Notes: generated by a model from the letters alone, not told the origin. A stretch of DNA of 64,000 nucleotides from Acidimicrobiales bacterium (GCA_050010115.1 JBEKLQ010000003.1:20907-84906), one strand, 5' to 3'. Positions 1-64,000 are shown, numbered from the stretch's first letter. Numbers and translations are program-made.

Positions 1-1282
1 CGAACGGCAGCTCGAGGGCATGACAGGCGCCGAGCCCTCCCCCGCCGAACGGCGTCTCCCAGTCGAACAGGTAGGCGTACGCCGGCCCGCCCCGCCGGGC
101 ATGCAACTCGAGCAGCCGCATCGACGGCAGCCGGAATACCCAGTCCGTCCCGATCGCAGTGTGGAGGTCACGAGGTCCTACGGGATCGCCACGCTCCGAG
201 CGAGCCGTGCGATAGACGTCGATCAGCTCCGCCGCCGGCACCGCGTCGGACAGTCCCGACAGGCGAATCTGAGCGGCGACGAAGCGACGCAGTTGATCGT
301 CGTCGATCTCGTGGCTCGCAGCGGCACTGAAGGTGAAGAACGCCCACTCGTCCCGATTCGTACCTACGACTAGATCGATTCCGGCAGCGCTTCCCCCGGC
401 GATCGCAGCGGCCGGGTGCCGCCGGAGCAGCGCTCCGTCGACGACAGGCTGGAACACCAAGCCCGACGGCCCGTTGCGATTCACCACGGCGGACTGAGCA
501 GCCAGGAGCGACTCGACGGCCTGGCCGGCCAACGATTGGCGGGACACACCGCCGAGGCCGAGCTCGACCGCCAGTGCCTCGGCCGTCGAGCTGGCTGCAT
601 CCATGCCCAATGCCACGGCCGAGCCGCTCTGCATGATCGCCCGGCGGAACAAGCGCCGCGCCTCGGGGACCGCGAGCAAGGCGGCCACGCACATCGCGCC
701 GGCCGACTCACCGAAGATCGTGACATTGCCCGGGTCGCCGCCGAACGCAGCGGCGTGATCCCGGACGAACCGCAGGGCGGCGATCTGGTCCAGCAGGCCC
801 CAGTTGCCGGCGGCACCGCCGGCGCCAGCGTCATGAAGGTCCGGGTGTGCGAGCCAGCCCAGCACTCCGAGCCGGTAATTCAAGGTCACGACGACAACTC
901 CGCGGCGGGCGAGGGCGGCGCCGTGATAGACGGCCACGGAAGACGACCCCCCGAGAAACCCACCCCCATGCACAAACACCATCACCGGCCTCGGCTCGCC
1001 CTCCATAGCGGACGTCCAGATGTTCAGCGTGAGGCAGTCCTCGGACTGCTCCATCGGGTCGCCCGGGATGGACTCGAGAACGGAAGCTGGCGGCTGGGGG
1101 GACCGTGGACCGAAGCGCGTGGCGTCGCGAACTGTCACCCACGGCTCGGGCGGCTGCGGAGCCCTAAAACGACGGTCGCCGACGGGTGCCTCTGCATACG
1201 GAACGCCACGGAAAACGGCCAGACCGTCCTCCAACGTGCCCCTTAACCGTCCGTACCGGGTCTCGACGAGTAACTCTGGCAT
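1..1282 (-). CDS. Carboxylesterase type B (para-nitrobenzyl-esterase-like); 3' end runs off the window
   Basis: Absent from the ORF track because the frame stays open to base 1. My translation from ATG 1282 gives MPELLVETRYGRLRGTLEDGLAVFRGVPYAEAP. It contains the oxyanion block RPVMVFVHGGGFLGGS (~930-1000) and the nucleophile elbow FGESAGA (~700). Confidence 0.85.
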   Translation of the reverse strand, partial: MPELLVETRYGRLRGTLEDGLAVFRGVPYAEAPVGDRRFRAPQPPEPWVTVRDATRFGPRSPQPPASVLESIPGDPMEQSEDCLTLNIWTSAMEGEPRPVMVFVHGGGFLGGSSSVAVYHGAALARRGVVVVTLNYRLGVLGWLAHPDLHDAGAGGAAGNWGLLDQIAALRFVRDHAAAFGGDPGNVTIFGESAGAMCVAALLAVPEARRLFRRAIMQSGSAVALGMDAASSTAEALAVELGLGGVSRQSLAGQAVESLLAAQSAVVNRNGPSGLVFQPVVDGALLRRHPAAAIAGGSAAGIDLVVGTNRDEWAFFTFSAAASHEIDDDQLRRFVAAQIRLSGLSDAVPAAELIDVYRTARSERGDPVGPRDLHTAIGTDWVFRLPSMRLLELHARRGGPAYAYLFDWETPFGGGGLGACHALELPF

Positions 1283-1333
1283 GGCACCTCAAAGCCGGTG
1301 GGACGATGACTGGCACGTCGCAAGGTAGTCGCC

Positions 1334-1374
1334 CAACAGGTCTTCCCCTGTTGCCAACGGGTGTCATGTTGACA
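1334..1374 (+). promoter_or_regulatory. Hairpin (CAACAGG-N6-CCTGTTG, 1334-1353) followed by the inverted repeat TGTCA-N3-TGACA (1362-1374), which overlaps a TTGACA hexamer, in the divergent esterase/NlpC-P60 intergenic region
   Basis: Read directly in the locally AT-richer 124-bp gap. Position relative to ATG 1407 is compatible with a -35 element or operator. No experimental support. Confidence 0.25.
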
Positions 1375-1406
1375 TTTGTGTCTATTGTGGCCAAAGTTAA
1401 TAGTTC

Positions 1407-2663
1407 ATGACGAGGTCTTGGCCCCGCAAAGGACGTCTTGCGGCCGTTGCGTCGGCCGTCATCATCACCTTTGGCGCCGTCGGCTTGTTCGGGCCGGCGG
1501 GCACGGCAGCCGCCTCGAGTCCACCCACGCCGGGACAGATCGCCAGCCTGCAGCAGAAGGCGGACACCCTCGCTGCTCTGCTCACCGCCGATCAGAACAA
1601 GATCCAGATCGCCGCCGAGGGCTACGACGAGGCGCTGATCGTCCTCGGTAAGGACCGAGCCAAGCTGCAGTGGACCAAGGAACGGTTGGCGGCACTCCAC
1701 AAGGCCCTCGAGGCAGCGCTGGCCAACCTGCGCAACACGGCGGTGGCGGCGTACGTGACCGACAACGGAGCTGCGGCATCGCTGGCGGTGCTCGATGGCA
1801 CCGCCGAGGACGCCGGGAGCATCGCCGCCTACGCCGGCAGTGTCACGGACCAGTTGCAGAATGCCGAGCAAGCCCTCGCAGCCGCCAAAGACCGTGTCGC
1901 CGCCGAGGTCACCGTCCAGACGGCGCAGGAGCACCAGGCCGAGGTCCAGGTGCGCAACGCCGCCGCCGCCCGCACAGAGGCCGAGAAGGCGACGCAGCAG
2001 GTCACGACGATCCTTCACGCAGTGAGGGGCCGGCTGGCGACAATGATCATCGAGCACGAGCAGGCTGTGGCCGCAGCAGCGGCCGCACGCGCCCGCAAGC
2101 TGGAGCAGGAGCGGCATGCAGCTGCGGCGGCAGCCGCTGCAGCTGCCGCCGCCCAAGCAGCCTCCACGGCGGGCTCGGTCGACGGGTCGGACCCGTCGCC
2201 GAAGAACAATGCCGGTGCCGGAGCAGCTCAGGGCTCCGCAGGCGACACCGGCGCCTACCAGCCGCTCGTGCCGGCGGGGACCAACGTCGCAGGCAATACC
2301 GCCCTCGCGGCGGCCGAGAGCTACCTCGGGGTCCCCTATGTCTGGGGTGGCGCCAGCCGCCGGGGCGTCGACTGCTCGGGTCTCACGATGCTCGCCTGGG
2401 CCGCCGCCGGAGTGGCCTTGGCGCACGGGGCCACGGCGCAGTACGCCGAGTCGACCCATATCTCCCCGTCGCAGATCGAACCCGGTGACTTGATCTTCTA
2501 CCACTTCGCCAATGACGGTCCTTGGCCGATCACTCATGTGGCGATGTACGCCGGGTCCGGGCCGTACGGCACGCAGACCATCATCCAGGCGGCCGAGACC
2601 GGCACCAACGTCGCCTACTACCCGATGTACTGGGACGGCTTCGTCGGGGTCGGCCGCCCGTAA
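1407..2663 (+). CDS. Secreted NlpC/P60 peptidoglycan endopeptidase with N-terminal coiled-coil (RipA-like architecture)
   Basis: 418-aa track ORF. It has a signal-like N-terminus (LAAVASAVIITFGAVGLFGPAGTAAAS) and a long Ala/Gln/Glu-rich helical region including a poly-Ala run. The C-terminal core is YLGVPYVWGGASRRGVDCSGL...ITHVAMY, carrying the NlpC/P60 Cys/His. Confidence 0.9.
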   Translation: MTRSWPRKGRLAAVASAVIITFGAVGLFGPAGTAAASSPPTPGQIASLQQKADTLAALLTADQNKIQIAAEGYDEALIVLGKDRAKLQWTKERLAALHKALEAALANLRNTAVAAYVTDNGAAASLAVLDGTAEDAGSIAAYAGSVTDQLQNAEQALAAAKDRVAAEVTVQTAQEHQAEVQVRNAAAARTEAEKATQQVTTILHAVRGRLATMIIEHEQAVAAAAAARARKLEQERHAAAAAAAAAAAAQAASTAGSVDGSDPSPKNNAGAGAAQGSAGDTGAYQPLVPAGTNVAGNTALAAAESYLGVPYVWGGASRRGVDCSGLTMLAWAAAGVALAHGATAQYAESTHISPSQIEPGDLIFYHFANDGPWPITHVAMYAGSGPYGTQTIIQAAETGTNVAYYPMYWDGFVGVGRP

Positions 2664-2714
2664 TTCCGTCACGTTCCCGGCCCCCGGGGACGCCATCCCC
2701 GGTACCATCCGACC

Positions 2715-3731
2715 ATGGCTCCACAGCCCGCACAACCCACACAGCCTGCACGGCGCCCAGCGCCCACAGAGCCCGAGACGATCGCTGGGCCGACCGGTGC
2801 CACTGAGCCATCCGGCGCCTCTGGCAAGCCGGCACGCCGCGGCCGACCCCCGGCATCGGTCGCTGTCGCGTCCGGCACGGTCGCGCAGATGCTTCATTTC
2901 CCCGGGCTGGAGCCCCAGCCGGCCAACCCGCTGGCCGACCCCGCTCGCCGCTCGGACGTCGACGAGTGGGGACGTTCCGAGAGCGCGAGGCGGTTGGCCA
3001 GAAGGCTCGGGGGTTTCTACTACCGGAGGTGGTTCCGGGTGGAGTGGGAAGGACTCGAGAACATCCCCACGTCCGGTGGCGCCCTCCTCGTGGGCAACCA
3101 CGCCGGGGCCATCCCCTCGGACGCGCCCATGATCATGCACGGGGTCGAAGAGGAGCTCGGGCGCCCTGTCTACGGCCTTGCCGACAACTTCTTCCGCACG
3201 GTCCCCCTGGTGGGCACCGAATGGAGTCGCATGGGCGGCGTGGCGGCGCACCCCGACAATGCCCACCGCATACTGCACGACCATCAGCAGTTGGCGCTCG
3301 TGTTCCCCGAGGGGATCAAGGGCCCGAGCAAGCTTGCATCCGAGCGATACCAGTTGCGGCGGTTCGGGCGTGGCGGGTTCGTCGAGACGGCGATGCGAGC
3401 CGGCGTGCCCGTGATCCCGATCGCCGTCGTGGGAGCCGAGGAGTCGATGCCGATCCTGTACCGGCTGCCCGGGATCGCCAAGGTGCTGCGGCTCCCGTAC
3501 CTGCCGCTCACGGCGAACCATCTCGTGTTCGGCCCGGTGCTCGGCACGGTCCTGTACCTGCCGGCGAAGTTTCGATTCCGGGTGCTCCCTCCGGTTCAGT
3601 TCGACGTCGCCCCGAGGCTCCCGAAGTACCCGCGGGGCCGGGTGATGGACGAGGCCGAAGCCATCCGCCAGCAGCTGCAAGAAGCCCTGTACGACATGCT
3701 GGCCCACCGGCGCAGCGTCTGGTTCGGGTGA
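2715..3731 (+). CDS. Lysophospholipid/glycerol-3-phosphate-type acyltransferase (PlsC family, Rv0502-like)
   Basis: 338 aa. It has the block LLVGNHAGAIPSD (HX4D type) and FPEGIKGPSK. The Pro/Ala-rich first ~90 aa make the true start uncertain. It is coupled to the downstream epimerase. Confidence 0.8.
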   Translation: MAPQPAQPTQPARRPAPTEPETIAGPTGATEPSGASGKPARRGRPPASVAVASGTVAQMLHFPGLEPQPANPLADPARRSDVDEWGRSESARRLARRLGGFYYRRWFRVEWEGLENIPTSGGALLVGNHAGAIPSDAPMIMHGVEEELGRPVYGLADNFFRTVPLVGTEWSRMGGVAAHPDNAHRILHDHQQLALVFPEGIKGPSKLASERYQLRRFGRGGFVETAMRAGVPVIPIAVVGAEESMPILYRLPGIAKVLRLPYLPLTANHLVFGPVLGTVLYLPAKFRFRVLPPVQFDVAPRLPKYPRGRVMDEAEAIRQQLQEALYDMLAHRRSVWFG

Positions 3732-4783
3732 TGGGCCGGCGCATACTGCTCACCGGGCTCGACACGTTCTGGGGAGGGCGGGTCGCCGCTGCTCTCGAGC
3801 GTGACCTGGAGATCGAGATGTTGCTCGGTATGGGCACGGGAACGCCATCGGTGGCGCTCGAGCGCACCGAGTACGTCCGGGCCGACAGCAGCTACTCGCT
3901 CCTCGCCCGGATCGTGAAGGCCACGCAGGTCGACACGATCGTGCACACGTTCCTCGTGGTGGACTCGTCGGCGATGTCGGGCAGGGCGTTGCACGAGACG
4001 AACGTCATCGGGACGATGAACCTGTTGGCAGCCGCCGGCGCAGCCGGCTCGTCGGTTCGCCAGGTGATCGTCAAGTCGTCGTCCCTCGTCTACGGTTCGC
4101 ACCCGGCTGATCCGGTCTGGTTCACCGAGGACACGCCCCGATCGCTGCCGCCGCGCTTCCGCCTGGAGCGATCGCTCGCCGAGGTCGAGTCCTACGTGCG
4201 CGACTTCGCCGACGAGAACCCGGGCGTGACCGTGACCGTGCTGCGTTTCGCCAACGTGCTGGGCCCGAACATCAATACGCCGATCAGCCGCAATCTGGCC
4301 CGTGGGGTGATGCCCTGCATCGCCGGGTTCGACCCACTGATGCAGTTCGTCGCCGAGGAAGATGTCGTGCGATGTCTGCAGACGATGGTGTTGCAGTCGA
4401 TCGCCGGCACGTACAACGTGTCCGGCGACGGGCGGATCCCGATCAGCGAGGTCGCCAAGATCGCCGGCGCCTGGAGGTTGCCAATCTCGCCGGTGTTCAC
4501 TCGTCAAGCTGTGGCCCCACTGATCCGGCTGGGGCTGCTCGACCTGCCGGTCGAGCTCGAGCACTTGCTCCGCTATGGGCGGGGGATCGACACGACGAGG
4601 CTGAAGGCCGCTGGTTTCGAGTTCTCGACGAGCTCAGCCGGTGCCATCGAGCGGTACGCCGAGGTGATGCGGCTGCGCCGGGCCATCGGCGACCACACGC
4701 CCGGCTACAAGTACGAAGCGGATGTCGAAGCGTTCTTCAAGCACTCGCCGGCGATCGTGCGCCAGACCGAGGCGGCTCGGTAG
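3731..4783 (+). CDS. NAD-dependent epimerase/dehydratase family protein (Rv0501/GalE2-like partner of the acyltransferase)
   Basis: Internal ATG (codon 256) of track ORF 2966..4783. The ATG shares its A with the upstream TGA (TGATG). The product starts MGRRILLTGLDTFWGGRVAAAL (Rossmann). The 255 upstream codons are an Arg/Pro-rich shadow of the acyltransferase gene. Confidence 0.85.
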   Translation: MGRRILLTGLDTFWGGRVAAALERDLEIEMLLGMGTGTPSVALERTEYVRADSSYSLLARIVKATQVDTIVHTFLVVDSSAMSGRALHETNVIGTMNLLAAAGAAGSSVRQVIVKSSSLVYGSHPADPVWFTEDTPRSLPPRFRLERSLAEVESYVRDFADENPGVTVTVLRFANVLGPNINTPISRNLARGVMPCIAGFDPLMQFVAEEDVVRCLQTMVLQSIAGTYNVSGDGRIPISEVAKIAGAWRLPISPVFTRQAVAPLIRLGLLDLPVELEHLLRYGRGIDTTRLKAAGFEFSTSSAGAIERYAEVMRLRRAIGDHTPGYKYEADVEAFFKHSPAIVRQTEAAR

Positions 4784-4824
4784 CGCGCTGGGGGGTCGGC
4801 ACGTGGGTGTCGGGAAGATGCCGG

Positions 4825-5454
4825 TCAGAACGTGCCCGGGGTATTCAACCACTGCCGTATGTACCGGTCGCGCCTCTCGGCCCACTCCTCGCCGGTGATC
4901 GCATACCGGACGTGGTCTTCCCATTTGCCGTCGATCTCGAGGTAGCGCAGGGCGATGCCTTCGCCGCGAAGCCAGAGTTTCTGTGCCACTCGACGGCTCG
5001 GGCGGTTCCTCGGGATGATCGACACCTGGACACGGTGCAAGGCCAAGTCCTCGAACGCAAAACGGAACAACAACACGCATGCTTCCGGCACATACCCACG
5101 TCCCGCGTGCAGTTGGTCCATCCAGTAGCCGACGTAGGCGTTCTGAAACGGTCCGCGCTGCACCGACGACAGGTTGACCTCCCCAACGAAACGCGAGGCG
5201 GCGAAGATCCCGAACGCGTAACCCGTCCCGAGCTGCCGCTCACGCTCGCGCATGGAACACCGAGCGGCGAAGCTGGCGCGGTCTTCAGGTGGGTAGGCGG
5301 CGTTGCTCGGACGCGGCTCCCAGGGCAGAAGCCAGTCACGACACCGTGTACGAACTTCGTGCCAGGCTTCGAAGTCCTCCTCCCGCAACGGCCGGAGCTT
5401 GACTCGCCGGCCGGCGAGCTCGGTGGATACGCCCGGGGCGGTCAACTCTGCCAT
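4825..5454 (-). CDS. GNAT N-acetyltransferase (RimJ/RimL-like)
   Basis: 209 aa. It shows the RLRPLREEDFEAWHEVR...LLPWEP pattern and GYWMDQLHAGRGYVPEA, typical of Acetyltransf_3/RimJ-type GNATs. Confidence 0.8.
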   Translation of the reverse strand: MAELTAPGVSTELAGRRVKLRPLREEDFEAWHEVRTRCRDWLLPWEPRPSNAAYPPEDRASFAARCSMRERERQLGTGYAFGIFAASRFVGEVNLSSVQRGPFQNAYVGYWMDQLHAGRGYVPEACVLLFRFAFEDLALHRVQVSIIPRNRPSRRVAQKLWLRGEGIALRYLEIDGKWEDHVRYAITGEEWAERRDRYIRQWLNTPGTF

Positions 5455-5495
5455 GCCATCCCGCGCGACGGGTCAGGACTCGTCACACCCTTATC

Positions 5496-8400
5496 GTGGC
5501 AGATCCAGACCCCCGCCGCCTACGATTGCCACGTGGATCCGCTTGTCCGGTGCAGTGTGCGGGTAGTACTGATGCGATCCCTCTGTCCCCACTCCTCATG
5601 AAGGTGCGCGCAGCGAACACCCCCACGCAACGGCACATGCCGACCGGCACACCGCCCAGCGGCGTGCCCTACGCGGTGCTCGTCGTGGGGATGCATCGCA
5701 GCGGCACATCCGCCGTCACCTCAGCACTCGGCGCCCTGGGTCTCGCCCTGCCTCGTGTCGGCGACCTACTCGGCGCCCGGCACGGCAACGACCGGGGGCA
5801 CTACGAGAGCCTTTCGCTTATGGTCGTCTCCGACGAGATCCTGCAGCGGCTCGGGGGAGGATGGGACGATCCTCCCCACCTTCCGGCTGACCCTGCCGGA
5901 TCCGAGGAGCTGGCGCCGATCGCACGCCGGGCAACGGCCACGTTCGAGGCGTCGTTCGGCACGCCCGAGCGGGCTGTGTGCTGGAAGGACCCGCGGACAG
6001 CGGTCCTGTTGCCGTTCTGGCGCCAGGTGATCGAGCGGCCGGTTGCCGCCGTGCTGTGTATACGCCACCCGCTCGACGTGGCCCGTTCGCTGCAGCGCCG
6101 GGACAGGCTCGCAATCCCGATCGCCTTGGCGCTCTGGGAGCGCTACTACCGCCGTGCTGTCGCAGGCCTCGCCGGGCTCCCGGTCTTCGTCACGACCTTC
6201 GATGACGCGGTCCGCGATCCGGCCGCCTGGCGGTTGCAGATGCAGGCTTGGATCAAGTCGCTCGGGATCGAGGTGGGCGCAAACGGGGCCGGCGAGATGC
6301 CGTTCGATCCGAGCCTCCAGCACTACCGGACGGAACCGGCGGGCGCCCGTGAGACTCACCTGGGCGGCGATCGCGGCGATCGCGGTGGTCGCTCCGGCAG
6401 CGCTCGCTCTGACGCCGGCGCGGCCGGGGCGGGCGGACAGGCCGACGGCGGCGGGGACCGGGAGTCGGGCGTACTCGAGTCGCAGGCGGTGCTCTACCGC
6501 GACCTGCTTGGTCTCGTCGGTGCGCACGACTCGTTCGGCTACGTGCCGACGATTGTCGAGTCACCGTGGACCGACCATGTGCTCGAGCAGCGCCGGGACT
6601 CGCTCCGCATGTGGCGCGCCCTCGACTGGCTCAGCCAGGAGCTGGCGGGTCACCTGCTCGCCGCTCCCGTGGCAGCCTCTCCGCAGGTGGACCCATACCC
6701 GCTGAACGCCACCGAGGATCTCGACGGATACCGCGCCTGGTTGACCGCGCGGGGCGAACCCACCCAGCTGCCGAGGATGTCGGTCTCCGACCTGGTGGCT
6801 GCGGCAGGACCCGAAGGCTCCTCGGGGCAGTCACAGACGGGGCCGGCGAGCTCGGTGCGGCGCGTCCTTGGCACGGTTGCGGCGGTTCCCTCCTCGGCAG
6901 CCAAGCGGGCGTTCCACCCACCCACAGTCGCGACGACCCCGACCACCGCCGGTGAGCCGGCGCTCGCCGCTCCACAGGCCACGGCCTCGCTGTTCAGCGT
7001 CGTCGTGCCCTGTTACCGATCCCCGTTGTGGGCGATCGACCGTGCCGTGGCGTCCGTGCTGGCGCAGGACTACGCGGACTGGGAGCTGTGCCTGTGCGAC
7101 GACGGGTCGGACGATCTGGCACTGTCGGAGCGACTCAGCGAGCTCACCACCGTCGACCCCCGGATCCGGGTCGCGACAAGGCTGCGCAACGGTGGCATCT
7201 CGGCTGCCACCAATTCGGCACTGGAGCTCGCCACTGGAGGTTACGTCGTGTTCCTCGACCACGACGACGAGCTGGCCCCGACCGCGCTCAGCCAGATCGC
7301 AGCGGCGATCGCGGAGCGACCGGACACCGATCTCGTCTACTCCGACGAGGACAAGATCGACAACGACGGCAATCGCCACATGCCGAGCTTCAAGCCGGAC
7401 TGGTCACCGGATCTGCTGCTGTCGAACGCCTACATGTGCCACGTGCTCGTCGTTCGCCGCAGCCTGGTCACCGAGCTCGGCGGCCTCCGCTCCGAGTTCG
7501 ACGGTGCTCAGGACTACGACCTGATGCTGCGGGCAACCGAGCGAACCACCGCCATCGTCCACATCCCGGAGGTCTTGTATCACTGGAGGACCATGGCCGG
7601 ATCCGCCAGCGGTGACGCATCAGCCAAGCCCTGGGCCTTCGAAGCCGGCCGCCTGGCCGTCGCCGACGCCGTGGCGCGCCGCCACATCGACGCCACAGTC
7701 GTCCACCACCCGAAGGTCCCGGGCAGCTACCACGTGATCCGGCGGCCGAAGACCGACGCCCTCGTGAGCGCGATCATCCCGTTCCGCGACGAGCCAGCCC
7801 TCACGGCCGCCTGCTACCGCTCGTTCATCGAGCAGGCCGGCTACGACAACTTCGAGCTGCTGCTGGTCGACAACGACAGCGCCCTCCCCGAGACCCGAGC
7901 GCTGCTGGAGGATTTGGCCCGAGACCATCGCGTGCGCCTGCTGGAGGCGCCGGGCCCCTTCGACTGGGTCGCCATCAACAACGAGGCAGCGCGCAAAGCG
8001 CGAGGCGATCTCCTCCTGTTCCTCAACAACGACGTGGAAGCCCGCTCGGCGGGCTGGCTGTCGGCGATGGTGGCGCAGGCAGAGCGCCCTCAAGTCGGCG
8101 CGGTCGGGGCGCGCCTGCTCTACCCGGACGGGACGATCCAACACGCCGGCGTGGTCGTCGGTGTCGGCTGGGGCGCCACTCATGTGCAGCACAGCCTCCC
8201 GGCCGAGCACCCGGGTTACCTCTCGCTCACCACGGTCACACGGAACTTCTCTGCGGTCACCGGAGCCTGCATGATGACGCGGCGGTCGGTCTTCGAGGAG
8301 GTGGGGGGTTTTGATGGGAATTTACCGATCGCGTTCAACGACATCGACTACTGCCTGCGCCTGCGCGAGCTGGGGTTGCTCATCGTCTACACGCCCTTGG

Positions 8401-8621
8401 CCGAGCTGGTCCATTACGAGTCGAAGAGCCGGGGGCACAGCGATGACGTGAAGGAGGCACCGTTCTTCCGCCGCCGCTGGCGGACGCTGATGCTGTCGGG
8501 GGACCCGTACTACAACAAGAATCTGGGCCGTTTCGACAACAATTGCCGGCTCCCGAGTCAGGAAGAAGAGGCGCAGTGGCAGATATTCCGCTCGATGCTC
8601 AACGAGTCGTCGACGAGCTGA
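5496..8621 (+). CDS. Three-module fusion: sulfotransferase-like domain + two family-2 glycosyltransferase domains
   Basis: 1041 aa. N-terminal region has VVGMHRSGTSAVTSAL (PAPS 5'-phosphosulfate loop type) and IRHPLDVARSL (3'-phosphate motif type). The linker is low-complexity Gly/Asp/Arg. GT2 #1 has FSVVVPCYRS...CLCDDGSDD...FLDHDDEL. GT2 #2 has VSAIIPFRDE...LLVDNDS...FLNNDVEA. The start is uncertain (GTG 5496, ATG 5598 or ATG 5637). Confidence 0.8.
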   Translation: MADPDPRRLRLPRGSACPVQCAGSTDAIPLSPLLMKVRAANTPTQRHMPTGTPPSGVPYAVLVVGMHRSGTSAVTSALGALGLALPRVGDLLGARHGNDRGHYESLSLMVVSDEILQRLGGGWDDPPHLPADPAGSEELAPIARRATATFEASFGTPERAVCWKDPRTAVLLPFWRQVIERPVAAVLCIRHPLDVARSLQRRDRLAIPIALALWERYYRRAVAGLAGLPVFVTTFDDAVRDPAAWRLQMQAWIKSLGIEVGANGAGEMPFDPSLQHYRTEPAGARETHLGGDRGDRGGRSGSARSDAGAAGAGGQADGGGDRESGVLESQAVLYRDLLGLVGAHDSFGYVPTIVESPWTDHVLEQRRDSLRMWRALDWLSQELAGHLLAAPVAASPQVDPYPLNATEDLDGYRAWLTARGEPTQLPRMSVSDLVAAAGPEGSSGQSQTGPASSVRRVLGTVAAVPSSAAKRAFHPPTVATTPTTAGEPALAAPQATASLFSVVVPCYRSPLWAIDRAVASVLAQDYADWELCLCDDGSDDLALSERLSELTTVDPRIRVATRLRNGGISAATNSALELATGGYVVFLDHDDELAPTALSQIAAAIAERPDTDLVYSDEDKIDNDGNRHMPSFKPDWSPDLLLSNAYMCHVLVVRRSLVTELGGLRSEFDGAQDYDLMLRATERTTAIVHIPEVLYHWRTMAGSASGDASAKPWAFEAGRLAVADAVARRHIDATVVHHPKVPGSYHVIRRPKTDALVSAIIPFRDEPALTAACYRSFIEQAGYDNFELLLVDNDSALPETRALLEDLARDHRVRLLEAPGPFDWVAINNEAARKARGDLLLFLNNDVEARSAGWLSAMVAQAERPQVGAVGARLLYPDGTIQHAGVVVGVGWGATHVQHSLPAEHPGYLSLTTVTRNFSAVTGACMMTRRSVFEEVGGFDGNLPIAFNDIDYCLRLRELGLLIVYTPLAELVHYESKSRGHSDDVKEAPFFRRRWRTLMLSGDPYYNKNLGRFDNNCRLPSQEEEAQWQIFRSMLNESSTS

Positions 8622-8647
8622 GGACGTCGCGCCGGGAAGCCGGCACT

Positions 8648-9019
8648 GTGGCACCCAAGTGTTGGGCGCCGTCTGAGTCCTTCGACTCGACGATCCAACA
8701 CCTGGCACGGCCGCCGGTACACCTGAACGACCACCTCGGCTGGATGCACGACAACTGGGACCTGAGGGCCATGCTGGCACCGCCACGCGGACCCGGCGTG
8801 CGCGGGCTGACACACCGGGTCATCCATCGCGTGGTGATGGTGGTGCTCGGCCCGTACCTCGACCGCTTGCAGGACTACCTCGGGGTCAATGTACGGGCGC
8901 TCGACGACGTCGCCAGGCGTGCGGACGACAACTCGGCGGCTCAGCTGCGGCTGGTGGGTGCCGTGCGCGCCGACCTCATCGACTTCGCCCACCACATCGA
9001 CGAGCGCCTGGATGGCTGA
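8648..9019 (+). CDS. Small helical hypothetical protein of the glycan locus
   Basis: Same frame as track ORF 8543..9019. I prefer GTG 8648, which lies after the upstream stop and is preceded by GGGAAG. The C-terminal part HRVIHRVVMVVLGPYLDRLQDYLGVNVRALDDVARR...LIDFAHHIDERLD looks like a real helical protein. Its stop overlaps the next gene's ATG by 8 nt. Confidence 0.5.
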   Translation: MAPKCWAPSESFDSTIQHLARPPVHLNDHLGWMHDNWDLRAMLAPPRGPGVRGLTHRVIHRVVMVVLGPYLDRLQDYLGVNVRALDDVARRADDNSAAQLRLVGAVRADLIDFAHHIDERLDG

Positions 9020-10307
9020 GCAATCCGCCGCCGATCGTGTCGTCGACGTCGTCGGCGTGACGCTTCCTGCCACGATGGCGTCACCGACGATGCCACGCCC
9101 GAAGGTCGTCATCGTGACGGACTCCTGGGGGTCCAATTGGGGTGAGGCGGCAGCTGCCACGCGCCTGGTCGCAGGCGCCCTGGCCCTGCGTGCCACGGTG
9201 ATCATCGTCAGCATCGACGACCGCTCGGCGCTGCGCGAGCGTGACCGGCAGCCCAAGCTCCGGTACGACGGCTTGTTCCCGGTTCACTCGGTCACCGGTC
9301 CGCCCGTGCCGGACGGGGCGGAGCTGCAGGCGGACCTGGTCCGGGCGTCGCTCGCCCGACAGACCGGTGGTGTGATGCCCGAGATCGTGGTGCGAGGCCT
9401 GCTCGACCGAGCTGCCCGGCCGTCGAGCGACGCGATCATCACGACGCTCAGCCTGGAGCCTGACGTGATCGTCCTCGCCGGCAAGGCGACGTTCTGGCTC
9501 GCGATCGCGCTGCCGATCAGCGAGGACCGACCGCGAGTGGTTCTGCTGCCGCTCAGCGGTGACGACCCAGCGCTCTCATCGCCGGCGTTCGGCCCCGTGG
9601 CTGACGTGGTCGAGTCGATCGGCGCGTTCTCAGATGTCGAGTTCCGGCGCATCGCGGGCACCCTCGGGGCCGATTCGACCGCCAAGCTGCGCCGGATGCA
9701 CATCGCCTTCCCGGTCAACCGCTTGGCCGCCACCGCCAGCATGGCGGGGGTGGGGTCATTCGGTCCCAACGTGCTCGTCATCTCGGCGTTCGACGAGGAC
9801 CCGGCCATCGGTCGCTGCCCGCCTCACGACTACCTGCGCCAGGTGTTCGGCGACATCTCCATCGCCGAGGTGAGACGGCACCGGTGGGTCGTGACCGGAG
9901 GTGGGCGGCGTTTTGACATGACGTGGACAGCGACCCGCATGAACATGTGGAGGCTGATGGCTCGGGCGGCGGTGACGATCGACCTCCGGCCGCCGGGCCC
10001 GATCGGCCGAGAGGCCATCGAGTCGCTGCGGTTCGGTACGCCCGTGGTCGTGCCGGAGGGCTCCGTGGCCGCCGAGCACGCGGCCCGTTCCAACGGTGGG
10101 CTCTGGTACCGCAACCAGGGCGAGATGGCCGACTGCGTACGCACGTTGCTCGATGACGACGACCTGCGGGCTCGTCTCGGTGCGAACGGCCAGGAGTGGG
10201 CCGAGCGGTTCCACGGAGACACCCAGACCTTCGTGGAGGACACGATCCGGTTGGTGATCGGTTCGGCGTCGGAGCCTGAGTCACTGGCGGTGACCGGCCA
10301 TCGCTAG
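9012..10307 (+). CDS. Divergent GT-B (GT1/GT4-like) glycosyltransferase
   Basis: Internal ATG (codon 42) of track ORF 8889..10307, forming an ATGGCTGA overlap with the upstream stop. The C-terminal GREAIESLRFGTPVVVPEGSVAAEHAARSNGGLWY...LRARLGANGQEWAERF resembles the GT-B nucleotide-sugar-binding half. Confidence 0.6.
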   Translation: MAEQSAADRVVDVVGVTLPATMASPTMPRPKVVIVTDSWGSNWGEAAAATRLVAGALALRATVIIVSIDDRSALRERDRQPKLRYDGLFPVHSVTGPPVPDGAELQADLVRASLARQTGGVMPEIVVRGLLDRAARPSSDAIITTLSLEPDVIVLAGKATFWLAIALPISEDRPRVVLLPLSGDDPALSSPAFGPVADVVESIGAFSDVEFRRIAGTLGADSTAKLRRMHIAFPVNRLAATASMAGVGSFGPNVLVISAFDEDPAIGRCPPHDYLRQVFGDISIAEVRRHRWVVTGGGRRFDMTWTATRMNMWRLMARAAVTIDLRPPGPIGREAIESLRFGTPVVVPEGSVAAEHAARSNGGLWYRNQGEMADCVRTLLDDDDLRARLGANGQEWAERFHGDTQTFVEDTIRLVIGSASEPESLAVTGHR

Positions 10308-10394
10308 CCGAGCAGCTAGCCGAGCAGCTAGCCGAGCAGCTAGCCGAGCAGCTAGCCGAGCAGCTAGCCGAGCAGCTAGCCGAGCAGCTAGCCG
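10305..10394. repeat. Perfect 12-bp tandem repeat TAGCCGAGCAGC x7.5
   Basis: Read directly. Units start at 10305, 10317, ... 10377, plus a partial unit TAGCCG. The first TAG is the stop of the GT-B gene. Every junction makes the palindrome GCTAGC. The array fills almost the whole gap between two convergent genes. Confidence 0.98.
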
Positions 10395-10398
10395 CAGT

Positions 10399-11391
10399 TC
10401 AACATGGCTCGAGAAGCTCGGCGACGATGCCGTCGAGAATGTCGGACTCCGAGACGGTGAGCTCCTCGAACCCGAGCACGTCCATCACCGTGTCGAGCAC
10501 CAGCGCCCCACCCACGAGCACGTCCGCCCGATCGTGCTCCATCCCCCGGCGGCGGCGGCGCTCGGTAACCGGCACCTGAGCCAGCTCGCCGAACAGCCTC
10601 GACACCTCGGCGCGGGGCAACCGGGCATGATGAACCGCCTCCCGGTCGTAGGAATCCAGGCCGAGCGCGAGCACCGCGAGCGCTGAGACCGTGCCGGCAA
10701 GGCCGACGAGGCCGCGGGGACTTCTAGCGCCGGCAGCGGCGGTGGTGTAGCTCGTCCCGGCGCTCGAGCTGACGAACGCCGGGTGCTGACTGGCGGCCTG
10801 CCTGGTGAGATCGGCCACGTACGAACGGGCAGCGGCGACCTCCGACGCCGCCGGTGGGTCGCTCGCCAACCACCGCTCGGTCACCCTCACGCACCCGACA
10901 TCCAGCGAGACCGCCTCGACCTCGCCAACGACGGACGTGACGAGCTCGGTCGACCCACCGCCCACGTCGACAACCAGCCATGGGCCAGCATCAGCGTCGA
11001 GCTCCGCCGTCGCGCCGCTGTACGAGAGGCGCCCTTCCTCCGCGCCCGACAGGACCCTGGGCTCGAAGCCGATGACCCGCGCCGCCGGCCCAAGAAACCC
11101 CTCGGCATTCCCCGCATCACGCACCGCCGACGTGGCCGTCGCGAAGGCTCGGGACACACCCTCACGCTCCATCGCCTCGCGATACTCCTCGAGGACGGCG
11201 AGCGTGCGGGCGATCGCCTGAGGCGAGAGCAGGCCAGTGCGGTCGACACCCTCGCCAAGGCGGGTGATCCGCATCCGCCGGTCCACCGTCGACCCGTCCC
11301 CTCGGGCGATGAGGAGCCGAGTCGAGTTCGTACCGCAGTCGATCGCCGCCACGGTGAGGCCGACGCCGGCGGTGCGTGCAACCGGTGGCAC
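10399..11391 (-). CDS. ppx: Exopolyphosphatase / guanosine pentaphosphate phosphohydrolase family (Ppx/GppA)
   Basis: Contains VAAIDCGTNSTRLLIA, RVLSGAEEGRLSY and VVDVGGGSTELV motifs. I place the start at GTG 11391 (codon 41 of the track ORF), 2 nt after the DUF501 stop. Confidence 0.9.
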   Translation of the reverse strand: MPPVARTAGVGLTVAAIDCGTNSTRLLIARGDGSTVDRRMRITRLGEGVDRTGLLSPQAIARTLAVLEEYREAMEREGVSRAFATATSAVRDAGNAEGFLGPAARVIGFEPRVLSGAEEGRLSYSGATAELDADAGPWLVVDVGGGSTELVTSVVGEVEAVSLDVGCVRVTERWLASDPPAASEVAAARSYVADLTRQAASQHPAFVSSSAGTSYTTAAAGARSPRGLVGLAGTVSALAVLALGLDSYDREAVHHARLPRAEVSRLFGELAQVPVTERRRRRGMEHDRADVLVGGALVLDTVMDVLGFEELTVSESDILDGIVAELLEPC

Positions 11392-11393
11392 GT

Positions 11394-11864
11394 TCAGTCG
11401 CGTGACTCGACGGTGAAGTCGGCGCGATCCAGTTCGAGGCGCTCGGCCACCCATGCCCCGACCGGGTCGTCCCCACCGGCGAGGTACCAGGCGAAGTGCG
11501 CGTGCAGGCACTTGACGCCCTTGCGCGTACCGCCCACCCCGCCAGAGGGCCGAGGTCCGGCGTAGCCCACGGCTACCTCCAGGTCACGTTCGGCGGCGTA
11601 CCTCCTATGGGCGGCCGCGAGCAGACCGGCGTCGATGGCCGCCTCGGCCTCCCTCACCCCACCGTCGGCCTCGAGTCGGCTGACAGCCGCCGTCTCGGTC
11701 TTGCCGACCAACCAGAAACGCGTCGGCATCGGAGTCGAGTCGTCGAGGATCGGTGGGTTGCGGATCACGACCGGCGCACCGGCCCGGTCCCGTACCGACA
11801 CCTCGAAGCCCCTCGGCTCCCTCCCCAACAACGCCGCGACCACATCCCGGTCGCTGACGGTCAC
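11394..11864 (-). CDS. DUF501 domain protein (conserved partner of ftsB/ppx in Actinomycetota)
   Basis: Contains PMPTRFWLVGK...GGTRKGVKCLHAHFAWYLAGG. The start at GTG 11864 forms a GTGA overlap with the coxG-like stop. Confidence 0.8.
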   Translation of the reverse strand: MTVSDRDVVAALLGREPRGFEVSVRDRAGAPVVIRNPPILDDSTPMPTRFWLVGKTETAAVSRLEADGGVREAEAAIDAGLLAAAHRRYAAERDLEVAVGYAGPRPSGGVGGTRKGVKCLHAHFAWYLAGGDDPVGAWVAERLELDRADFTVESRD

Positions 11865-12628
11865 TTCTTCCTGCGGCGCAGTGCGTAGACGACGATCCTC
11901 GCCAGGAACAGCACACCGGCGACGCTCGCATACGGCCACAACCGCTTCGCTAGCGACGGCCCGGCGATGCCGACGAGGTTGACCGGCTCAGCCGGCACCG
12001 ACTGGATCTGCCGCACAGCCGGCCGTGCGGACTCGGCGGCGGTCGACTCGGCACCGCTCTCGACGGCAGTCGGCGCAACGCCGAGGCGCTCAGCGCCAGG
12101 CGTCGCAGCCGCAGCGTCGGCAGCCGCCGCCTCGAGCTCGGCAGTGGCGGCGTCAGCGGGCACCGCCTCACCTTCAGCCTCGCTCGGACCCAGCACCATG
12201 ATCTCCAGGTTGTGCACGAACTGGCCGAGCAGCTTCCCCGACACGTCGGCGAGGACACCCCGCCCGAACTGCGCCACCTTGCCGGTGATGGCGAGGTCGG
12301 TCGAGACCATCACTTTCGTGCCCACCCCAGATGGCTCCATCGTCGCAATGATGGTGGCCGAGGCGTTGCCTTGCCCGCGAGTCTCCCGGCCCTCGGCCTT
12401 CAACACGGCTCGGTGGGTAGCCTCGTCCAGTTCCTCGAAGCGCGCGGCACCCTTGTAGGACGCCGTGATCGGGCCCACCTTCACCTTGACGATCCCGCGG
12501 TACTCGTCCCCTTCGATCTCCTTCAACTCAGCGCCCGGAAGGCACGGGGCGATCCGTTCCACGTCAGTCAGGATCGCCCAGGCCTGCTCCACAGGAACGG
12601 CGACTTCGAAGACGTCGGTCAATTCCAT
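11861..12628 (-). CDS. coxG: CoxG-like SRPBCC protein with Ala-rich linker and C-terminal membrane anchor
   Basis: Starts at ATG 12628 (codon 113 of the track ORF) with MELTDVFEVAVPVEQAWAILTDVERIAPCLPGAELKEIEGDEYRG... The tail is LWPYASVAGVLFLARIVVYALRRRKK. Confidence 0.85.
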   Translation of the reverse strand: MELTDVFEVAVPVEQAWAILTDVERIAPCLPGAELKEIEGDEYRGIVKVKVGPITASYKGAARFEELDEATHRAVLKAEGRETRGQGNASATIIATMEPSGVGTKVMVSTDLAITGKVAQFGRGVLADVSGKLLGQFVHNLEIMVLGPSEAEGEAVPADAATAELEAAAADAAAATPGAERLGVAPTAVESGAESTAAESARPAVRQIQSVPAEPVNLVGIAGPSLAKRLWPYASVAGVLFLARIVVYALRRRKK

Positions 12629-13176
12629 CGGCGGAGGTCCTCTCGGGTGTCGATGTCGGTTGCTATACCCTCGCAGGCTACTTCGACCACAAGTTCCGGT
12701 CGTCTCGACATGAGCGAGCGGGCGCCGGAATCGCCGCTGATCGGCAGCAGGGTCCACACCTGGGCATCCAGCCGGACGGGGTGCCCACGGTGCCCACGGT
12801 AGGTCGCCACGACGATCGGGCCGCCAGGCGCGTCGGCCACACGGCGCCAGGCTTCGGCGGTCAGTCCCGGCATGTCGGCCAGCCCGATGACCGCGGACGC
12901 GTGTCCCTGCCGCTGGCACCAGTCGAGGGCCACGCCCAGCGAGGTGGCCTGGCCCAGCTCCCACTGATGGTTGTGCAGCAGCGTGACCCCTTCGGGTACC
13001 ACGTCGCCGAGATCAGCGGCCCCGGTGACGACGACGACCTCGTCGAGTCCCGCCTCGAGCGCCGGCCCGATCGCCCAAGCCACGAGTGGCCGGCCGTGAG
13101 CGGGCGCCAGGAGCTTGGAGCCACCCTGGAACCGTGAGCCCGCCCCGGCAGCCAGTATCACGCCAGCAATGGACAT
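12619..13176 (-). CDS. mocA: MobA/MocA-like molybdenum cofactor cytidylyltransferase
   Basis: 185 aa. Starts MSIAGVILAAGAGSRFQGGSKLL, the NTP-transferase signature. Location in a cox/xdh-type cluster supports the call. Confidence 0.8.
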   Translation of the reverse strand: MSIAGVILAAGAGSRFQGGSKLLAPAHGRPLVAWAIGPALEAGLDEVVVVTGAADLGDVVPEGVTLLHNHQWELGQATSLGVALDWCQRQGHASAVIGLADMPGLTAEAWRRVADAPGGPIVVATYRGHRGHPVRLDAQVWTLLPISGDSGARSLMSRRPELVVEVACEGIATDIDTREDLRRWN

Positions 13177-13197
13177 CGCGTCGAGCGTACTGAGCGC

Positions 13198-14118
13198 TCA
13201 ACGCGAATGAATCGGGCCGGCCCCCGCTCGCAGCGAAGGCACTGGTGTGGCCGTGCGGCAGGCGATGATCTCGGCGCAGATGGCGATCGCCGTCTCCTCG
13301 GGCGTACGAGCGCCGATGGCGAGTCCGATCGGGCTCATCAGGCGCGTCGACAACGCCTCGGGGTCGGCGCCCGCGTCGAGCAAGCGCCGCCACCGCTCCT
13401 CGTGGGTCCGGCGCGACCCCATGGCGCCGAGGTACCCAACGCGGGTCTGCATTGCCGAGAGGACCGCCGGTACGTCGAACTTGGCGTCGTGCGTCAACAC
13501 GCAGACGGCGTCTCTGGGCCCCAGATCCTCCCCGACCCGGTTCAAGTAGCGGTCAGGCCACTCGACGATCACCTCGTGCGCCATAGGAAACCGCTCCACC
13601 GTCGCAAAGACAGCCCTAGCGTCGCACACGACGACGTGGTAGCCGAGCAGGCGGCCCACCGACGCGAGGGCGGCGGTGAAGTCCACCGCTCCGAAGATGA
13701 TCAGCCGGGGAGGCGGCGCGAACACCTCGATGAACACCTCGACCGACGTCTGGCGTGCCTCGCCGCGCTTGCCATAGTGACGGCTGACGGTCAGCCCGCT
13801 CTCGACAGCAGCCAACACGTCACGGGTCACCACACGGTCGAGATCCGGGTTGCCGAGACTGCCGACGATCTCGGGAGCGGAGTCCGTCGGGACGACCAGC
13901 AGCTTGGCGCCGAGCGAGACGGCAGGACTCTCCTCTGCCGCCTCCCCCGCTTCGGGCTCGAGCCCGGTGACCGTCGCCAGCGCTGCCGGCCGCGTCTGAC
14001 GGAGCGCCGCCCGCAGTGCCTCGAAGACGGGCCGCTGGCTTCCCGAACCCGCCGATGTGGCTGGCCCTGCTGGCAGTCCCGCCCCTGCCTCAGGCCCTGT
14101 GGCCGGTCCCGTGGTCAC
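13198..14118 (-). CDS. xdhC: XdhC/CoxI-family maturation factor, C-terminal part (second XdhC_CoxI-like segment + Rossmann domain)
   Basis: Contains LIIFGAVDFTAALASVGRLLGYHVVVCDARAVFAT...THDAKFD...YLGAMGSRRTHEER. I start it at GTG 14118, which overlaps the TGA of the upstream half (GTGA). The track's longer N-terminus to 14271 overlaps that half out of frame. Confidence 0.75.
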   Translation of the reverse strand: MTTGPATGPEAGAGLPAGPATSAGSGSQRPVFEALRAALRQTRPAALATVTGLEPEAGEAAEESPAVSLGAKLLVVPTDSAPEIVGSLGNPDLDRVVTRDVLAAVESGLTVSRHYGKRGEARQTSVEVFIEVFAPPPRLIIFGAVDFTAALASVGRLLGYHVVVCDARAVFATVERFPMAHEVIVEWPDRYLNRVGEDLGPRDAVCVLTHDAKFDVPAVLSAMQTRVGYLGAMGSRRTHEERWRRLLDAGADPEALSTRLMSPIGLAIGARTPEETAIAICAEIIACRTATPVPSLRAGAGPIHSR

Positions 14119-14429
14119 CAGTCGATCGGCTCCACCAGCACCCGCAAGGTCCCACCGCAGGTCAGCCCGACGGCGAACGCCTCGTCGTCGGAATAGCCGA
14201 ACGTGCACACACGGGCCGTGCCGGACTCGAGCACCGACAGCGCCTCGGTCACGACCGCCCCTTCCACACACCCGCCGGAGATCGACCCGGCCACTTCACC
14301 GGCATCGCTGACCTCCATCGTCGCTCCAGGGTCCCGCGGGCTCGATCCCTCCACGGCCACGACCCGGGCGATGGCCACCCGCTTTCCCTCGGCCAACCAT
14401 CCGTCGACCTGGTCGAGCACTTCTTTCAT
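14115..14429 (-). CDS. xdhC: XdhC/CoxI-family maturation factor, N-terminal domain as a separate ORF
   Basis: 104 aa: MKEVLDQVDGWLAEGKRVAIARVVAVEGSSPRDPGATMEV...SISGGCVEGAV...DDEAFAVGLTCGGTLRVLVEPIDW. This is normally the first domain of a single XdhC polypeptide. Confidence 0.75.
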   Translation of the reverse strand: MKEVLDQVDGWLAEGKRVAIARVVAVEGSSPRDPGATMEVSDAGEVAGSISGGCVEGAVVTEALSVLESGTARVCTFGYSDDEAFAVGLTCGGTLRVLVEPIDW

Positions 14430-14451
14430 GTGGGCCTACCTACTCGAACAC

Positions 14452-15282
14452 TTAGGCCAGCGCCTGGGTGAGCGCCCGACGGACCAGCACGCGCGACAGG
14501 TGCCGCCGGAACGACTCGGAGGCGTTCGCATCGCCAACCACATCCAGCCCGGAGTCAGCCAGCGAGGCAGCATCAGCAGCGGGAGCACCCTCTGACACCG
14601 CTGCCTCCACGGCCGACGCCCGAACCGGCACTGAGCCGATGTTGATCAGGCTCACCCCGACCGAGGGCCCCCCATTGAGCTTCACCGCTACGGCGCCAAC
14701 GATGGCCCAGTCCTGGGCACGCTTGGTGAGCTTCTCGAAGCCCCAACCGCTTGCACCCATCTTCGGGAGCCGGATCTCGGTCAGAATCTCGTCCGGCGCG
14801 AGCGCCGTCTCGAGGAACCCGAGATGGAACTTGGACGCCTCGACCGCTCGCGTCTCGCCCGGGCCGCTCATCATGAGCGTCCCGCCGAGCGCCAAGACGA
14901 GGGCAGGAAGGTCGGAGGCGGCGTCGCCGTGGGCAATCGATCCACCGATCGTGCCCCGGTGGCGCACCTGCGGATCGCCGATCTGCCCGGCGACGTGAGC
15001 GAGCACCGGGAGCTCGGCAGCCACCAGGGGCGAACGCGACAGCTCGTCGTGGGAGGTGAGCGCCCCGATGGCGAGGTGGTCGCCGCCGTCACGGACGTAG
15101 GACAGCTCCGAGAGCCGGCCGATGTCGACAAGCACGTCCGGAGTGGCCAAGCGCAGCTTCATCAACGGCAGCAGCGAGTGCCCGCCGGCGAGCAGCTTGG
15201 CGGAATCGCCGTGCTCGTTCAATAACTCGAGGGCGTGAGCGAAGGACTCGGCTCGCACGTACTCGAAAGCGGATGGGATCAC
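14452..15282 (-). CDS. coxM: Xanthine-dehydrogenase-family FAD-binding medium subunit (CoxM-like)
   Basis: Starts at GTG 15282 (GTGA overlap with the coxS stop). Sequence runs [21 protein letters not shown]...LLAGGHSLLPLMKLR... Confidence 0.9.
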   Translation of the reverse strand: MIPSAFEYVRAESFAHALELLNEHGDSAKLLAGGHSLLPLMKLRLATPDVLVDIGRLSELSYVRDGGDHLAIGALTSHDELSRSPLVAAELPVLAHVAGQIGDPQVRHRGTIGGSIAHGDAASDLPALVLALGGTLMMSGPGETRAVEASKFHLGFLETALAPDEILTEIRLPKMGASGWGFEKLTKRAQDWAIVGAVAVKLNGGPSVGVSLINIGSVPVRASAVEAAVSEGAPAADAASLADSGLDVVGDANASESFRRHLSRVLVRRALTQALA

Positions 15283-15761
15283 GACCGCAGCTCCGGCGCC
15301 CGGGCAGCAGCCATGGCCGCCTCGATGATGTTGTGGTACCCGGTGCATCGGCAGAGGTTGCCCTCGAGACCCAACCGCACGTCGGCCTCTGTGAGCTCTT
15401 CGCCATCGCCGCGCTCTGCGAGGAGCGACGTGATGGCCATCACCATGCCGGGCGTGCAGTAGCCGCACTGGAGACCGTGGTGCTCCCGGAACGCTCGCTG
15501 CACCGGGTGCATCGTCCCGTCCGCCGCGGCCATCCCTTCGATGGTCGTCACCTCGGCACCGTCGGCCTGGGCCGCCAGCACGGTGCAGGACTTCACGGAC
15601 CGGCCGTCGAGCAGCACGGTGCAGGCGCCGCAGGACGTGGTGTCGCAGCCGACGTTCGTCCCCTTCAGCCCGGCCGCGTCCCGTATGTAGTGGACGAGCA
15701 GCGTCCGCGCCTCGACGTCGTGGGACGTCTCGGTGCCGTTGAGTGTGATCGTGACCCGCAT
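15279..15761 (-). CDS. coxS: (2Fe-2S)-binding small subunit (CoxS-like)
   Basis: Starts at ATG 15761 with MRVTITLNG. Carries the cysteine clusters [11 protein letters not shown] and CGYCTPG...CRCTGY. Confidence 0.92.
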
Positions 15762-15763
15762 GG

Positions 15764-18067
15764 TCAAGCTGCTCCTTTCTCCTCGTGAGCCGGTGAACCG
15801 GCGCCGCCCGCCGCCTGGATCGCCGTCCACACGCGCTCGGGCGTCGTCGGCATGTCGATGTGCCGCACACCGAGGTGGGCGACCGCATCCACGACGGCGT
15901 TGTGCACCGCTGGCGTCGAGCCGATCGTGCCGGACTCGCCGATGCCTTTGGCACCGAGAGGGTTTCTCGGGGTGGGTGTCTCGGTGAACGCCGTCTCGAA
16001 CGCCGGCAGCTCGGCAGCCGACACCATCGAGTAGTCGGCGAGGTTGGCGGTGAGCGGGTTGCCGGCGGCGTCGTAAGTGAACTCCTCCATCAACGCCTGC
16101 GCCGCCCCCTGGGCGATCCCGCCGTGGACCTGCCCCTCGGCCAGGAGCGGGTTGAGGATGCGACCGGCGTCGTCGACGGCGATGTGCCGCACCAGTTTGA
16201 CCGAACCGGTCTCGGTGTCGACCTCCACGACGGCGACGTGCGTCCCGAACGGGAACGTCGCCCCGCCCGAGGACATGTCCACCTCGGCCATGAGCGGCGA
16301 GCCGTCACGGTCGAGCGACGCCTGCGCCAGCTCGCCCCACCCCCGGGCGATGGCCGGCGTGCCGGCGACGTGAAAGGCGCCGCTCGGGCGGTCGAGCACG
16401 ATGTCGGCTGCGTCGGCCTCGAACAGGTCAGCCGCCAGCGACTTGGCTTTGTCGACGACTTCGAGCGCCGCCTGGTTGACGGCCGAGCCGCCGACTTGCA
16501 GGGAGCGGGACCCGAACGTGCCGACGCCCCGGGGCACGATGTCGGTGTCGCCGTGGATGACCTCGATGTCGTCGATTCCGATGCCGAGCTGGTCGGCGAC
16601 GATCATCGACCAGGCGGTGTGGTGGCCCTGGCCGTGGGGCGACGTGCCCGTGCGGACGATCGCCCGCCCGCTCGGGAGGATCTCGACGGCGCCGTACTCG
16701 CCTTCGGGCACGCCGTTGGTGATCTCGACGTACGACGAGATCCCGATGCCGATCTGGTGCGAATCGCCGGCTGCCCGCCGAGCCTGTTGCTCCGACCGCA
16801 GCTCCTCGTACCCGGCCATCTCGAGCGCCAGGTCAAACGCTGTCAGGTACTCGCCGCAGTCGTACTCCGTGCCCGTCGGCGTCGTGTAGGGAAAGGCGTC
16901 GGCGGCGATGAGGTTCCTCCGGCGCAGCTCGGCCGGGCTCATGCCGATCTCCGCCGCGTAGCAGTCCATCGCCCGCTCGAGGGCGGCGGTGGCCTCTGGG
17001 CGGCCGGCTCCCCGGTAGGCGACGGTGGGAACCGTGTTCGTGACGACCGAGTTGCTCGAGCACTCGCCGCGGGGGATCGTGTAGACGCCGGTCGCCATCG
17101 TGCGGGTCATGAACGGCAGCACGGCGCCGATCGCCGGGTAGGCGCCGGCGTCCTGCAGGACGTCGATCCGGTACGCGAGGATGCGGCCGTCGCGGGTGCC
17201 GCCGATCTCGACGTCCTGGACCTGCGCCCGGCCGTGGCCGAGACCGACCATGGACTCGGACCGGGTCTCGACCCAGCGCACCGGCCGGCCGAGCGCACGA
17301 GCCGCCCAGGCGACGACGAGGTCCTCGGCGTACACGCTCGCCTTGGCGCCGAAACCACCCCCGACGTCGGGAGCGATGACGTGGATCTGCTCCGGGTCGA
17401 CACCGAGCGACGTGGCGAGCGTGTCCCGCACGCCGTGGGCGGCCTGGGTCGACGAGTAGAACAACAACCGCCCATCCTCCTCGATGATGGCGGCGGCGGC
17501 ACGACCCTCCATCGGGCACGGGGCGACCCGCTGGTTCAGGATTCGCTGGGAGACGACGACGTCGCAGCCGTCGAACAGCGTCTCGTCACGCCCGAACTGC
17601 AACGAGAAGCAGTTGTTCGTCCCCACTTCGGGGAACAGCAGCGTCTCGTCCTGCAGCGCCTCTTCGGGGTCCACGACGACCGGCAGCGCCTCGTAGTCGA
17701 CGATCACGAATTCGGCGGCATCGGCGGCGGCGGACGGCGATTCGGCCACGATCGCCACGACCGGCTCGCCCACGTAGCGCACCACACCGCTCGCAAGCAC
17801 GGGCCGGGTCATGGCCTGGTTCAAGAACGCCATGCCGGGTGGCATCGGAGCGAGACCGAGATCGTCGTGGGAGTAAACGGCGACCACACCAGGTGCTGCC
17901 CTCGCCTCGTCGAGGTCGATGTTCTCGATCCTGCCGTGCGCCACCGTCGACCGGACGAAGCCGAGGCTCAGCGCACCCGGTAGATCGAGGTCGCCGACAT
18001 AGGTGCCACCCGTCGTGAGGAGCTTGGGGTCCTCGCGACGGAGCACGCGATTGCCGAGGATACTCAT
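15764..18067 (-). CDS. coxL: Molybdopterin-binding large subunit, form-II CoxL-like (xanthine dehydrogenase family)
   Basis: 767 aa, starting [20 protein letters not shown]... The active-site loop reads [11 protein letters not shown] (the AYRGAGR type) rather than the VAYRCSFR type of bona fide CO dehydrogenases. Confidence 0.9.
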
Positions 18068-18127
18068 AGGCGCCGACCCTAACCGCGAGCGGCCGGATCG
18101 CGCCCGAGTTGCTTCAGCTCATTCGCC

Positions 18128-18573
18128 TCAGGGGGTGGCTTTCCAGAACTCGAAACGCTGCAGCAGCCTCGCCCAGAAACCCTCGCCTTTCGCCGGCGCG
18201 CTCGCCGCCGCCGGGGTCGAGCTCACGATCGAATCGGTCGGCACGAGATCGGACTTCGGCACCGAGATCGAGCCGAGTGGGCCCGCGGAGCTGCCGGACT
18301 TCGATGGTGAGGGGAGCACCACGACCGAGCGCTGCCCCTTCGCCACCAGCCCGTAGTCCTGGTGGGCGATCCGGGCGACGGTGCTCGGCTGGTGCAATGA
18401 GCTGACTTCCGAAGCGAGGGATCGGTTCTCTGCTTGCAACTCGGTCAGCTGACTCGTGGCCTGGGCTACCGCCGCGTGCTGGCGCAGCAGCTGGCCGAGC
18501 GGGAACTCGGTGGCGACGATGGCGATGCCGGCGACGAACGACACCAGCAGGAAGATCCTGGCGCGGGCGATCA

Positions 18574-18574
<1 letters not shown>
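18128..18574 (-). CDS. ftsB: Septum formation initiator family protein (FtsB/DivIC-like)
   Basis: 148 aa with a single N-terminal TM segment (IFLLVSFVAGIAIVA) followed by a coiled coil (TSQLTELQAENRSLASEVSSL). It lies immediately downstream of eno with a 1-nt TGATG overlap. Confidence 0.8.
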
Positions 18575-21459
<2,885 letters not shown>

Positions 21460-21463
<4 letters not shown>

Positions 21464-21503
21464 CCGAGATCCGCCACGGCCGTCACCCGAGATCCGCCAC
21501 GGC
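21460..21503. repeat. 23-bp tandem duplication (TCACCCGAGATCCGCCACGGC twice) spanning the mazG start codon
   Basis: Copies at 21460-21480 and 21483-21503, read directly. The GTG start (21463..21461) lies inside copy 1. Confidence 0.95.
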
Positions 21504-21564
21504 TGGCGCTAGGAGCCGGGACAGCAGCTACCGGCGCGGCGGGAGCCGGGGGGCACCGGGGCGG

Positions 21565-22650
21565 TCATGCAGCCGCCCCCAGGACGGCGTTCTCGTTCGG
21601 TGCGAATTTCGAAGCCCGGTCAGGTGGCGGGGTGATGGCCACTTGGATGCCCGCGCTGGACACCGTGGATGCCCACGCGCCGTAGATCGGTGCGACCGCG
21701 ATCTTGGAATGCTGGAGCGCCTGCCCGTACAGCTTTTGGAACGCCGTCTGCTCTGTCGTCGCCAGTTGCGCCAACATGCCCGCAGCGGGCTCGAGCTTGC
21801 GACTGGTCACGAGCAACAGGAGCCAGTGCCCATTGAACGACACCGGTTGACTGACCTGCCCCACCTTGAGCGCCACGACCTTCGGGCCGAGCGCAGCGAC
21901 CCACTGGCTTTTGAGGGGGCACCCGATCGCGCCGCCCGCGCCGGTCCCTTGGCCCTTGTGAGCGTTTGCTACCGTTGCGAACTTGGCACCGGCACGGATT
22001 TGCCCGTAGAGCTGCTGGGCAAGCTTGCGCGTCGTCACCTCGATGACCGAGGTGCACGACTCGGTCGTCGAAACAACGTGCGCCTGCTCGTAGCTGGCGA
22101 GGGCTCCGGGCTGAAGCGACGTGCCGGCGAGGTGCGCGTCGACTGCGTCCTCTTCGAGCTGCTCGGTGTCGAAGGCGTCGCGGAACGACGTCCCGAGCCC
22201 ATTGATGATCGACTGCGCCGTGCCTTTGCACGTGCTGCCGCTCTCAGAGGTGCTCTCCAGCTGGGCTGCTGCCCCCGACTCGACCTGTTGGCCGGCGAGG
22301 GTCATGTCGCTCGAGGGCGTCGCGAGGTGCAACGAGGTGACGATCTGGTGCGTGACGGCGAACTTGACGAGCTGTGTGAGCACCGCCTCGGCATAGTGCA
22401 GGTCGTAGGTCCCGACCCCCGCTCCAACGGTCCGGCTGGTCGCACCAGTGGTCAGGCCACCGATGCAGAGAAACCCAGAATCTCGCGCCAACGCAGCCAT
22501 CGTCGAGTTGAGCTGGCCGGTGGTGACCGCTGTGGTCGTCCCGTTGCTCTGCACGGTGGCGACGGCCGACGACGACGACGTCACGTTGCACGCCGACGAC
22601 ACGAGCGAGAGGGCGGCAAGGGCGGCGACGGTGACGAGGAACCGCTTCAC
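21565..22650 (-). CDS. Probable lipoprotein with a degenerate parvulin/PpiC-like C-terminal domain
   Basis: 361 aa. N-terminus MKRFLVTVAALAALSLVSSAC is lipobox-like. The C-terminal AGAKFATVANAH...GGAIGCPLKS...LKVGQVSQPVSFNGHWLLLLV resembles the PpiC pattern but lacks the usual HILV His. The GTG start overlaps the mfd stop (GTGA). Confidence 0.55.
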   Translation of the reverse strand: MKRFLVTVAALAALSLVSSACNVTSSSSAVATVQSNGTTTAVTTGQLNSTMAALARDSGFLCIGGLTTGATSRTVGAGVGTYDLHYAEAVLTQLVKFAVTHQIVTSLHLATPSSDMTLAGQQVESGAAAQLESTSESGSTCKGTAQSIINGLGTSFRDAFDTEQLEEDAVDAHLAGTSLQPGALASYEQAHVVSTTESCTSVIEVTTRKLAQQLYGQIRAGAKFATVANAHKGQGTGAGGAIGCPLKSQWVAALGPKVVALKVGQVSQPVSFNGHWLLLLVTSRKLEPAAGMLAQLATTEQTAFQKLYGQALQHSKIAVAPIYGAWASTVSSAGIQVAITPPPDRASKFAPNENAVLGAAA

Positions 22651-25600
22651 GATGCGGTGATCGTAGGGGCACCACCGGCGGGTGGGCCAGTCACGGGCCC
22701 CGCTGCCGCGGCGGGAAGGAGCTCGCCGAGGAGCACCACGACTCGCTGGGCGACGTCGTCACCTACTGGCATGGGCACGATCAACTGGCCGACGTCCTGT
22801 TTGAGGATCGCCCGCGGCTGGACACGCTTCAGCCGGATCTCGGACGACACGGGGAGGTGAATCGGCGAGATACGCACGACCACCTCGCCCAGCCGACCCG
22901 GACCGCCGGCGCCAGGCTTGGCCGCCGCCGCCGTGACCTCCGTGACACCGGTCCGGGCGCATTCGGCCCGCAGCCGGCCGACGTCGAGGAGCGCCTCGGC
23001 CTGCGGCGGGAGCGGCCCGTAGCGGTCGGACCATTCCCGCCGGATGTCCTCGACCGTCGCTGGGTCGCGCACTTCGACCAGACGTCGGTACGCCTCGAGC
23101 CGCAGGTCCTCACGGCCGACGTACGAGGCCGGGAGCGAAGCCTTGATCGGCAGGTCGACGGTGATCTCGGTCGGGACCCGGATCGGCTCGCCCTTGAGCT
23201 CGGCGACGGCTTCCGACACCATGCGGACGTACAGGTCGTAGCCGACGGCACTGATGTGGCCCGACTGGTCGCGACCGAGCAGGTTGCCGGCGCCCCTGAT
23301 CTCGAGATCCCGCATGGCGATCTTGAAACCCGACCCCAGCTCGGTATGGTCCCCGATCGTCCTCAGCCGCTCGTAGGCCTGCTCGGTCAAGACCCGCTCC
23401 GGGGGGAACAGCAGGTAGGCGTACGCCCGCCGGCCTGACCGGCCGACGCGACCACGAAGCTGGTGCAGCTGCCCGAGACCCAGCATGTCCGCCCGGTCGA
23501 CGACGAGCGTGTTGACCGTAGGCATGTCGATGCCGGACTCGATGATGGTCGTGCAGACGAGCACGTCGTATCGCCCCTCGGAGAAATCGAGGACGACCTG
23601 CTCGAGGCTGCCCTCGTCCAGCTGGCCGTGGGCGACGGCGATCCGGGCATCGGGCACGAGAGAGCGCAGATCGCGTGCGACCTTCTCGATGTCCATCACC
23701 CGGTTGTGCACGTAGAAGACCTGGCCCTCGCGGAGCACCTCGCGGCGGATCGCTTCGGCGACCGCCCGGTCGTCGTACTCCCCCACGAAGGTCAGGATCG
23801 GCTGGCGCTCGACCGGGGGGGTGTTGATGAGCGTGAGATCGCGGATACCCGTGAGGCTCAGCTCCAGCGTCCGCGGGATCGGGCTCGCCGTGAGCGTGAG
23901 AACGTCGACCCCTGACGAGATCTGTTTGATCGCTTCCTTGTGGCTCACGCCGAAGCGCTGCTCCTCGTCGATGACGAGCAAGCCGAGCTTGGAGAACCGG
24001 ACGTCGCCCGCCAGCACCCGGTGCGTCCCGACGACCAGGTCGACCGAACCATCGGCCAGCCCGTCGACAACCTTGCGAGCCTCGCCCGAGGTGAGGAATC
24101 GCGACAGCATCTCGACCCGCACAGGATAGGGGGCATAACGCTCTGCGAACGTCTGGTAGTGCTGCTGGGCCAGCAACGTCGTCGGCACGAGCACGGCTGC
24201 CTGGTAGCCGTCCTGGATCGCCTTGAACACCGCCCTCACCGCAACTTCGGTCTTGCCGAAGCCGACGTCCCCGCACACGAGGCGATCCATCGGGATGGGC
24301 AGCTCCATGTCGGCCTTGACGTCGGCGACAGCCGTCAGCTGATCGGGTGTCTCCGGGTAGGGAAAGGCCTGTTCCAGCTCTGCCTGCCACGGCGTGTCCG
24401 GTGTGAACGGGTGCCCTGGCTCGGTCGCCCGCCGGCGGTACAGGGCGACCAGCTCCTTGGCTATCTCCCTGACGGCTGAGCGAACTCGGGACTTCTGCTT
24501 CTGCCACTCGTGGCCGCCGAGCCGATTCAGGCTCGGGTGGTCACCGCCGGCGTACGGCGTGATCGAGTCGATCTGGTCGGACGGCACGTAAAGCCGGTCG
24601 CCGCCCCGGTACTCGAGCAGCAGGTAGTCCCGCTCGGACCCGCCGATGGCCCGCTTGACGAGCCCGCCGTAGCGGGCGACGCCGTGGATGTGGTGGACGA
24701 CGTAGGCCCCCGGCTCCAGATCGTCGAAGAAACCCTCCACCGGTCTCGCCCTCGGCCTCGCCACCCGGTGCGGCCGGCGCCGGCCCGTGATGTCGGGCTC
24801 AGCGAGGATCGCCAGCTTCGAATCGGGAAGCAGCGCACCCCGATCGAGAGGCGCGACGACGATGTGGACGCCCGGCTGGCGCAGTGCTCGGTCGAAGCCG
24901 GGGCCGGCGCCGCCGGCTTCCGCCTCACCGGAGCGAGCACGGTTGGCCGAGCCGCCCGCTACCGCGTCACCGGCGCGAGGGTCTCCGAGCAGCTTGGCCT
25001 CGAGTCCCTCACCGTCGAGGACGGAGGCGAGTCGCTCGGCGCTGCCGCTGCCGTCGGCGCAGATCACGACGCGATGTCCCGATCTGGCGAGGTCCCCGAG
25101 CCGCCTGGCGAGCCCGGCCGAGTCGCCGAGCACCGGTGGCCAGCCCCGGGCGGCGAGGACGGTCGTGTCCGCCCGATCCGCTGTCGGCAGGAGCGAGGCG
25201 AGCCGGGCACCGGTCTTGGCCAGCAGCCGGTCGAACGGCAGGTGCAAGCGCGCCATCTCCACCGGCACTCCCGGGTCGGCGGTCCAGGTGGAGGCGAGGG
25301 TGTCGGCGAGTGCGGTTTCTTCCTCGATCAGCTCGGTGGCGCGGTCCCGTAGGCGTCGCGGGTCGATCAACACGACTCGGGCGCCAGGGGGCAGCAGGTC
25401 GGTGAAGAGGCGCTCGGAGTGGGTGAGCCACGGGAGCCACGACTCCATGCCGTCGAACAGCAACCCTTCGGCGATCCGGTCGAAGACGTCTCTCGCGATT
25501 GGTGAGTCGTGCGCCAGCTGCCGGGCGCGGTCGCGCACCTCATCGGTCAGTACGAGCTCGCGGCAGCCGAAGATCTCGACGTGGTCGAGCTCGGCGACCG

Positions 25601-26267
25601 ACCGCTGGTCGCCGACGTCGAAACGAGTCAGCCGCTCGACCTCGTCACCCCACAGGTCGATCCGCACCCCGTGATCGTCGGTCGACGGGAAGACGTCGAT
25701 GATGCCGCCCCGGACGGCGAGCTCGCCCCGGTGCTCCACCTGGTACTCGCGCCGGTACCCGGCATGGACCAAGCGGGCGACGAGCGCGACGGCGTCAACC
25801 TGTATCCCGCGCTCGACGACGATCGGTTGGACGTCCTCGACCGGCGGGCCGAGCTGTTGCAACAGCGCCCGGATTGGGGCGATGACGACCCGCGGTCCGG
25901 CCCCTGCACCGGCTTCACCGGATCCCGCCTCACCCTGCGGGTGGTGGAGCCGCCACATCGCTCGCAGGCGGCGGCCCATCGTGTCGGTCGCTGGGGACAC
26001 CCGCTCGAACGGCAAGGTCTCCCACGCCGGCAGCACGTCGACGTGGTCCCGCCCGACGAAGGCGATCAGGTCGTGCTCGAGCTGCTCGGCCTCCCTGGCC
26101 GTGGGCGTCGCCACGAGGATGACCGGAGCGCTGCTGAGCTCGGCCATGGCCGCCAGCACGATCGCCCGAGCCGGCTCCGGCACGGCGACGATGGCGTCGT
26201 CGGCCGACAACAGCTCGGCGATCGCGGCCTCGCCGGAGAGCAGTCCTGGCAGAGCGGAGAGGGTCAC
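22647..26267 (-). CDS. mfd: Transcription-repair coupling factor
   Basis: 1206 aa. Helicase motifs GDVGFGKTEVA and LVIDEEQRFGV, the TRG region and the overall length match Mfd. Confidence 0.97.
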   Translation of the reverse strand: MTLSALPGLLSGEAAIAELLSADDAIVAVPEPARAIVLAAMAELSSAPVILVATPTAREAEQLEHDLIAFVGRDHVDVLPAWETLPFERVSPATDTMGRRLRAMWRLHHPQGEAGSGEAGAGAGPRVVIAPIRALLQQLGPPVEDVQPIVVERGIQVDAVALVARLVHAGYRREYQVEHRGELAVRGGIIDVFPSTDDHGVRIDLWGDEVERLTRFDVGDQRSVAELDHVEIFGCRELVLTDEVRDRARQLAHDSPIARDVFDRIAEGLLFDGMESWLPWLTHSERLFTDLLPPGARVVLIDPRRLRDRATELIEEETALADTLASTWTADPGVPVEMARLHLPFDRLLAKTGARLASLLPTADRADTTVLAARGWPPVLGDSAGLARRLGDLARSGHRVVICADGSGSAERLASVLDGEGLEAKLLGDPRAGDAVAGGSANRARSGEAEAGGAGPGFDRALRQPGVHIVVAPLDRGALLPDSKLAILAEPDITGRRRPHRVARPRARPVEGFFDDLEPGAYVVHHIHGVARYGGLVKRAIGGSERDYLLLEYRGGDRLYVPSDQIDSITPYAGGDHPSLNRLGGHEWQKQKSRVRSAVREIAKELVALYRRRATEPGHPFTPDTPWQAELEQAFPYPETPDQLTAVADVKADMELPIPMDRLVCGDVGFGKTEVAVRAVFKAIQDGYQAAVLVPTTLLAQQHYQTFAERYAPYPVRVEMLSRFLTSGEARKVVDGLADGSVDLVVGTHRVLAGDVRFSKLGLLVIDEEQRFGVSHKEAIKQISSGVDVLTLTASPIPRTLELSLTGIRDLTLINTPPVERQPILTFVGEYDDRAVAEAIRREVLREGQVFYVHNRVMDIEKVARDLRSLVPDARIAVAHGQLDEGSLEQVVLDFSEGRYDVLVCTTIIESGIDMPTVNTLVVDRADMLGLGQLHQLRGRVGRSGRRAYAYLLFPPERVLTEQAYERLRTIGDHTELGSGFKIAMRDLEIRGAGNLLGRDQSGHISAVGYDLYVRMVSEAVAELKGEPIRVPTEITVDLPIKASLPASYVGREDLRLEAYRRLVEVRDPATVEDIRREWSDRYGPLPPQAEALLDVGRLRAECARTGVTEVTAAAAKPGAGGPGRLGEVVVRISPIHLPVSSEIRLKRVQPRAILKQDVGQLIVPMPVGDDVAQRVVVLLGELLPAAAAGPVTGPPAGGAPTITAS

Positions 26268-26839
26268 TGCCGTGTGTTGTACACGTTCATCGCTGCCGCT
26301 ACGCCGTCAGCCAAGATGGCCTCTACGGCGTCCGCCGCCACCTCGACCGCCACCTCGAGCAGCTCCCGCTCCGCTTTCGACGGGCGTTTCAGGACATGGT
26401 TGACGCCTTCAGCGCGGCCGGGCGGTTTGCCGATGCCGATGCGGACCCGGATGAAGTCCCGTCGATGGAGGTGGGCCTCGATCGACCGGAGCCCGTTGTG
26501 GCCGGCCGTCCCACCGCCGGCCTTCACCCTCACGGTCCCCGGGGGCAGGTCGAGCTCGTCGTGAACGATGAGCAGCCGTTCAGAGTCGAAGTCGGCGCCC
26601 AGGTAGCGCTTGGAAAGCGAGCGAACCGCCAGGCCCGAGTCGTTCACGTAGGTCTGCGGCACAGCCAGGATCAGCAGCTTGCCGCCGATACGTGTGGCTC
26701 CCGTCTCAGCCGAAGTACCCCGTTCGCTCCGCAACCGGACCTGGTGGCGTGCCGCCACCCGCCGTACGGCGAGGCCTCCGAAGTTGTGGCGTGACCCGTC
26801 GTACTCGACGCCAGGGTTCGCTAGGCCGACCGCGACCAG
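26264..26839 (-). CDS. pth: Peptidyl-tRNA hydrolase (start codon non-canonical or uncertain)
   Basis: The track ORF begins only at GTG 26758. The same frame upstream encodes LVAVGLANPGVEYDGSRHNFGG (Pth N-terminal motif with the catalytic His), with no ATG/GTG/TTG after the in-frame TGA at 26962-26960. CTG codons lie at 26839 and 26881. Confidence 0.85.
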   Translation of the reverse strand: MVAVGLANPGVEYDGSRHNFGGLAVRRVAARHQVRLRSERGTSAETGATRIGGKLLILAVPQTYVNDSGLAVRSLSKRYLGADFDSERLLIVHDELDLPPGTVRVKAGGGTAGHNGLRSIEAHLHRRDFIRVRIGIGKPPGRAEGVNHVLKRPSKAERELLEVAVEVAADAVEAILADGVAAAMNVYNTRQ

Positions 26840-26877
26840 GTCGGCACCGGATGTGGTGTCGGTGGACCTCGGAAACT

Positions 26878-27528
26878 TCAGACCGCGTCCGCCGACTCGT
26901 CGGCAGCCTCGGCAGGCGCCTCGGCCTCGGCCTCGGCCTCGCCCTCGGCGGCCACAGCCTCAACGAGAGCGGCGCGGCCCACGTGTGCCACGACGACCGG
27001 GCTGTCCGGATCTTCGTCAAGCTCGACACCGTCGGGGAGCGCGATGTCCGCTGCCCGGATGGAGTCACCGATCTCGAGGTTGGAGATGTCGATCTCCACG
27101 TAGGGAGGCAGATCACCAGGCTTCGCCTTGATGGCGAGCGACTGCATCTCCAGGTCGACGGTGCCATCGTCGCGGTACACAGCCGCCGCCTCGCCGATCA
27201 GGACGATCGGGATCTCAGCGGCAATGACCTCGTCGCGGCGCACGACCTGGAAATCGACGTGGACCACCGTGTGGCGAACCGGGTCGCGCTGCAGCTGCCG
27301 CGCCATGGCGAGGTGCTCACCGTCACCGATGGCGAGACGTAGCAGGGCCCGGGAACCGGCTGGCGACCCGAGCGCCTGGCGAAGATCCTTGCTGTCGACG
27401 GACACCGGGATGGGCTCGATGCCGTGGCCGTAGACGACGGCGGGGATTCGGCCCGCGGCGCGCAGCCGGCGGCTGTCGCTGCTGCCGCTCGGGCGGCCAG
27501 GCTCGGCGACCAGTTTGATGTCAGGCAT
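26878..27528 (-). CDS. rplY: 50S ribosomal protein L25 / general stress protein Ctc
   Basis: Starts at ATG 27528 (codon 30 of the track ORF), preceded by AGGAG. Sequence MPDIKLVAEPGRPSGSSDSRRLRAAGRIPAVVYG... with an acidic EAEAEAEA tail. Confidence 0.92.
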   Translation of the reverse strand: MPDIKLVAEPGRPSGSSDSRRLRAAGRIPAVVYGHGIEPIPVSVDSKDLRQALGSPAGSRALLRLAIGDGEHLAMARQLQRDPVRHTVVHVDFQVVRRDEVIAAEIPIVLIGEAAAVYRDDGTVDLEMQSLAIKAKPGDLPPYVEIDISNLEIGDSIRAADIALPDGVELDEDPDSPVVVAHVGRAALVEAVAAEGEAEAEAEAPAEAADESADAV

Positions 27529-30073
27529 GAGACGAGCTCCTACGAGAGATTGCGATCGATCGATCGACTTGACCGGCGGCTGACCTGCGGCTGGCTTGCA
27601 AACCGTGGCCTCCACCGGACGACCGAAGAAGTCTAGGGGAATCCTGGATGGCCCGGATCACGGGCCCGTGCGCCGACCCGGTCCGAGGCGAGTGCTTCGG
27701 AGGCGGGCTGATCGCGAACTGCACCGAGCCGGTCCCGGGCAGGTAGAGCGCGCTCCCGCCGTAGGTCACCTTCACCGTCACCAGACCACTGGCGCTGAAG
27801 ATCATGGCGAACGTCGCTTCTGCCTCCGCACCCGACTCGTGATGGAGCGTGTTACCCGTGCACGAGGTGGCGCACCTCGATCCGGCCGGACCGCTGACGG
27901 ACACCGTCCCGGTCGGGGATCCGACCGCGCTGAGGCCGGTCACGGTTACCAGTATGTGGACGATCGAGCCCGGGACTGGGGCGGTTGCCGACGCCAGCTT
28001 GGAGGCCCGGACCGAGACACCGGCCCTCGAGATCTTCGGCCTCAGCACCGCCGACGTCGAAAGGAGGTAGTTGACGTCGCCGGTGTAGACCGCCCAGAAC
28101 GTCTCGGTCGCCGAGGTCACGACCAAGTCGCACGCCGCCAGGCCACCGTAGCCGAGGCCGACATAGCCGTTGTCACCGCATGTCGAGATCGCCGTGTACT
28201 TCACACCCGGGCGGGCTGACTCGAAGAATTCCATGCGTCCGGTCAATGGTGCGCCGGCTTCCGGCCCACTCGCCGTGGCCGTCAGCCTGAGGGCGGCGCC
28301 GACCGTCGGGCCCACGGTGACCGTGGTGAGCGACGTCTTGCTCGCCGCCCGGTCGGCGATCTCTACGATCGGGGTCGACGTCGCCGAGGCGTAGTTCGAG
28401 TCAGGCAGGACCGTGGCGGAGAAGGTGACCGCGACCGTGCTCGTGTACGTGTACGAGCACGACAGCTGCTCGGAGATGCTCGAGGGCCGGGTCAGCGTGC
28501 ACACCCGCAGGTGACTACCGTTCGCGAACACCTCGATCGAGCCGCTCGGGCCCGGAGTGATGCCGGACAGCCCCGAGACCAGCGCCGTCACCTGGATCGT
28601 GGTCCCGACCGGGGCCACGTTGGCGGCCACGCTGATGGTCGGAGCGGCGAGGGACACCCTGCGAGTGGCCTTGGCGGTCGCGGCCGCGTAGTTGGCATCG
28701 GCGGCCACCTGAGCCGTGAACTGGACGTCGCCGGCTCCCGGATACGTCACCGGGCAGGTGACCGACTCGGTGTCACCCGCCGTGATCGGGCCGCCGCAAC
28801 TGGTCAGCGCTGTAGCGCCCTGGAGCACCGTGATGGCGCCCGTCGGAGCCCCGACGACGGCGTTGCCGGTCACCGTGGCGGTCACCGAGTCGCTCTGGCC
28901 GGCGATTGGGCCGATCTCAGCCGTCGAGATGCCGACCGTCGGCGTCGCCGGGCTCGGAGTGAGATCGACCGGAACGGCGACAGCAGAGGTGTAACCGGCA
29001 TCGCCCCCGTACGACGCCGTGAACTCGAGCGGCTGGGTGCTCGTGATTGAGTAGGTGCACGAGGCCGTGCCCAGGGCGGGGAAGGCCTGATCCGAGCAGC
29101 TCAGGATCGGCTGCGGAGTTCCGCTGCCCACTGCCACGTCGACGGCGATCGACTCGGTGGGCGTAACTCCGGACACGCCGGTCAAGCTGGCGTCGATGGT
29201 GAGGACCTCGCCCGCCACCGGGGCCGTGTCCGACGATGACAGGGAGAGCGTGGGCGTGGCGGGCTGCGCCTCGACGATGGCCGGCACGCAAGAAGCCGAC
29301 AGGCCGTCGGACGAGTCGCCCGAGTACGTCGCCGTGATGGCGTTGTTCGTCTGCGTGAGCGTGAAGTCGCACGGCGCAAAGCTCGGCGCTGACGCGCTGG
29401 CACCTTGGATCAGCGCGGCATTGACGCAGGACCCGATCGGCGTGCTGTCGTCGAGGAACGTGACCGTGCCCGTCGGCGCAGCCGCCGCGTCGGGCGAGGA
29501 CGCGAGCACATCGGCGGTGATCTCGACCGCATCGCCGACGGCCGCTCCGGTACCGCCGGCGGTGACCGACACCGTCGTCGTCGTAGCCGAGTCCACTCCC
29601 GTGAGCTGCTGGGACTGCTGGCTGGGGGCGAACACGGGGTCACCCTGGTACACGGCGAAGTACGTGTCGGTGCCCGCCGCGGAGACTGGCGCCTGACACG
29701 AGCCCGAGCTCGACAACGGGATCGAGCCGGAGTTCGCCGACAACGTGACCTCGCACGCCTCGGGACCCGTGGTCGAGCCGACGAAGATGTCGACAGCGCC
29801 GGTCGGGTTCGACGTGGCGGTACCCGAGGCGTCCGAGACCGTCACCGCGAACGTGGCGAGGTCACCGACGACGGGTGCGCCTGCTGGCCCGCTCGGGTTG
29901 GCGACCGACACCGAGAGCGCCGTCGACGACGCAGTCGTGCCCGGTTGGCCCGAGATGGCCGACGCACCCGCCGCGGGCGCGGCGAACAGCGCGAGCGCCA
30001 GCAGGGTCGCGCCGACCACCGCCACCCCCTCCCCAGACCCTGCCAAGCGGCGGTGGCTGCGGTTACTCGACAT
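27521..30073 (-). CDS. Secreted protein of about 7 tandem bacterial Ig-like domains (Big_3_5-like)
   Basis: 850 aa with a signal peptide (VAVVGATLLALALFAAPAAGASA). Each repeat is ~95-105 aa with PTG(A/T)V(T/D)F-type strands, a Cys pair and Y(S/T)GD-type ends. The last ~55 aa form a basic tail. The stop overlaps the rplY start by 8 nt. RBS GAGGAGAG precedes ATG 30073. Confidence 0.8.
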   Translation of the reverse strand: MSSNRSHRRLAGSGEGVAVVGATLLALALFAAPAAGASAISGQPGTTASSTALSVSVANPSGPAGAPVVGDLATFAVTVSDASGTATSNPTGAVDIFVGSTTGPEACEVTLSANSGSIPLSSSGSCQAPVSAAGTDTYFAVYQGDPVFAPSQQSQQLTGVDSATTTTVSVTAGGTGAAVGDAVEITADVLASSPDAAAAPTGTVTFLDDSTPIGSCVNAALIQGASASAPSFAPCDFTLTQTNNAITATYSGDSSDGLSASCVPAIVEAQPATPTLSLSSSDTAPVAGEVLTIDASLTGVSGVTPTESIAVDVAVGSGTPQPILSCSDQAFPALGTASCTYSITSTQPLEFTASYGGDAGYTSAVAVPVDLTPSPATPTVGISTAEIGPIAGQSDSVTATVTGNAVVGAPTGAITVLQGATALTSCGGPITAGDTESVTCPVTYPGAGDVQFTAQVAADANYAAATAKATRRVSLAAPTISVAANVAPVGTTIQVTALVSGLSGITPGPSGSIEVFANGSHLRVCTLTRPSSISEQLSCSYTYTSTVAVTFSATVLPDSNYASATSTPIVEIADRAASKTSLTTVTVGPTVGAALRLTATASGPEAGAPLTGRMEFFESARPGVKYTAISTCGDNGYVGLGYGGLAACDLVVTSATETFWAVYTGDVNYLLSTSAVLRPKISRAGVSVRASKLASATAPVPGSIVHILVTVTGLSAVGSPTGTVSVSGPAGSRCATSCTGNTLHHESGAEAEATFAMIFSASGLVTVKVTYGGSALYLPGTGSVQFAISPPPKHSPRTGSAHGPVIRAIQDSPRLLRSSGGGHGLQASRRSAAGQVDRSIAISRRSSSHA

Positions 30074-30222
30074 GGTTGGCTCTCCTCGCTGTCGTGCGCC
30101 CGCCGATCGGCCAGGCGCGAGCCTCTAGAGGGCGATCAGCCATATTGACCCGCCCGAGACCCCGGCGCCAGTGCGTTCTCAACGCGCAAGGCGGCGCGTC
30201 GCCAACGGCCGGCAGGGCGCGC

Positions 30223-31194
30223 CTACAACAGGTTCTGTCCGCCGAAGATCTCCGACACCGACGTGTCCTCGAACACGGCGTCGATGGCATCGGCGATGAT
30301 CTTGGCCACCGAGATCACCTCGATCTTGTCGATCCTGCGCTCCTCGGGTAACGGCAAGGTGTTGGTGACGACTACGCGGGAGATGGGCGCGGCCTTCAGC
30401 CGATCGAGCGCCGGCCCCGACAGCACGGGGTGCGTGGCCATCACCCAGACGTCGATGGCCCCCTCTTCGATCAGGCGCTCGGCGGCGGCGCACATCGTGG
30501 CGGCGGTCCCGATGATGTCGTCGATCACGATGCAACAGCGGCCTTTGACGTCACCGACGATGTCCCGGGCCTCCACCTGGTCGGACAGCATGCCGGGCCG
30601 TCGCTTGTGCACGAGGGCGAGGTCAGCGCCGAGCTTCTGGGCGAAACTCTCGGCCACCTTCACCCGGCCGGCGTCCGGCGCCACGATCACGGCGTCGCCG
30701 GAGTCCTCACGCCGCAGGTAGTCGAGCAGCACCGGTGCGGCGGTCAGGTGATCGACCGGACCATCGAAGAAACCCTGAATCTGCCCCGAGTGCAGATCCA
30801 CACTCACGATCCGGTCCGCGCCGGCCACCGAGAGCAGGTCAGCGACCAGTTTGGCCGTGATCGGCTCCCGCCCGGTCGACTTCCGGTCCTGGCGGGAGTA
30901 GCCGTAGTACGGGCAGACGGCGGTGATCCGTTTCGCCGAGGCCCGCTTGGCGGCGTCGATCATGATCAGCATCTCCATGATGGCGTCGTTCACCGGAGCG
31001 GTGTGCGTCTGCACGATGAACAAGTCGACGCCACGGATCGAGGTCCCGTAGCGGCAGTGGAGCTCGCTGTCGGCGAACTCCCGCAGGTTCGTCTCCCCGA
31101 GCGAGACGCCGAGGCAGGCGGCGATCTCCGCCGCCAGCTCCGGATGTGACCGGCCGCTGACGAGCTCGAGACGGCGACGCGGCACCAGTTCCAT
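30223..31194 (-). CDS. prs: Ribose-phosphate pyrophosphokinase
   Basis: 323 aa. Contains ...DLHSGQIQGFF... and the PRPP-binding loop CIVIDDIIGTAATM. Confidence 0.96.
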   Translation of the reverse strand: MELVPRRRLELVSGRSHPELAAEIAACLGVSLGETNLREFADSELHCRYGTSIRGVDLFIVQTHTAPVNDAIMEMLIMIDAAKRASAKRITAVCPYYGYSRQDRKSTGREPITAKLVADLLSVAGADRIVSVDLHSGQIQGFFDGPVDHLTAAPVLLDYLRREDSGDAVIVAPDAGRVKVAESFAQKLGADLALVHKRRPGMLSDQVEARDIVGDVKGRCCIVIDDIIGTAATMCAAAERLIEEGAIDVWVMATHPVLSGPALDRLKAAPISRVVVTNTLPLPEERRIDKIEVISVAKIIADAIDAVFEDTSVSEIFGGQNLL

Positions 31195-32331
31195 CTATTG
31201 AGTCCTCTCCTCGGGCCGGGGGTTGCCGAAGAATGGTCCGACGCGCTCGCCTCGCGCCAACCGGGTCCCCGGCTCGAGGACCGAGAACGCTTCGACGACG
31301 GCGTGGTCCTCGATGACGGCGCGCTCGGCCACCGTGTGGGTGAGCCGGACGCCTTCGCCGACCTCGCAGTCGATGAGGTGGCATCCCGGTCCGATCAGCG
31401 AGCCCTCGCCGATCGTCGTGCGGCCTTCGAGCACGACGCCGGGCATCAAGGTCACGTCCGGCCCGAGCTGGACCGTCATGTCGAGGTAGGTCGCTTCCGC
31501 GTCCCACATCGTCACGCCCCGTCGCATCCAGCGCTCGTTGATGCGGGCTCGCACCTCGGACTCCGCCGCCGCCAGTTGTGCCCGGTCGTTCACGCCGGCC
31601 GCTTCCATGGGGTCGCCGGCCACCACGGTCGTCACGGTGTAACCCGCACCGTGGAGCACCTCGATGGTGTCGGTGAGGAAGTACTCACCCAGCGAATTGT
31701 CGGGCGAGAGCCGCCGTAGCGCTGGGGCGAGCACCCCACGACGGAAGCAGTAGATCTGCGAGGCGACCTCGTCGATGTCCAGCTCGGACGGCGTGCAGTC
31801 GGCGTCGTCGACGATGCGCGACACCCGCCCGTCCTTGGAGCGCACGACCCGCGAGTAGCCGAACGGGTCCTCGAGCTTGGCCGTGAGCACCGTGGCGGCC
31901 GCGTCGAGGGCCCGGTGCTCCCGGATGAGGTGCGCCAGCGTCGCCCGGCGCACGAGCGGCGTGTCGCCGGGAAGGATCACGAGGTCACCCTCGTCGGCGT
32001 CGGTGGTGAACGCATCAGGAAACCCAGGCAGCGCCACCGCCACGGCATCCCCGGTTCCCCTCGGCTCCAGCTGCTCGACGAATTCGAGCGTCAGGTCACC
32101 GGGTGCCTCGTTCTGGATCGTCTTCACGACCTCGTTCGCACCGTGGCCTACGACCACCACGACGCGGTCGACTGGTAGCTCCGAGAGTGCGTCGAGCACG
32201 TGGAGCACCATGGGCCGCCCGCACAGCCGGTGAAGGGGCTTCGGGGTTCCCGATCTCATCCGGGTGCCCTCACCCGCGGCTAGTACGACGGCGAACAACG
32301 GCCGACGATTCGGCCCTGCATCGAGTGCCAC
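31195..32331 (-). CDS. glmU: GlmU-like sugar-1-phosphate uridylyltransferase with a shortened left-handed beta-helix (acetyltransferase catalytic half absent)
   Basis: 378 aa. Contains AVVLAAGEGTRMRSGTPKPLHRLCGRPMV and EQLEPRGTGDAV. The LbH repeats end at ...GPFFGNPRPEERTQ*, and the stop abuts the prs ATG with no spacer. Confidence 0.8.
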   Translation of the reverse strand: MALDAGPNRRPLFAVVLAAGEGTRMRSGTPKPLHRLCGRPMVLHVLDALSELPVDRVVVVVGHGANEVVKTIQNEAPGDLTLEFVEQLEPRGTGDAVAVALPGFPDAFTTDADEGDLVILPGDTPLVRRATLAHLIREHRALDAAATVLTAKLEDPFGYSRVVRSKDGRVSRIVDDADCTPSELDIDEVASQIYCFRRGVLAPALRRLSPDNSLGEYFLTDTIEVLHGAGYTVTTVVAGDPMEAAGVNDRAQLAAAESEVRARINERWMRRGVTMWDAEATYLDMTVQLGPDVTLMPGVVLEGRTTIGEGSLIGPGCHLIDCEVGEGVRLTHTVAERAVIEDHAVVEAFSVLEPGTRLARGERVGPFFGNPRPEERTQ

Positions 32332-32403
32332 GCCTGCACCTCCTCACCCGAGACGCCGGACGTGTCCGACCATAGCGGCGGGTCACGGTCTTCGCTCGCC
32401 ACA

Positions 32404-32426
32404 TGGATACCTGGATACCTGGATAG
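32404..32426 (+). repeat. 8-bp direct repeat TGGATACC x2.9 immediately upstream of the acyl-CoA dehydrogenase start
   Basis: Read directly: TGGATACC TGGATACC TGGATAG, ending 10 nt before ATG 32437. Confidence 0.9.
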
Positions 32427-32436
32427 TCTCGGCCCG

Positions 32437-33585
32437 ATGGACTTCCGCCGTTCCCCCGAGCAGGAGCTGCTGGCCGAGGCCGTGTCGGGCATCGCCGGCT
32501 CCTTCGGGCACTCCTACTTCCAGCGCAAGACCCGCGAAGGGGGCAAGCAGGAGGAGTTGTGGGCCGAGTTGGGGCGGGGTGGGTTCCTCGGGGTGCATCT
32601 CCCGGAGGCCTACGGCGGTGGCGGCATGGGGATCTCGGAGCTCACGATCGTCTGCGAGGAGGTTGCCGCTGCGGGCTGCCCGTTGCTGCTCATCCTGGTG
32701 TCGCCGGCGATCTGCGCCACCCTCGTCGCCACGTTCGGGACCGACGCCCAGAAACAGCGGTGGCTCCCGCCGATGGCGACCGGAGAGTCGAAGATGGCCT
32801 TCGCCATCACCGAGCCCGATGCCGGGTCGAACTCGCACCGCATCTCCACGACGGCGCAGCGCGACGGCGACGAGTGGCGGTTGAACGGGACGAAGTACTA
32901 CATCTCCGGCGTCGACGAGGCCGATGCCGTGATCGTCGTGGCGCGCACCGGTACCCACGAGGGCCGGGCGCAGCTGTCGCTGTTCATCGTCGACACCGAC
33001 GCCAAGGGACTCGAGGCCACGCACATCCCAGTCGAGATCGCCGCGCCGGAGAAACAATTCACGCTGTTCTTCGACGACTGCCTCATCGACGCGGACCGGC
33101 TGCTCGGCACCGAGGGCGACGGGTTGCACCAGGTGTTCGCCGGGCTGAACCCCGAGCGCCTCATGGGGGGCGCCGTCTCGTGCGGGATCGGCCGCTACGC
33201 GTTGGACCGGGCGGCGACCTACGCGCGCGAGCGGACGGTCTGGGATCGGCCGATCGGGACCCATCAAGGGGTGGCACACCCGCTTGCCAAGGCGAAGATC
33301 GACCTTGAGCTCGCCCGGCTGATGCTCGCCAAGGCGGCGTGGTGCTATGACGCAGGGCTCCCCGCTGGCGAGGCGGCGAACATGGCGAAGTTCGCGGCGG
33401 CTGAGGCGTCACTCGAGGCGCTCGACGCCGCCATTCAGACCCACGGCGGCAACGGGCTCGCCTCCGAGTACGGCCTGGCCGACCTCTGGGGGACCGCCCG
33501 GCTGCTCCGGACCGCGCCGGTCAGCCGGGAGATGATCCTCAACTTCGTGGCCCAGCATTCGCTCGGCCTGCCGAAGTCGTACTGA
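32437..33585 (+). CDS. Acyl-CoA dehydrogenase
   Basis: Starts at ATG 32437 (codon 26 of the track ORF). Contains MDFRRSPEQELL..., FAITEPDAGSNS and QTHGGNGLASEYGLADLW. Confidence 0.9.
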   Translation: MDFRRSPEQELLAEAVSGIAGSFGHSYFQRKTREGGKQEELWAELGRGGFLGVHLPEAYGGGGMGISELTIVCEEVAAAGCPLLLILVSPAICATLVATFGTDAQKQRWLPPMATGESKMAFAITEPDAGSNSHRISTTAQRDGDEWRLNGTKYYISGVDEADAVIVVARTGTHEGRAQLSLFIVDTDAKGLEATHIPVEIAAPEKQFTLFFDDCLIDADRLLGTEGDGLHQVFAGLNPERLMGGAVSCGIGRYALDRAATYARERTVWDRPIGTHQGVAHPLAKAKIDLELARLMLAKAAWCYDAGLPAGEAANMAKFAAAEASLEALDAAIQTHGGNGLASEYGLADLWGTARLLRTAPVSREMILNFVAQHSLGLPKSY

Positions 33586-33625
33586 GAGGCGTGCGTGAAG
33601 CGGTCGTGACGAAGGGGCGTGGCTG

Positions 33626-35041
33626 ATGGACGGGTTGTTGGGAGCTGCCGATCGTCTGTTCGAACAAGACGCCGTGGCGGTCCTGGAGGAGTACATCGCC
33701 ATACCCTGCCTGTCGCCGGACTTCGACGCAGAGTGGGCAGGGCACGGTCACATCTCGCGTGCCGCGGACTTGCTGCTCGGCTGGGTGCGGTCCCGCCCGT
33801 TACCGGGCCTCGAGGCCGAGCGATTGCAGCTGCCGGGACTGACGCCGGTCATCGTGGCCGAAGTGCCCGCCACACCGGGGTACGCCGGTGCGGGCTCTTC
33901 GGGCGGGCCGGCGCTGCTCTACGGCCACTTGGACAAGCAGCCTCCGCTCGGTGCGTGGCGCGACGGGCTCGACCCGTTCGTACCGGTTCGCGAAGGGGAC
34001 CACCTCTACGGGCGCGGCGCGGCCGATGACGGTTACTCCGTGTTCGCCGCCCTGGGCGCGTTGCAGATCATGCACGAGGCCGGCATCGACCACGGCCGGT
34101 GCATCGTGTTGATCGAGGCGTCAGAGGAGAGCGGGAGCCCGCATCTTCCGGCCTACCTCGACGCGCTGTCCGAGCGGCTCGGACCGGCCGGACCGTCCGT
34201 GGTCGTCTGCCTCGACTCGGGCTCCCTCACCTACGACCGGCTCTGGGTCACCACCTCGCTCCGCGGGCTGCTGACAGCGGAGATCCGAGTGGACGTGCTC
34301 ACCGACGGCGTGCACAGCGGCTCCGCCGGCGGCGTGGTGCCATCGTCGTTCCGCATCCTGCGCCACCTGCTCTCGAGGATCGAGGACGCCGACACTGGCG
34401 CGATCCTCCTCGAGGAGTGCAACGCGGAGGTGCCCGAGGTACGTCGCCGTGAGGCTACAGCGCTCGTCGAGGCACTCGGCGAGGGTGCCGTCGACGGGTT
34501 CCCGACCGTGCCGGGGCTGCGCCTGGGTGGTGACAGCGCCGTCGACCGCGTGCTCGCGCGGACGTGGGCGCCGTCGCTCGCGTTAGTGGGTATGGACGGC
34601 ATCCCACCGGTCGGCGACGCAGGCAACGTGCTCAGGCCGTTCACTACCTGCAAGATCGCGATGCGGCTGCCGCCGAGCGCCGATGCAGGGTTGGCTGCCG
34701 CCCGGGTTGGGGAGATCCTGCATGCCGACCCGCCGAGCGGGGCGAGGGTAACGGTGGAGGCGGAGGGGGCGAGGGGTTTCGATTCGCCGCCGATGGCGGA
34801 GTGGCTCGCGCAGGCCGCTGCTGATGCGTCGGTGGCGTACTTCGGCCAGCCGGCCGGCGCCATGGGCGAGGGTGGCACCATCCCGTTCCTGAGCGCGCTG
34901 CAGGAGAAATACCCGGCGGCTCAGTTCCTCGTAACCGGTGTGCTCGGGCCGGGGTCGAACGCCCACGGCCCGAACGAAATGCTGCACCTACCGACCGCCA
35001 AGCGGCTGACGGCGTCAGTCGCCCACGTCCTCGGCGCCTGA
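33626..35041 (+). CDS. M20-family metallopeptidase/dipeptidase
   Basis: 471 aa. Contains YGHLDKQPP, YGRGAADDGYS and LIEASEESGSPHL metal-ligand blocks. Confidence 0.85.
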   Translation: MDGLLGAADRLFEQDAVAVLEEYIAIPCLSPDFDAEWAGHGHISRAADLLLGWVRSRPLPGLEAERLQLPGLTPVIVAEVPATPGYAGAGSSGGPALLYGHLDKQPPLGAWRDGLDPFVPVREGDHLYGRGAADDGYSVFAALGALQIMHEAGIDHGRCIVLIEASEESGSPHLPAYLDALSERLGPAGPSVVVCLDSGSLTYDRLWVTTSLRGLLTAEIRVDVLTDGVHSGSAGGVVPSSFRILRHLLSRIEDADTGAILLEECNAEVPEVRRREATALVEALGEGAVDGFPTVPGLRLGGDSAVDRVLARTWAPSLALVGMDGIPPVGDAGNVLRPFTTCKIAMRLPPSADAGLAAARVGEILHADPPSGARVTVEAEGARGFDSPPMAEWLAQAAADASVAYFGQPAGAMGEGGTIPFLSALQEKYPAAQFLVTGVLGPGSNAHGPNEMLHLPTAKRLTASVAHVLGA

Positions 35042-35044
35042 GGG

Positions 35045-35659
35045 TTAGTCGAAGATCGGCTCGCGGGTCCTGGTGCGCTTGAGCTCGAAGAATCCGTCCG
35101 TCCCTGCCACCAGCACTACTCCGTCCCAGAGTTTGCCGGCAGCCTCGCCGCGGGGGATCGGGGAGACGACCGGGCCGAAGAACGCCACGCCTTCGACGTG
35201 GATCACGGGCGTGCCGACCTCATAGCCGACCGCGTCCATACCCTCGTGGTGTGACTTCTTGATGGCGTCGTCATAGTCGGTACTGGTGGCCGCGTCGATG
35301 AGCTCAGGTGGGAGGCCGCATTCGTCGAGGGCCTCGGTGATCGACGAGAGCTCCCTGCGGTGCTCGTTGTGAAAACGCGTCCCGATCGCCGTGTACAGCG
35401 GCAGCAGCACCTCTTCACCGTGCTGCTGGGCCGCAGCCATGCAGACCCGAACCGGGCCCCAGGCCTGCTCGAGGAACTTCCGGTAGTCCTCGGGGATGTC
35501 CTTGTCGGAGTTCAGGTAGACGAGCGACATGATGTGCCAGCGGGCACGGATGGAGCGGACCTTCTCGACTTCGAGGACCCACCTCGAGGCGATCCAAGCC
35601 CACGGGCACATTGGGTCGAACCAGAAGTCGATCGGGGTTGGTTCCGCGTCGGTGGTCAC
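35045..35659 (-). CDS. DsbA-fold oxidoreductase, Rv2466c-like, monothiol CPWA variant
   Basis: Starts at GTG 35659, preceded by AAGGAG. It is collinear with my recollection of the Rv2466c family: [17 protein letters not shown]...[32 protein letters not shown]...FFELKRTRT. The second Cys of the CPWC motif is Ala here. Confidence 0.8.
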
Positions 35660-35920
35660 GGTGTGTCTCCTTCTCGTCTCAGGGTTCCTGACTAGCCGGA
35701 GTCTTACCGGGAGATCCGTGCGCGACCGGCCGCGCCCGTGTTCGGGTGAGTCCGCTCGGGTGACGTCGCTCCGGTGAGGTCGCTCGGTACGGTGGGCGGG
35801 AGGCGGCGGCCGTGCGGGCGGTGGTGCCCCGGCAGCGTGCGGGGGCGGAAGTAGGGTTTCCGGCGTGGAGCCGAGCGGACCGATCCTGCGTTCCGGCGCG
35901 TCCACGAGGACGTCCGAACG

Positions 35921-37612
35921 GTGACCACGACCACGAGCGTCGTAGCGGAGACGGCAGCCTCGCCGACCCGTCACCGCAGTGGCGCCGGACATAAGGCAGC
36001 GCTGGTGCTGGCGGCCGTGCTGGGGGTCGTCGGCCTCATCTTCTGGCTGTACGCCGCTTCGATCCACGCGAACCAGGGCGACTCGGACGGCGCGTCCGTA
36101 GTGCTGGAAGGGCAGGCGATCATCCACGGTCACCTGCTCCTGCACGGGTGGGCGCTGTCGCTCGACTCCTTCTGGACCGTGGACGCGCTCGTCTACGCGG
36201 TCCTCGTCGCCATCGCCGGACTACGGCCGGGCCTGCTGTACGCCGGCCCGGCGCTCATAGCCACCGCCGTGATCATTGTCGGCATCCTCATGGCCCGGGA
36301 GAACCGCCGGGGTGCGGCAGCCATCGCTGGCGGCTTCGCCGTCGTCGCCTTGCTGGCCTTCCCGACGCATTCGATGGCTTCGTTCTTCCTCCGGGGGCCT
36401 CTTCATGTGACCACGGCGCTGTGGGCGCTCATCGCATTCTGGGCGATACGGCGCGGGCGTTTCGGGCTCGGATGGGCCATCGCCGTGCTCATGCTCGTCA
36501 TGGGGGTGCTCGGCGACCTGCAGATGGTGGCCTACGGCGTGGCCCCGCTCGCCGCGGCAGGTCTCGTCGCCATGCTCCGGCAACGCGCATGGCGCGGTGG
36601 CATCGCCCAGCTGAGCGCGGCGGTGGCCGGGGGAGCGCTCGGAGAGATCGGGCAGAAGGTGGCCAAGGCCCTGGGTGGCTTCACGATCGGAGCCGCCAAT
36701 CCGATCGCCAGCGTTCATCAGATGCCCGAGAACGCGAAGCACGTCGTGACCTTCGGGCTCGACCTCATCGGCGCCCGGACTGTCCGCCTTGTCCCTGGCG
36801 GGAACCCGCTCCTCGGCACCGGCGGTCCCCCACCCTGGTTGCAGGACGCGCACATCCTCGCAGCCGCGGTGATGCTGGCGGCGTTCCTGGCGGCACTCGT
36901 GTCGCTGCTCGGCGGCGTGATCACCGGTGGGCAGCGTGCAGCAGCCGGTGTGGTGTTCGCAGCGGATCCTGACGCCGAGCGCTGGCGGCTCAACGACATG
37001 TTGCTGATCGCGACGTTTGCACCACCGGTGGCGTACGTCGTGTTGGCTCTCACGAACGACCCCGAGTACACGAGGTACCTCACGGCGGCGGTGATCTTCG
37101 CGTCCATCCTCACCGGCCGGATCGTCGCTCAGTACTGGCACAAGCTGAGTGCAACTTGGCTGGCTCGCACCGTTGCGGCCGTGGCGGTGGCGGCCACGAT
37201 GTGCTTCGCGGCGGCCACCGGATACACGCTCGATCAGCCCGATCCTGGGCAACCCGCCGCGCAGCTGGTCGCTTGGCTGGGCACCCACCACCTCGACGAG
37301 GGCGTCGGCGACTACTGGAGCGCCAGCATCTCGACCGTCGAAAGCAGGGGACAGGTCACGATCCGACCGGTGGTCTCCGGCACCAAGGGAACACTTCGCC
37401 GTTACCTGAAGGAATCAGACGAGAGCTGGTACGCCGGCCAGCGCTTCCAGTTCTTCGTGTACAACACCGTCCTCCCTTGGGGCTACGACAACACCATCTC
37501 GGCGACCAAGACGTGGGGACCCCCGGAGCACACCTATGCAGTCGGGACATTCCGCGTCCTCGTGTGGCCCAAGCCTCTGATCCTCAAACCCAACCCGCCG
37601 GCAACCAGCTGA
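35921..37612 (+). CDS. Polytopic membrane protein with C-terminal extracytoplasmic domain (possible GT-C-type glycosyltransferase)
   Basis: 563 aa with at least 10 hydrophobic segments. The first loop contains acidic GDSDGAS. The last ~170 aa form a soluble domain. No family is firmly recognised. Confidence 0.6.
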
Positions 37613-37647
37613 CCGCGCGCACCGGGGTGGTTCGCCGTGGTCAGGGT

Positions 37648-37673
37648 CCCGCCCGGCGACCCCGCCCGGCGAC
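37648..37673. repeat. 13-bp perfect tandem duplication CCCGCCCGGCGAC x2
   Basis: Read directly in the 68-bp gap between convergent genes. Confidence 0.9.
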
Positions 37674-37680
37674 AGACCCG

Positions 37681-39066
37681 TTACGCCGTCCCCAACAACC
37701 GGAGCGGCTGCTCGACACAGTCGGCCACGAACCGCAGAAACCCCCCGGCCGTCCCCCCATCGCACACCCGGTGGTCGAACGCCAGGGTCAGCTCAGTGAC
37801 CGGTCTCGCGCGCACCGTCCCGTCGACGACCCAGGGGCGCTCCATGATGCGGCCGATCCCGACGATCGCCACTTCCGGGTGGTTGATGATCGCCGCCGAC
37901 CCATCGACGCCGAACACGCCGTAGTTGTTCACGGTGAACGAGCCGCCGGTGACCTCCGCGGTGGTCAGGGTGCCTTGCCTGGCGGCGGCGGCAAGGCGGC
38001 GGATCTCCGCGTCCAGCTCCAGCAACGTGAGCTGCTCGGCGTTCCGGGCGACGGGTACCAGGAGGCCTCGCTCGGTCTGGGCGGCGAAGCCCAGGTTGAC
38101 CGCCCGGCTGACAACGATCTCGTCGCCTTCGATCTTGCTGTTGAGGATGGGAAAGCGCTCGAGACCGAGCACGCAGATACGCGCCAGCAAGCTGGTCACT
38201 CCGACTCCGACGGCTCGTCCCGGGTTGGCGGCGTCGATGGCGTCACGCGCCTGCGCGAGCCCAGTCGCATCGACATCGACCCATACAGTCGCCTCCGGGA
38301 TCTCCCGCCGTGAACGTGACAGTCGCTCTGCCATCTGACGGTGCAGGCCGCGGATCGGGATGCGCTCGACCGGTCCGATGCTCGGGGACGCGGCCGCGCT
38401 CGCTGCTGAGGTGGCGACGCTCGCAGGCGTGCGGGCGCGCTCCACGTCGGCGCGCACGATCACACCGTCAGGACCGGAGCCCTGTATCGACGCCAGATCG
38501 ACGCCGAGCTCGCGGGCGAGCCGTCGCACGACGGGTGACAAGACGGCGGGACGCGGACGAACGCCGGATCCGGACGGAGCATCAGCGACGCCGTCGAGAG
38601 CTGCGCCGGTGACCGCAGTCGCGGCACTGTCGAACGCTGCGCCGGACGGAGCACGATGGTGGTGCCGGCGACGCTCCGGCCTCGTCCCGTACCCGACGAG
38701 GACGCTCCCCGACGAGCCTCCCGAGCTCCCGCCACTCGGAGCGACAACCTCAGCCGTAGCCGCAACAGGGCCTCCGATGGCGGAGGCAACGACTCCACCC
38801 GCCGCCTCACCCGGGGACTCAACCGAAGCTTCCTCGATCGACAGCAGCGCCGAACCGACGTCAGCGACCTCACCTTCGGCATGGTGCAACGCGGTCACGG
38901 TCCCGCCATAGGGGCACGGAAGCTCGACGCTCGCCTTTGCGGTGACGACTTCCACGACCGGCTGGTCGATCTCGACAACGTCACCGACCGCCACCAGCCA
39001 GTGCGCGATCTCGGCATCAGTCAAGCCCTCGCCGAGGTCTGGGAGCTTGAACTCCTTGACCGTCAT
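37681..39066 (-). CDS. Dihydrolipoamide acyltransferase (E2) of a 2-oxoacid dehydrogenase complex, probably branched-chain
   Basis: Starts at ATG 39066 (ATGA overlap with the E1beta stop). Lipoyl domain MTVKEFKLPDLGEGLTDAEI...VVTAKASVELP. A Pro/Ala/Ser linker follows, then the catalytic AFDHRVCDGG motif. Confidence 0.92.
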   Translation of the reverse strand: MTVKEFKLPDLGEGLTDAEIAHWLVAVGDVVEIDQPVVEVVTAKASVELPCPYGGTVTALHHAEGEVADVGSALLSIEEASVESPGEAAGGVVASAIGGPVAATAEVVAPSGGSSGGSSGSVLVGYGTRPERRRHHHRAPSGAAFDSAATAVTGAALDGVADAPSGSGVRPRPAVLSPVVRRLARELGVDLASIQGSGPDGVIVRADVERARTPASVATSAASAAASPSIGPVERIPIRGLHRQMAERLSRSRREIPEATVWVDVDATGLAQARDAIDAANPGRAVGVGVTSLLARICVLGLERFPILNSKIEGDEIVVSRAVNLGFAAQTERGLLVPVARNAEQLTLLELDAEIRRLAAAARQGTLTTAEVTGGSFTVNNYGVFGVDGSAAIINHPEVAIVGIGRIMERPWVVDGTVRARPVTELTLAFDHRVCDGGTAGGFLRFVADCVEQPLRLLGTA

Positions 39067-40094
39067 CGGCCCGCACGGCCGCCGGCAGAACCGGCACGCG
39101 AAGCGCCGACAACCACCGACGAGTCCTCCCACTGCAGCCGGGCCACGGCATCGAGGATGCGGTCGACATTCGGCAGGTGGTACTCCTCCAGCATCGGCGG
39201 CGGATACGGGACGTCCAGCCCGCCCACCCGCAGTATCGGCGCCTCCAGGTAGTGGAAGCACTCCTCGCTCAACCGAGCCGCCACTTCGGCGCCGTAGCCC
39301 CCGAAGGTGCTCGCCTCGTGGACGACCACCGCCCGGCCCGTCCGCCGGACCGACGCCGCCACGGTCTCGGTGTCGAACGGCGCCAAGCTCCGTAGATCCA
39401 CGACCTCGAGGTCGTAGCCCTCGTCCGCGCCAACAGCAGCCGCATCGAGAGCGGTGTCGATCATCGAGCCGTAGGCGATCACGGTGACATCGGTGCCGTG
39501 CCTCCGGATCACCGCAGACCGGCAGGCCTCCGTCCGAACGGGCAGATTCACTTCGGCCTTCGACCAGTAGCGGCGTTTTGGCTCGAGGAAGATCACGGGG
39601 TCCTCCAGCTCGATCGCCTCCCGCATCAGCGAGTACGCGTCGGCGACGGTCCCGGGGGTGAGGACCGTCAGGCCGGGTGTGTGGGTGTAGTAGGCCTCAC
39701 TCGAGTCCGAGTGGTGCTCGACGCCCCCGATACCGCCGCCGTAGGGGATCCGGATCACGAGGGGAAGGGTGAGCTGGCCGCGGGTGCGGTTTCTCATCTT
39801 GGCGACGTGGCTCGTGATCTGTTCGAAGGCCGGATAGGCGAAGGCGTCGAACTGCATCTCCACCACCGGTCGCAGTCCGTACATCGCCATACCGACTGCT
39901 GTACCGACGATCCCGCTCTCGGCGAGCGGGGTGTCGAAGCAGCGCTCCTCCCCGAACTCGGCGTTCAACCCGTCGGTCACGCGGAACACGCCACCTAGCC
40001 GACCGACATCCTCGCCGAAGACCACCACTCGCTCGTCGCTGGCCATCGCATCGTGCAGTGCCCGGTTGAGCGCTTCGCCCATCGTGACGGTCAT
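39063..40094 (-). CDS. 2-oxoacid dehydrogenase E1 component beta subunit
   Basis: 343 aa: MTVTMGEALNRALHDAMASDERVVVFGEDVG..., a transketolase-like pyrimidine-binding domain. Confidence 0.93.
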   Translation of the reverse strand: MTVTMGEALNRALHDAMASDERVVVFGEDVGRLGGVFRVTDGLNAEFGEERCFDTPLAESGIVGTAVGMAMYGLRPVVEMQFDAFAYPAFEQITSHVAKMRNRTRGQLTLPLVIRIPYGGGIGGVEHHSDSSEAYYTHTPGLTVLTPGTVADAYSLMREAIELEDPVIFLEPKRRYWSKAEVNLPVRTEACRSAVIRRHGTDVTVIAYGSMIDTALDAAAVGADEGYDLEVVDLRSLAPFDTETVAASVRRTGRAVVVHEASTFGGYGAEVAARLSEECFHYLEAPILRVGGLDVPYPPPMLEEYHLPNVDRILDAVARLQWEDSSVVVGASRAGSAGGRAGR

Positions 40095-41248
40095 GACGGC
40101 ACCTCCTCGGTCGAGGCAGTGGCCAGCTCCTCAGCCAGCCAGGCCGCCTCAGCCTTGAGCAACGGGGTCGGCTGCTCGTAGACGTGAGCGAACAGCCCTG
40201 CCGGGTCTGGGACCACATCGACGCTCATTGCGTCTCGGACGCTGCGGGCAAAGCGCTCAGCGGCCGCGGCGATCTCATCTCGGCGGGGCTGGTCGAGGAG
40301 CCCGTGATTCGTCAGGTAGGTCTCGAGCCGGATGAGGGGATCCCGCTCGATCCAGGATTCGGCCTCCTCCGGCGGACGATAGCGGGTGGCGTCGTCGGCA
40401 TTCGTATGGGCCTCCATGCGGTACGTCACTGCCTCGACCACCGCTGGGCCACCGCCATCACGCGCCTGGTCCATCAAACGAGCAACCATTGCCCGCACAG
40501 CGACGACGTCGTTGCCGTCCACCCGGTAGCCGGGAAGCCCGTAGCCGATCGCACGGTGTGCGAGCGTCGGCGATTTGGTCTGACGGGACAGCGGGACACT
40601 GATCGCGTACTGGTTGTTCTGGATGAAGAACACGACCGGCGCGTCGAAGACGGCGGCGAAGTTCATGGCGATGTTGGCGTCGCCCTCGCTGGTGGCCCCG
40701 TCGCCGAGGAACACCAGCACCGCGGTCGCTTCGTGAGCACGCCGAGCCGCCGTCGCCAGACCCACCGCGTGCAACGCCTGCGTCGCGAGCGGCGTGCACT
40801 GCGGGGCGGTCCGCCATTCTTTGGGGTCGTAGCCACAGTGCCACTCGCCGCGAAGCAACGAAAGCACCTCAACCGGCGGGATGCCGCGGGTCACGACCGC
40901 GACGGTGTCCCGGTACGTCGGGAACATCCAGTCCTCCGGGTGCAGCGCCAGGACGGCGCCCACCTGGCAAGCCTCTTGGCCCCCGGCTGACGGGTAGACG
41001 GCGAGACGGCCCTGGCGGGTGAGTGTCGTCGCCTGACGATCGAAGCGCCGCGCCGCCACCAGCCGCCGGTACAGGCCGACGAGCTCGCCCCCGTCTGGCA
41101 TCGTGAGCCCGAGCGCCATCGAGGGTGAGCCGTCCGGGTTGATGAGGCACGCGGGCTCTTCAAGTGGGACGAGATCGAGCATTCCGGCGGGGTGAGTTGC
41201 GAGAGTGGTCACCGACGCCTCCGTTTCGTGCCCTTCGTGCTCGGACAA
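40091..41248 (-). CDS. 2-oxoacid dehydrogenase E1 component alpha subunit (TPP-binding)
   Basis: 385 aa with the GDGATSEGDANIAMNFA TPP motif. The track start is TTG 41248, and an internal ATG at 41182 is an alternative. Confidence 0.9.
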   Translation of the reverse strand: MSEHEGHETEASVTTLATHPAGMLDLVPLEEPACLINPDGSPSMALGLTMPDGGELVGLYRRLVAARRFDRQATTLTRQGRLAVYPSAGGQEACQVGAVLALHPEDWMFPTYRDTVAVVTRGIPPVEVLSLLRGEWHCGYDPKEWRTAPQCTPLATQALHAVGLATAARRAHEATAVLVFLGDGATSEGDANIAMNFAAVFDAPVVFFIQNNQYAISVPLSRQTKSPTLAHRAIGYGLPGYRVDGNDVVAVRAMVARLMDQARDGGGPAVVEAVTYRMEAHTNADDATRYRPPEEAESWIERDPLIRLETYLTNHGLLDQPRRDEIAAAAERFARSVRDAMSVDVVPDPAGLFAHVYEQPTPLLKAEAAWLAEELATASTEEVPS

Positions 41249-41368
41249 TCCAGTGGCCGCGAGGCCCCTGACGATCTGCTATCTGCCTAACAATCATGGC
41301 GATCAGGATGCCGATCGGTCCACTCATCTCTGAAAATTGAGATATTTGGCAGCTAGGATGCCTTTGCA
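41249..41368. promoter_or_regulatory. Divergent bkd / lrp control region
   Basis: 120-bp locally AT-richer gap (CTCTGAAAATTGAGATATTTGGCA). AGGATGCC occurs twice, at 41305-41312 and 41355-41362. The arrangement mirrors BkdR-type Lrp regulators divergent from bkd operons. Confidence 0.35.
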
Positions 41369-41887
41369 ATGGTCAAGATGTCACCGGGGCGGATGTCGGA
41401 TGGCCCAGCGTCCAAGACGACGACGGTCGCGCTCGACGCGATCGACCGCCGGATCCTCGATCTGCTCAGCGCCGACGGGCGGGTGTCTGTCCGCGAGGTC
41501 GCCGAACAGGCTCGTATCGGGCGGGCGACCGCCTACAACCGCATCCAACGGCTGCAGGACGCCGGCGTCATCAGGGGTTTCACGGTCGTCCTCGACCCGC
41601 GCAAGACCGGCGCTGGCCTCGCCGCCTACGTGTACATCAAGATCGATCAGCACGCCTGGCGGAAGGTCGGCCAGCTCGTGGCGAAGCTCCCGGGCGTCGA
41701 GCACGTGTCACTCGTGAGCGGCGAGTGGGACCTTCTCGTCCTCGTGCGGGTGCACGACCCGAGCGACCTGCGCGACGTGATCCTCGAGCGTCTGCATGCG
41801 ATCGAGGGTGTCACGGCCACCCAGACGACGTTCGTGCTCGACGAGGTCGACGGGGTCGGTGGCTTGTTCGGGGACGCTGCCAGGTGA
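41369..41887 (+). CDS. Lrp/AsnC-family transcriptional regulator (BkdR-like by position)
   Basis: 172 aa. It has an HTH (LDAIDRRILDLLSADGRVSVREVAEQARIGRATAYNRIQRLQDAGVI) and a RAM-type C-terminal domain. Confidence 0.9.
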   Translation: MVKMSPGRMSDGPASKTTTVALDAIDRRILDLLSADGRVSVREVAEQARIGRATAYNRIQRLQDAGVIRGFTVVLDPRKTGAGLAAYVYIKIDQHAWRKVGQLVAKLPGVEHVSLVSGEWDLLVLVRVHDPSDLRDVILERLHAIEGVTATQTTFVLDEVDGVGGLFGDAAR

Positions 41888-42081
41888 GGCGCCCCGCCGT
41901 GGGCGAATCCAATCACGAGGATGAGCGCGAGGGCCTCAGCTCTCGACACAAAGGCGGCGCCCCTGACCCACCGCGGCTATGGCAGGTTGTCAGCGACACC
42001 ACCATGGGCGGTCACGGCCCTGACGGATAATCGGAACCTTCGACATCACCTCGATCCCCGCCGCCTTTCGGCATCGCTCGT

Positions 42082-42834
42082 TCATCGAAGGTGGAGTCCC
42101 CCGTCGATCGCCACGACCTCACCGGTTACCTGCCTTGCATGGACGAGGCCGACGATCACCTCGGCGACGTCCTCGGGGGTCGAGCTCGACTTGAGCGGGC
42201 TCATCGCTCGTACGTAGTTGCGCTCCAACTCCCACTCTGCGGTCCACGGTGTATCCACGAGCCCGGGCGCGACGGCGTTCACACGGATCTCCGGTCCGAG
42301 GACATTTGCGAGAAGAAGCGTCAAATGGTTGACAGCAGCTTTCGACACCGCGTAGGGGATGGACGAGCCCGCCGGCCGGAGGCCCGCCAGCGACGTGACG
42401 TTCACGATCGCCGCTGCCCCGCGAGCGCCATCGGCCGCCGCCTGCAGGTGTGGGACGGCGGCTGCCGTGACGCTCCACGTCCCGAGGACGTTGACTCCGA
42501 GGATCTTGCCCCAGACCTCCGGTGTGACCGACGCGAAATCATTGTGGGGAATCTTCACCGTCGTTCCGGCGTTGTTGACGAGGATGTCGAGCCGACCGTG
42601 AGTGTCGACGGCTTGCTCGACGAGCGCCGCCGCCGCCTCGGGCTTGGCGATGTCGGCGCGGACATAGCTGGCGTCGATGAGCTCGGTCGCCAGCGCTTCC
42701 CCCGCCTCGACCGACGTTGCCGAGTTGACGACCACAGTGGCGCCCTCAGCAGACAGTGCTCGTGCCGTGGCCGCTCCGATGCCGCTCGCCGAGCCGGTCA
42801 CGAGCGCCACCTTGCCTGAGAGCCGACCTGCCAC
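42082..42834 (-). CDS. Short-chain dehydrogenase/reductase
   Basis: 250 aa with TGSASGIGAA cofactor motif and YAVSKAA (YxxxK). Confidence 0.9.
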   Translation of the reverse strand: MAGRLSGKVALVTGSASGIGAATARALSAEGATVVVNSATSVEAGEALATELIDASYVRADIAKPEAAAALVEQAVDTHGRLDILVNNAGTTVKIPHNDFASVTPEVWGKILGVNVLGTWSVTAAAVPHLQAAADGARGAAAIVNVTSLAGLRPAGSSIPYAVSKAAVNHLTLLLANVLGPEIRVNAVAPGLVDTPWTAEWELERNYVRAMSPLKSSSTPEDVAEVIVGLVHARQVTGEVVAIDGGLHLR

Positions 42835-42946
42835 CGTGTCTCCTCCTGTATCGGTATCGTTTTCGCCAACGGTTCGTCGCCGGCGCCGCGTCTGCCAGCG
42901 GGACCGTGGCGTCTACGACAGCGTCATGCGGGACCTTTCCGTCGAC

Positions 42947-44074
42947 TCAGTCGACCTCCAACCGCACCGACTCTGTCGTCGGGTGAGACTGGCACATGAG
43001 CACGTAACCGCGCTCGGTCTCGTCCGGCTCCAGGGCGTAAGCCACGTCCATCTCCACCGCCCCAGCGACCACGCGCGCCCGGCATGTGCCACAGACGCCG
43101 CTCGTGCATGAGTACGGCGCATCGCTCCGTGCGGCGATGAGCGAGTCGAGCACGGGATCGCCGTCGTATGGCACGGCGACCGTGGTGGCCCTCCCGTTCA
43201 GCACGATCGTCACCTCGCTCACGCGTCCGCCCCAGTCCTCATGCAACGCAGACCGGGCGGCCCGTGCCGCCCGTGGCATCTCGCCGTCTACATGGAACAA
43301 CTCGGCGTGGATCCTGGCCTGCTCTACGCCGGCCTCGGCAAGGGCAGCCCGGACTTCGTTCACCATCGTGAACGGCCCGCACAGGAACCACTCGTCGACC
43401 TCTCCTGCCGGCTGCAGGTTGGAGAGCAGCCGGCGGACCCGGTCGCCGTCGATCCGCCCGGTCAGCAATTCGATCTCCTGCTCCTCACGGGAGAGGAAGA
43501 ACAGAACTTCGAAACGATCCGGATACCGATCCTTCAAGTCGCAGAGCTCCTCCAGGAACATGATGTCCCGAGTCGTCTTGTTGCCGAACCAGAGCACGGC
43601 GGTGCTCTGCGGCTCAACCTCGAGCACTGTCATGAGGATCGACAGGATCGGCGTGATCCCGCTTCCTGCCGCCACGGCCACGTACCGCCGCCGTGCCATG
43701 GGATCAAGACGCGGCGTGAACCGTCCAGCGGGCGCCATGACCTCGAGGACGTCACCGGGAGCCAGCACGTCGTTGACCCATCCGGAGACGACGCCGCCCT
43801 CGAGACGTTTGACGCCGATCCGGAGGTCGCCGCTCGGAGCACTCGCACAGATCGAGTACGTGCGCCGCAACTCGGTCCCGTCGACCAGGCGGCGCAACGT
43901 GAGGTGCTGCCCCGCCAAGAAACCCATCTGTCGCTCGCCCAGCGACGCCAGCTCCACGACGACCGAGTCGTGCGTGAGCGGCTCGACACTCGTCACGCGA
44001 ACCGGGACGAAGCGGCTCGGAGGGGTGGTCAGGGCTGTTGCGGTCCCCGTCATCTTGGGGGGATCCGGGGTCAT
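42947..44074 (-). CDS. paaE: Phenylacetyl-CoA epoxidase reductase subunit
   Basis: 375 aa. FNR-like RTYSICA, NAD-binding AAGSGITP and a C-terminal plant-type 2Fe-2S motif CTSGVCGTCRARV. Confidence 0.9.
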   Translation of the reverse strand: MTPDPPKMTGTATALTTPPSRFVPVRVTSVEPLTHDSVVVELASLGERQMGFLAGQHLTLRRLVDGTELRRTYSICASAPSGDLRIGVKRLEGGVVSGWVNDVLAPGDVLEVMAPAGRFTPRLDPMARRRYVAVAAGSGITPILSILMTVLEVEPQSTAVLWFGNKTTRDIMFLEELCDLKDRYPDRFEVLFFLSREEQEIELLTGRIDGDRVRRLLSNLQPAGEVDEWFLCGPFTMVNEVRAALAEAGVEQARIHAELFHVDGEMPRAARAARSALHEDWGGRVSEVTIVLNGRATTVAVPYDGDPVLDSLIAARSDAPYSCTSGVCGTCRARVVAGAVEMDVAYALEPDETERGYVLMCQSHPTTESVRLEVD

Positions 44075-44703
44075 AGAGGCTTGAAGTGTTCGAACGGCTC
44101 GGCGCAGCTCCGGCAGCGGCGGAGCGCCTTGCAGGCTGTCGAGGAGAAACGGCTCACGAGCTCAGTGTCGCAGGACCCACACTGCGGGCAGGCGACGGCA
44201 ACGGTGACTGGGGAGATCGACACCGAGGCGGCTGGCTGCGGCGAAGAACGCCGTGGCCCACCGTTTGCACCGACACACGCCTCGCCAGGCGGGGCAATCC
44301 CGACGTCAGTTAGCTTCTGACGGCCTTCTGCCGTGATCCAGTCCGTAGTCCACGCCGGCGCCAGCACCCGGCGCACTGCCGCGTCCCGCCACCCGGCGGC
44401 AACGAGTGCTTCGCGGACGTCGGACTCGATCGCCTCCACAGCGGGGCAGCCCGAGTAGGTAGGCGTCAGATCGACCTCTACGTGCCCGGCCTTGTCGACC
44501 CGGACCGCTCGCAGGATGCCGAGATCGGCGATCGTCAGGCTCGGGATCTCCGGATCCGGGACCGAGCCGGCGATGGCGGCGACGGCCTCGAGCGTGGGCA
44601 CCGCTGGCACCGCCGGCACCGCTGGCACCGCTGGCACCGCTGGCACCGCTGGCACCGTGGGCAGCGTGGGCGTCGTGGGCGTTGTGGGCGTCGTGCCGGT
44701 CAC
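44071..44703 (-). CDS. paaD: Phenylacetyl-CoA epoxidase subunit PaaD (DUF59 + zinc ribbon) with Pro/Thr/Ala/Val repeat N-terminus
   Basis: Contains VPDPEIPSLTIADLGILRAV...TPTYSGCPA...CPQCGS...CRSC. I place the start at GTG 44703 (GTGA overlap with the paaC stop). Six further in-frame GTGs inside the repeat are alternatives. Confidence 0.85.
   Translation of the reverse strand: MTGTTPTTPTTPTLPTVPAVPAVPAVPAVPAVPAVPTLEAVAAIAGSVPDPEIPSLTIADLGILRAVRVDKAGHVEVDLTPTYSGCPAVEAIESDVREALVAAGWRDAAVRRVLAPAWTTDWITAEGRQKLTDVGIAPPGEACVGANGGPRRSSPQPAASVSISPVTVAVACPQCGSCDTELVSRFSSTACKALRRCRSCAEPFEHFKPL
44596..44694. repeat. 9-bp tandem repeat x11 (core TGGCACCGC) inside the paaD 5' end
   Basis: Read directly. 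On the minus strand it encodes TTPTTPTTPTLPTVP(AVP)6TLE. Confidence 0.95.
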
Positions 44704-45623
44704 CACGTCACCCCCGGATACGACCGGTGCAGGTGTTGCATCTCGGCGAGGAGGTAGCCGAAGCCCTCGGTATGCAGCCCCCGCCGCCCGCCCCCAGGCG
44801 ACCAAGTCGTGGACGGGACCTCCAACGTCGCCTCGGTGAGCACCGACTGCACGTAGCCCAGCCACGGCCTGTACAGCGAGGCGGGATCAGCAATGATCCG
44901 GGCGTCCAGCAGGCCGACGGGCCCGCTGTCGTCGGATCGGCCGGCGGAGCGGCCGGTGTCCGAATCCTGTCTGGGTGCACAGGTTGTTGTGAACAGCTCG
45001 TTTACGACACTTCCTGCACCCAGACTGTGCCGAGTTCCGTCCGAATCGTCCGAATCGAGCGGTTCGAGCGGTTCGAGCGGTTCGAGCGGTTCGAACAGCT
45101 CGCCGGCGAACGGCCACACGACCTCTAGGCCGGCTGCCATCCGGGCATGGCTCTCCTCGGTGCCGTCGCCAAGGCGCAGGACCCAGCTGGCTGCATGCTC
45201 GCGGTGGTACGCGACCTCCTTGACGGCCTTGGCGGCAATGGCTGTGATCTGCTCGTCGGCCGACGACGACAGGGCCGAGTACAGCTGGTATTGGTAGGCA
45301 GAGAACAGCAGCTGCCGGGCCATCGTGGTGCCGAAGTCACCGTTCGCGAGCTCGACGATCTGCACGTTGAGAAAGTCACGCTCGTCGCGCCCGAACGCGA
45401 GATCGTCCTCGGTGCGGCCGGCGCCTTCCAGTTCGCCCGCGTGGGACAAGAACGACCGCGCCTGGCCGATCAGGTCGAGGGCGATGTTCATGAGGGCGAT
45501 GTCCTCTTCGATGGCCGGAGCGCCAGCCGCCCACTCGCACAGCCGCTGCGCCAGCACGAGCGCGTCGTCGCCCAGCCCGAGGCAGTACCGGGCGACGGCG
45601 GGACGGAGCGCCGTCTCGCTCAC
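44700..45623 (-). CDS. paaC: Phenylacetyl-CoA epoxidase subunit PaaC with a ~55-aa repeat-containing insertion
   Basis: 307 aa. Contains YCLGLGDDALVLAQRLCEW...EEDIALMNIALDLIGQAR... The insertion begins with (EPL)4 DSDDSD. Confidence 0.88.
   Translation of the reverse strand: MSETALRPAVARYCLGLGDDALVLAQRLCEWAAGAPAIEEDIALMNIALDLIGQARSFLSHAGELEGAGRTEDDLAFGRDERDFLNVQIVELANGDFGTTMARQLLFSAYQYQLYSALSSSADEQITAIAAKAVKEVAYHREHAASWVLRLGDGTEESHARMAAGLEVVWPFAGELFEPLEPLEPLEPLDSDDSDGTRHSLGAGSVVNELFTTTCAPRQDSDTGRSAGRSDDSGPVGLLDARIIADPASLYRPWLGYVQSVLTEATLEVPSTTWSPGGGRRGLHTEGFGYLLAEMQHLHRSYPGVTW
45039..45092. repeat. Two adjacent 9-bp tandem repeats (GTCCGAATC x2, GAGCGGTTC x4) inside paaC
   Basis: Read directly. 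On the minus strand they encode EPLEPLEPLEPLDSDDSD. Confidence 0.95.
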
Positions 45624-46033
45624 AGGTGCTCGACCCCGTCGGGGATCTCGTAGAACGTCGGGTGCCGGTAGACCTTGTCGCCCGCCGGGTCGAAGAACGA
45701 GTTCTTCTGGTCGGCCGTCGACGCCGTGATGTCCGTCGACCGCACGACCCAGATGCTCACACCCTCCTGTCGGCGGGTGTACAAGTCACGGGCGTTCTGC
45801 AGCGCCAGCTTGGCATCGGGCGCGTGCAGGCTGCCCGAGTGCGTGTGCGACAGCCCTCGGCGCGGCCGGACGAAGACCTCCCACAGCGGCCACTCGTGGA
45901 GCGGAACCTCCGGGAGCGGAACTTCCGGGAGCGGGACCTGCGGGAGCGGGACCTGCGGGAGCGGGGCATCACGCAGCCCTGCCTCGCGACCCACCCCTTC
46001 CGCCCCACCGTCAGACTCAGGCGGCGCCGGCAC
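45620..46033 (-). CDS. paaB: Phenylacetyl-CoA epoxidase subunit PaaB with repeat-extended N-terminus
   Basis: The conserved core is [26 protein letters not shown]...[16 protein letters not shown]. The start is GTG 46033 or GTG 45994 (preceded by GGAAGGG). No canonical start lies downstream of the repeat. Confidence 0.88.
45884..45973. repeat. 15-bp tandem repeat (4 good copies GAGCGG[A/G]AC[C/T]T[C/G]CGG at 45899-45958, plus degenerate flanking copies) inside the paaB 5' end
   Basis: Read directly. It encodes [30 protein letters not shown] and runs into the conserved WPLWEV motif. Confidence 0.9.
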
Positions 46034-46991
46034 GGTCCGCCTCCTTCGAGTTCAAGCTCCTGTCGTGCTTCGCCGCATAGGCGTTGGCGGCATCCCGCAC
46101 CCACCGGCCCTCCCGGTTCGCCGCCACGCGCTTGGCGAGGCGTTGCCGGTTGCACGGCCCGTCGCCGGCGAGCACCCGCTTGAACTCGGACCAGTCGATC
46201 TCGCCGTATTCGTAGTGTCCCCGCTCCTCGTTCCACCTCAAGTCGGGGTCGGGCAACTCGAGCCCGAGCGCTTCCGACTGCGGGACGCAGATGTCGACAA
46301 AGCGCTGCCGCAACTCGTCGTTCGAGACACGCTTGATCCCCCACGCCATCGACTGCCCCGAGTGGGGAGAGTCACTGTCCGGCGGCCCGAACATCATCAG
46401 TGAGGGCCACCACCAACGGTTCACCGCATCCTGGGCCATGGCCCGCTGGACATCGGTGCCACGAGTCAGCGTCAGCAACAGCTCAAAACCCTGCCGCTGA
46501 TGGAAGCTCTCCTCCTTGCAGATCCGCACCATGGCGCGGGCATACGGGCCATAGGAGCAACGGGTGAGCGGGATCTGGTTCATGATCGCCGCCCCGTCAA
46601 CGAGCCAGCCGATCGCCCCGACGTCGGCCCACGTGAGCGTCGGGTAGTTGAAGATCGACGAGTACCGCTGGCGACCGGCGTGTAACAGATCCAACAAGTC
46701 GTCCTTCGACACGCCGAGCGTCTCGGCAGCACCGTACAGGTACAGCCCGTGGCCCGCCTCGTCCTGCACCTTGGCGATCAGGATTGCCTTCCGCAGAAGC
46801 GACGGCGCCCTCGTCAACCAGTTCCCCTCGGGCTGCATGCCGATGATCTCGGAATGGGCGTGCTGGGCGATCTGGCGCACGAGCGTGGCCCGGTAGGCCT
46901 CAGGCATCCAGTCACGGGGCTCGATGCGTTGGTCCGCCGCGATGAGGGCATCGAACTCGGCATCCAAGTCAGGGCTGACCTGCGCAGTCAC
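46017..46991 (-). CDS. paaA: Phenylacetyl-CoA epoxidase catalytic subunit
   Basis: I prefer GTG 46991 (codon 51 of the track ORF) because GAAGGAGGAGG lies just upstream. The product has ferritin-like di-iron motifs ...[10 protein letters not shown]... and EESFHQRQG. Confidence 0.9.
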
Positions 46992-47028
46992 GAGCCTCCT
47001 CCTTCGAGAGCCGGGAGATGTCCCGCAC

Positions 47029-47082
47029 CCGCCCGACCGACCGACCGACCGCCCGACCGACCTACCGACCGACCGCCCGACC
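47029..47082. repeat. Imperfect (GACC)n / (GGTC)n microsatellite, about 12 units with 12-bp super-periodicity, 40-90 nt upstream of paaA GTG 46991
   Basis: Read directly: CCCGCCCGACCGACCGACCGACCGCCCGACCGACCTACCGACCGACCGCCCGACC. In the extended track ORF it would read (VGRS)4. Confidence 0.9.
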
Positions 47083-47266
47083 ATTCGGTCGGCAAATCTA
47101 CCACCGAGGACCCCGACCAGCGCCGGCCCATCGCTCGTCACTTTGGTCTCGCAGGGCTGGCCAAGCCAGTTGTGGCGATCGCCACCTCGACAGCGACTGC
47201 GAGCAGGCTGGCGAGGTCGTAACAGGCCCGTCCTGCCGGCCGTCCGCCGGCCTTGGCGACGGCCGT

Positions 47267-48070
47267 TCAGTGGCCTATGAAGTCGGGGCGGCGTTTCTCC
47301 AGGAATGCACCGACGGCCGCCCTGTGGTCGTCGGTGAAGGCGAGGCGAGCCTGCAACTCACCCTCGAGCCGGAGGACCGAGTCGAGGTCGGCGGCGGCGC
47401 CCTGCCAGAACGCCTCCTTCAACGCTGCGTAGGCTTTGGTCGGCCCGGCCGCGAGCCGCTCCGCCAGCCCGGTCACGTGCGAGCCGAGCTCCTCGGGGGC
47501 GACCACCTCGTGCACGAGCCCGATCCGCAGCGCCTCGTCGGCGTCGATGACCGTCCCGAGCATCAACAGCCCCATCGCCCGCGACCACCCGACCGTCCTG
47601 GCCAACGTCGCCGACAAACCGGAGTCCGCCGTCAAGCCGATCCCCAGGAACGCCGGTGCGAATCGCACGCCCGAGGACACCACCCGCAGATCACACGCCA
47701 GAGCGAAACCCAACCCCGCACCCGCACACGTCCCATTGATCGCAGCGATGGCCGGCTTCGGCATCGTCGCCAGCGTGCGGACGATCGGGCTGTAGTGATC
47801 CTCGACCGTGTCGAAGGCGTGGTTCAGATCCCCCTCGAGGGCAGTCGCGTGCTCCCCGAGATCCTGACCTGCGCAGAACGCCCGGCCTTCGCCGGTGAGG
47901 ACCACGGCTCGGACCGAGTCGTCCGCCGCGACCGCTTGGAGCGCCTCGAGGAGCGCGACCTTCGCGGCCACCGTCAGCGAGTTCATCTGATCCGGACGGG
48001 ACAGCATGACCGTCGCCACACCGCCGGCCTGCGCGAGACGTACCGGGCCGGCGTCATCCGAAGAGGACAT
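47267..48070 (-). CDS. Enoyl-CoA hydratase/isomerase (crotonase family, PaaG/PaaF-like by context)
   Basis: 267 aa. Contains [15 protein letters not shown] and [16 protein letters not shown]. Confidence 0.88.
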
Positions 48071-48315
48071 GGGCGGATTCTTACAGACCGAACGGCCGGT
48101 CGGGTCAGACCAAGCCGCCTCCGCAGGCGGGTGCGAGCGCCTTGACGGCTCAACCCGGCCCGTCAGCCCGACCGCATCCGCCCGGCGTCCCAGCGCCTTG
48201 ACGGCTGGTGCTGACTACGGCGAGGTGTGCTGGGACGCCGTGGTGGCCCAGGACGGCAAGCCGGTCGCCACCTAGGACATCCTGACGTTGGTGGCCAAGC
48301 GGCCCGCCGGCTGAG

Positions 48316-49788
48316 CTACTGCCAGACGACGACCGGCAGTTCGACCTGGACGTTCCCCGACTCGGAGTAGGTGCCGGAGGCGGCGCAGGCACCAGCCGCC
48401 GGACACGCGATCGACCCCAGGTCCTCGAAGGGGTTTGCGTTCGCCTTCGGGGGAACGGGAGCAGACGTGTAGGACCACGTCGAGCCGCTGAGCACGCCGA
48501 GGTAGCCCAACTGGCCGTACCTCGTCTCATAGCGCCCGGCGGTGACGCAGCTGGTCGAAGTTGAGCACGACACAACGGTCACGAGCGCTCCCGAGCCCTG
48601 CGTACCAGGCAGGATCGTGGCGGACCACCGACCGGACTGCTCGACGAGCCCCAGTGCCTCTGTCTTGCCGCTCGAGTCGGTGTACTGCCCGACGGCGAGG
48701 CACGAGCCCGCTCCCACACAGCTCATGGCGAACATCACCGGCGACGGGCTGGCACTCGACGATCCCGGGCTCGGCATCTGGATCGTCGTCCATCGACCGT
48801 TTGCGCTCCCGTCGATGACCCCGAACCGGTCGCCTGTCGAGCTCTCATACCCACCGACCACCTCGCAACCGGTGGTAGCGCCGCAGGAAACGGCTTCCAT
48901 CGTCACCAGAGGGTTGGAGGCAGCATTCGCCGGAAGCGGTGCGCTCCGAGCGGCCTCGACGCCGGCATAGTCGGCGACGAGTAAGCCCTCCCGAGCTCCG
49001 GCGGCCGACTCGTAGTAGCCGGCGGCGACGCACGACGTCGGCTGGAAGCAGCCAACGCCCGTCAGCCAGGCCCCCTGGTTCGACGTCACCCCGCCGGGTG
49101 TGGGCGCCTCGGATGCCACAAAGCCGCCCTTCTCCTCCGTCACGATGAGGCCCTCGTGCAGGCCGGCCGTGGTCGTGTAGCTGCCGACGATCACACAGGC
49201 TCCCGTGGCTCCGCAGACGACCGAGGTGATCTGCGGCCACGAGGACCGGCTGGTGTTCGCCGGCATCGGCATGGTGAGCGCCGACCATGAGCCCTCGACC
49301 TCTTTGAGGATGTCGGCCTCCACGGAAGTGGCGCCGACGTAGAGGCTCGTCCCGACGCAGTCACCAATCCCGGGGCACGCCAGGCCGTAGGGACCGAGGT
49401 TCGCCGCCTGGCTGCCTCCCGTCGGGAGCGGCGATTTCGCGGTAGTCCACACGCCAGCCGACTCGGTCTCGATGGCGTCCTCGTTGAGCCCGGTCGACGT
49501 GGTGTACTCGCCGAGGATGACGCAGTGGCCAGTCGCCGCGCAGGCGACCGGCCCGGCAAAACCTGCCCCGTTCGACTTCGCCCCCGCCGGCAACGGGAGC
49601 TTCAGAGCCTGCCACCCGGTCGTCGCTCGCGCGCCGAGCAGGCGCCCCTCCCCCGCCAGCCCCCCGTGATCCTGCCGGGCAGCGACCGCGAACGCCGGCA
49701 AGGCGCCCACGCAGAGCAACACGAGGGCCCAGCGAGAGATCTTGCCGATAACGAGCCTCGAACCTGCGACGACCATCCCCGTCAACAT
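48316..49788 (-). CDS. Secreted repeat protein: 8 tandem ~50-55-aa units each carrying a CX5C pair (unrecognised family)
   Basis: I start it at ATG 49788 (codon 80 of the track ORF; the longer form would overlap the divergent gene). Signal/TM segment ISRWALVLLCVGALPAFAVAA. Repeats follow the pattern W..a..P.P....(n)..v.C.....C...G.Y.....g..e.... Confidence 0.7.
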   Translation of the reverse strand: MLTGMVVAGSRLVIGKISRWALVLLCVGALPAFAVAARQDHGGLAGEGRLLGARATTGWQALKLPLPAGAKSNGAGFAGPVACAATGHCVILGEYTTSTGLNEDAIETESAGVWTTAKSPLPTGGSQAANLGPYGLACPGIGDCVGTSLYVGATSVEADILKEVEGSWSALTMPMPANTSRSSWPQITSVVCGATGACVIVGSYTTTAGLHEGLIVTEEKGGFVASEAPTPGGVTSNQGAWLTGVGCFQPTSCVAAGYYESAAGAREGLLVADYAGVEAARSAPLPANAASNPLVTMEAVSCGATTGCEVVGGYESSTGDRFGVIDGSANGRWTTIQMPSPGSSSASPSPVMFAMSCVGAGSCLAVGQYTDSSGKTEALGLVEQSGRWSATILPGTQGSGALVTVVSCSTSTSCVTAGRYETRYGQLGYLGVLSGSTWSYTSAPVPPKANANPFEDLGSIACPAAGACAASGTYSESGNVQVELPVVVWQ

Positions 49789-49876
49789 ACGCCGCCCGGG
49801 GCCCGGAGACGGGACAGGGAAGTCGGGCTGGCCACCACGACCAGGACGAGGAACAACATGAGTACGCTCCCGGAAC

Positions 49877-50866
49877 GTGACCGACAGCCCGCTACGGATC
49901 GGCGTCCTCGGAGCAGCCCGCATCGCGCCGGCCGCCCTGGTGCGACCTGCTCGCTCGGTCCCGAGTGCGGAAGTGGTCAGCGTCGCAGCTCGCGACCCTG
50001 AGAGAGCCAAGGCATTCGCCTCCAAGCACGGCGTCCCGAGAACCCATGACAGCTACGACGCGCTCGTCGACGACCCGGACATCGATGCGATCTACAACCC
50101 GCTCCCCAACGGCCTGCACGCTCGGTGGACGGTACGGGCCCTCGAATCGGGCAAGCACGTCTTGTGCGAGAAACCCTTCACCAACAACGCCGACGAAGCC
50201 GCCCACGTGGCCGCCACGGCGGATCGGACCGGCCGTGTCGTGATGGAAGCGTTCCATTACCGCTACCACCCGTTGGCGGAGCGGATGCTCGAGATCGTGA
50301 GCGGGGGCGAGCTCGGCACGATCGAGCGAGTGGAGGCGTGGACCTGCTTTCCCCTGCCCCTGTTCTCGGACATCCGGTACCAGTACGATCTCGGTGGCGG
50401 CGCGCAGATGGACGCCGGCTGCTACGCCGTCCACATGGCCCGGCTGCTCGGGCGTGAGGAGCCCGAGGTCATCAGTGCCCAGGCCAAGCTCCACTCAGCG
50501 GACATCGACCGGGCGATGCGGGCAGAGCTGCGCTACCCGAGCGGCCACACCGGAACGGTCACCTGCTCGATGTGGTCAAGATCCTTGCTCCACATGAGCG
50601 TTCGGGTCAGCGGCTCCGATGGCACGCTCAACGTGTTGAACCCGACTGCGCCGCAGCTGTACCACCGCCTCTCGGTAAAGAGCGCCGGAGGTTCCCGCGT
50701 CGAGCACCTCTCGCGCCGCCCGACCTACACCTACCAGCTCGAAGCGTTCTGCGCCGCTGTACTCAAGGGCGAGCCAACGCTCACGCCACCGTCGGACTCG
50801 ATCGCGAACATGCGGGTGATCGACGCCATCTACACGGCCGCCGGCATGCGGTTGCGGGGCAGCTGA
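49877..50866 (+). CDS. Gfo/Idh/MocA-family NAD(P)-dependent oxidoreductase
   Basis: 329 aa. Contains LRIGVLGAARIA and HVLCEKPF. Confidence 0.88.
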   Translation: MTDSPLRIGVLGAARIAPAALVRPARSVPSAEVVSVAARDPERAKAFASKHGVPRTHDSYDALVDDPDIDAIYNPLPNGLHARWTVRALESGKHVLCEKPFTNNADEAAHVAATADRTGRVVMEAFHYRYHPLAERMLEIVSGGELGTIERVEAWTCFPLPLFSDIRYQYDLGGGAQMDAGCYAVHMARLLGREEPEVISAQAKLHSADIDRAMRAELRYPSGHTGTVTCSMWSRSLLHMSVRVSGSDGTLNVLNPTAPQLYHRLSVKSAGGSRVEHLSRRPTYTYQLEAFCAAVLKGEPTLTPPSDSIANMRVIDAIYTAAGMRLRGS

Positions 50867-50882
50867 GCCGCTTGGGTCACCG

Positions 50883-51509
50883 TCAGGCCCAGACCCGGGT
50901 CAGGTCACTCGAGGTGGTCAGGTAGGCGAGGTAGCCGATGGTGTGCTCGAGCATCGCTTCGCCGTACTCCGGCGGCGTGCCCGCCACGGCATCGCGTGGC
51001 ACGCATACGACGTAGCCGCGGTTCACGGCGTCCATCACCAAGTTCGGGATCGCCACGTTGAGCGAGACGCCGACGGCCACGACGGTGGTCACGCCGAGGT
51101 TCCGTAAGACCGGATCGAGCCCGGTGTCATGCATGGGAGACATCCCATGCATGCGGGTGAGCACGATGTCCTCGTCCGCCACGCCGATCGCCGGCACGAC
51201 GGCCGCTGCGTCCGATGCAGCAGCGGTCGGCTGGCTGGCTTCGGCCAGCCTGCGCGTCAGGCCGGCCGACAGGCGTGTATTGACATTCGAGCCCCGGCCG
51301 TCGGCCCGGACGATCGCCGTGGCATGGACCACCTGCACCCCGGCTGACCGGGCGGCGGCGGCGAGGGCTCCGACGTTCTTCACCGCATCGGCTGCCGCCT
51401 CTGCAAGGGCGGGGAGTCGGGAGAGATCGCCGATCACGTCACGCTGGCACTCCGAGATCACGAGAGCGGTCGTGGCGGGCTGAACGAGCCGGTTCCAGTC
51501 GACAGGCAC
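50883..51509 (-). CDS. Isochorismatase-family (cysteine-hydrolase fold) protein
   Basis: I place the start at GTG 51509. Sequence TALVISECQRDV...DIVLTRMHGMSPMHDTGLDPVLRNLGVTTVVAVGVSLNVAIPN. The position usually holding the nucleophilic Cys appears to be Ala (tentative alignment by eye). Confidence 0.75.
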   Translation of the reverse strand: MPVDWNRLVQPATTALVISECQRDVIGDLSRLPALAEAAADAVKNVGALAAAARSAGVQVVHATAIVRADGRGSNVNTRLSAGLTRRLAEASQPTAAASDAAAVVPAIGVADEDIVLTRMHGMSPMHDTGLDPVLRNLGVTTVVAVGVSLNVAIPNLVMDAVNRGYVVCVPRDAVAGTPPEYGEAMLEHTIGYLAYLTTSSDLTRVWA

Positions 51510-51608
51510 GCCGCAGGCTACCGGTCGGCGGCCCGCTGCTCGGGTACGCCCGCCCGGCGTAGGCTCCCGTGCGGAGCGAGGGGACAGGCAACAGCAATGA
51601 TGTAGCCC

Positions 51609-52796
51609 ATGCCACCGGCAGGTCTCCACGGGCGCTCCGTCACGCTCGTCGTCGTCTCGCGATCCGGTCGGGTACTCGGGGCGCTTGCGCCGTTCGATGT
51701 CGAGACCCCATGGTGGCAGGAGGTCGAGCCCATCCGGCGAGCGGTCCCTGGGGTTGCAGTCCTGCGAATGCTCGACGCTGAGCCGGCGCCTGGCCACGTG
51801 ATGGGCGGTCGGGTCACCTATCTGGTCGAAGCGCTCGACGGGGCTTCGACTGCCCTCGGCCAGCCCGGAGTGCTGCGTGACTGGGGTGGCAGGCTCACTG
51901 ACGACCCCCTCCGTATGCCCTGGGCGCACCCGGGCGGGCCGGAGGCCGATCTCGAGTGGGCGGCGGCGCAGGTCCCGATCAACGGTCCGGCGGTACAGCG
52001 GCGGACCTGGAACCTGTCGTCGATCTGGTCACTGCCGACGGAAGACGGCCTGATCTGGCTGAAGTGCGTGCCGCCGTTCTTCGGCCACGAGGCGGCCGTG
52101 CTGAGCTTGCTCGGCACGGAGCGAGTCCCGCGGTTGCTCGCGGCGGACTCTCACAGGATGTTGCTGGCTGACCTTCCCGGCCACGACGGTTACTTCGCCC
52201 CGTTCGAAGCCCACAGAGACTTGATCGACGTCCTCGTCGACCTCCAGCTCTCGACGATCGACCGGATCGGGGAGCTCCGTGCCGCCGGCGTGCCCGACGG
52301 GCGCTGGCACGGCCTGCTCGAGGCCGCTGATGCAGTGGTCCGCCGGTGGGCACCCGAGGACGAGGCCCTCCGGCAGCTCATCGACACAGCCGACCGACGC
52401 ATCGACGCCATCGCCGAGTGTGGTCTCCCGGACGTGCTGGTCCACGGTGATGCGCATTCCGGCAACGCCCGCGTCGGCGAGGGAGCCGGCACCGGGATCT
52501 GGTTCGACTGGGGCGACTGCCGGATCGGTCACCCGATCACCGATGTCGCGGTCCTCGCTCGACCGGGGACCGAGCAAGCCGAGGCACTGAGGACTCATTG
52601 GCTGGACCGTTGGGCACGCTCGCTGCCAGGGACCGATCCGCATCGGGCCTGGCAGCTCGTGCGCCCGCTGGCGGCGCTGGGTGAGGCGGTGACGTATCAG
52701 GGTTTCCTCGACGGGATCGAAGCCAGCGAGCGGCCGTACCACGTCAACGATGTCCTTCCATGCCTCGCCAAGGCCGCCGCGCTCGCACGCGCCTGA
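51609..52796 (+). CDS. Aminoglycoside/choline-kinase-type phosphotransferase (APH family)
   Basis: 395 aa with the Brenner motif VLVHGDAHSGN followed by WFDWGD. Confidence 0.8.
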   Translation: MPPAGLHGRSVTLVVVSRSGRVLGALAPFDVETPWWQEVEPIRRAVPGVAVLRMLDAEPAPGHVMGGRVTYLVEALDGASTALGQPGVLRDWGGRLTDDPLRMPWAHPGGPEADLEWAAAQVPINGPAVQRRTWNLSSIWSLPTEDGLIWLKCVPPFFGHEAAVLSLLGTERVPRLLAADSHRMLLADLPGHDGYFAPFEAHRDLIDVLVDLQLSTIDRIGELRAAGVPDGRWHGLLEAADAVVRRWAPEDEALRQLIDTADRRIDAIAECGLPDVLVHGDAHSGNARVGEGAGTGIWFDWGDCRIGHPITDVAVLARPGTEQAEALRTHWLDRWARSLPGTDPHRAWQLVRPLAALGEAVTYQGFLDGIEASERPYHVNDVLPCLAKAAALARA

Positions 52797-52811
52797 CCCG
52801 GATGACGACAC

Positions 52812-53324
52812 TCAATCCGGCACGTCACGACCCACTAACAGCTTCCGCAGCAGATCCGCCAACACCGTGCGCTCCGTGGCGGACAAGCCAGCGAGCAGCT
52901 CGCTCTCGCGGCGCACCAGGTCCGAGAGGCACGCATCCAGGCGTCGCTTCCCGGCTGCCGTGAGACGCACGACCACCCCCCGCCGGTCGGCACGATCCGG
53001 GCGCCGCTGCACGAGCCCGGCGGTCTCGAGGCGGTCCAGTCGGTTGGTCATCGCTCCCGAGCTCACAAGCGTGCGCCGGAGCAGCGTGCCCGGAGCGAGC
53101 TCGTAGGGCGCGCCGGCCCGGCGGAGCGCTGCGAGCACGTCGAACGACCACTGCTCGAGCTGATGCCCGGCAAACGCGTCGCGCCGCTCGCGATCCAGGT
53201 GACGCGACAGGCGGGTTACGCGGCTGAGCACCTCGAGCGGCGACGTGTCGACATCGGGGCGCTCACGGCGCCAGTCGGCGACGAGCCGATCGACCTCGTC
53301 CTCGAGGGCGGGTTGTGTCGTCAC
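52812..53324 (-). CDS. MarR-family transcriptional regulator
   Basis: Starts at GTG 53324. Winged-helix sequence: FDVLAALRRAGAPYELAPGTLLRRTLVSSGAMTNRLDRLETAGLVQRRPDRADRRGVVVRLT. Confidence 0.88.
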   Translation of the reverse strand: MTTQPALEDEVDRLVADWRRERPDVDTSPLEVLSRVTRLSRHLDRERRDAFAGHQLEQWSFDVLAALRRAGAPYELAPGTLLRRTLVSSGAMTNRLDRLETAGLVQRRPDRADRRGVVVRLTAAGKRRLDACLSDLVRRESELLAGLSATERTVLADLLRKLLVGRDVPD

Positions 53325-53365
53325 GAAACGAATCTTGACATAAAGAGAACTGAGCGGCACACTTA

Positions 53366-53379
53366 TCTCGATATCGAGA
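53366..53379. promoter_or_regulatory. Perfect 14-bp palindrome TCTCGATATCGAGA in the marR / tam divergent region (candidate MarR operator)
   Basis: Read directly. It sits in a 72-bp AT-richer gap that also holds TTGACA (53335-53340) and the RBS GGGAGG before ATG 53397. Confidence 0.5.
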
Positions 53380-53396
53380 GACTTTGGGAGGCGACG

Positions 53397-54611
53397 ATGA
53401 CGCCGGGGACGACGACCAGCGCGGGTACCACGGGAGGGAAGGCCGCGGCGACCGCGCCTGGCACGAGATGGGACCCGCAGCAGTACGAGCAATTCTCCAG
53501 CGAGCGGTCCCGGCCGTTCGCCGAGCTCGTTGCCCGCATCGACCTCCCGGGTGCACGTGAGATCGCTGACTTCGGTTGCGGCACCGGCGCTCTCACCGCC
53601 CAGCTGGCACAGCGTTGGCCAGCCGCCCACGTCGTCGGCGTGGACAACTCACCCGACATGCTGGCCGAAGCACGGGCGAGAGAGATCGAGGGGCGGCTGG
53701 AGTTCTGCCTCGCAGACGTCCGGGAATGGGAGCCGGCCGCGCCACTCGACGTGCTCGTCTCCAACGCGACGTTGCAGTGGGTGCCCGGCCATCTCGACTT
53801 GGTGGAACGCTTTGCCTCGTTCCTGCAGCCGGGCGGCGTGCTCGCGCTCCAGGTCCCCGGCAACTTCGCTGAGCCGACGCACCGGCTCCTTGCCGAGCTC
53901 ACGGTCTCGGATCGCTGGCGCACGGCCCTCGGCACGGGCGCCCTCGCGTCACCGTCGTCCCACGACCCGGACGTCTACTTGCAGGCGCTCTTGGGCGCGG
54001 GCCTCGTCGCGAGTGCTTGGGAGACCACGTACTTCCAGCTGCTGAGCGGCGAGGACGCCGTGCTCGAATGGATGAAGGGCACGGCGCTCCGACCGGTGCT
54101 CACCGTGCTCGGCCCCGAGGATCGCGAGGAGTTCGTCCGCGAGTACGGAGCACGGCTGGGAGAGGCGTACCCGCAGACCGAGCACGGGACGGTGTTGCCC
54201 TACCGCCGGGTCTTCGCTGTCGGGCGGCGACCCGGTGCTGCGCAGGCGACTGCGGTCGCCAGGCTCGACCACGCCCAGCTGGCGATGCCGGCGGGCGAGG
54301 AAGACGCCACGCGGCGCTTCTACTGCGGGGTGCTGGGCCTCGTGGAAGTCCCGAAGCCTCCCGTGCTGGCGGCGCGCGGCGGCTGCTGGTTCAAGGGACA
54401 CGGGGCCGAGGTGCACTTGGGCATGGACGGCGACTTCCGGCCCGCCGAGGCGGCGCATATCGCTCTTGCCGTCACGGATCTCGACGCCATGGCCGCCAAG
54501 ATCGCTGCCGCCGGCCACCGGGTGACGTGGGACGAGGAGCTGGCGCCGAGGCGGCGTTTCTACACCGACGACCCGTTCGGTAGCCGGATCGAATTGCTCG
54601 CAGCCTGCTAG
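53397..54611 (+). CDS. Fusion of trans-aconitate-methyltransferase-like (Tam) class I methyltransferase and a VOC/glyoxalase domain
   Basis: Starts at ATG 53397 (codon 79 of the track ORF). Tam-like part: WDPQQYEQFSSERSRPFAELV...ADFGCGTGALT...SNATLQWVP. C-terminal ~125 aa: LDHAQLAMPAGEEDATRRFYCGVLGL...HIALAV...DPFGSRIELL (VOC pattern). Confidence 0.8.
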   Translation: MTPGTTTSAGTTGGKAAATAPGTRWDPQQYEQFSSERSRPFAELVARIDLPGAREIADFGCGTGALTAQLAQRWPAAHVVGVDNSPDMLAEARAREIEGRLEFCLADVREWEPAAPLDVLVSNATLQWVPGHLDLVERFASFLQPGGVLALQVPGNFAEPTHRLLAELTVSDRWRTALGTGALASPSSHDPDVYLQALLGAGLVASAWETTYFQLLSGEDAVLEWMKGTALRPVLTVLGPEDREEFVREYGARLGEAYPQTEHGTVLPYRRVFAVGRRPGAAQATAVARLDHAQLAMPAGEEDATRRFYCGVLGLVEVPKPPVLAARGGCWFKGHGAEVHLGMDGDFRPAEAAHIALAVTDLDAMAAKIAAAGHRVTWDEELAPRRRFYTDDPFGSRIELLAAC

Positions 54612-54700
54612 AAAAACGCGAGGTGACGCGCCAACGGCTCGTGAAGAGCAAGACTGTCACCGAGCACCGTCCAGTCGGCGCTCCCGCGAAGGAGACAGCC

Positions 54701-55120
54701 ATGCCCGAAGAGCACCGGATCACCGAGGAGGTCGGCGAACTGCTGAAGTCCTTGCAGACGATGGCCGCGCTGATCTCAGAAGCTGCCACCGAGACCGCTC
54801 AGGCCGCTGCCGTGGCGGGCGCCCAAGTGACTCCGGACTTCCTCGCCAGCCCCCTGGCGGAGCTGGCGAACGCCGTGGCCAACTTCTCCGAGTCGCTCAC
54901 CGGACCGCTCCGCAAGCTCCTGGCAGAGCAGCAACGCCTTGCCGACTTGATGGCCAACTGGTCCGAGCAGCACCGCAGGATGTCGGAGCAGATAGCCACC
55001 TGGGCCGACGAGCACCGGCGACTCACCGAGCAGATGCAGCGGCTGATCCTCCCCGCCCTCGAGCAAACCGACGGCGTCTCCAAGACCGCCCGGATCTTCA
55101 GCGACGAGCTACGCCACTGA
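54701..55120 (+). CDS. Hypothetical coiled-coil protein (139 aa)
   Basis: ATG 54701 is preceded by GAAGGAGA. The product is helical and Ala/Glu/Gln-rich. It has an internal duplication, W(S/A)(E/D)(Q/E)HRR(M/L)(S/T)EQ(I/M). No family is recognised. Confidence 0.55.
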   Translation: MPEEHRITEEVGELLKSLQTMAALISEAATETAQAAAVAGAQVTPDFLASPLAELANAVANFSESLTGPLRKLLAEQQRLADLMANWSEQHRRMSEQIATWADEHRRLTEQMQRLILPALEQTDGVSKTARIFSDELRH

Positions 55121-55143
55121 CGCTGGGGACCCTTGCAAGCGCC

Positions 55144-55341
55144 ATGCTGACAGTGCACACTTCACGTGTGCCACGTCGCAAGAGCCTCCGTGGCCAGCTG
55201 TACCGAGCGGCCCGCGACCTCGGGAACGCCCAGGCGGCCGCAAAGGGTCCCGGCGCGTACGGCAAACGGGTGGCGCGTAGAGGGGCCTATCGCAAGGGGA
55301 ACTCGGGGATCCGGAAGTTGCTGAAGGGCTTCGGCTTGTAG
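55144..55341 (+). CDS. Hypothetical small basic protein (65 aa)
   Basis: Third-position G/C bias is consistent with coding. The product is Lys/Arg-rich (…KRVARRGAYRKGNSGIRKLLKGFGL). It lies 23 nt after the previous ORF and 31 nt before the hydrolase. Confidence 0.45.
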   Translation: MLTVHTSRVPRRKSLRGQLYRAARDLGNAQAAAKGPGAYGKRVARRGAYRKGNSGIRKLLKGFGL

Positions 55342-55372
55342 CACGGCGAGCTGCGGAGCGCGACAATGACCC

Positions 55373-56224
55373 ATGACACCCGTCGCGGTGGAACTTGATT
55401 CTTCGTTCGTTCACAACGGGCACCGGTTGGTGTACGACTCCTTCGGCACCCATGGCCAGCTCGTCGTGTACATGCACGGCCTGCTGCTGGACTCCGAGCT
55501 CAATCGGGGTATCGCCCAGGCTCTCGCCGAGCAGGGCAACCGTGTCGTCCTGCTGGATCTCCTGGGACACGGTCGCAGCGACAAGCCGACGCACGCCACC
55601 GAGTACCGTATCGACAGCTACGCCGACCAGGTCATCGCCCTCCTCGACCATCTCGGTGAGCCACAGGCCGTGCTCGGCGGCATCTCGCTCGGCGCGAACG
55701 TAAGCCTGTTCGCGGCGACGCGCTATCCCGAGCGCGTGAGAGGCCTCCTGCTCGAGATGCCTGTTCTCGAACGGGCCGTCCCGGCGGCAGCGATGGTCTT
55801 CGTGCCGATGATCCTCGCCGCCTACTACGGTCGACCGGTGCTGCGCGTCACCTCCTGGATCGTCTCGCGGGTCCCGCGCACGCGCTTCGGCCCACTGAAC
55901 TCGGTGCTGAACACCGCTTCACTCAAGCCCCGGACGATGGCGGCGGTGTTGCACGGCGTTCTCGTCGGCCCCGTGGCGCCCACGCGAGAGCAACGGCGGG
56001 CGATCACGTCTCAGGCGTTGGTGCTCGGCCACCGCAACGACTTCATCCATCCATTCAACGATGCGCTTGGTCTGGTCGCACAACTGCAGCACGGTGAGCT
56101 CATCCAGGCCCATTCGTTGCTCGAGCTCCGGCTGCGGCCGGAGCGGCTGACCGGGGAGATCGTCGGGTTTCTTGCCGGCCTGGAGGCTCCGAGCCAACCC
56201 AAGAGCGGGAAGCGCACGGCCTGA
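55373..56224 (+). CDS. Alpha/beta-fold hydrolase
   Basis: 283 aa with HGLLLDS, the nucleophile elbow GISLGA and a C-terminal His region. Confidence 0.85.
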   Translation: MTPVAVELDSSFVHNGHRLVYDSFGTHGQLVVYMHGLLLDSELNRGIAQALAEQGNRVVLLDLLGHGRSDKPTHATEYRIDSYADQVIALLDHLGEPQAVLGGISLGANVSLFAATRYPERVRGLLLEMPVLERAVPAAAMVFVPMILAAYYGRPVLRVTSWIVSRVPRTRFGPLNSVLNTASLKPRTMAAVLHGVLVGPVAPTREQRRAITSQALVLGHRNDFIHPFNDALGLVAQLQHGELIQAHSLLELRLRPERLTGEIVGFLAGLEAPSQPKSGKRTA

Positions 56225-56345
56225 GCGGCTGGTGAGGTGAGCCGGGGCAGCGCTCGCACTTCCGACGACGAGCGGGACCTCGAGTTGAGCAGGATATGAC
56301 GGTGGACTGTCAACACCAAGCGGGGTGCGTTAGTTGATTCAGTAG

Positions 56346-57137
56346 CTATCGAGCAGCCAGCCAGGCGTAACGGATGCCGATGAGGACAACGAGCAGCCCG
56401 AGCACGCGTCGGATGGCCACGTCGGGTAGATGCGGTTGGAGACGAGCTCCCACGTAGCTGCCCACGAGGCCGCCGGCCCCGAGGGCGAAGCCCACGCCCC
56501 AGTCCGGGGCGACCGAAGCGTCGTGGCCAGCCGCGAGAACCAAGAACGTTATGACACCGGCGATCGAGGTGACGAGGGTCGAAGCGAGCGTGGCGGGCGC
56601 GACGTCAGATGCTGGGCGACCGGAGCCGATGAGAATCGGCGCCAGGATCGATCCACCCCCGATTCCGTAGATTCCACCGACGCACCCGACGACGGCCGAA
56701 ATTGCGGTGATCGTCGACGGTGAGAGTCGAGTGGTCGGTGCGACAAGACCGGCTCGGCCTGTGCGGGCAACGAGCAGCCACGCGCCAAGCGGCACCATGA
56801 CGACCGCGATGATCAACTCGAACACGCGGGGCCCAGGAAGAAGTTCGACCCGGATGACCGAGCCGATGACGACACCGGGCAGCGTCCCCGCCACCAGGAG
56901 GCGGGTCAGCCCACCACCGGTCTGCCCTTGCCGCCAATAACGGTAGAGCGCCCCGGGTGTTGCAAAGACGTTGTAGAGCAGGTTCGTTGGTGTGACTGCC
57001 GGGCTTGGGGTTCCCAGCACGCTGACCTGGAACGGCAGCAACAGAACGGCCCCTGACACTCCGGCGGGGCTTGCGACCGTGGCGATGGCGAGCGACGCGA
57101 CGAACGCGACGGCGTAGAGCCAACCTCCACTGAGCAT
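56346..57137 (-). CDS. TauE/SafE (DUF81) family anion exporter-like membrane protein
   Basis: 263 aa with about 8 hydrophobic segments and Gly-rich helices typical of the family. Confidence 0.75.
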   Translation of the reverse strand: MLSGGWLYAVAFVASLAIATVASPAGVSGAVLLLPFQVSVLGTPSPAVTPTNLLYNVFATPGALYRYWRQGQTGGGLTRLLVAGTLPGVVIGSVIRVELLPGPRVFELIIAVVMVPLGAWLLVARTGRAGLVAPTTRLSPSTITAISAVVGCVGGIYGIGGGSILAPILIGSGRPASDVAPATLASTLVTSIAGVITFLVLAAGHDASVAPDWGVGFALGAGGLVGSYVGARLQPHLPDVAIRRVLGLLVVLIGIRYAWLAAR

Positions 57138-57348
57138 CGGCTCACGCTAACGACGCGAGCGATGGAGCCGGTGCCGAAGTCGTCGATCGACAAGCGCCCG
57201 ATGGCCGCAGCCGGTGGAGCGCGGTGGAGAAGTATTGGATGTCCCCCAAGGGGACCGACCTAACCGGCGCCGCGAGCCCAGCCGTTCCACATTGTCCCGA
57301 AATCGGCTGTTCATCGGTGCCTGGGAGCCCTCCCGGTAGCCTCTCTGC

Positions 57349-58182
57349 ATGTCGCCCGGACGAGCGCCGGTCCCGAGCGAGGCGCCGCCCACGCAGTCGC
57401 CGCACCCGGCCGAGGGCGGCTGGCACGGGGTGGACTGGGGCTGCGAGCTCCTCGGGACCGCACTCCTCCTCCTCGGCGGACTCTCGGCCGTGGTCCTCGA
57501 TTTTGGTGCCGACTCCCCCGTGGCTCGAGCGGTGCCGTCCCACTCGCTTAGGTTGCTGCTCACCGGGACGCTCTTTGCCAGCTGCGGCGCCCTCGTCACC
57601 ATTTCTCCGCTCGGCCGCCGTTCCGGGGCGCACCTCAACCCGGCAGTGACCCTCGCCTTCTGGTGTCACAGGCACCTACGCCTCCCCGACCTACTCGGCT
57701 ACGTGTTGTCCCAGGCCACCGGCGCCGTGGCGGGTACCTTCGCCGTGCACGTCCTGTGGGGACGCCGGGCGACCAGCGTCCGAGATGGCCTCACGCTCCC
57801 GGGTCACGGGCTCGGACCGCTCGGTGCCGCCGGGCTCGAGGCGGCAATGACCGCGCTGCTCGTCCTCACCATCTTCGTCTTCGTCTCTTCCCGCTGGACG
57901 GCGCACTGGACCCCACTCGCGGTCGCCGCCGTCATTGCCGTGCTCGTTTGGCAGGGCGCCCCTTACACCGGCACGAGCCTCAACCCGGCGCGCAGCCTCG
58001 GGCCAGCGATAGTGTCGGGCCGGTTCACCGACTACTGGGTCTACGTGGCCGGCCCGCTCAGCGGAGCACTCCTCGCCGCAGGGATCTGGGTGCTCGTCCC
58101 GCTCGAGACTCTCACGGCCAAGCTCTTCCACGACGCGCGCTACCGCAGCGTCTTCGCCTCGGCAATGCCGGCCAAGCGCTGA
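57349..58182 (+). CDS. MIP-family channel (aquaporin/glycerol facilitator-like)
   Basis: Two NPA boxes (HLNPAVTLAF and SLNPARSLGPA) and six TM segments. The Pro-rich first ~25 aa make the start uncertain. Confidence 0.88.
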   Translation: MSPGRAPVPSEAPPTQSPHPAEGGWHGVDWGCELLGTALLLLGGLSAVVLDFGADSPVARAVPSHSLRLLLTGTLFASCGALVTISPLGRRSGAHLNPAVTLAFWCHRHLRLPDLLGYVLSQATGAVAGTFAVHVLWGRRATSVRDGLTLPGHGLGPLGAAGLEAAMTALLVLTIFVFVSSRWTAHWTPLAVAAVIAVLVWQGAPYTGTSLNPARSLGPAIVSGRFTDYWVYVAGPLSGALLAAGIWVLVPLETLTAKLFHDARYRSVFASAMPAKR

Positions 58183-58390
58183 CCTGCGGGCAAGTAAGCC
58201 TCCACCCTTGTCTGGCGACGCGGACGGGAGAACTCATCGACCTCGGCTCGCTGCGTGACTCGTCAACAAGGCCTCGGCAGCCGATGGTCACCTCGATTGG
58301 GTCGACTCCGCTCGCTCCGCGATTTCACAAGCCTGCGGTGAAGCGACCGGCAGGACGACAGAATGGTGGTGTGAGACGCAAGGCGGAGTC

Positions 58391-59203
58391 CTGACATCGT
58401 CCGCGGCGGCCGCGTTCGCGGACGTCGTCGGCTGCCCGCTGTGTCACGACTCGCTGCCCCCGGCCGAGGACGGAACGCTCGTCTGCGCGGCCTGCGGTGC
58501 GCGCTACCCGGTGACGGACGGCCTCGCCGACCTCGTCCCGCCCGAGCCCGCCCAGGCCGAGACGCCCAACATGCGCATCATGGAATCCGGGTTGCTCGCC
58601 AGAGTGTACGAGCGGGCCTGGCGGCCGGTCCTGACACGGCTGCTCACCGGCATGAGCCACGAGGCGGAGCGCGCCTGGTCGCTCGACCGGCTCGCCCCGG
58701 TGCCCGACGCCACCGTCCTCGACCTCGCCTGCGGCCCCGGCAACACGACGAGGACCATCGCCGCCGCCGTCCCCGCCGGCCGGGTGCTCGGGATCGACTT
58801 CTCGACGGCGATGCTGCGCGAGGCCCTCGCCACTGCCCCGACCGCTGGAGCGATGGTCGGCTACGTACGCGGCGACGCCCACCGTCTGCCGCTGCAACCC
58901 GGCAGCGTCGACGCGGCGAACTGCGCCGGCGCCTTCTACCTGTTCTCCGACCCGCCCCGCGTCCTCGCCGGCATCGCCGCCGCGCTGCGGCCGGGCGGGC
59001 GCTTCACGCTGATGGCATCGCAACAACCGCGCGTCGGCGGGTCCGGCACCGCCGCGCTCATGCGGCCGGGCGGGCTGCGCGTCTACGCCCGCGGCGAGAT
59101 GGAACGGCTCCTCGACGACGCCGGTTTCGAGGTACTCGACCGCCGGCTCGCCGGGTTCATGCTGCTCCTCGCTGCCCGCCGCTCTGAGGCCCTCGACGCA
59201 TGA
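58391..59203 (+). CDS. Class I SAM-dependent methyltransferase with N-terminal Trm112-like zinc ribbon (start non-canonical or uncertain)
   Basis: The track ORF starts at GTG 58511. The same frame upstream encodes FADVVGCPLCHDSLPPAEDGTLVCAACGARYPV (CxxC...CxxC), with no ATG/GTG/TTG after the stop at 58256-58258. A CTG lies at 58391. The methyltransferase motif is VLDLACGPGN. Confidence 0.75.
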   Translation: MTSSAAAAFADVVGCPLCHDSLPPAEDGTLVCAACGARYPVTDGLADLVPPEPAQAETPNMRIMESGLLARVYERAWRPVLTRLLTGMSHEAERAWSLDRLAPVPDATVLDLACGPGNTTRTIAAAVPAGRVLGIDFSTAMLREALATAPTAGAMVGYVRGDAHRLPLQPGSVDAANCAGAFYLFSDPPRVLAGIAAALRPGGRFTLMASQQPRVGGSGTAALMRPGGLRVYARGEMERLLDDAGFEVLDRRLAGFMLLLAARRSEALDA

Positions 59204-59485
59204 CTCGGGCCCATCGTGCACAGGCGGATCGATGGGAGCCTCCGGATCGTTGACACCCTCGAGGCAGTGCCCGCCGTCCCGCCTCGGACGGGCAAGAAGC
59301 GGCCTTGCATCGACAGGTGGTGAGGCCGTGCGGCACCGGGCTGGGTCGGGCGGCTTGTTAACGTTTCCCGCCAGATCCACAGGGCGCAGCGGTCGAGCTG
59401 CGAGCCGGATTGCCGCGTCATGTCGAGGCGGCCGTCGACGCGCACGGCGCCCGTCGCACGCCAAATCTGAAGGACGAGGACGACC

Positions 59486-60112
59486 ATGGCTGATGACGAT
59501 CCCGGTGCTGGCGCTGCCCGCCTTGCTGACGAGATGCGCCGGATCATCGAGCGGCTGGCGGTCGTGCGACCTCCCGCAGAGGAGCTGCGGCAGGCGGCCG
59601 AGGCGGCCGCCGTCTTTGCCGACCGGCTCGAGCGGTTCCCGGAACGCAAACGGTCGTGGGAGATCAGCGAGGCCGGTCTCTTGCCGCGTGACTTCGTCGC
59701 CTTCAGCCCGGTGAGCGGGCGTAGCAATGCCATCGCACCGCCGGTGACCCTCAGTGTCGTCGACGGCCCGGGAGGCGCTCACATCGAAGGCGAGGTCTGT
59801 TTCGGTCCCGCCTACGAGGGCCCGCCCGGGCACGTCCACGGAGGGCTGATCGCGGCCATGTTCGACGAGCTGTTGGGTTTCGCCCAGCAGGGCCCGGGGT
59901 TCACAGCCACCCTGACCATTCGCTACCTGCGGCCCACTCCGCTCAACCGTCGCCTGACGCTACGAGCTTTCGTGGAACGCATCGACGGCCGGAAGCGGAC
60001 CATCCGGGGAAGCTGCGAGCTGGACGGCACTGTCCTGGCGGAGGCGGAAGGCCTGTTCATCGCGCCACGCAGCGACGACGACTTCCTGGTCCGCCTCGGA
60101 CAGGGTGGTTGA
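59486..60112 (+). CDS. PaaI/hotdog-fold thioesterase
   Basis: 208 aa. Contains GPPGHVHGGLIAAMFDELLG followed by a beta-sheet region. Confidence 0.82.
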   Translation: MADDDPGAGAARLADEMRRIIERLAVVRPPAEELRQAAEAAAVFADRLERFPERKRSWEISEAGLLPRDFVAFSPVSGRSNAIAPPVTLSVVDGPGGAHIEGEVCFGPAYEGPPGHVHGGLIAAMFDELLGFAQQGPGFTATLTIRYLRPTPLNRRLTLRAFVERIDGRKRTIRGSCELDGTVLAEAEGLFIAPRSDDDFLVRLGQGG

Positions 60113-60168
60113 ATCAACCCGAGCTCGGTGAGCTCGAAGGGTCGTGTCGCCGGAATCGTCCAGTTCGC

Positions 60169-61734
60169 CTACCCGGCAGCACTTGGGAGCTTCGACTGTT
60201 TGGTTGCCTTGGAGCCACCCGGCCCAGGTGGTGGTCCTCCTTTCCCGGTCTGTGGGGGGACGAGCCGCACCAAGTCCGACAGGGGTACGGCAAGGATTGC
60301 TTGTCCGGCAGGTGTGAGCTGGCCCGACTGAGCAAGCTTCCCGATTTGGGAAACGAGATCGGCAACTTTCTCGCCCGCGTCCTTCGTATTCCCTTTCGCG
60401 AGCACTCTCGACAAGCCGCTCAGCCGATTCAACAAGTCGGAGCCGGCGGGCGCCGCGAGGTTTCCACTCGACTCGGCCTTCGCGATTGCGGCCCGCAACT
60501 GCGCGATCGCCTGAGCGGGCGTCGTGGCTCTTGGGATGGTCGTGGTGGTCGAGGTCGTCGTGGTCGAGGTCGTCGTGGTCGAGGTCGTCGTGGTCGAGCT
60601 CGTGGTGGTCGAGCTCGTCGTGGTCGAGGTCGTCGTAGAGGTCACTCGAGACGTTGGCGGAGTCGTCCCGGTGACGTGCCGTTGAGGAGGCGACCCGCCA
60701 GAGAACAGGGCGATCAACAGAACGACAGCGCCAACGAGGATGACGCCGGCGAGCAGGGCTCGAATGCCGCGTCTTCGTGTTGGCAAGCGTGGCGCTGCGA
60801 TCGACGAGGGGTACACGCTGGTCGAAGACAGATCCTCCGGCGGCCCGAGCGAGATGGTCGGGGCCTCCGGCGCGCCGAGCGGGATGGTCGGGTCCCCCGG
60901 TAGAGAAACGTCGCGGATAGCGGCGATGCGACGGCGCAGCGCCTCGGCATCAGGAGGACGCGCGGCTGGGTCCTTTCGGAGGAGCTCAGCTACGAGCACC
61001 GCAAGAGCTGGCGGCACGGATGGGGAGAGATCTGCCAATCGCGGCGCTTCGACATGGAGGTGTTGAGAGCAGACAGCAATGGCAGTGTCACCGTGAAATG
61101 GCGGGTCACCCGCGAGTAACGCGAAGAGGACGCATCCGAACGCGTAGAGATCGGTACGGGCACTGACTGGGTCGCCTCGAGCTTGCTCGGGCGAGAGGTA
61201 CGCAGCAGTGCCGATGACCGTCGACGTTCGAGTCAGCTCCGTTTGTCCCGTAGTTGCCTCGAGCAGCCTCGCTATGCCGAAGTCGAGCACTTTCACGCGG
61301 CCGTCGCTCGCGTAGGCAATGTTCGATGGCTTGATATCGCGATGGACCACCCCGGCGGCGTGGGCCGCAGCGAGCGCGGCAGACACTTGCGCGGCGATGG
61401 CAAGGACCTCGCCGACCGGAAGCGGCCCGGACTCGGCGAGCTTGTGCGCGAGCGTCGGTCCTGCCAAGAGCTCCATGACGAGGAACCCGATGGCACCGTC
61501 GACGCCTGTGTCGAACACCGTAACGATGTTGGGATGATTGATTGATGCCGCTATCTGTGCCTCGCGGCGGAATCGTGCAGTCACCCCGGGAGTTGAAGCC
61601 TCATCGAGCGCGAAGATCTTGACGGCGACCTTCCTGCCGAGCAACTCGTCGGTCGCTTCCCACACCGAGGACATTCCCCCGCGACCGATCTCCGCTTCGA
61701 GGCGGTAGCGAGAGGACAAGCGACGCGCAATCAC
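60169..61734 (-). CDS. Transmembrane Ser/Thr protein kinase with Thr/Ser-repeat stalk and small helical (FIMAH-like) extracellular domain
   Basis: I place the start at GTG 61734 (alternative GTG 61794). Kinase motifs GRGGMSSVW, VAVK, HRDIKPSN, DFGIA and GTAAYLSPE. TM segment IRALLAGVILVGAVVLLIALF. Then a (TTTST)n stalk, then ...LNRLSGLSRVLAKGNTKDAGEKVADLVSQIGKLAQSGQLTPAG... Confidence 0.88.
   Translation of the reverse strand: MIARRLSSRYRLEAEIGRGGMSSVWEATDELLGRKVAVKIFALDEASTPGVTARFRREAQIAASINHPNIVTVFDTGVDGAIGFLVMELLAGPTLAHKLAESGPLPVGEVLAIAAQVSAALAAAHAAGVVHRDIKPSNIAYASDGRVKVLDFGIARLLEATTGQTELTRTSTVIGTAAYLSPEQARGDPVSARTDLYAFGCVLFALLAGDPPFHGDTAIAVCSQHLHVEAPRLADLSPSVPPALAVLVAELLRKDPAARPPDAEALRRRIAAIRDVSLPGDPTIPLGAPEAPTISLGPPEDLSSTSVYPSSIAAPRLPTRRRGIRALLAGVILVGAVVLLIALFSGGSPPQRHVTGTTPPTSRVTSTTTSTTTSSTTTSSTTTTSTTTTSTTTTSTTTTIPRATTPAQAIAQLRAAIAKAESSGNLAAPAGSDLLNRLSGLSRVLAKGNTKDAGEKVADLVSQIGKLAQSGQLTPAGQAILAVPLSDLVRLVPPQTGKGGPPPGPGGSKATKQSKLPSAAG
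60538..60640. repeat. 15-bp tandem repeat (GGTCGAGGTCGTCGT and variants) about 6.6 copies inside the kinase gene
   Basis: Read directly. On the minus strand it encodes (T/S)-only pentapeptide repeats TTTST. Confidence 0.95.
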
Positions 61735-61950
61735 AGGTCCAGTCTCGCGGAGCGACGGGCGACTCGTTTCACGCCACGAGTTGGGACTATCCACGGAGGC
61801 GGCACGCGGGCCAGACGGTCTCTCAATTGACGGTGAGCACCACGCTGGCCGGCTGGCCCCTCGGCCTACACGGCTGTCGCCAGACGCGGTACCCGGCGAA
61901 CAGCGCCCACGCTTCGAGGCCCACCGCCGACCAGCTCCGTCTTCGACGGG

Positions 61951-61956
61951 TAGGCT
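61951..61956 (+). promoter_or_regulatory. Candidate -10 hexamer TAGGCT placed for a leaderless or near-leaderless pyk transcript
   Basis: A TANNNT-type hexamer ends 6 nt before GTG 61963. No Shine-Dalgarno is evident in between. A TTGACG lies ~120 nt upstream, so the -35 assignment is unclear. Confidence 0.2.
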
Positions 61957-61962
61957 CAGTGT

Positions 61963-63381
61963 GTGGGCCGGCGGGCGAAGATCGTCTGCACGTTGGGTCC
62001 GGCGACGCCCGACCTGGAGTCCGTGCGGCAGTTGCTCGTGTCGGGGATGGACGTCGCCCGGCTGAATCTGTCTCACGGCAGTCACGACGAGCACGCTCGG
62101 TGTTACGGGTGGGTTCGTCAGGCCGGCGACGAGACCGGTCACGCAGTCGCGGTGCTGGCTGACCTGCAAGGCCCGAAGATCCGCCTCGGCACGTTCGTCG
62201 GCGGGCGCGCCGCCTGGGTGGCTGGGGACCGGGTCGTCATCACGACCGAGGACGTGCCGGGAGCGGCCGAGCGCGTCTCGACAACCTACGGCGGGCTGCC
62301 CGGCGACGTCCACCCCGGCGACTCGCTGCTCGTCGACGACGGGAACCTGGTGCTGGAGGTGATCGGGGCCGACGTCACGGACGTGACCTGCCGGGTGGTG
62401 GTCGGAGGCCCGGTGAGCGACCACAAGGGCTTGTCACTGCCGGGCGTTGACCTGGCGGTGCCCACCCTGAGCGACAAAGACCTGACCGATCTGCGCTTCG
62501 CGCTGAAGCTGAGCGTGGACATGGTCGCGCTGTCCTTCGTCAGGCACCCCGATGACGCCGAGGCAGTTCGCCAGGTGTTGCGGGAGACCGGCTCGTCGGC
62601 GGGGGTCATCGCCAAGATCGAGAAACCTCAAGCGGTTGCGTACCTGCCCGAGATCGTGGCCGCCTTCGACGGGATCATGCTGGCCCGCGGCGACCTAGGG
62701 GTTGAAACCCCCCTGGAGCAGGTGCCGCTGGTGCAAAAGCGAGGGATCCGTCTGGCACGCGAAGCCGGCAAGCCCGTCATCGTCGCGACCCAGATGCTCG
62801 AGTCGATGATCACCCAGTCCCGCCCCACCCGGGCCGAGGTCTCCGACGTGGCGACCGCCGTATTCGACGGCGCGGACGCGCTCATGCTCTCGGCCGAGAC
62901 GAGCGTGGGCGCCAACCCGCACCAAGCGGTACTCACGATGGCGCGCATCATCCACGCCGCTGAGGCCGAGGCCGTCGGGCACTTCCCGCCCATCGAAGCG
63001 CCCCTCGGCATGAGCAGCGCCGCCCTGGCAGCCGCCGCCATCGAGGTGGCCGTGGACGTGCAAGCGTGCGCTCTGGTTGTCTTCACCCAGACCGGCGCCA
63101 CGGCGCGGCGCTTGGCGCGGCATCGCCCCGCCGTTCCCATCCTGGCGTTCACGCCGGAGCCGGTCGTGCGGAGCCAGCTGGCGTTGAGTTGGGGGGTGGA
63201 GACGTTCATCGTTCCGACCGTCGCCACCACCGACGAGATGGTGCGACAGGTCGATGGGGCGCTCCAGCAGACCGGCCGGGCTGGCGCCGGCGACCGGGTC
63301 GTCATCGTGGCCGGAACCCCGCCAGGACAACCCGGCACCACCAACACGATGCGGGTACACCGCATCGGTGACGTCAGCTGA
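61963..63381 (+). CDS. pyk: Pyruvate kinase
   Basis: 472 aa: RRAKIVCTLGPA...VARLNLSHG...MLARGDLGVE...MLSAETS... Confidence 0.97.
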   Translation: MGRRAKIVCTLGPATPDLESVRQLLVSGMDVARLNLSHGSHDEHARCYGWVRQAGDETGHAVAVLADLQGPKIRLGTFVGGRAAWVAGDRVVITTEDVPGAAERVSTTYGGLPGDVHPGDSLLVDDGNLVLEVIGADVTDVTCRVVVGGPVSDHKGLSLPGVDLAVPTLSDKDLTDLRFALKLSVDMVALSFVRHPDDAEAVRQVLRETGSSAGVIAKIEKPQAVAYLPEIVAAFDGIMLARGDLGVETPLEQVPLVQKRGIRLAREAGKPVIVATQMLESMITQSRPTRAEVSDVATAVFDGADALMLSAETSVGANPHQAVLTMARIIHAAEAEAVGHFPPIEAPLGMSSAALAAAAIEVAVDVQACALVVFTQTGATARRLARHRPAVPILAFTPEPVVRSQLALSWGVETFIVPTVATTDEMVRQVDGALQQTGRAGAGDRVVIVAGTPPGQPGTTNTMRVHRIGDVS

Positions 63382-63564
63382 CCCAGCTCGAGATTGTGAT
63401 GTGGAATGGCGCGGAAGCAGCCGCCGGGTGCCGACGGTTGGTGGCAATGCGCGACTGGCGGCCGGGTGACGCCGGGGCAGCCATGATCCGTCGTTCGACA
63501 CGCGGCGGTCGCCATCGCCCCGGAGCTGCCACCACTGATCTTGGGCAAGCATCACGACGCAAGG

Positions 63565-64000
63565 TCATGGTATGCTGCTAGTCCCCAACGGCGGCATATC
63601 GGCCGACGCCGGATGGTAGGGGTGCTCCTCGAGGTGGTTGAGCAGCCGGGCCAAGCTGGCCTCCGCCACGCAGACGACGCTGTCGGCGGCGCCGTAGTAG
63701 AGGTGCAAGGTGTCGCCGTCATCGCGCAGGATCCACCCACAGGGAAACACGACGTCGGGCACATCTCCTTCGCGCTCGTAGGCCTCATGGGGCCCGAGGA
63801 CCCACTCGTTGCCACGTGCGAGCACCTTGGTGGGGTCGTCGCGATCGAGCAGTGCTAGCCCGAGCCGGTAGATCGATCCCGATGCGGTGACCCGAACCCC
63901 GTGGTAGCAGAGCAGCCAGCCCTGCTTGGTGAGCAGTGGTGGCGGCCCGAGGCCTACCTTGTTGGCGTCCCACCAGCCGCCCCTCCTGGCAGGAAGCAGG
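63565..64000 (-). CDS. GH130-family glycoside phosphorylase/hydrolase, C-terminal part (5' end beyond window)
   Basis: My translation shows the frame open to base 64000: ...WWDANKVGLGPPPLLTKQGWLLCYHGV...YRLGLALLDRDDPTKVLARGNEWVLGP...DVVFPCGW...LHLYYGAADSVVCVAEA. The track lists only 63565..63825. Confidence 0.8.
   Translation of the reverse strand, partial: LLPARRGGWWDANKVGLGPPPLLTKQGWLLCYHGVRVTASGSIYRLGLALLDRDDPTKVLARGNEWVLGPHEAYEREGDVPDVVFPCGWILRDDGDTLHLYYGAADSVVCVAEASLARLLNHLEEHPYHPASADMPPLGTSSIP

Follow-up and report, generated by a model that had tools for sequence, protein, structure and literature searches.

An Acidimicrobiales protein that joins a sulfotransferase-fold domain to a GT2-GT2 cassette, a candidate polymerase in which a sulfotransferase would take the terminator's place

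The target gene lies in a window of 64 kb, which is the whole stretch of Acidimicrobiales DNA analysed here. Its reading frame runs unbroken from 5496 to 8621 on the plus strand, with a third-position GC of 0.84, as is usual for real genes in this window of 69% GC. The most upstream start codon is a GTG at 5496 that would give 1041 aa, and an ATG at 5598 gives 1007 aa. The ATG is almost certainly the true start, because its 1007-aa product is identical to a database protein (P0001), the N-terminus aligns from Met1 with a 75% identical orthologue (P0002), and a non-coding motif that orthologous loci share lies within the supposed extra codons. A preliminary description of the locus had presented a single polypeptide of 1041 residues; the uninterrupted frame holds and the length is corrected. 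The upstream motif, located between the target and a divergently transcribed GNAT gene, is a candidate promoter or operator. It has no Rfam match, and an E. coli-type promoter scan did not call it. No hydrophobic transmembrane window was found in the 1007-aa protein. The coordinates of these and the following features are collected in Table 1.

Table 1. Features of the target locus, in nucleotide positions of the 64-kb window (aa, residues of the protein encoded by each gene).
Feature	Position	Strand	Evidence
Acyltransferase	2715-3731		Pfam survey of the window
Epimerase	3731-4783		Pfam survey of the window
Divergent GNAT (Acetyltransf_3, RimJ-like)	4825..5454	-	Pfam; NCBIfam RimJ 89.8 bits, below the cutoff of 190
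Candidate promoter/operator, motif TATCGTGGCAGATCC...TACGAT	5492..5526	+	Both blocks position-conserved across orthologous loci
Target gene; soluble product of 1007 aa, ordered sulfotransferase, linker, GT2, GT2 (three catalytic modules)	5598..8621	+	ORF; P0001 identity; P0002 alignment; upstream motif
Sulfotransferase-fold domain, aa 25-232	5670..6293	+	PF13469 23.8 bits; family profile; AF2 model; Foldseek
5'-phosphosulfate-binding (PSB) loop GMHRSGTS, aa 31-38, including R34	5688..5711	+	37-sequence family alignment; TPST profile alignment
GNDRGHYES motif, aa 63-71, with N64 and E70	5784..5810	+	N and E invariant in 37-sequence family alignment
KDPR motif, aa 130-133	5985..5996	+	K and P invariant in 37-sequence family alignment
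3'-phosphate-binding (3'-PB) motif RHPLDVARS, aa 156-164 (R156, S164)	6063..6089	+	R and S invariant in 37-sequence family alignment
Gly/Asp/Arg-rich low-complexity linker, aa 246-287	6333..6458	+	pLDDT < 50 in full-length AF2 model
Conserved helical middle region, aa 290-405	6465..6812	+	Conserved columns; helices with pLDDT 82-93
GT2 module 1, aa 466-715; DXDD D554-H-D556-D557 (nt 7257-7268)	6993..7742	+	PF00535; K4CP A2; ORF6-O7 alignment
GT2 module 2, aa 723-1002; NXD N810-N-D812 (nt 8025-8033)	7764..8603	+	PF13641 and PF00535; ORF6-O7 alignment
Small conserved partner protein, 147 aa	8576..9019	+	Orthologues in same position in all clade loci
Divergent GT-B (GT4-like) partner, 431 aa	9012..10307	+	Weak Pfam; PDB profile matches; clade co-conservation

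Two further genes follow the target in overlapping reading frames. The first overlaps its 3' end by 46 nt and encodes a small protein that has no match in Pfam or NCBIfam and no transmembrane window. The second overlaps the small-protein gene by 8 nt and encodes a GT-B-like protein; weak C-terminal matches to PF00534 and PF13524 occur in all four of its orthologues that were tested, and its profile matches GT4 enzymes in the PDB at 8.5e-4. This three-gene unit, with the target first, is kept in all clade loci, and only these two proteins are consistently co-conserved with the target. The preliminary description had read the neighbouring genes as an envelope-glycoconjugate locus. The genes it listed are indeed present, but the acyltransferase and epimerase accompany the target in its nearest subclade only and are missing from most clade loci, the GNAT (upstream of the target in all clade loci) is RimJ-like with no shown role in a glycan system, and the unit is embedded in a run of housekeeping genes (ppx, DUF501, DivIC, eno, mazG, mfd, pth, prs and glmU). 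A search of the 64-kb window and of the clade loci, up to 10 kb from each orthologue, returned no genes for an ABC transporter, rml enzymes (RmlC and RmlD included), APS kinase or an initiating transferase.

Both profile searches and structure prediction indicate that the N-terminal domain of the target is a genuine sulfotransferase fold with intact PAPS-binding-type motifs, which bears out what had been proposed from the motifs. The outcome named in the preliminary description as its refutation, a missing fold or missing PAPS-binding residues, was not observed. Its score against PF13469 (Sulfotransfer_3) lies below the curated gathering cutoff of 27 bits, both for the whole protein (19.2 bits) and for the isolated domain (23.2-23.8 bits, spanning positions 2-202 of the 216 in the profile). 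Among 37 family relatives, 32 match PF13469 at E <= 1e-3 (best 6.4e-13), and the 37-member family profile retrieves only sulfotransferases from the PDB, with TPST at 1e-7. The AF2 (AlphaFold) model of the domain has a pLDDT of 91.6, and the top 13 Foldseek matches in the PDB, which are all those with E <= 1e-3, are sulfotransferases with moderate TMq values (0.49-0.58).

Across the 37 sequences of the family, the residues that never vary fall in the 5'-PSB loop (M, H, R, S, G and S), at the KDP lysine and in the 3'-PB motif. In the family profile, GMHRSGTS aligns with G(M/V)PRSGTT of TPST, KDPR with NKDPF, and RHPLDVARS with RDGRxxxxS. The catalytic residues of TPST2 include Arg78, Glu99 and Lys158 (PMC10951654). 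K130, aligned to the lysine of NKDPF, is a candidate catalytic Lys, and E70 is a candidate catalytic base, its equivalence to Glu99 being by inference and not by alignment. Where orthologues no longer have the GNDRGHYES segment that contains E70, through deletion or replacement, the PSB loop is gone as well. Fold, PSB loop (G-x-x-R-S-G-T-(S/T)), KDP lysine and 3'-PB R...S are shared with TPST1/2, Stf0, Stf9 and the CurM ST, whereas identity to Sulfotransfer_3/TPST-type enzymes is only 12-18%. A database search found the fusion to be widespread: the module belongs to a family of ~15,000 representatives of 50%-identity clusters (E <= 1e-30), many of which are multi-domain glycosyltransferase proteins. 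The module is typically fused to or near glycosyltransferases, and six loci encode the sulfotransferase as an ORF of its own, close to a GT2-GT2 cassette. Such fusions are thus not rare but common in sequence databases. Most members of this apparently uncharacterised subfamily are annotated just as "glycosyltransferase" or "hypothetical".

The sulfotransferase domain is followed, as the preliminary description had it, by a low-complexity linker and a helical middle region. The linker is predicted to be disordered and is an insertion found only in the target, missing in all 25 aligned orthologues including P0002. The middle region has no Pfam match; it contains a helix (aa 323-353) and the motifs ESPWT and YPLNATED..Y..WL..RGEP. 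A search of the target for an extended coiled coil (ruler) returned only this 31-residue helix, flanked by disordered linkers, and no PG-free helical stretch was found in the protein. In longer sulfotransferase-bearing relatives, coiled-coil repeats separate the sulfotransferase from the GT2-GT2 cassette, an order (terminator, coiled coil, polymerase) that resembles that of terminator-ruler-polymerase proteins.

The C-terminal half matches PF00535 in two stretches (E 4e-45), and the two complete GT2 domains with DXD-type motifs that had been described (DHDD, aa 554-557; NND, aa 810-812) are confirmed. Module 2 also has a weak match to the rhamnosyltransferase family TIGR01556. A BLASTP comparison of residues 455-1007 with the GT2 modules of ORF6-O7 from Klebsiella pneumoniae, whose sequence was taken from an SI figure of Kelly et al. 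2024 (J Biol Chem, PMC11231755), shows 41% identity over 522 aa (E 3e-130). Module 1 aligns to ORF6-O7 766-1140, with D554/D556/D557 corresponding to D975/D977/D978, and module 2 to 1141-1414, with N810/D812 corresponding to N1230/D1232. The DXDD and NXD motifs, which lie 255 residues apart in the target versus 256 in ORF6-O7, are invariant or nearly so in 26 orthologues. In ORF6-O7, the three aspartates are needed to add two alpha-1,2-Rha and N1230/D1232 to add alpha-1,3-Rha; in vitro, the modules add two alpha-1,2-Rha and one alpha-1,3-Rha, and together with a stand-alone glycosyltransferase they polymerise the O7 glycan, with an N-terminal terminator in the same protein (PMC11231755). This homology suggests that the GT2 pair of the target polymerises rather than merely transferring sugars in sequence, and that the donor is most likely dTDP-L-rhamnose, with donor specificity not guaranteed at 41% identity. 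Since the cassette resembles a characterised polymerising dual rhamnosyltransferase this closely, a polymer is likelier than the sulfated di- or oligosaccharide or sulfoglycolipid first suggested, and the product is no longer unpredictable from known pathways.

In the target, which follows a known terminator-plus-polymerase design, the place of the terminator is taken by a sulfotransferase. Like the target, ORF6-O7 combines an N-terminal chain-modifying module with two C-terminal GT2 modules in one polypeptide and requires a separate partner glycosyltransferase, which is a ribofuranosyltransferase for ORF6-O7 (PMC11231755) and, in our comparison, would be the GT-B-like protein for the target. 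Unlike the target, it has a CBM, a long coiled-coil ruler and, for its methylphosphate cap, a methyltransferase-kinase; its gene shares an rfb locus with wzm/wzt and rml (PMC11231755), whereas the target has no transporter or rml genes nearby. WsaE, which makes the S-layer glycan of the Gram-positive Geobacillus stearothermophilus NRS 2004/3a, is soluble and trifunctional and, according to its published description, has the same layout, its two rhamnosyltransferase domains being preceded by a capping methyltransferase and a separate enzyme, WsaF, acting with it (PMC2943079). No ruler has been demonstrated for WsaE, and the target likewise has no extended coiled coil. WsaE differs in its cap (a 2-O-methyl from SAM) and in its locus, where wsaE overlaps wzm/wzt in one cluster with rmlABCD (PMC2943079). 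In WbdD (E. coli O9a) and WbbB (K. pneumoniae O12) systems, non-reducing-end modification stops polymerisation and the modifier is physically coupled to the polymerase; these systems differ from the target in their coiled-coil rulers, phosphate-methyl or beta-Kdo caps, and GT4 or GT102/GT103 polymerases. The best structural matches of the full-length model are K4CP chondroitin polymerase and PmHS2 heparosan synthase, which likewise hold two GT domains in a single chain. These are far more distant than ORF6-O7 (~12-16% identity, rmsd 16-22 A, different domain orientation) and carry no sulfotransferase. The structural alignment covers both GT domains, but only module 1 matches K4CP by sequence (A2 domain, E 8e-21); a close relationship of both domains and a common arrangement with these bifunctional glycosaminoglycan polymerases were not seen.

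On balance, we consider the target to be probably a cytoplasmic, soluble, three-module glycan-assembly enzyme, in which a polymerase pair is joined to a sulfotransferase that acts on the glycan made by the same protein, likely as a cap. The GT2 modules would extend a lipid-linked glycan from nucleotide-sugar donors, and the GT-B-like enzyme encoded two genes downstream probably acts together with them. WsaF is reportedly of GT-B fold as well. The N-terminal slot, occupied in characterised relatives by a methyltransferase or methyltransferase-kinase, would here hold a PAPS-dependent sulfotransferase, and we infer that the glycan is its sulfate acceptor. The most probable site of sulfation would be the non-reducing end, where a cap would stop chain growth, and the alternative is sulfation along the chain; the role as a cap is the least certain step of this proposal. 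The searchable literature yielded no bacterial glycan with a sulfate cap and nothing specific on the cell-wall polymers of Acidimicrobiales.

Among the 66 clade orthologues, ~41 (target included) keep all 12 probed catalytic and PAPS-binding residues, and the rest lost residues together or lost the domain. The ~25 with degenerate or missing residues still keep the three-gene unit, and several retain a recognisable domain (70-150 bits). Because this sizeable minority lacks intact sulfotransferase residues or the domain, sulfation is an optional accessory and not essential to the conserved function; the joint retention or joint loss of the 12 residues is what one would expect if the enzyme module worked but could be dispensed with. 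Outside the clade, cassette homologues of other phyla mostly lie beside ABC-transporter genes (within 10 kb, ABC ATPase in 36 loci, RmlC in 12 and APS kinase in three: L024, L051 and L085). At L085, a relative with the same order of sulfotransferase and GT2-GT2 directly follows ABC-2 permease, ABC ATPase and Poly_export genes and adjoins APS kinase, RmlC, RmlD and ManC genes, and several extra sulfotransferase and methyltransferase genes are present. A wider proposal is that a sulfate cap ends the chains of a rhamnose-containing cell-envelope glycan, in a glycan system that is core-genome-embedded and clade-wide in Acidimicrobiales, that the sulfotransferase of sister lineages decayed to a non-catalytic scaffold or was lost, and that the sulfotransferase-terminator module would operate in thousands of uncharacterised bacterial polysaccharide loci; we offer this as a tentative possibility that may well prove wrong.

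The same polymerase might instead carry a sulfotransferase that decorates internal residues, so that the product is sulfated but not sulfate-capped. The lack of a coiled-coil ruler in the target would fit such an enzyme, as would the extra modifying genes at L085, which suggest heavy decoration there, and the literature describes bacterial capsular and extracellular polysaccharides that are sulfated by dedicated sulfotransferases. Nevertheless, all characterised proteins built in this way (ORF6-O7, WsaE and WbbB) have a terminator as the module fused N-terminally, and the longer relatives place a coiled coil between sulfotransferase and polymerase, which leaves internal decoration a rather unlikely, if serious, alternative. 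That the protein is no polymerase, and adds two or three sugars and a sulfate to yield a sulfated oligosaccharide or sulfoglycolipid as originally suggested, we regard as quite improbable. GT2 modules are capable of non-processive action, there is an acyltransferase gene upstream, and transporter and initiating genes were not found nearby; yet the cassette closely resembles a module shown to polymerise, its homologues in other phyla mostly adjoin transporter genes, and most clade loci lack the acyltransferase and epimerase.

Other doubts concern the N-terminal domain itself. It might be catalytically inert in the target, serving only as a scaffold or substrate-binding module, since in some lineages, where the domain remains recognisable despite its degenerate residues, the fold has a non-catalytic role, and the target falls under the PF13469 cutoff. 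Retention of all 12 probed positions in the target and ~40 orthologues would be unexpected without selection for catalysis, and we give an inert domain little credence. Least credible of all is an enzyme of P-loop kinase type, or a sulfotransferase whose substrate is not a glycan but, for example, a protein tyrosine or a small molecule. P-loop kinases do occur among the weaker Foldseek matches (E ~3e-3), and the best sequence-profile matches are tyrosylprotein sulfotransferases, but GMHRSGTS has no Walker-A lysine, the PAPS-user-specific R...S motif is present, all 13 significant structural matches are sulfotransferases, and in polysaccharide loci the module turns up repeatedly fused to glycosyltransferases or beside their genes.

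The proposed sulfotransferase-polymerase enzyme will be interesting but unsurprising to a specialist, because the design principle is established and such fusions abound in databases. If the sulfotransferase is active on its own protein's product, sulfate would join the short list of end-capping or modifying chemistries in physical linkage with cytoplasmic glycan polymerases, of which methyl, methylphosphate and Kdo have been demonstrated, and the subfamily of ~15,000 cluster representatives would gain a first functional handle. A sulfate cap, if true, would be a terminator chemistry not yet experimentally demonstrated for cytoplasmically polymerised bacterial glycans. The intact and decayed sulfotransferase domains of otherwise syntenic orthologues form a natural experiment that allows direct comparison. 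Acidimicrobiales are an abundant but poorly cultured actinobacterial lineage, and the findings point to an envelope glycan system that is conserved in these bacteria and had not been described before.

The open reading frame of the preliminary description, 5496-8621 (+), is free of interruptions, and its third-position GC (0.84) is that of genuine genes in the window (69% G+C). Its length of 1041 aa, however, had been counted from the most upstream GTG. Because the product from the ATG at 5598 (1007 aa) is identical to a database protein (P0001), a 75%-identical orthologue (P0002) aligns with its N-terminus from Met1, and a conserved non-coding motif occupies 5492-5526, this ATG is almost certainly the true start; GTG 5496 was rejected on the motif and on orthologues starting at the ATG. 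Within the motif, TACGAT stands at 18-nt spacing from TGGCAG, and both blocks, TATCGTGGCAGATCC and TACGAT, keep their position even where the orthologous proteins diverge to ~45% identity. A riboswitch or other known RNA was rejected, with no Rfam match at E ≤ 1, as was a canonical sigma-70 promoter, none being called in a scan with an E. coli-type promoter model. The motif may be a promoter or operator of actinobacterial type.

Features of the window and of the 1007-aa protein (residues in 1007-aa numbering; domain boundaries from the full-length AlphaFold2 model)
Feature	Window position	Residues	Remark
Intergenic motif, TATCGTGGCAGATCC ... TACGAT	5492-5526		between divergent GNAT gene and 1007-aa gene; position-conserved across orthologous loci
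1007-aa gene	5598-8621 (+)	1-1007	
Compact alpha/beta domain		25-232	
GMHRSGTS		31-38	motif
RHPLDVARS		156-164	motif
Gly/Asp/Arg-rich low-complexity stretch	6333-6458	246-287	predicted disordered
Conserved helical region		290-405	includes 31-residue helix, 323-353
Second disordered linker		406-460	
First GT-A domain		466-715	
DHDD		554-557	motif
Second GT-A domain		723-1002	
NND		810-812	motif
147-aa gene	8576-9019		directly after 1007-aa gene, 46-nt overlap
431-aa gene	9012-10307		directly after 147-aa gene, 8-nt overlap
Molybdenum hydroxylase genes	11861-18118 (-)		CoxG, XdhC, CO-dehydrogenase/xanthine-dehydrogenase-like; between ppx and eno
850-aa ORF	27521-30073 (-)		signal-peptide-like N-terminus; at least 6 Big_3_5 bacterial Ig-like repeats; Ala/Ser/Thr/Gly-rich
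Phenylacetate-catabolism-type genes	42947-48214 (-)		two PaaA/PaaC-family proteins, Fer2 + FAD/NAD-binding reductase, enoyl-CoA hydratase
TauE/SafE-family permease gene	56346-57146 (-)		sulfite/sulfonate exporter family

Apart from the start codon, the preliminary description is confirmed in what it observed, and its interpretation is supported in part. Its sulfotransferase-like (ST) domain and two GT2 domains are real, and each of the four motifs it quoted is found in the sequence. Pfam assigns both GT2 domains (PF00535, E 4e-45), and the full-length model has a mean pLDDT of 75.5. The Gly/Asp/Arg-rich stretch is an insertion absent from all 25 aligned orthologues, P0002 included. No transmembrane segment is predicted in the protein. 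Most orthologues keep a C-terminal tail, SML(N/G/S)ESSTS (aa 1003-1007, window 8604-8618), behind a conserved helix (aa 988-1002); the tail may serve in interactions or in membrane association.

For the N-terminal domain, the full-length match to Sulfotransfer_3 (PF13469) stays below the cutoff of 27 bits: the whole protein scores 19.2 bits, the isolated domain 23.2-23.8. Searching the PDB by phmmer with the N-terminal 257 aa as a single sequence returned noise only, and therefore a family profile was needed. This was derived from an alignment of 37 domain sequences (A2), 32 of which match PF13469 individually and in all of which M32, H33, R34, S35, G36, S38, G48, N64, E70, K130, P132, R156 and S164 are invariant. 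Against the PDB, the profile retrieved sulfotransferases only: tick TPST (1e-7), TPST1 (1.5e-5), then aryl sulfotransferases, Stf9 and the CurM/OLS sulfotransferase. It aligns GMHRSGTS with the 5'-PSB loop of TPST, KDPR with NKDPF, and R..P..VA.S with the 3'-PB motif. Catalysis by TPST2 requires Arg78, Glu99 and Lys158 (PMC10951654); R34 and K130 align with the catalytic Arg and Lys, and E70, placed without direct alignment, plausibly corresponds to the Glu. The isolated domain is modelled with a pLDDT of 91.6 and a pTM of 0.89, and all 13 Foldseek matches to it in the PDB at E ≤ 1e-3 are sulfotransferases, P-loop kinases ranking only lower. Profile, model and motifs together support both a sulfotransferase fold and the presence of PAPS-binding residues, either of whose absence would have contradicted the preliminary description.

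In a large protein database, the ST module turns up at 30-45% identity in multi-domain glycosyltransferase proteins of many different architectures, at either terminus or in between. Searched exhaustively with the profile, 1.84 billion cluster representatives gave 35,010 matches at E ≤ 1e-3 (14,951 at E ≤ 1e-30) in proteins of ~250 to ~1,800 aa. In a crude coiled-coil scan, about half of the stand-alone ST-domain proteins showed a helical stretch of 35 aa or longer. No characterised member of this family was found. Fusion of the module to glycosyltransferases is thus a common modular theme and not a rarity, a point that the preliminary description had left to a search.

When one genome per species was scanned, at least 594 loci encoding relatives came to light. 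Their GT2-GT2 pair (the cassette, aa 465-980) shows 40-50% identity in Cyanobacteria, Clostridia, Planctomycetota, Nitrospirae, Patescibacteria, Verrucomicrobia, Xanthomonadales and a Thaumarchaeote. Its nearest known system is ORF6 of Klebsiella pneumoniae O7, which carries two C-terminal GT2 modules, the first with DXDD and the second with NXD, that in vitro add two alpha-1,2-Rha and one alpha-1,3-Rha from dTDP-Rha and, with a stand-alone glycosyltransferase, polymerise the O7 glycan; a coiled coil separates this polymerase from an N-terminal methyltransferase-kinase terminator (PMC11231755). With the module sequences taken from the supplement of that paper, BLASTP of aa 455-1007 gave 41% identity over 522 aa (E 3e-130) and brought both motifs into register. 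The product, held by the preliminary description to be unpredictable from known pathways, is therefore more predictable in class. WsaE of Geobacillus stearothermophilus, in which two rhamnosyltransferase domains come after a capping 2-O-methyltransferase and which has a separate partner enzyme, WsaF (PMC2943079), is alike in domain order: a modifying enzyme, then two glycosyltransferase domains. In structure, the full-length model comes closest to K4CP and PmHS2, single-chain polymerases with two domains, but at 12-16% identity and with their domains oriented differently these stand much farther off than ORF6-O7; a K4CP-like glycosaminoglycan polymerase as closest relative was rejected (~15% versus 41%). 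Between ST module and cassette, longer ST-bearing relatives carry coiled-coil repeats as well as a beta-rich domain, matching the ORF6-O7 order of terminator, CBM, coiled coil and polymerase. The cassette often occurs in two or three tandem paralogous genes per locus (L020, L033, L038, L039, L057, L068, L074, L076 and others; e.g. Blautia, Prevotella and cyanobacteria), which suggests that the polymerase module was duplicated repeatedly to build more complex repeat units.

The gene itself lies in a housekeeping block, with an esterase and NlpC/P60 upstream and ppx, Mo-hydroxylase genes, eno, mazG, a PpiC-type rotamase, mfd, pth, L25, prs and glmU downstream. Homologues of ABC ATPase, RmlC/D and APS kinase are absent from the 64-kb window. 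In every Acidimicrobiales-type locus examined (the clade), the order is NlpC/P60, divergent GNAT, cassette protein, small protein and a protein of ~410-430 aa, down to ~45% protein identity. The 431-aa protein is predicted to be a divergent GT-B; a profile of its orthologues gave weak generic GT4 matches only, WsaF not among them, and the 147-aa protein has no family match. An acyltransferase and an epimerase adjoin this three-gene unit only in the nearest subclade, and the GNAT is RimJ-like, which argues against all three as obligatory parts of the system. Elsewhere in the block, the region between ppx and eno holds DUF501 and DivIC in orthologous loci; the molybdenum hydroxylase set is present in locus L002 and not in L003, which makes it a variable insertion within a block that is otherwise conserved. 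The 850-aa ORF, missed by a simple GC3 gene filter, may encode a secreted or surface protein. ARAGORN found no tRNA genes in the window (1-64000).

Outside the clade, an ABC ATPase lies within 10 kb of the cassette in 36 loci (often immediately upstream), RmlC in 12 and APS kinase in 3; the cassette there usually belongs to transporter-dependent polysaccharide loci. In the clearest case, L085, a protein with ST-to-GT2-GT2 order directly follows ABC-2 permease, ABC ATPase and Poly_export genes and adjoins APS kinase, RmlC, RmlD and ManC, with more sulfotransferases and methyltransferases beyond. ST module and cassette share one ORF in the clade and sporadically in Cyanobacteria, Nitrospirae and Proteobacteria, and the module is a separate nearby ORF in 6 further loci. 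In Agrilutibacter, etfAB adjoins the cassette protein, and a Sulfotransfer_3 protein, a 1748-aa multi-glycosyltransferase/methyltransferase protein and several methyltransferases are encoded close by, a position that may resemble the O-antigen locus of Xanthomonadales. The wb(salmo) cluster of Aeromonas salmonicida, for an ABC-transporter-dependent O-antigen, has a conserved 216-aa ST-domain ORF between wzt and wbbB, and the O-antigen structure has no reported sulfate (PMC4483657); a terminal sulfate cap present in sub-stoichiometric amounts would account for that.

Twelve catalytic and PAPS-binding positions were checked in 66 partly redundant clade sequences. All 12 are kept in ~41, the 1007-aa protein included; ~14 have a recognisable ST domain (70-150 bits) with residues replaced, and ~11 have little or none of it left. 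The three-gene unit is kept in all clade sequences probed, and unit and synteny persist where the ST is decayed or missing (proteins P0025, P0030, P0035, P0037, P0039 and P0042; loci L008-L016, L025, L030 and L062). Because the 12 residues are co-retained in many lineages and co-lost in others, this pattern argues for an ST module that would be catalytically active where intact, and for sulfation as a dispensable accessory of a conserved glycan system.

The best-supported reading is an enzyme of the WsaE/ORF6-O7 type. Its dual GT2 polymerase module would probably use dTDP-Rha and probably work with the downstream GT-B, and the PAPS-dependent sulfotransferase, coupled to that module, would modify the nascent glycan. 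If the analogy with all characterised proteins built this way holds, it would cap the non-reducing end and end chain growth. The cap is the least secure step, since the protein is without a coiled-coil ruler, no transporter lies nearby, and the literature searched yielded neither a sulfotransferase as chain terminator nor a sulfate-capped glycan; an ST-type terminator may have been predicted earlier. The closest published case is the Aeromonas salmonicida ORF, itself unexplained (PMC4483657). In-chain sulfation of the glycan, which departs from the preferred scheme at this step and from the analogy behind it, is the likeliest of four alternatives.

A non-polymerising enzyme, yielding the sulfated oligosaccharide or glycolipid that the preliminary description had envisaged, comes second; it has against it the kinship of the cassette with polymerase modules. 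An inert scaffold ranks third: the module is lost in part of the clade with the unit intact, and the joint retention of its 12 residues speaks for activity. Least likely is an ST domain that acts on a different substrate or as a kinase; P-loop kinases do appear among the lower Foldseek matches, and a P-loop kinase identity was rejected on that ranking and on the invariant A2 motifs.

The design of the polymerase is known, and the 1007-aa protein differs by a sulfotransferase in the terminator/modifier slot. Intact and decayed ST modules among syntenic orthologues provide a natural experiment for comparing enzyme modules.
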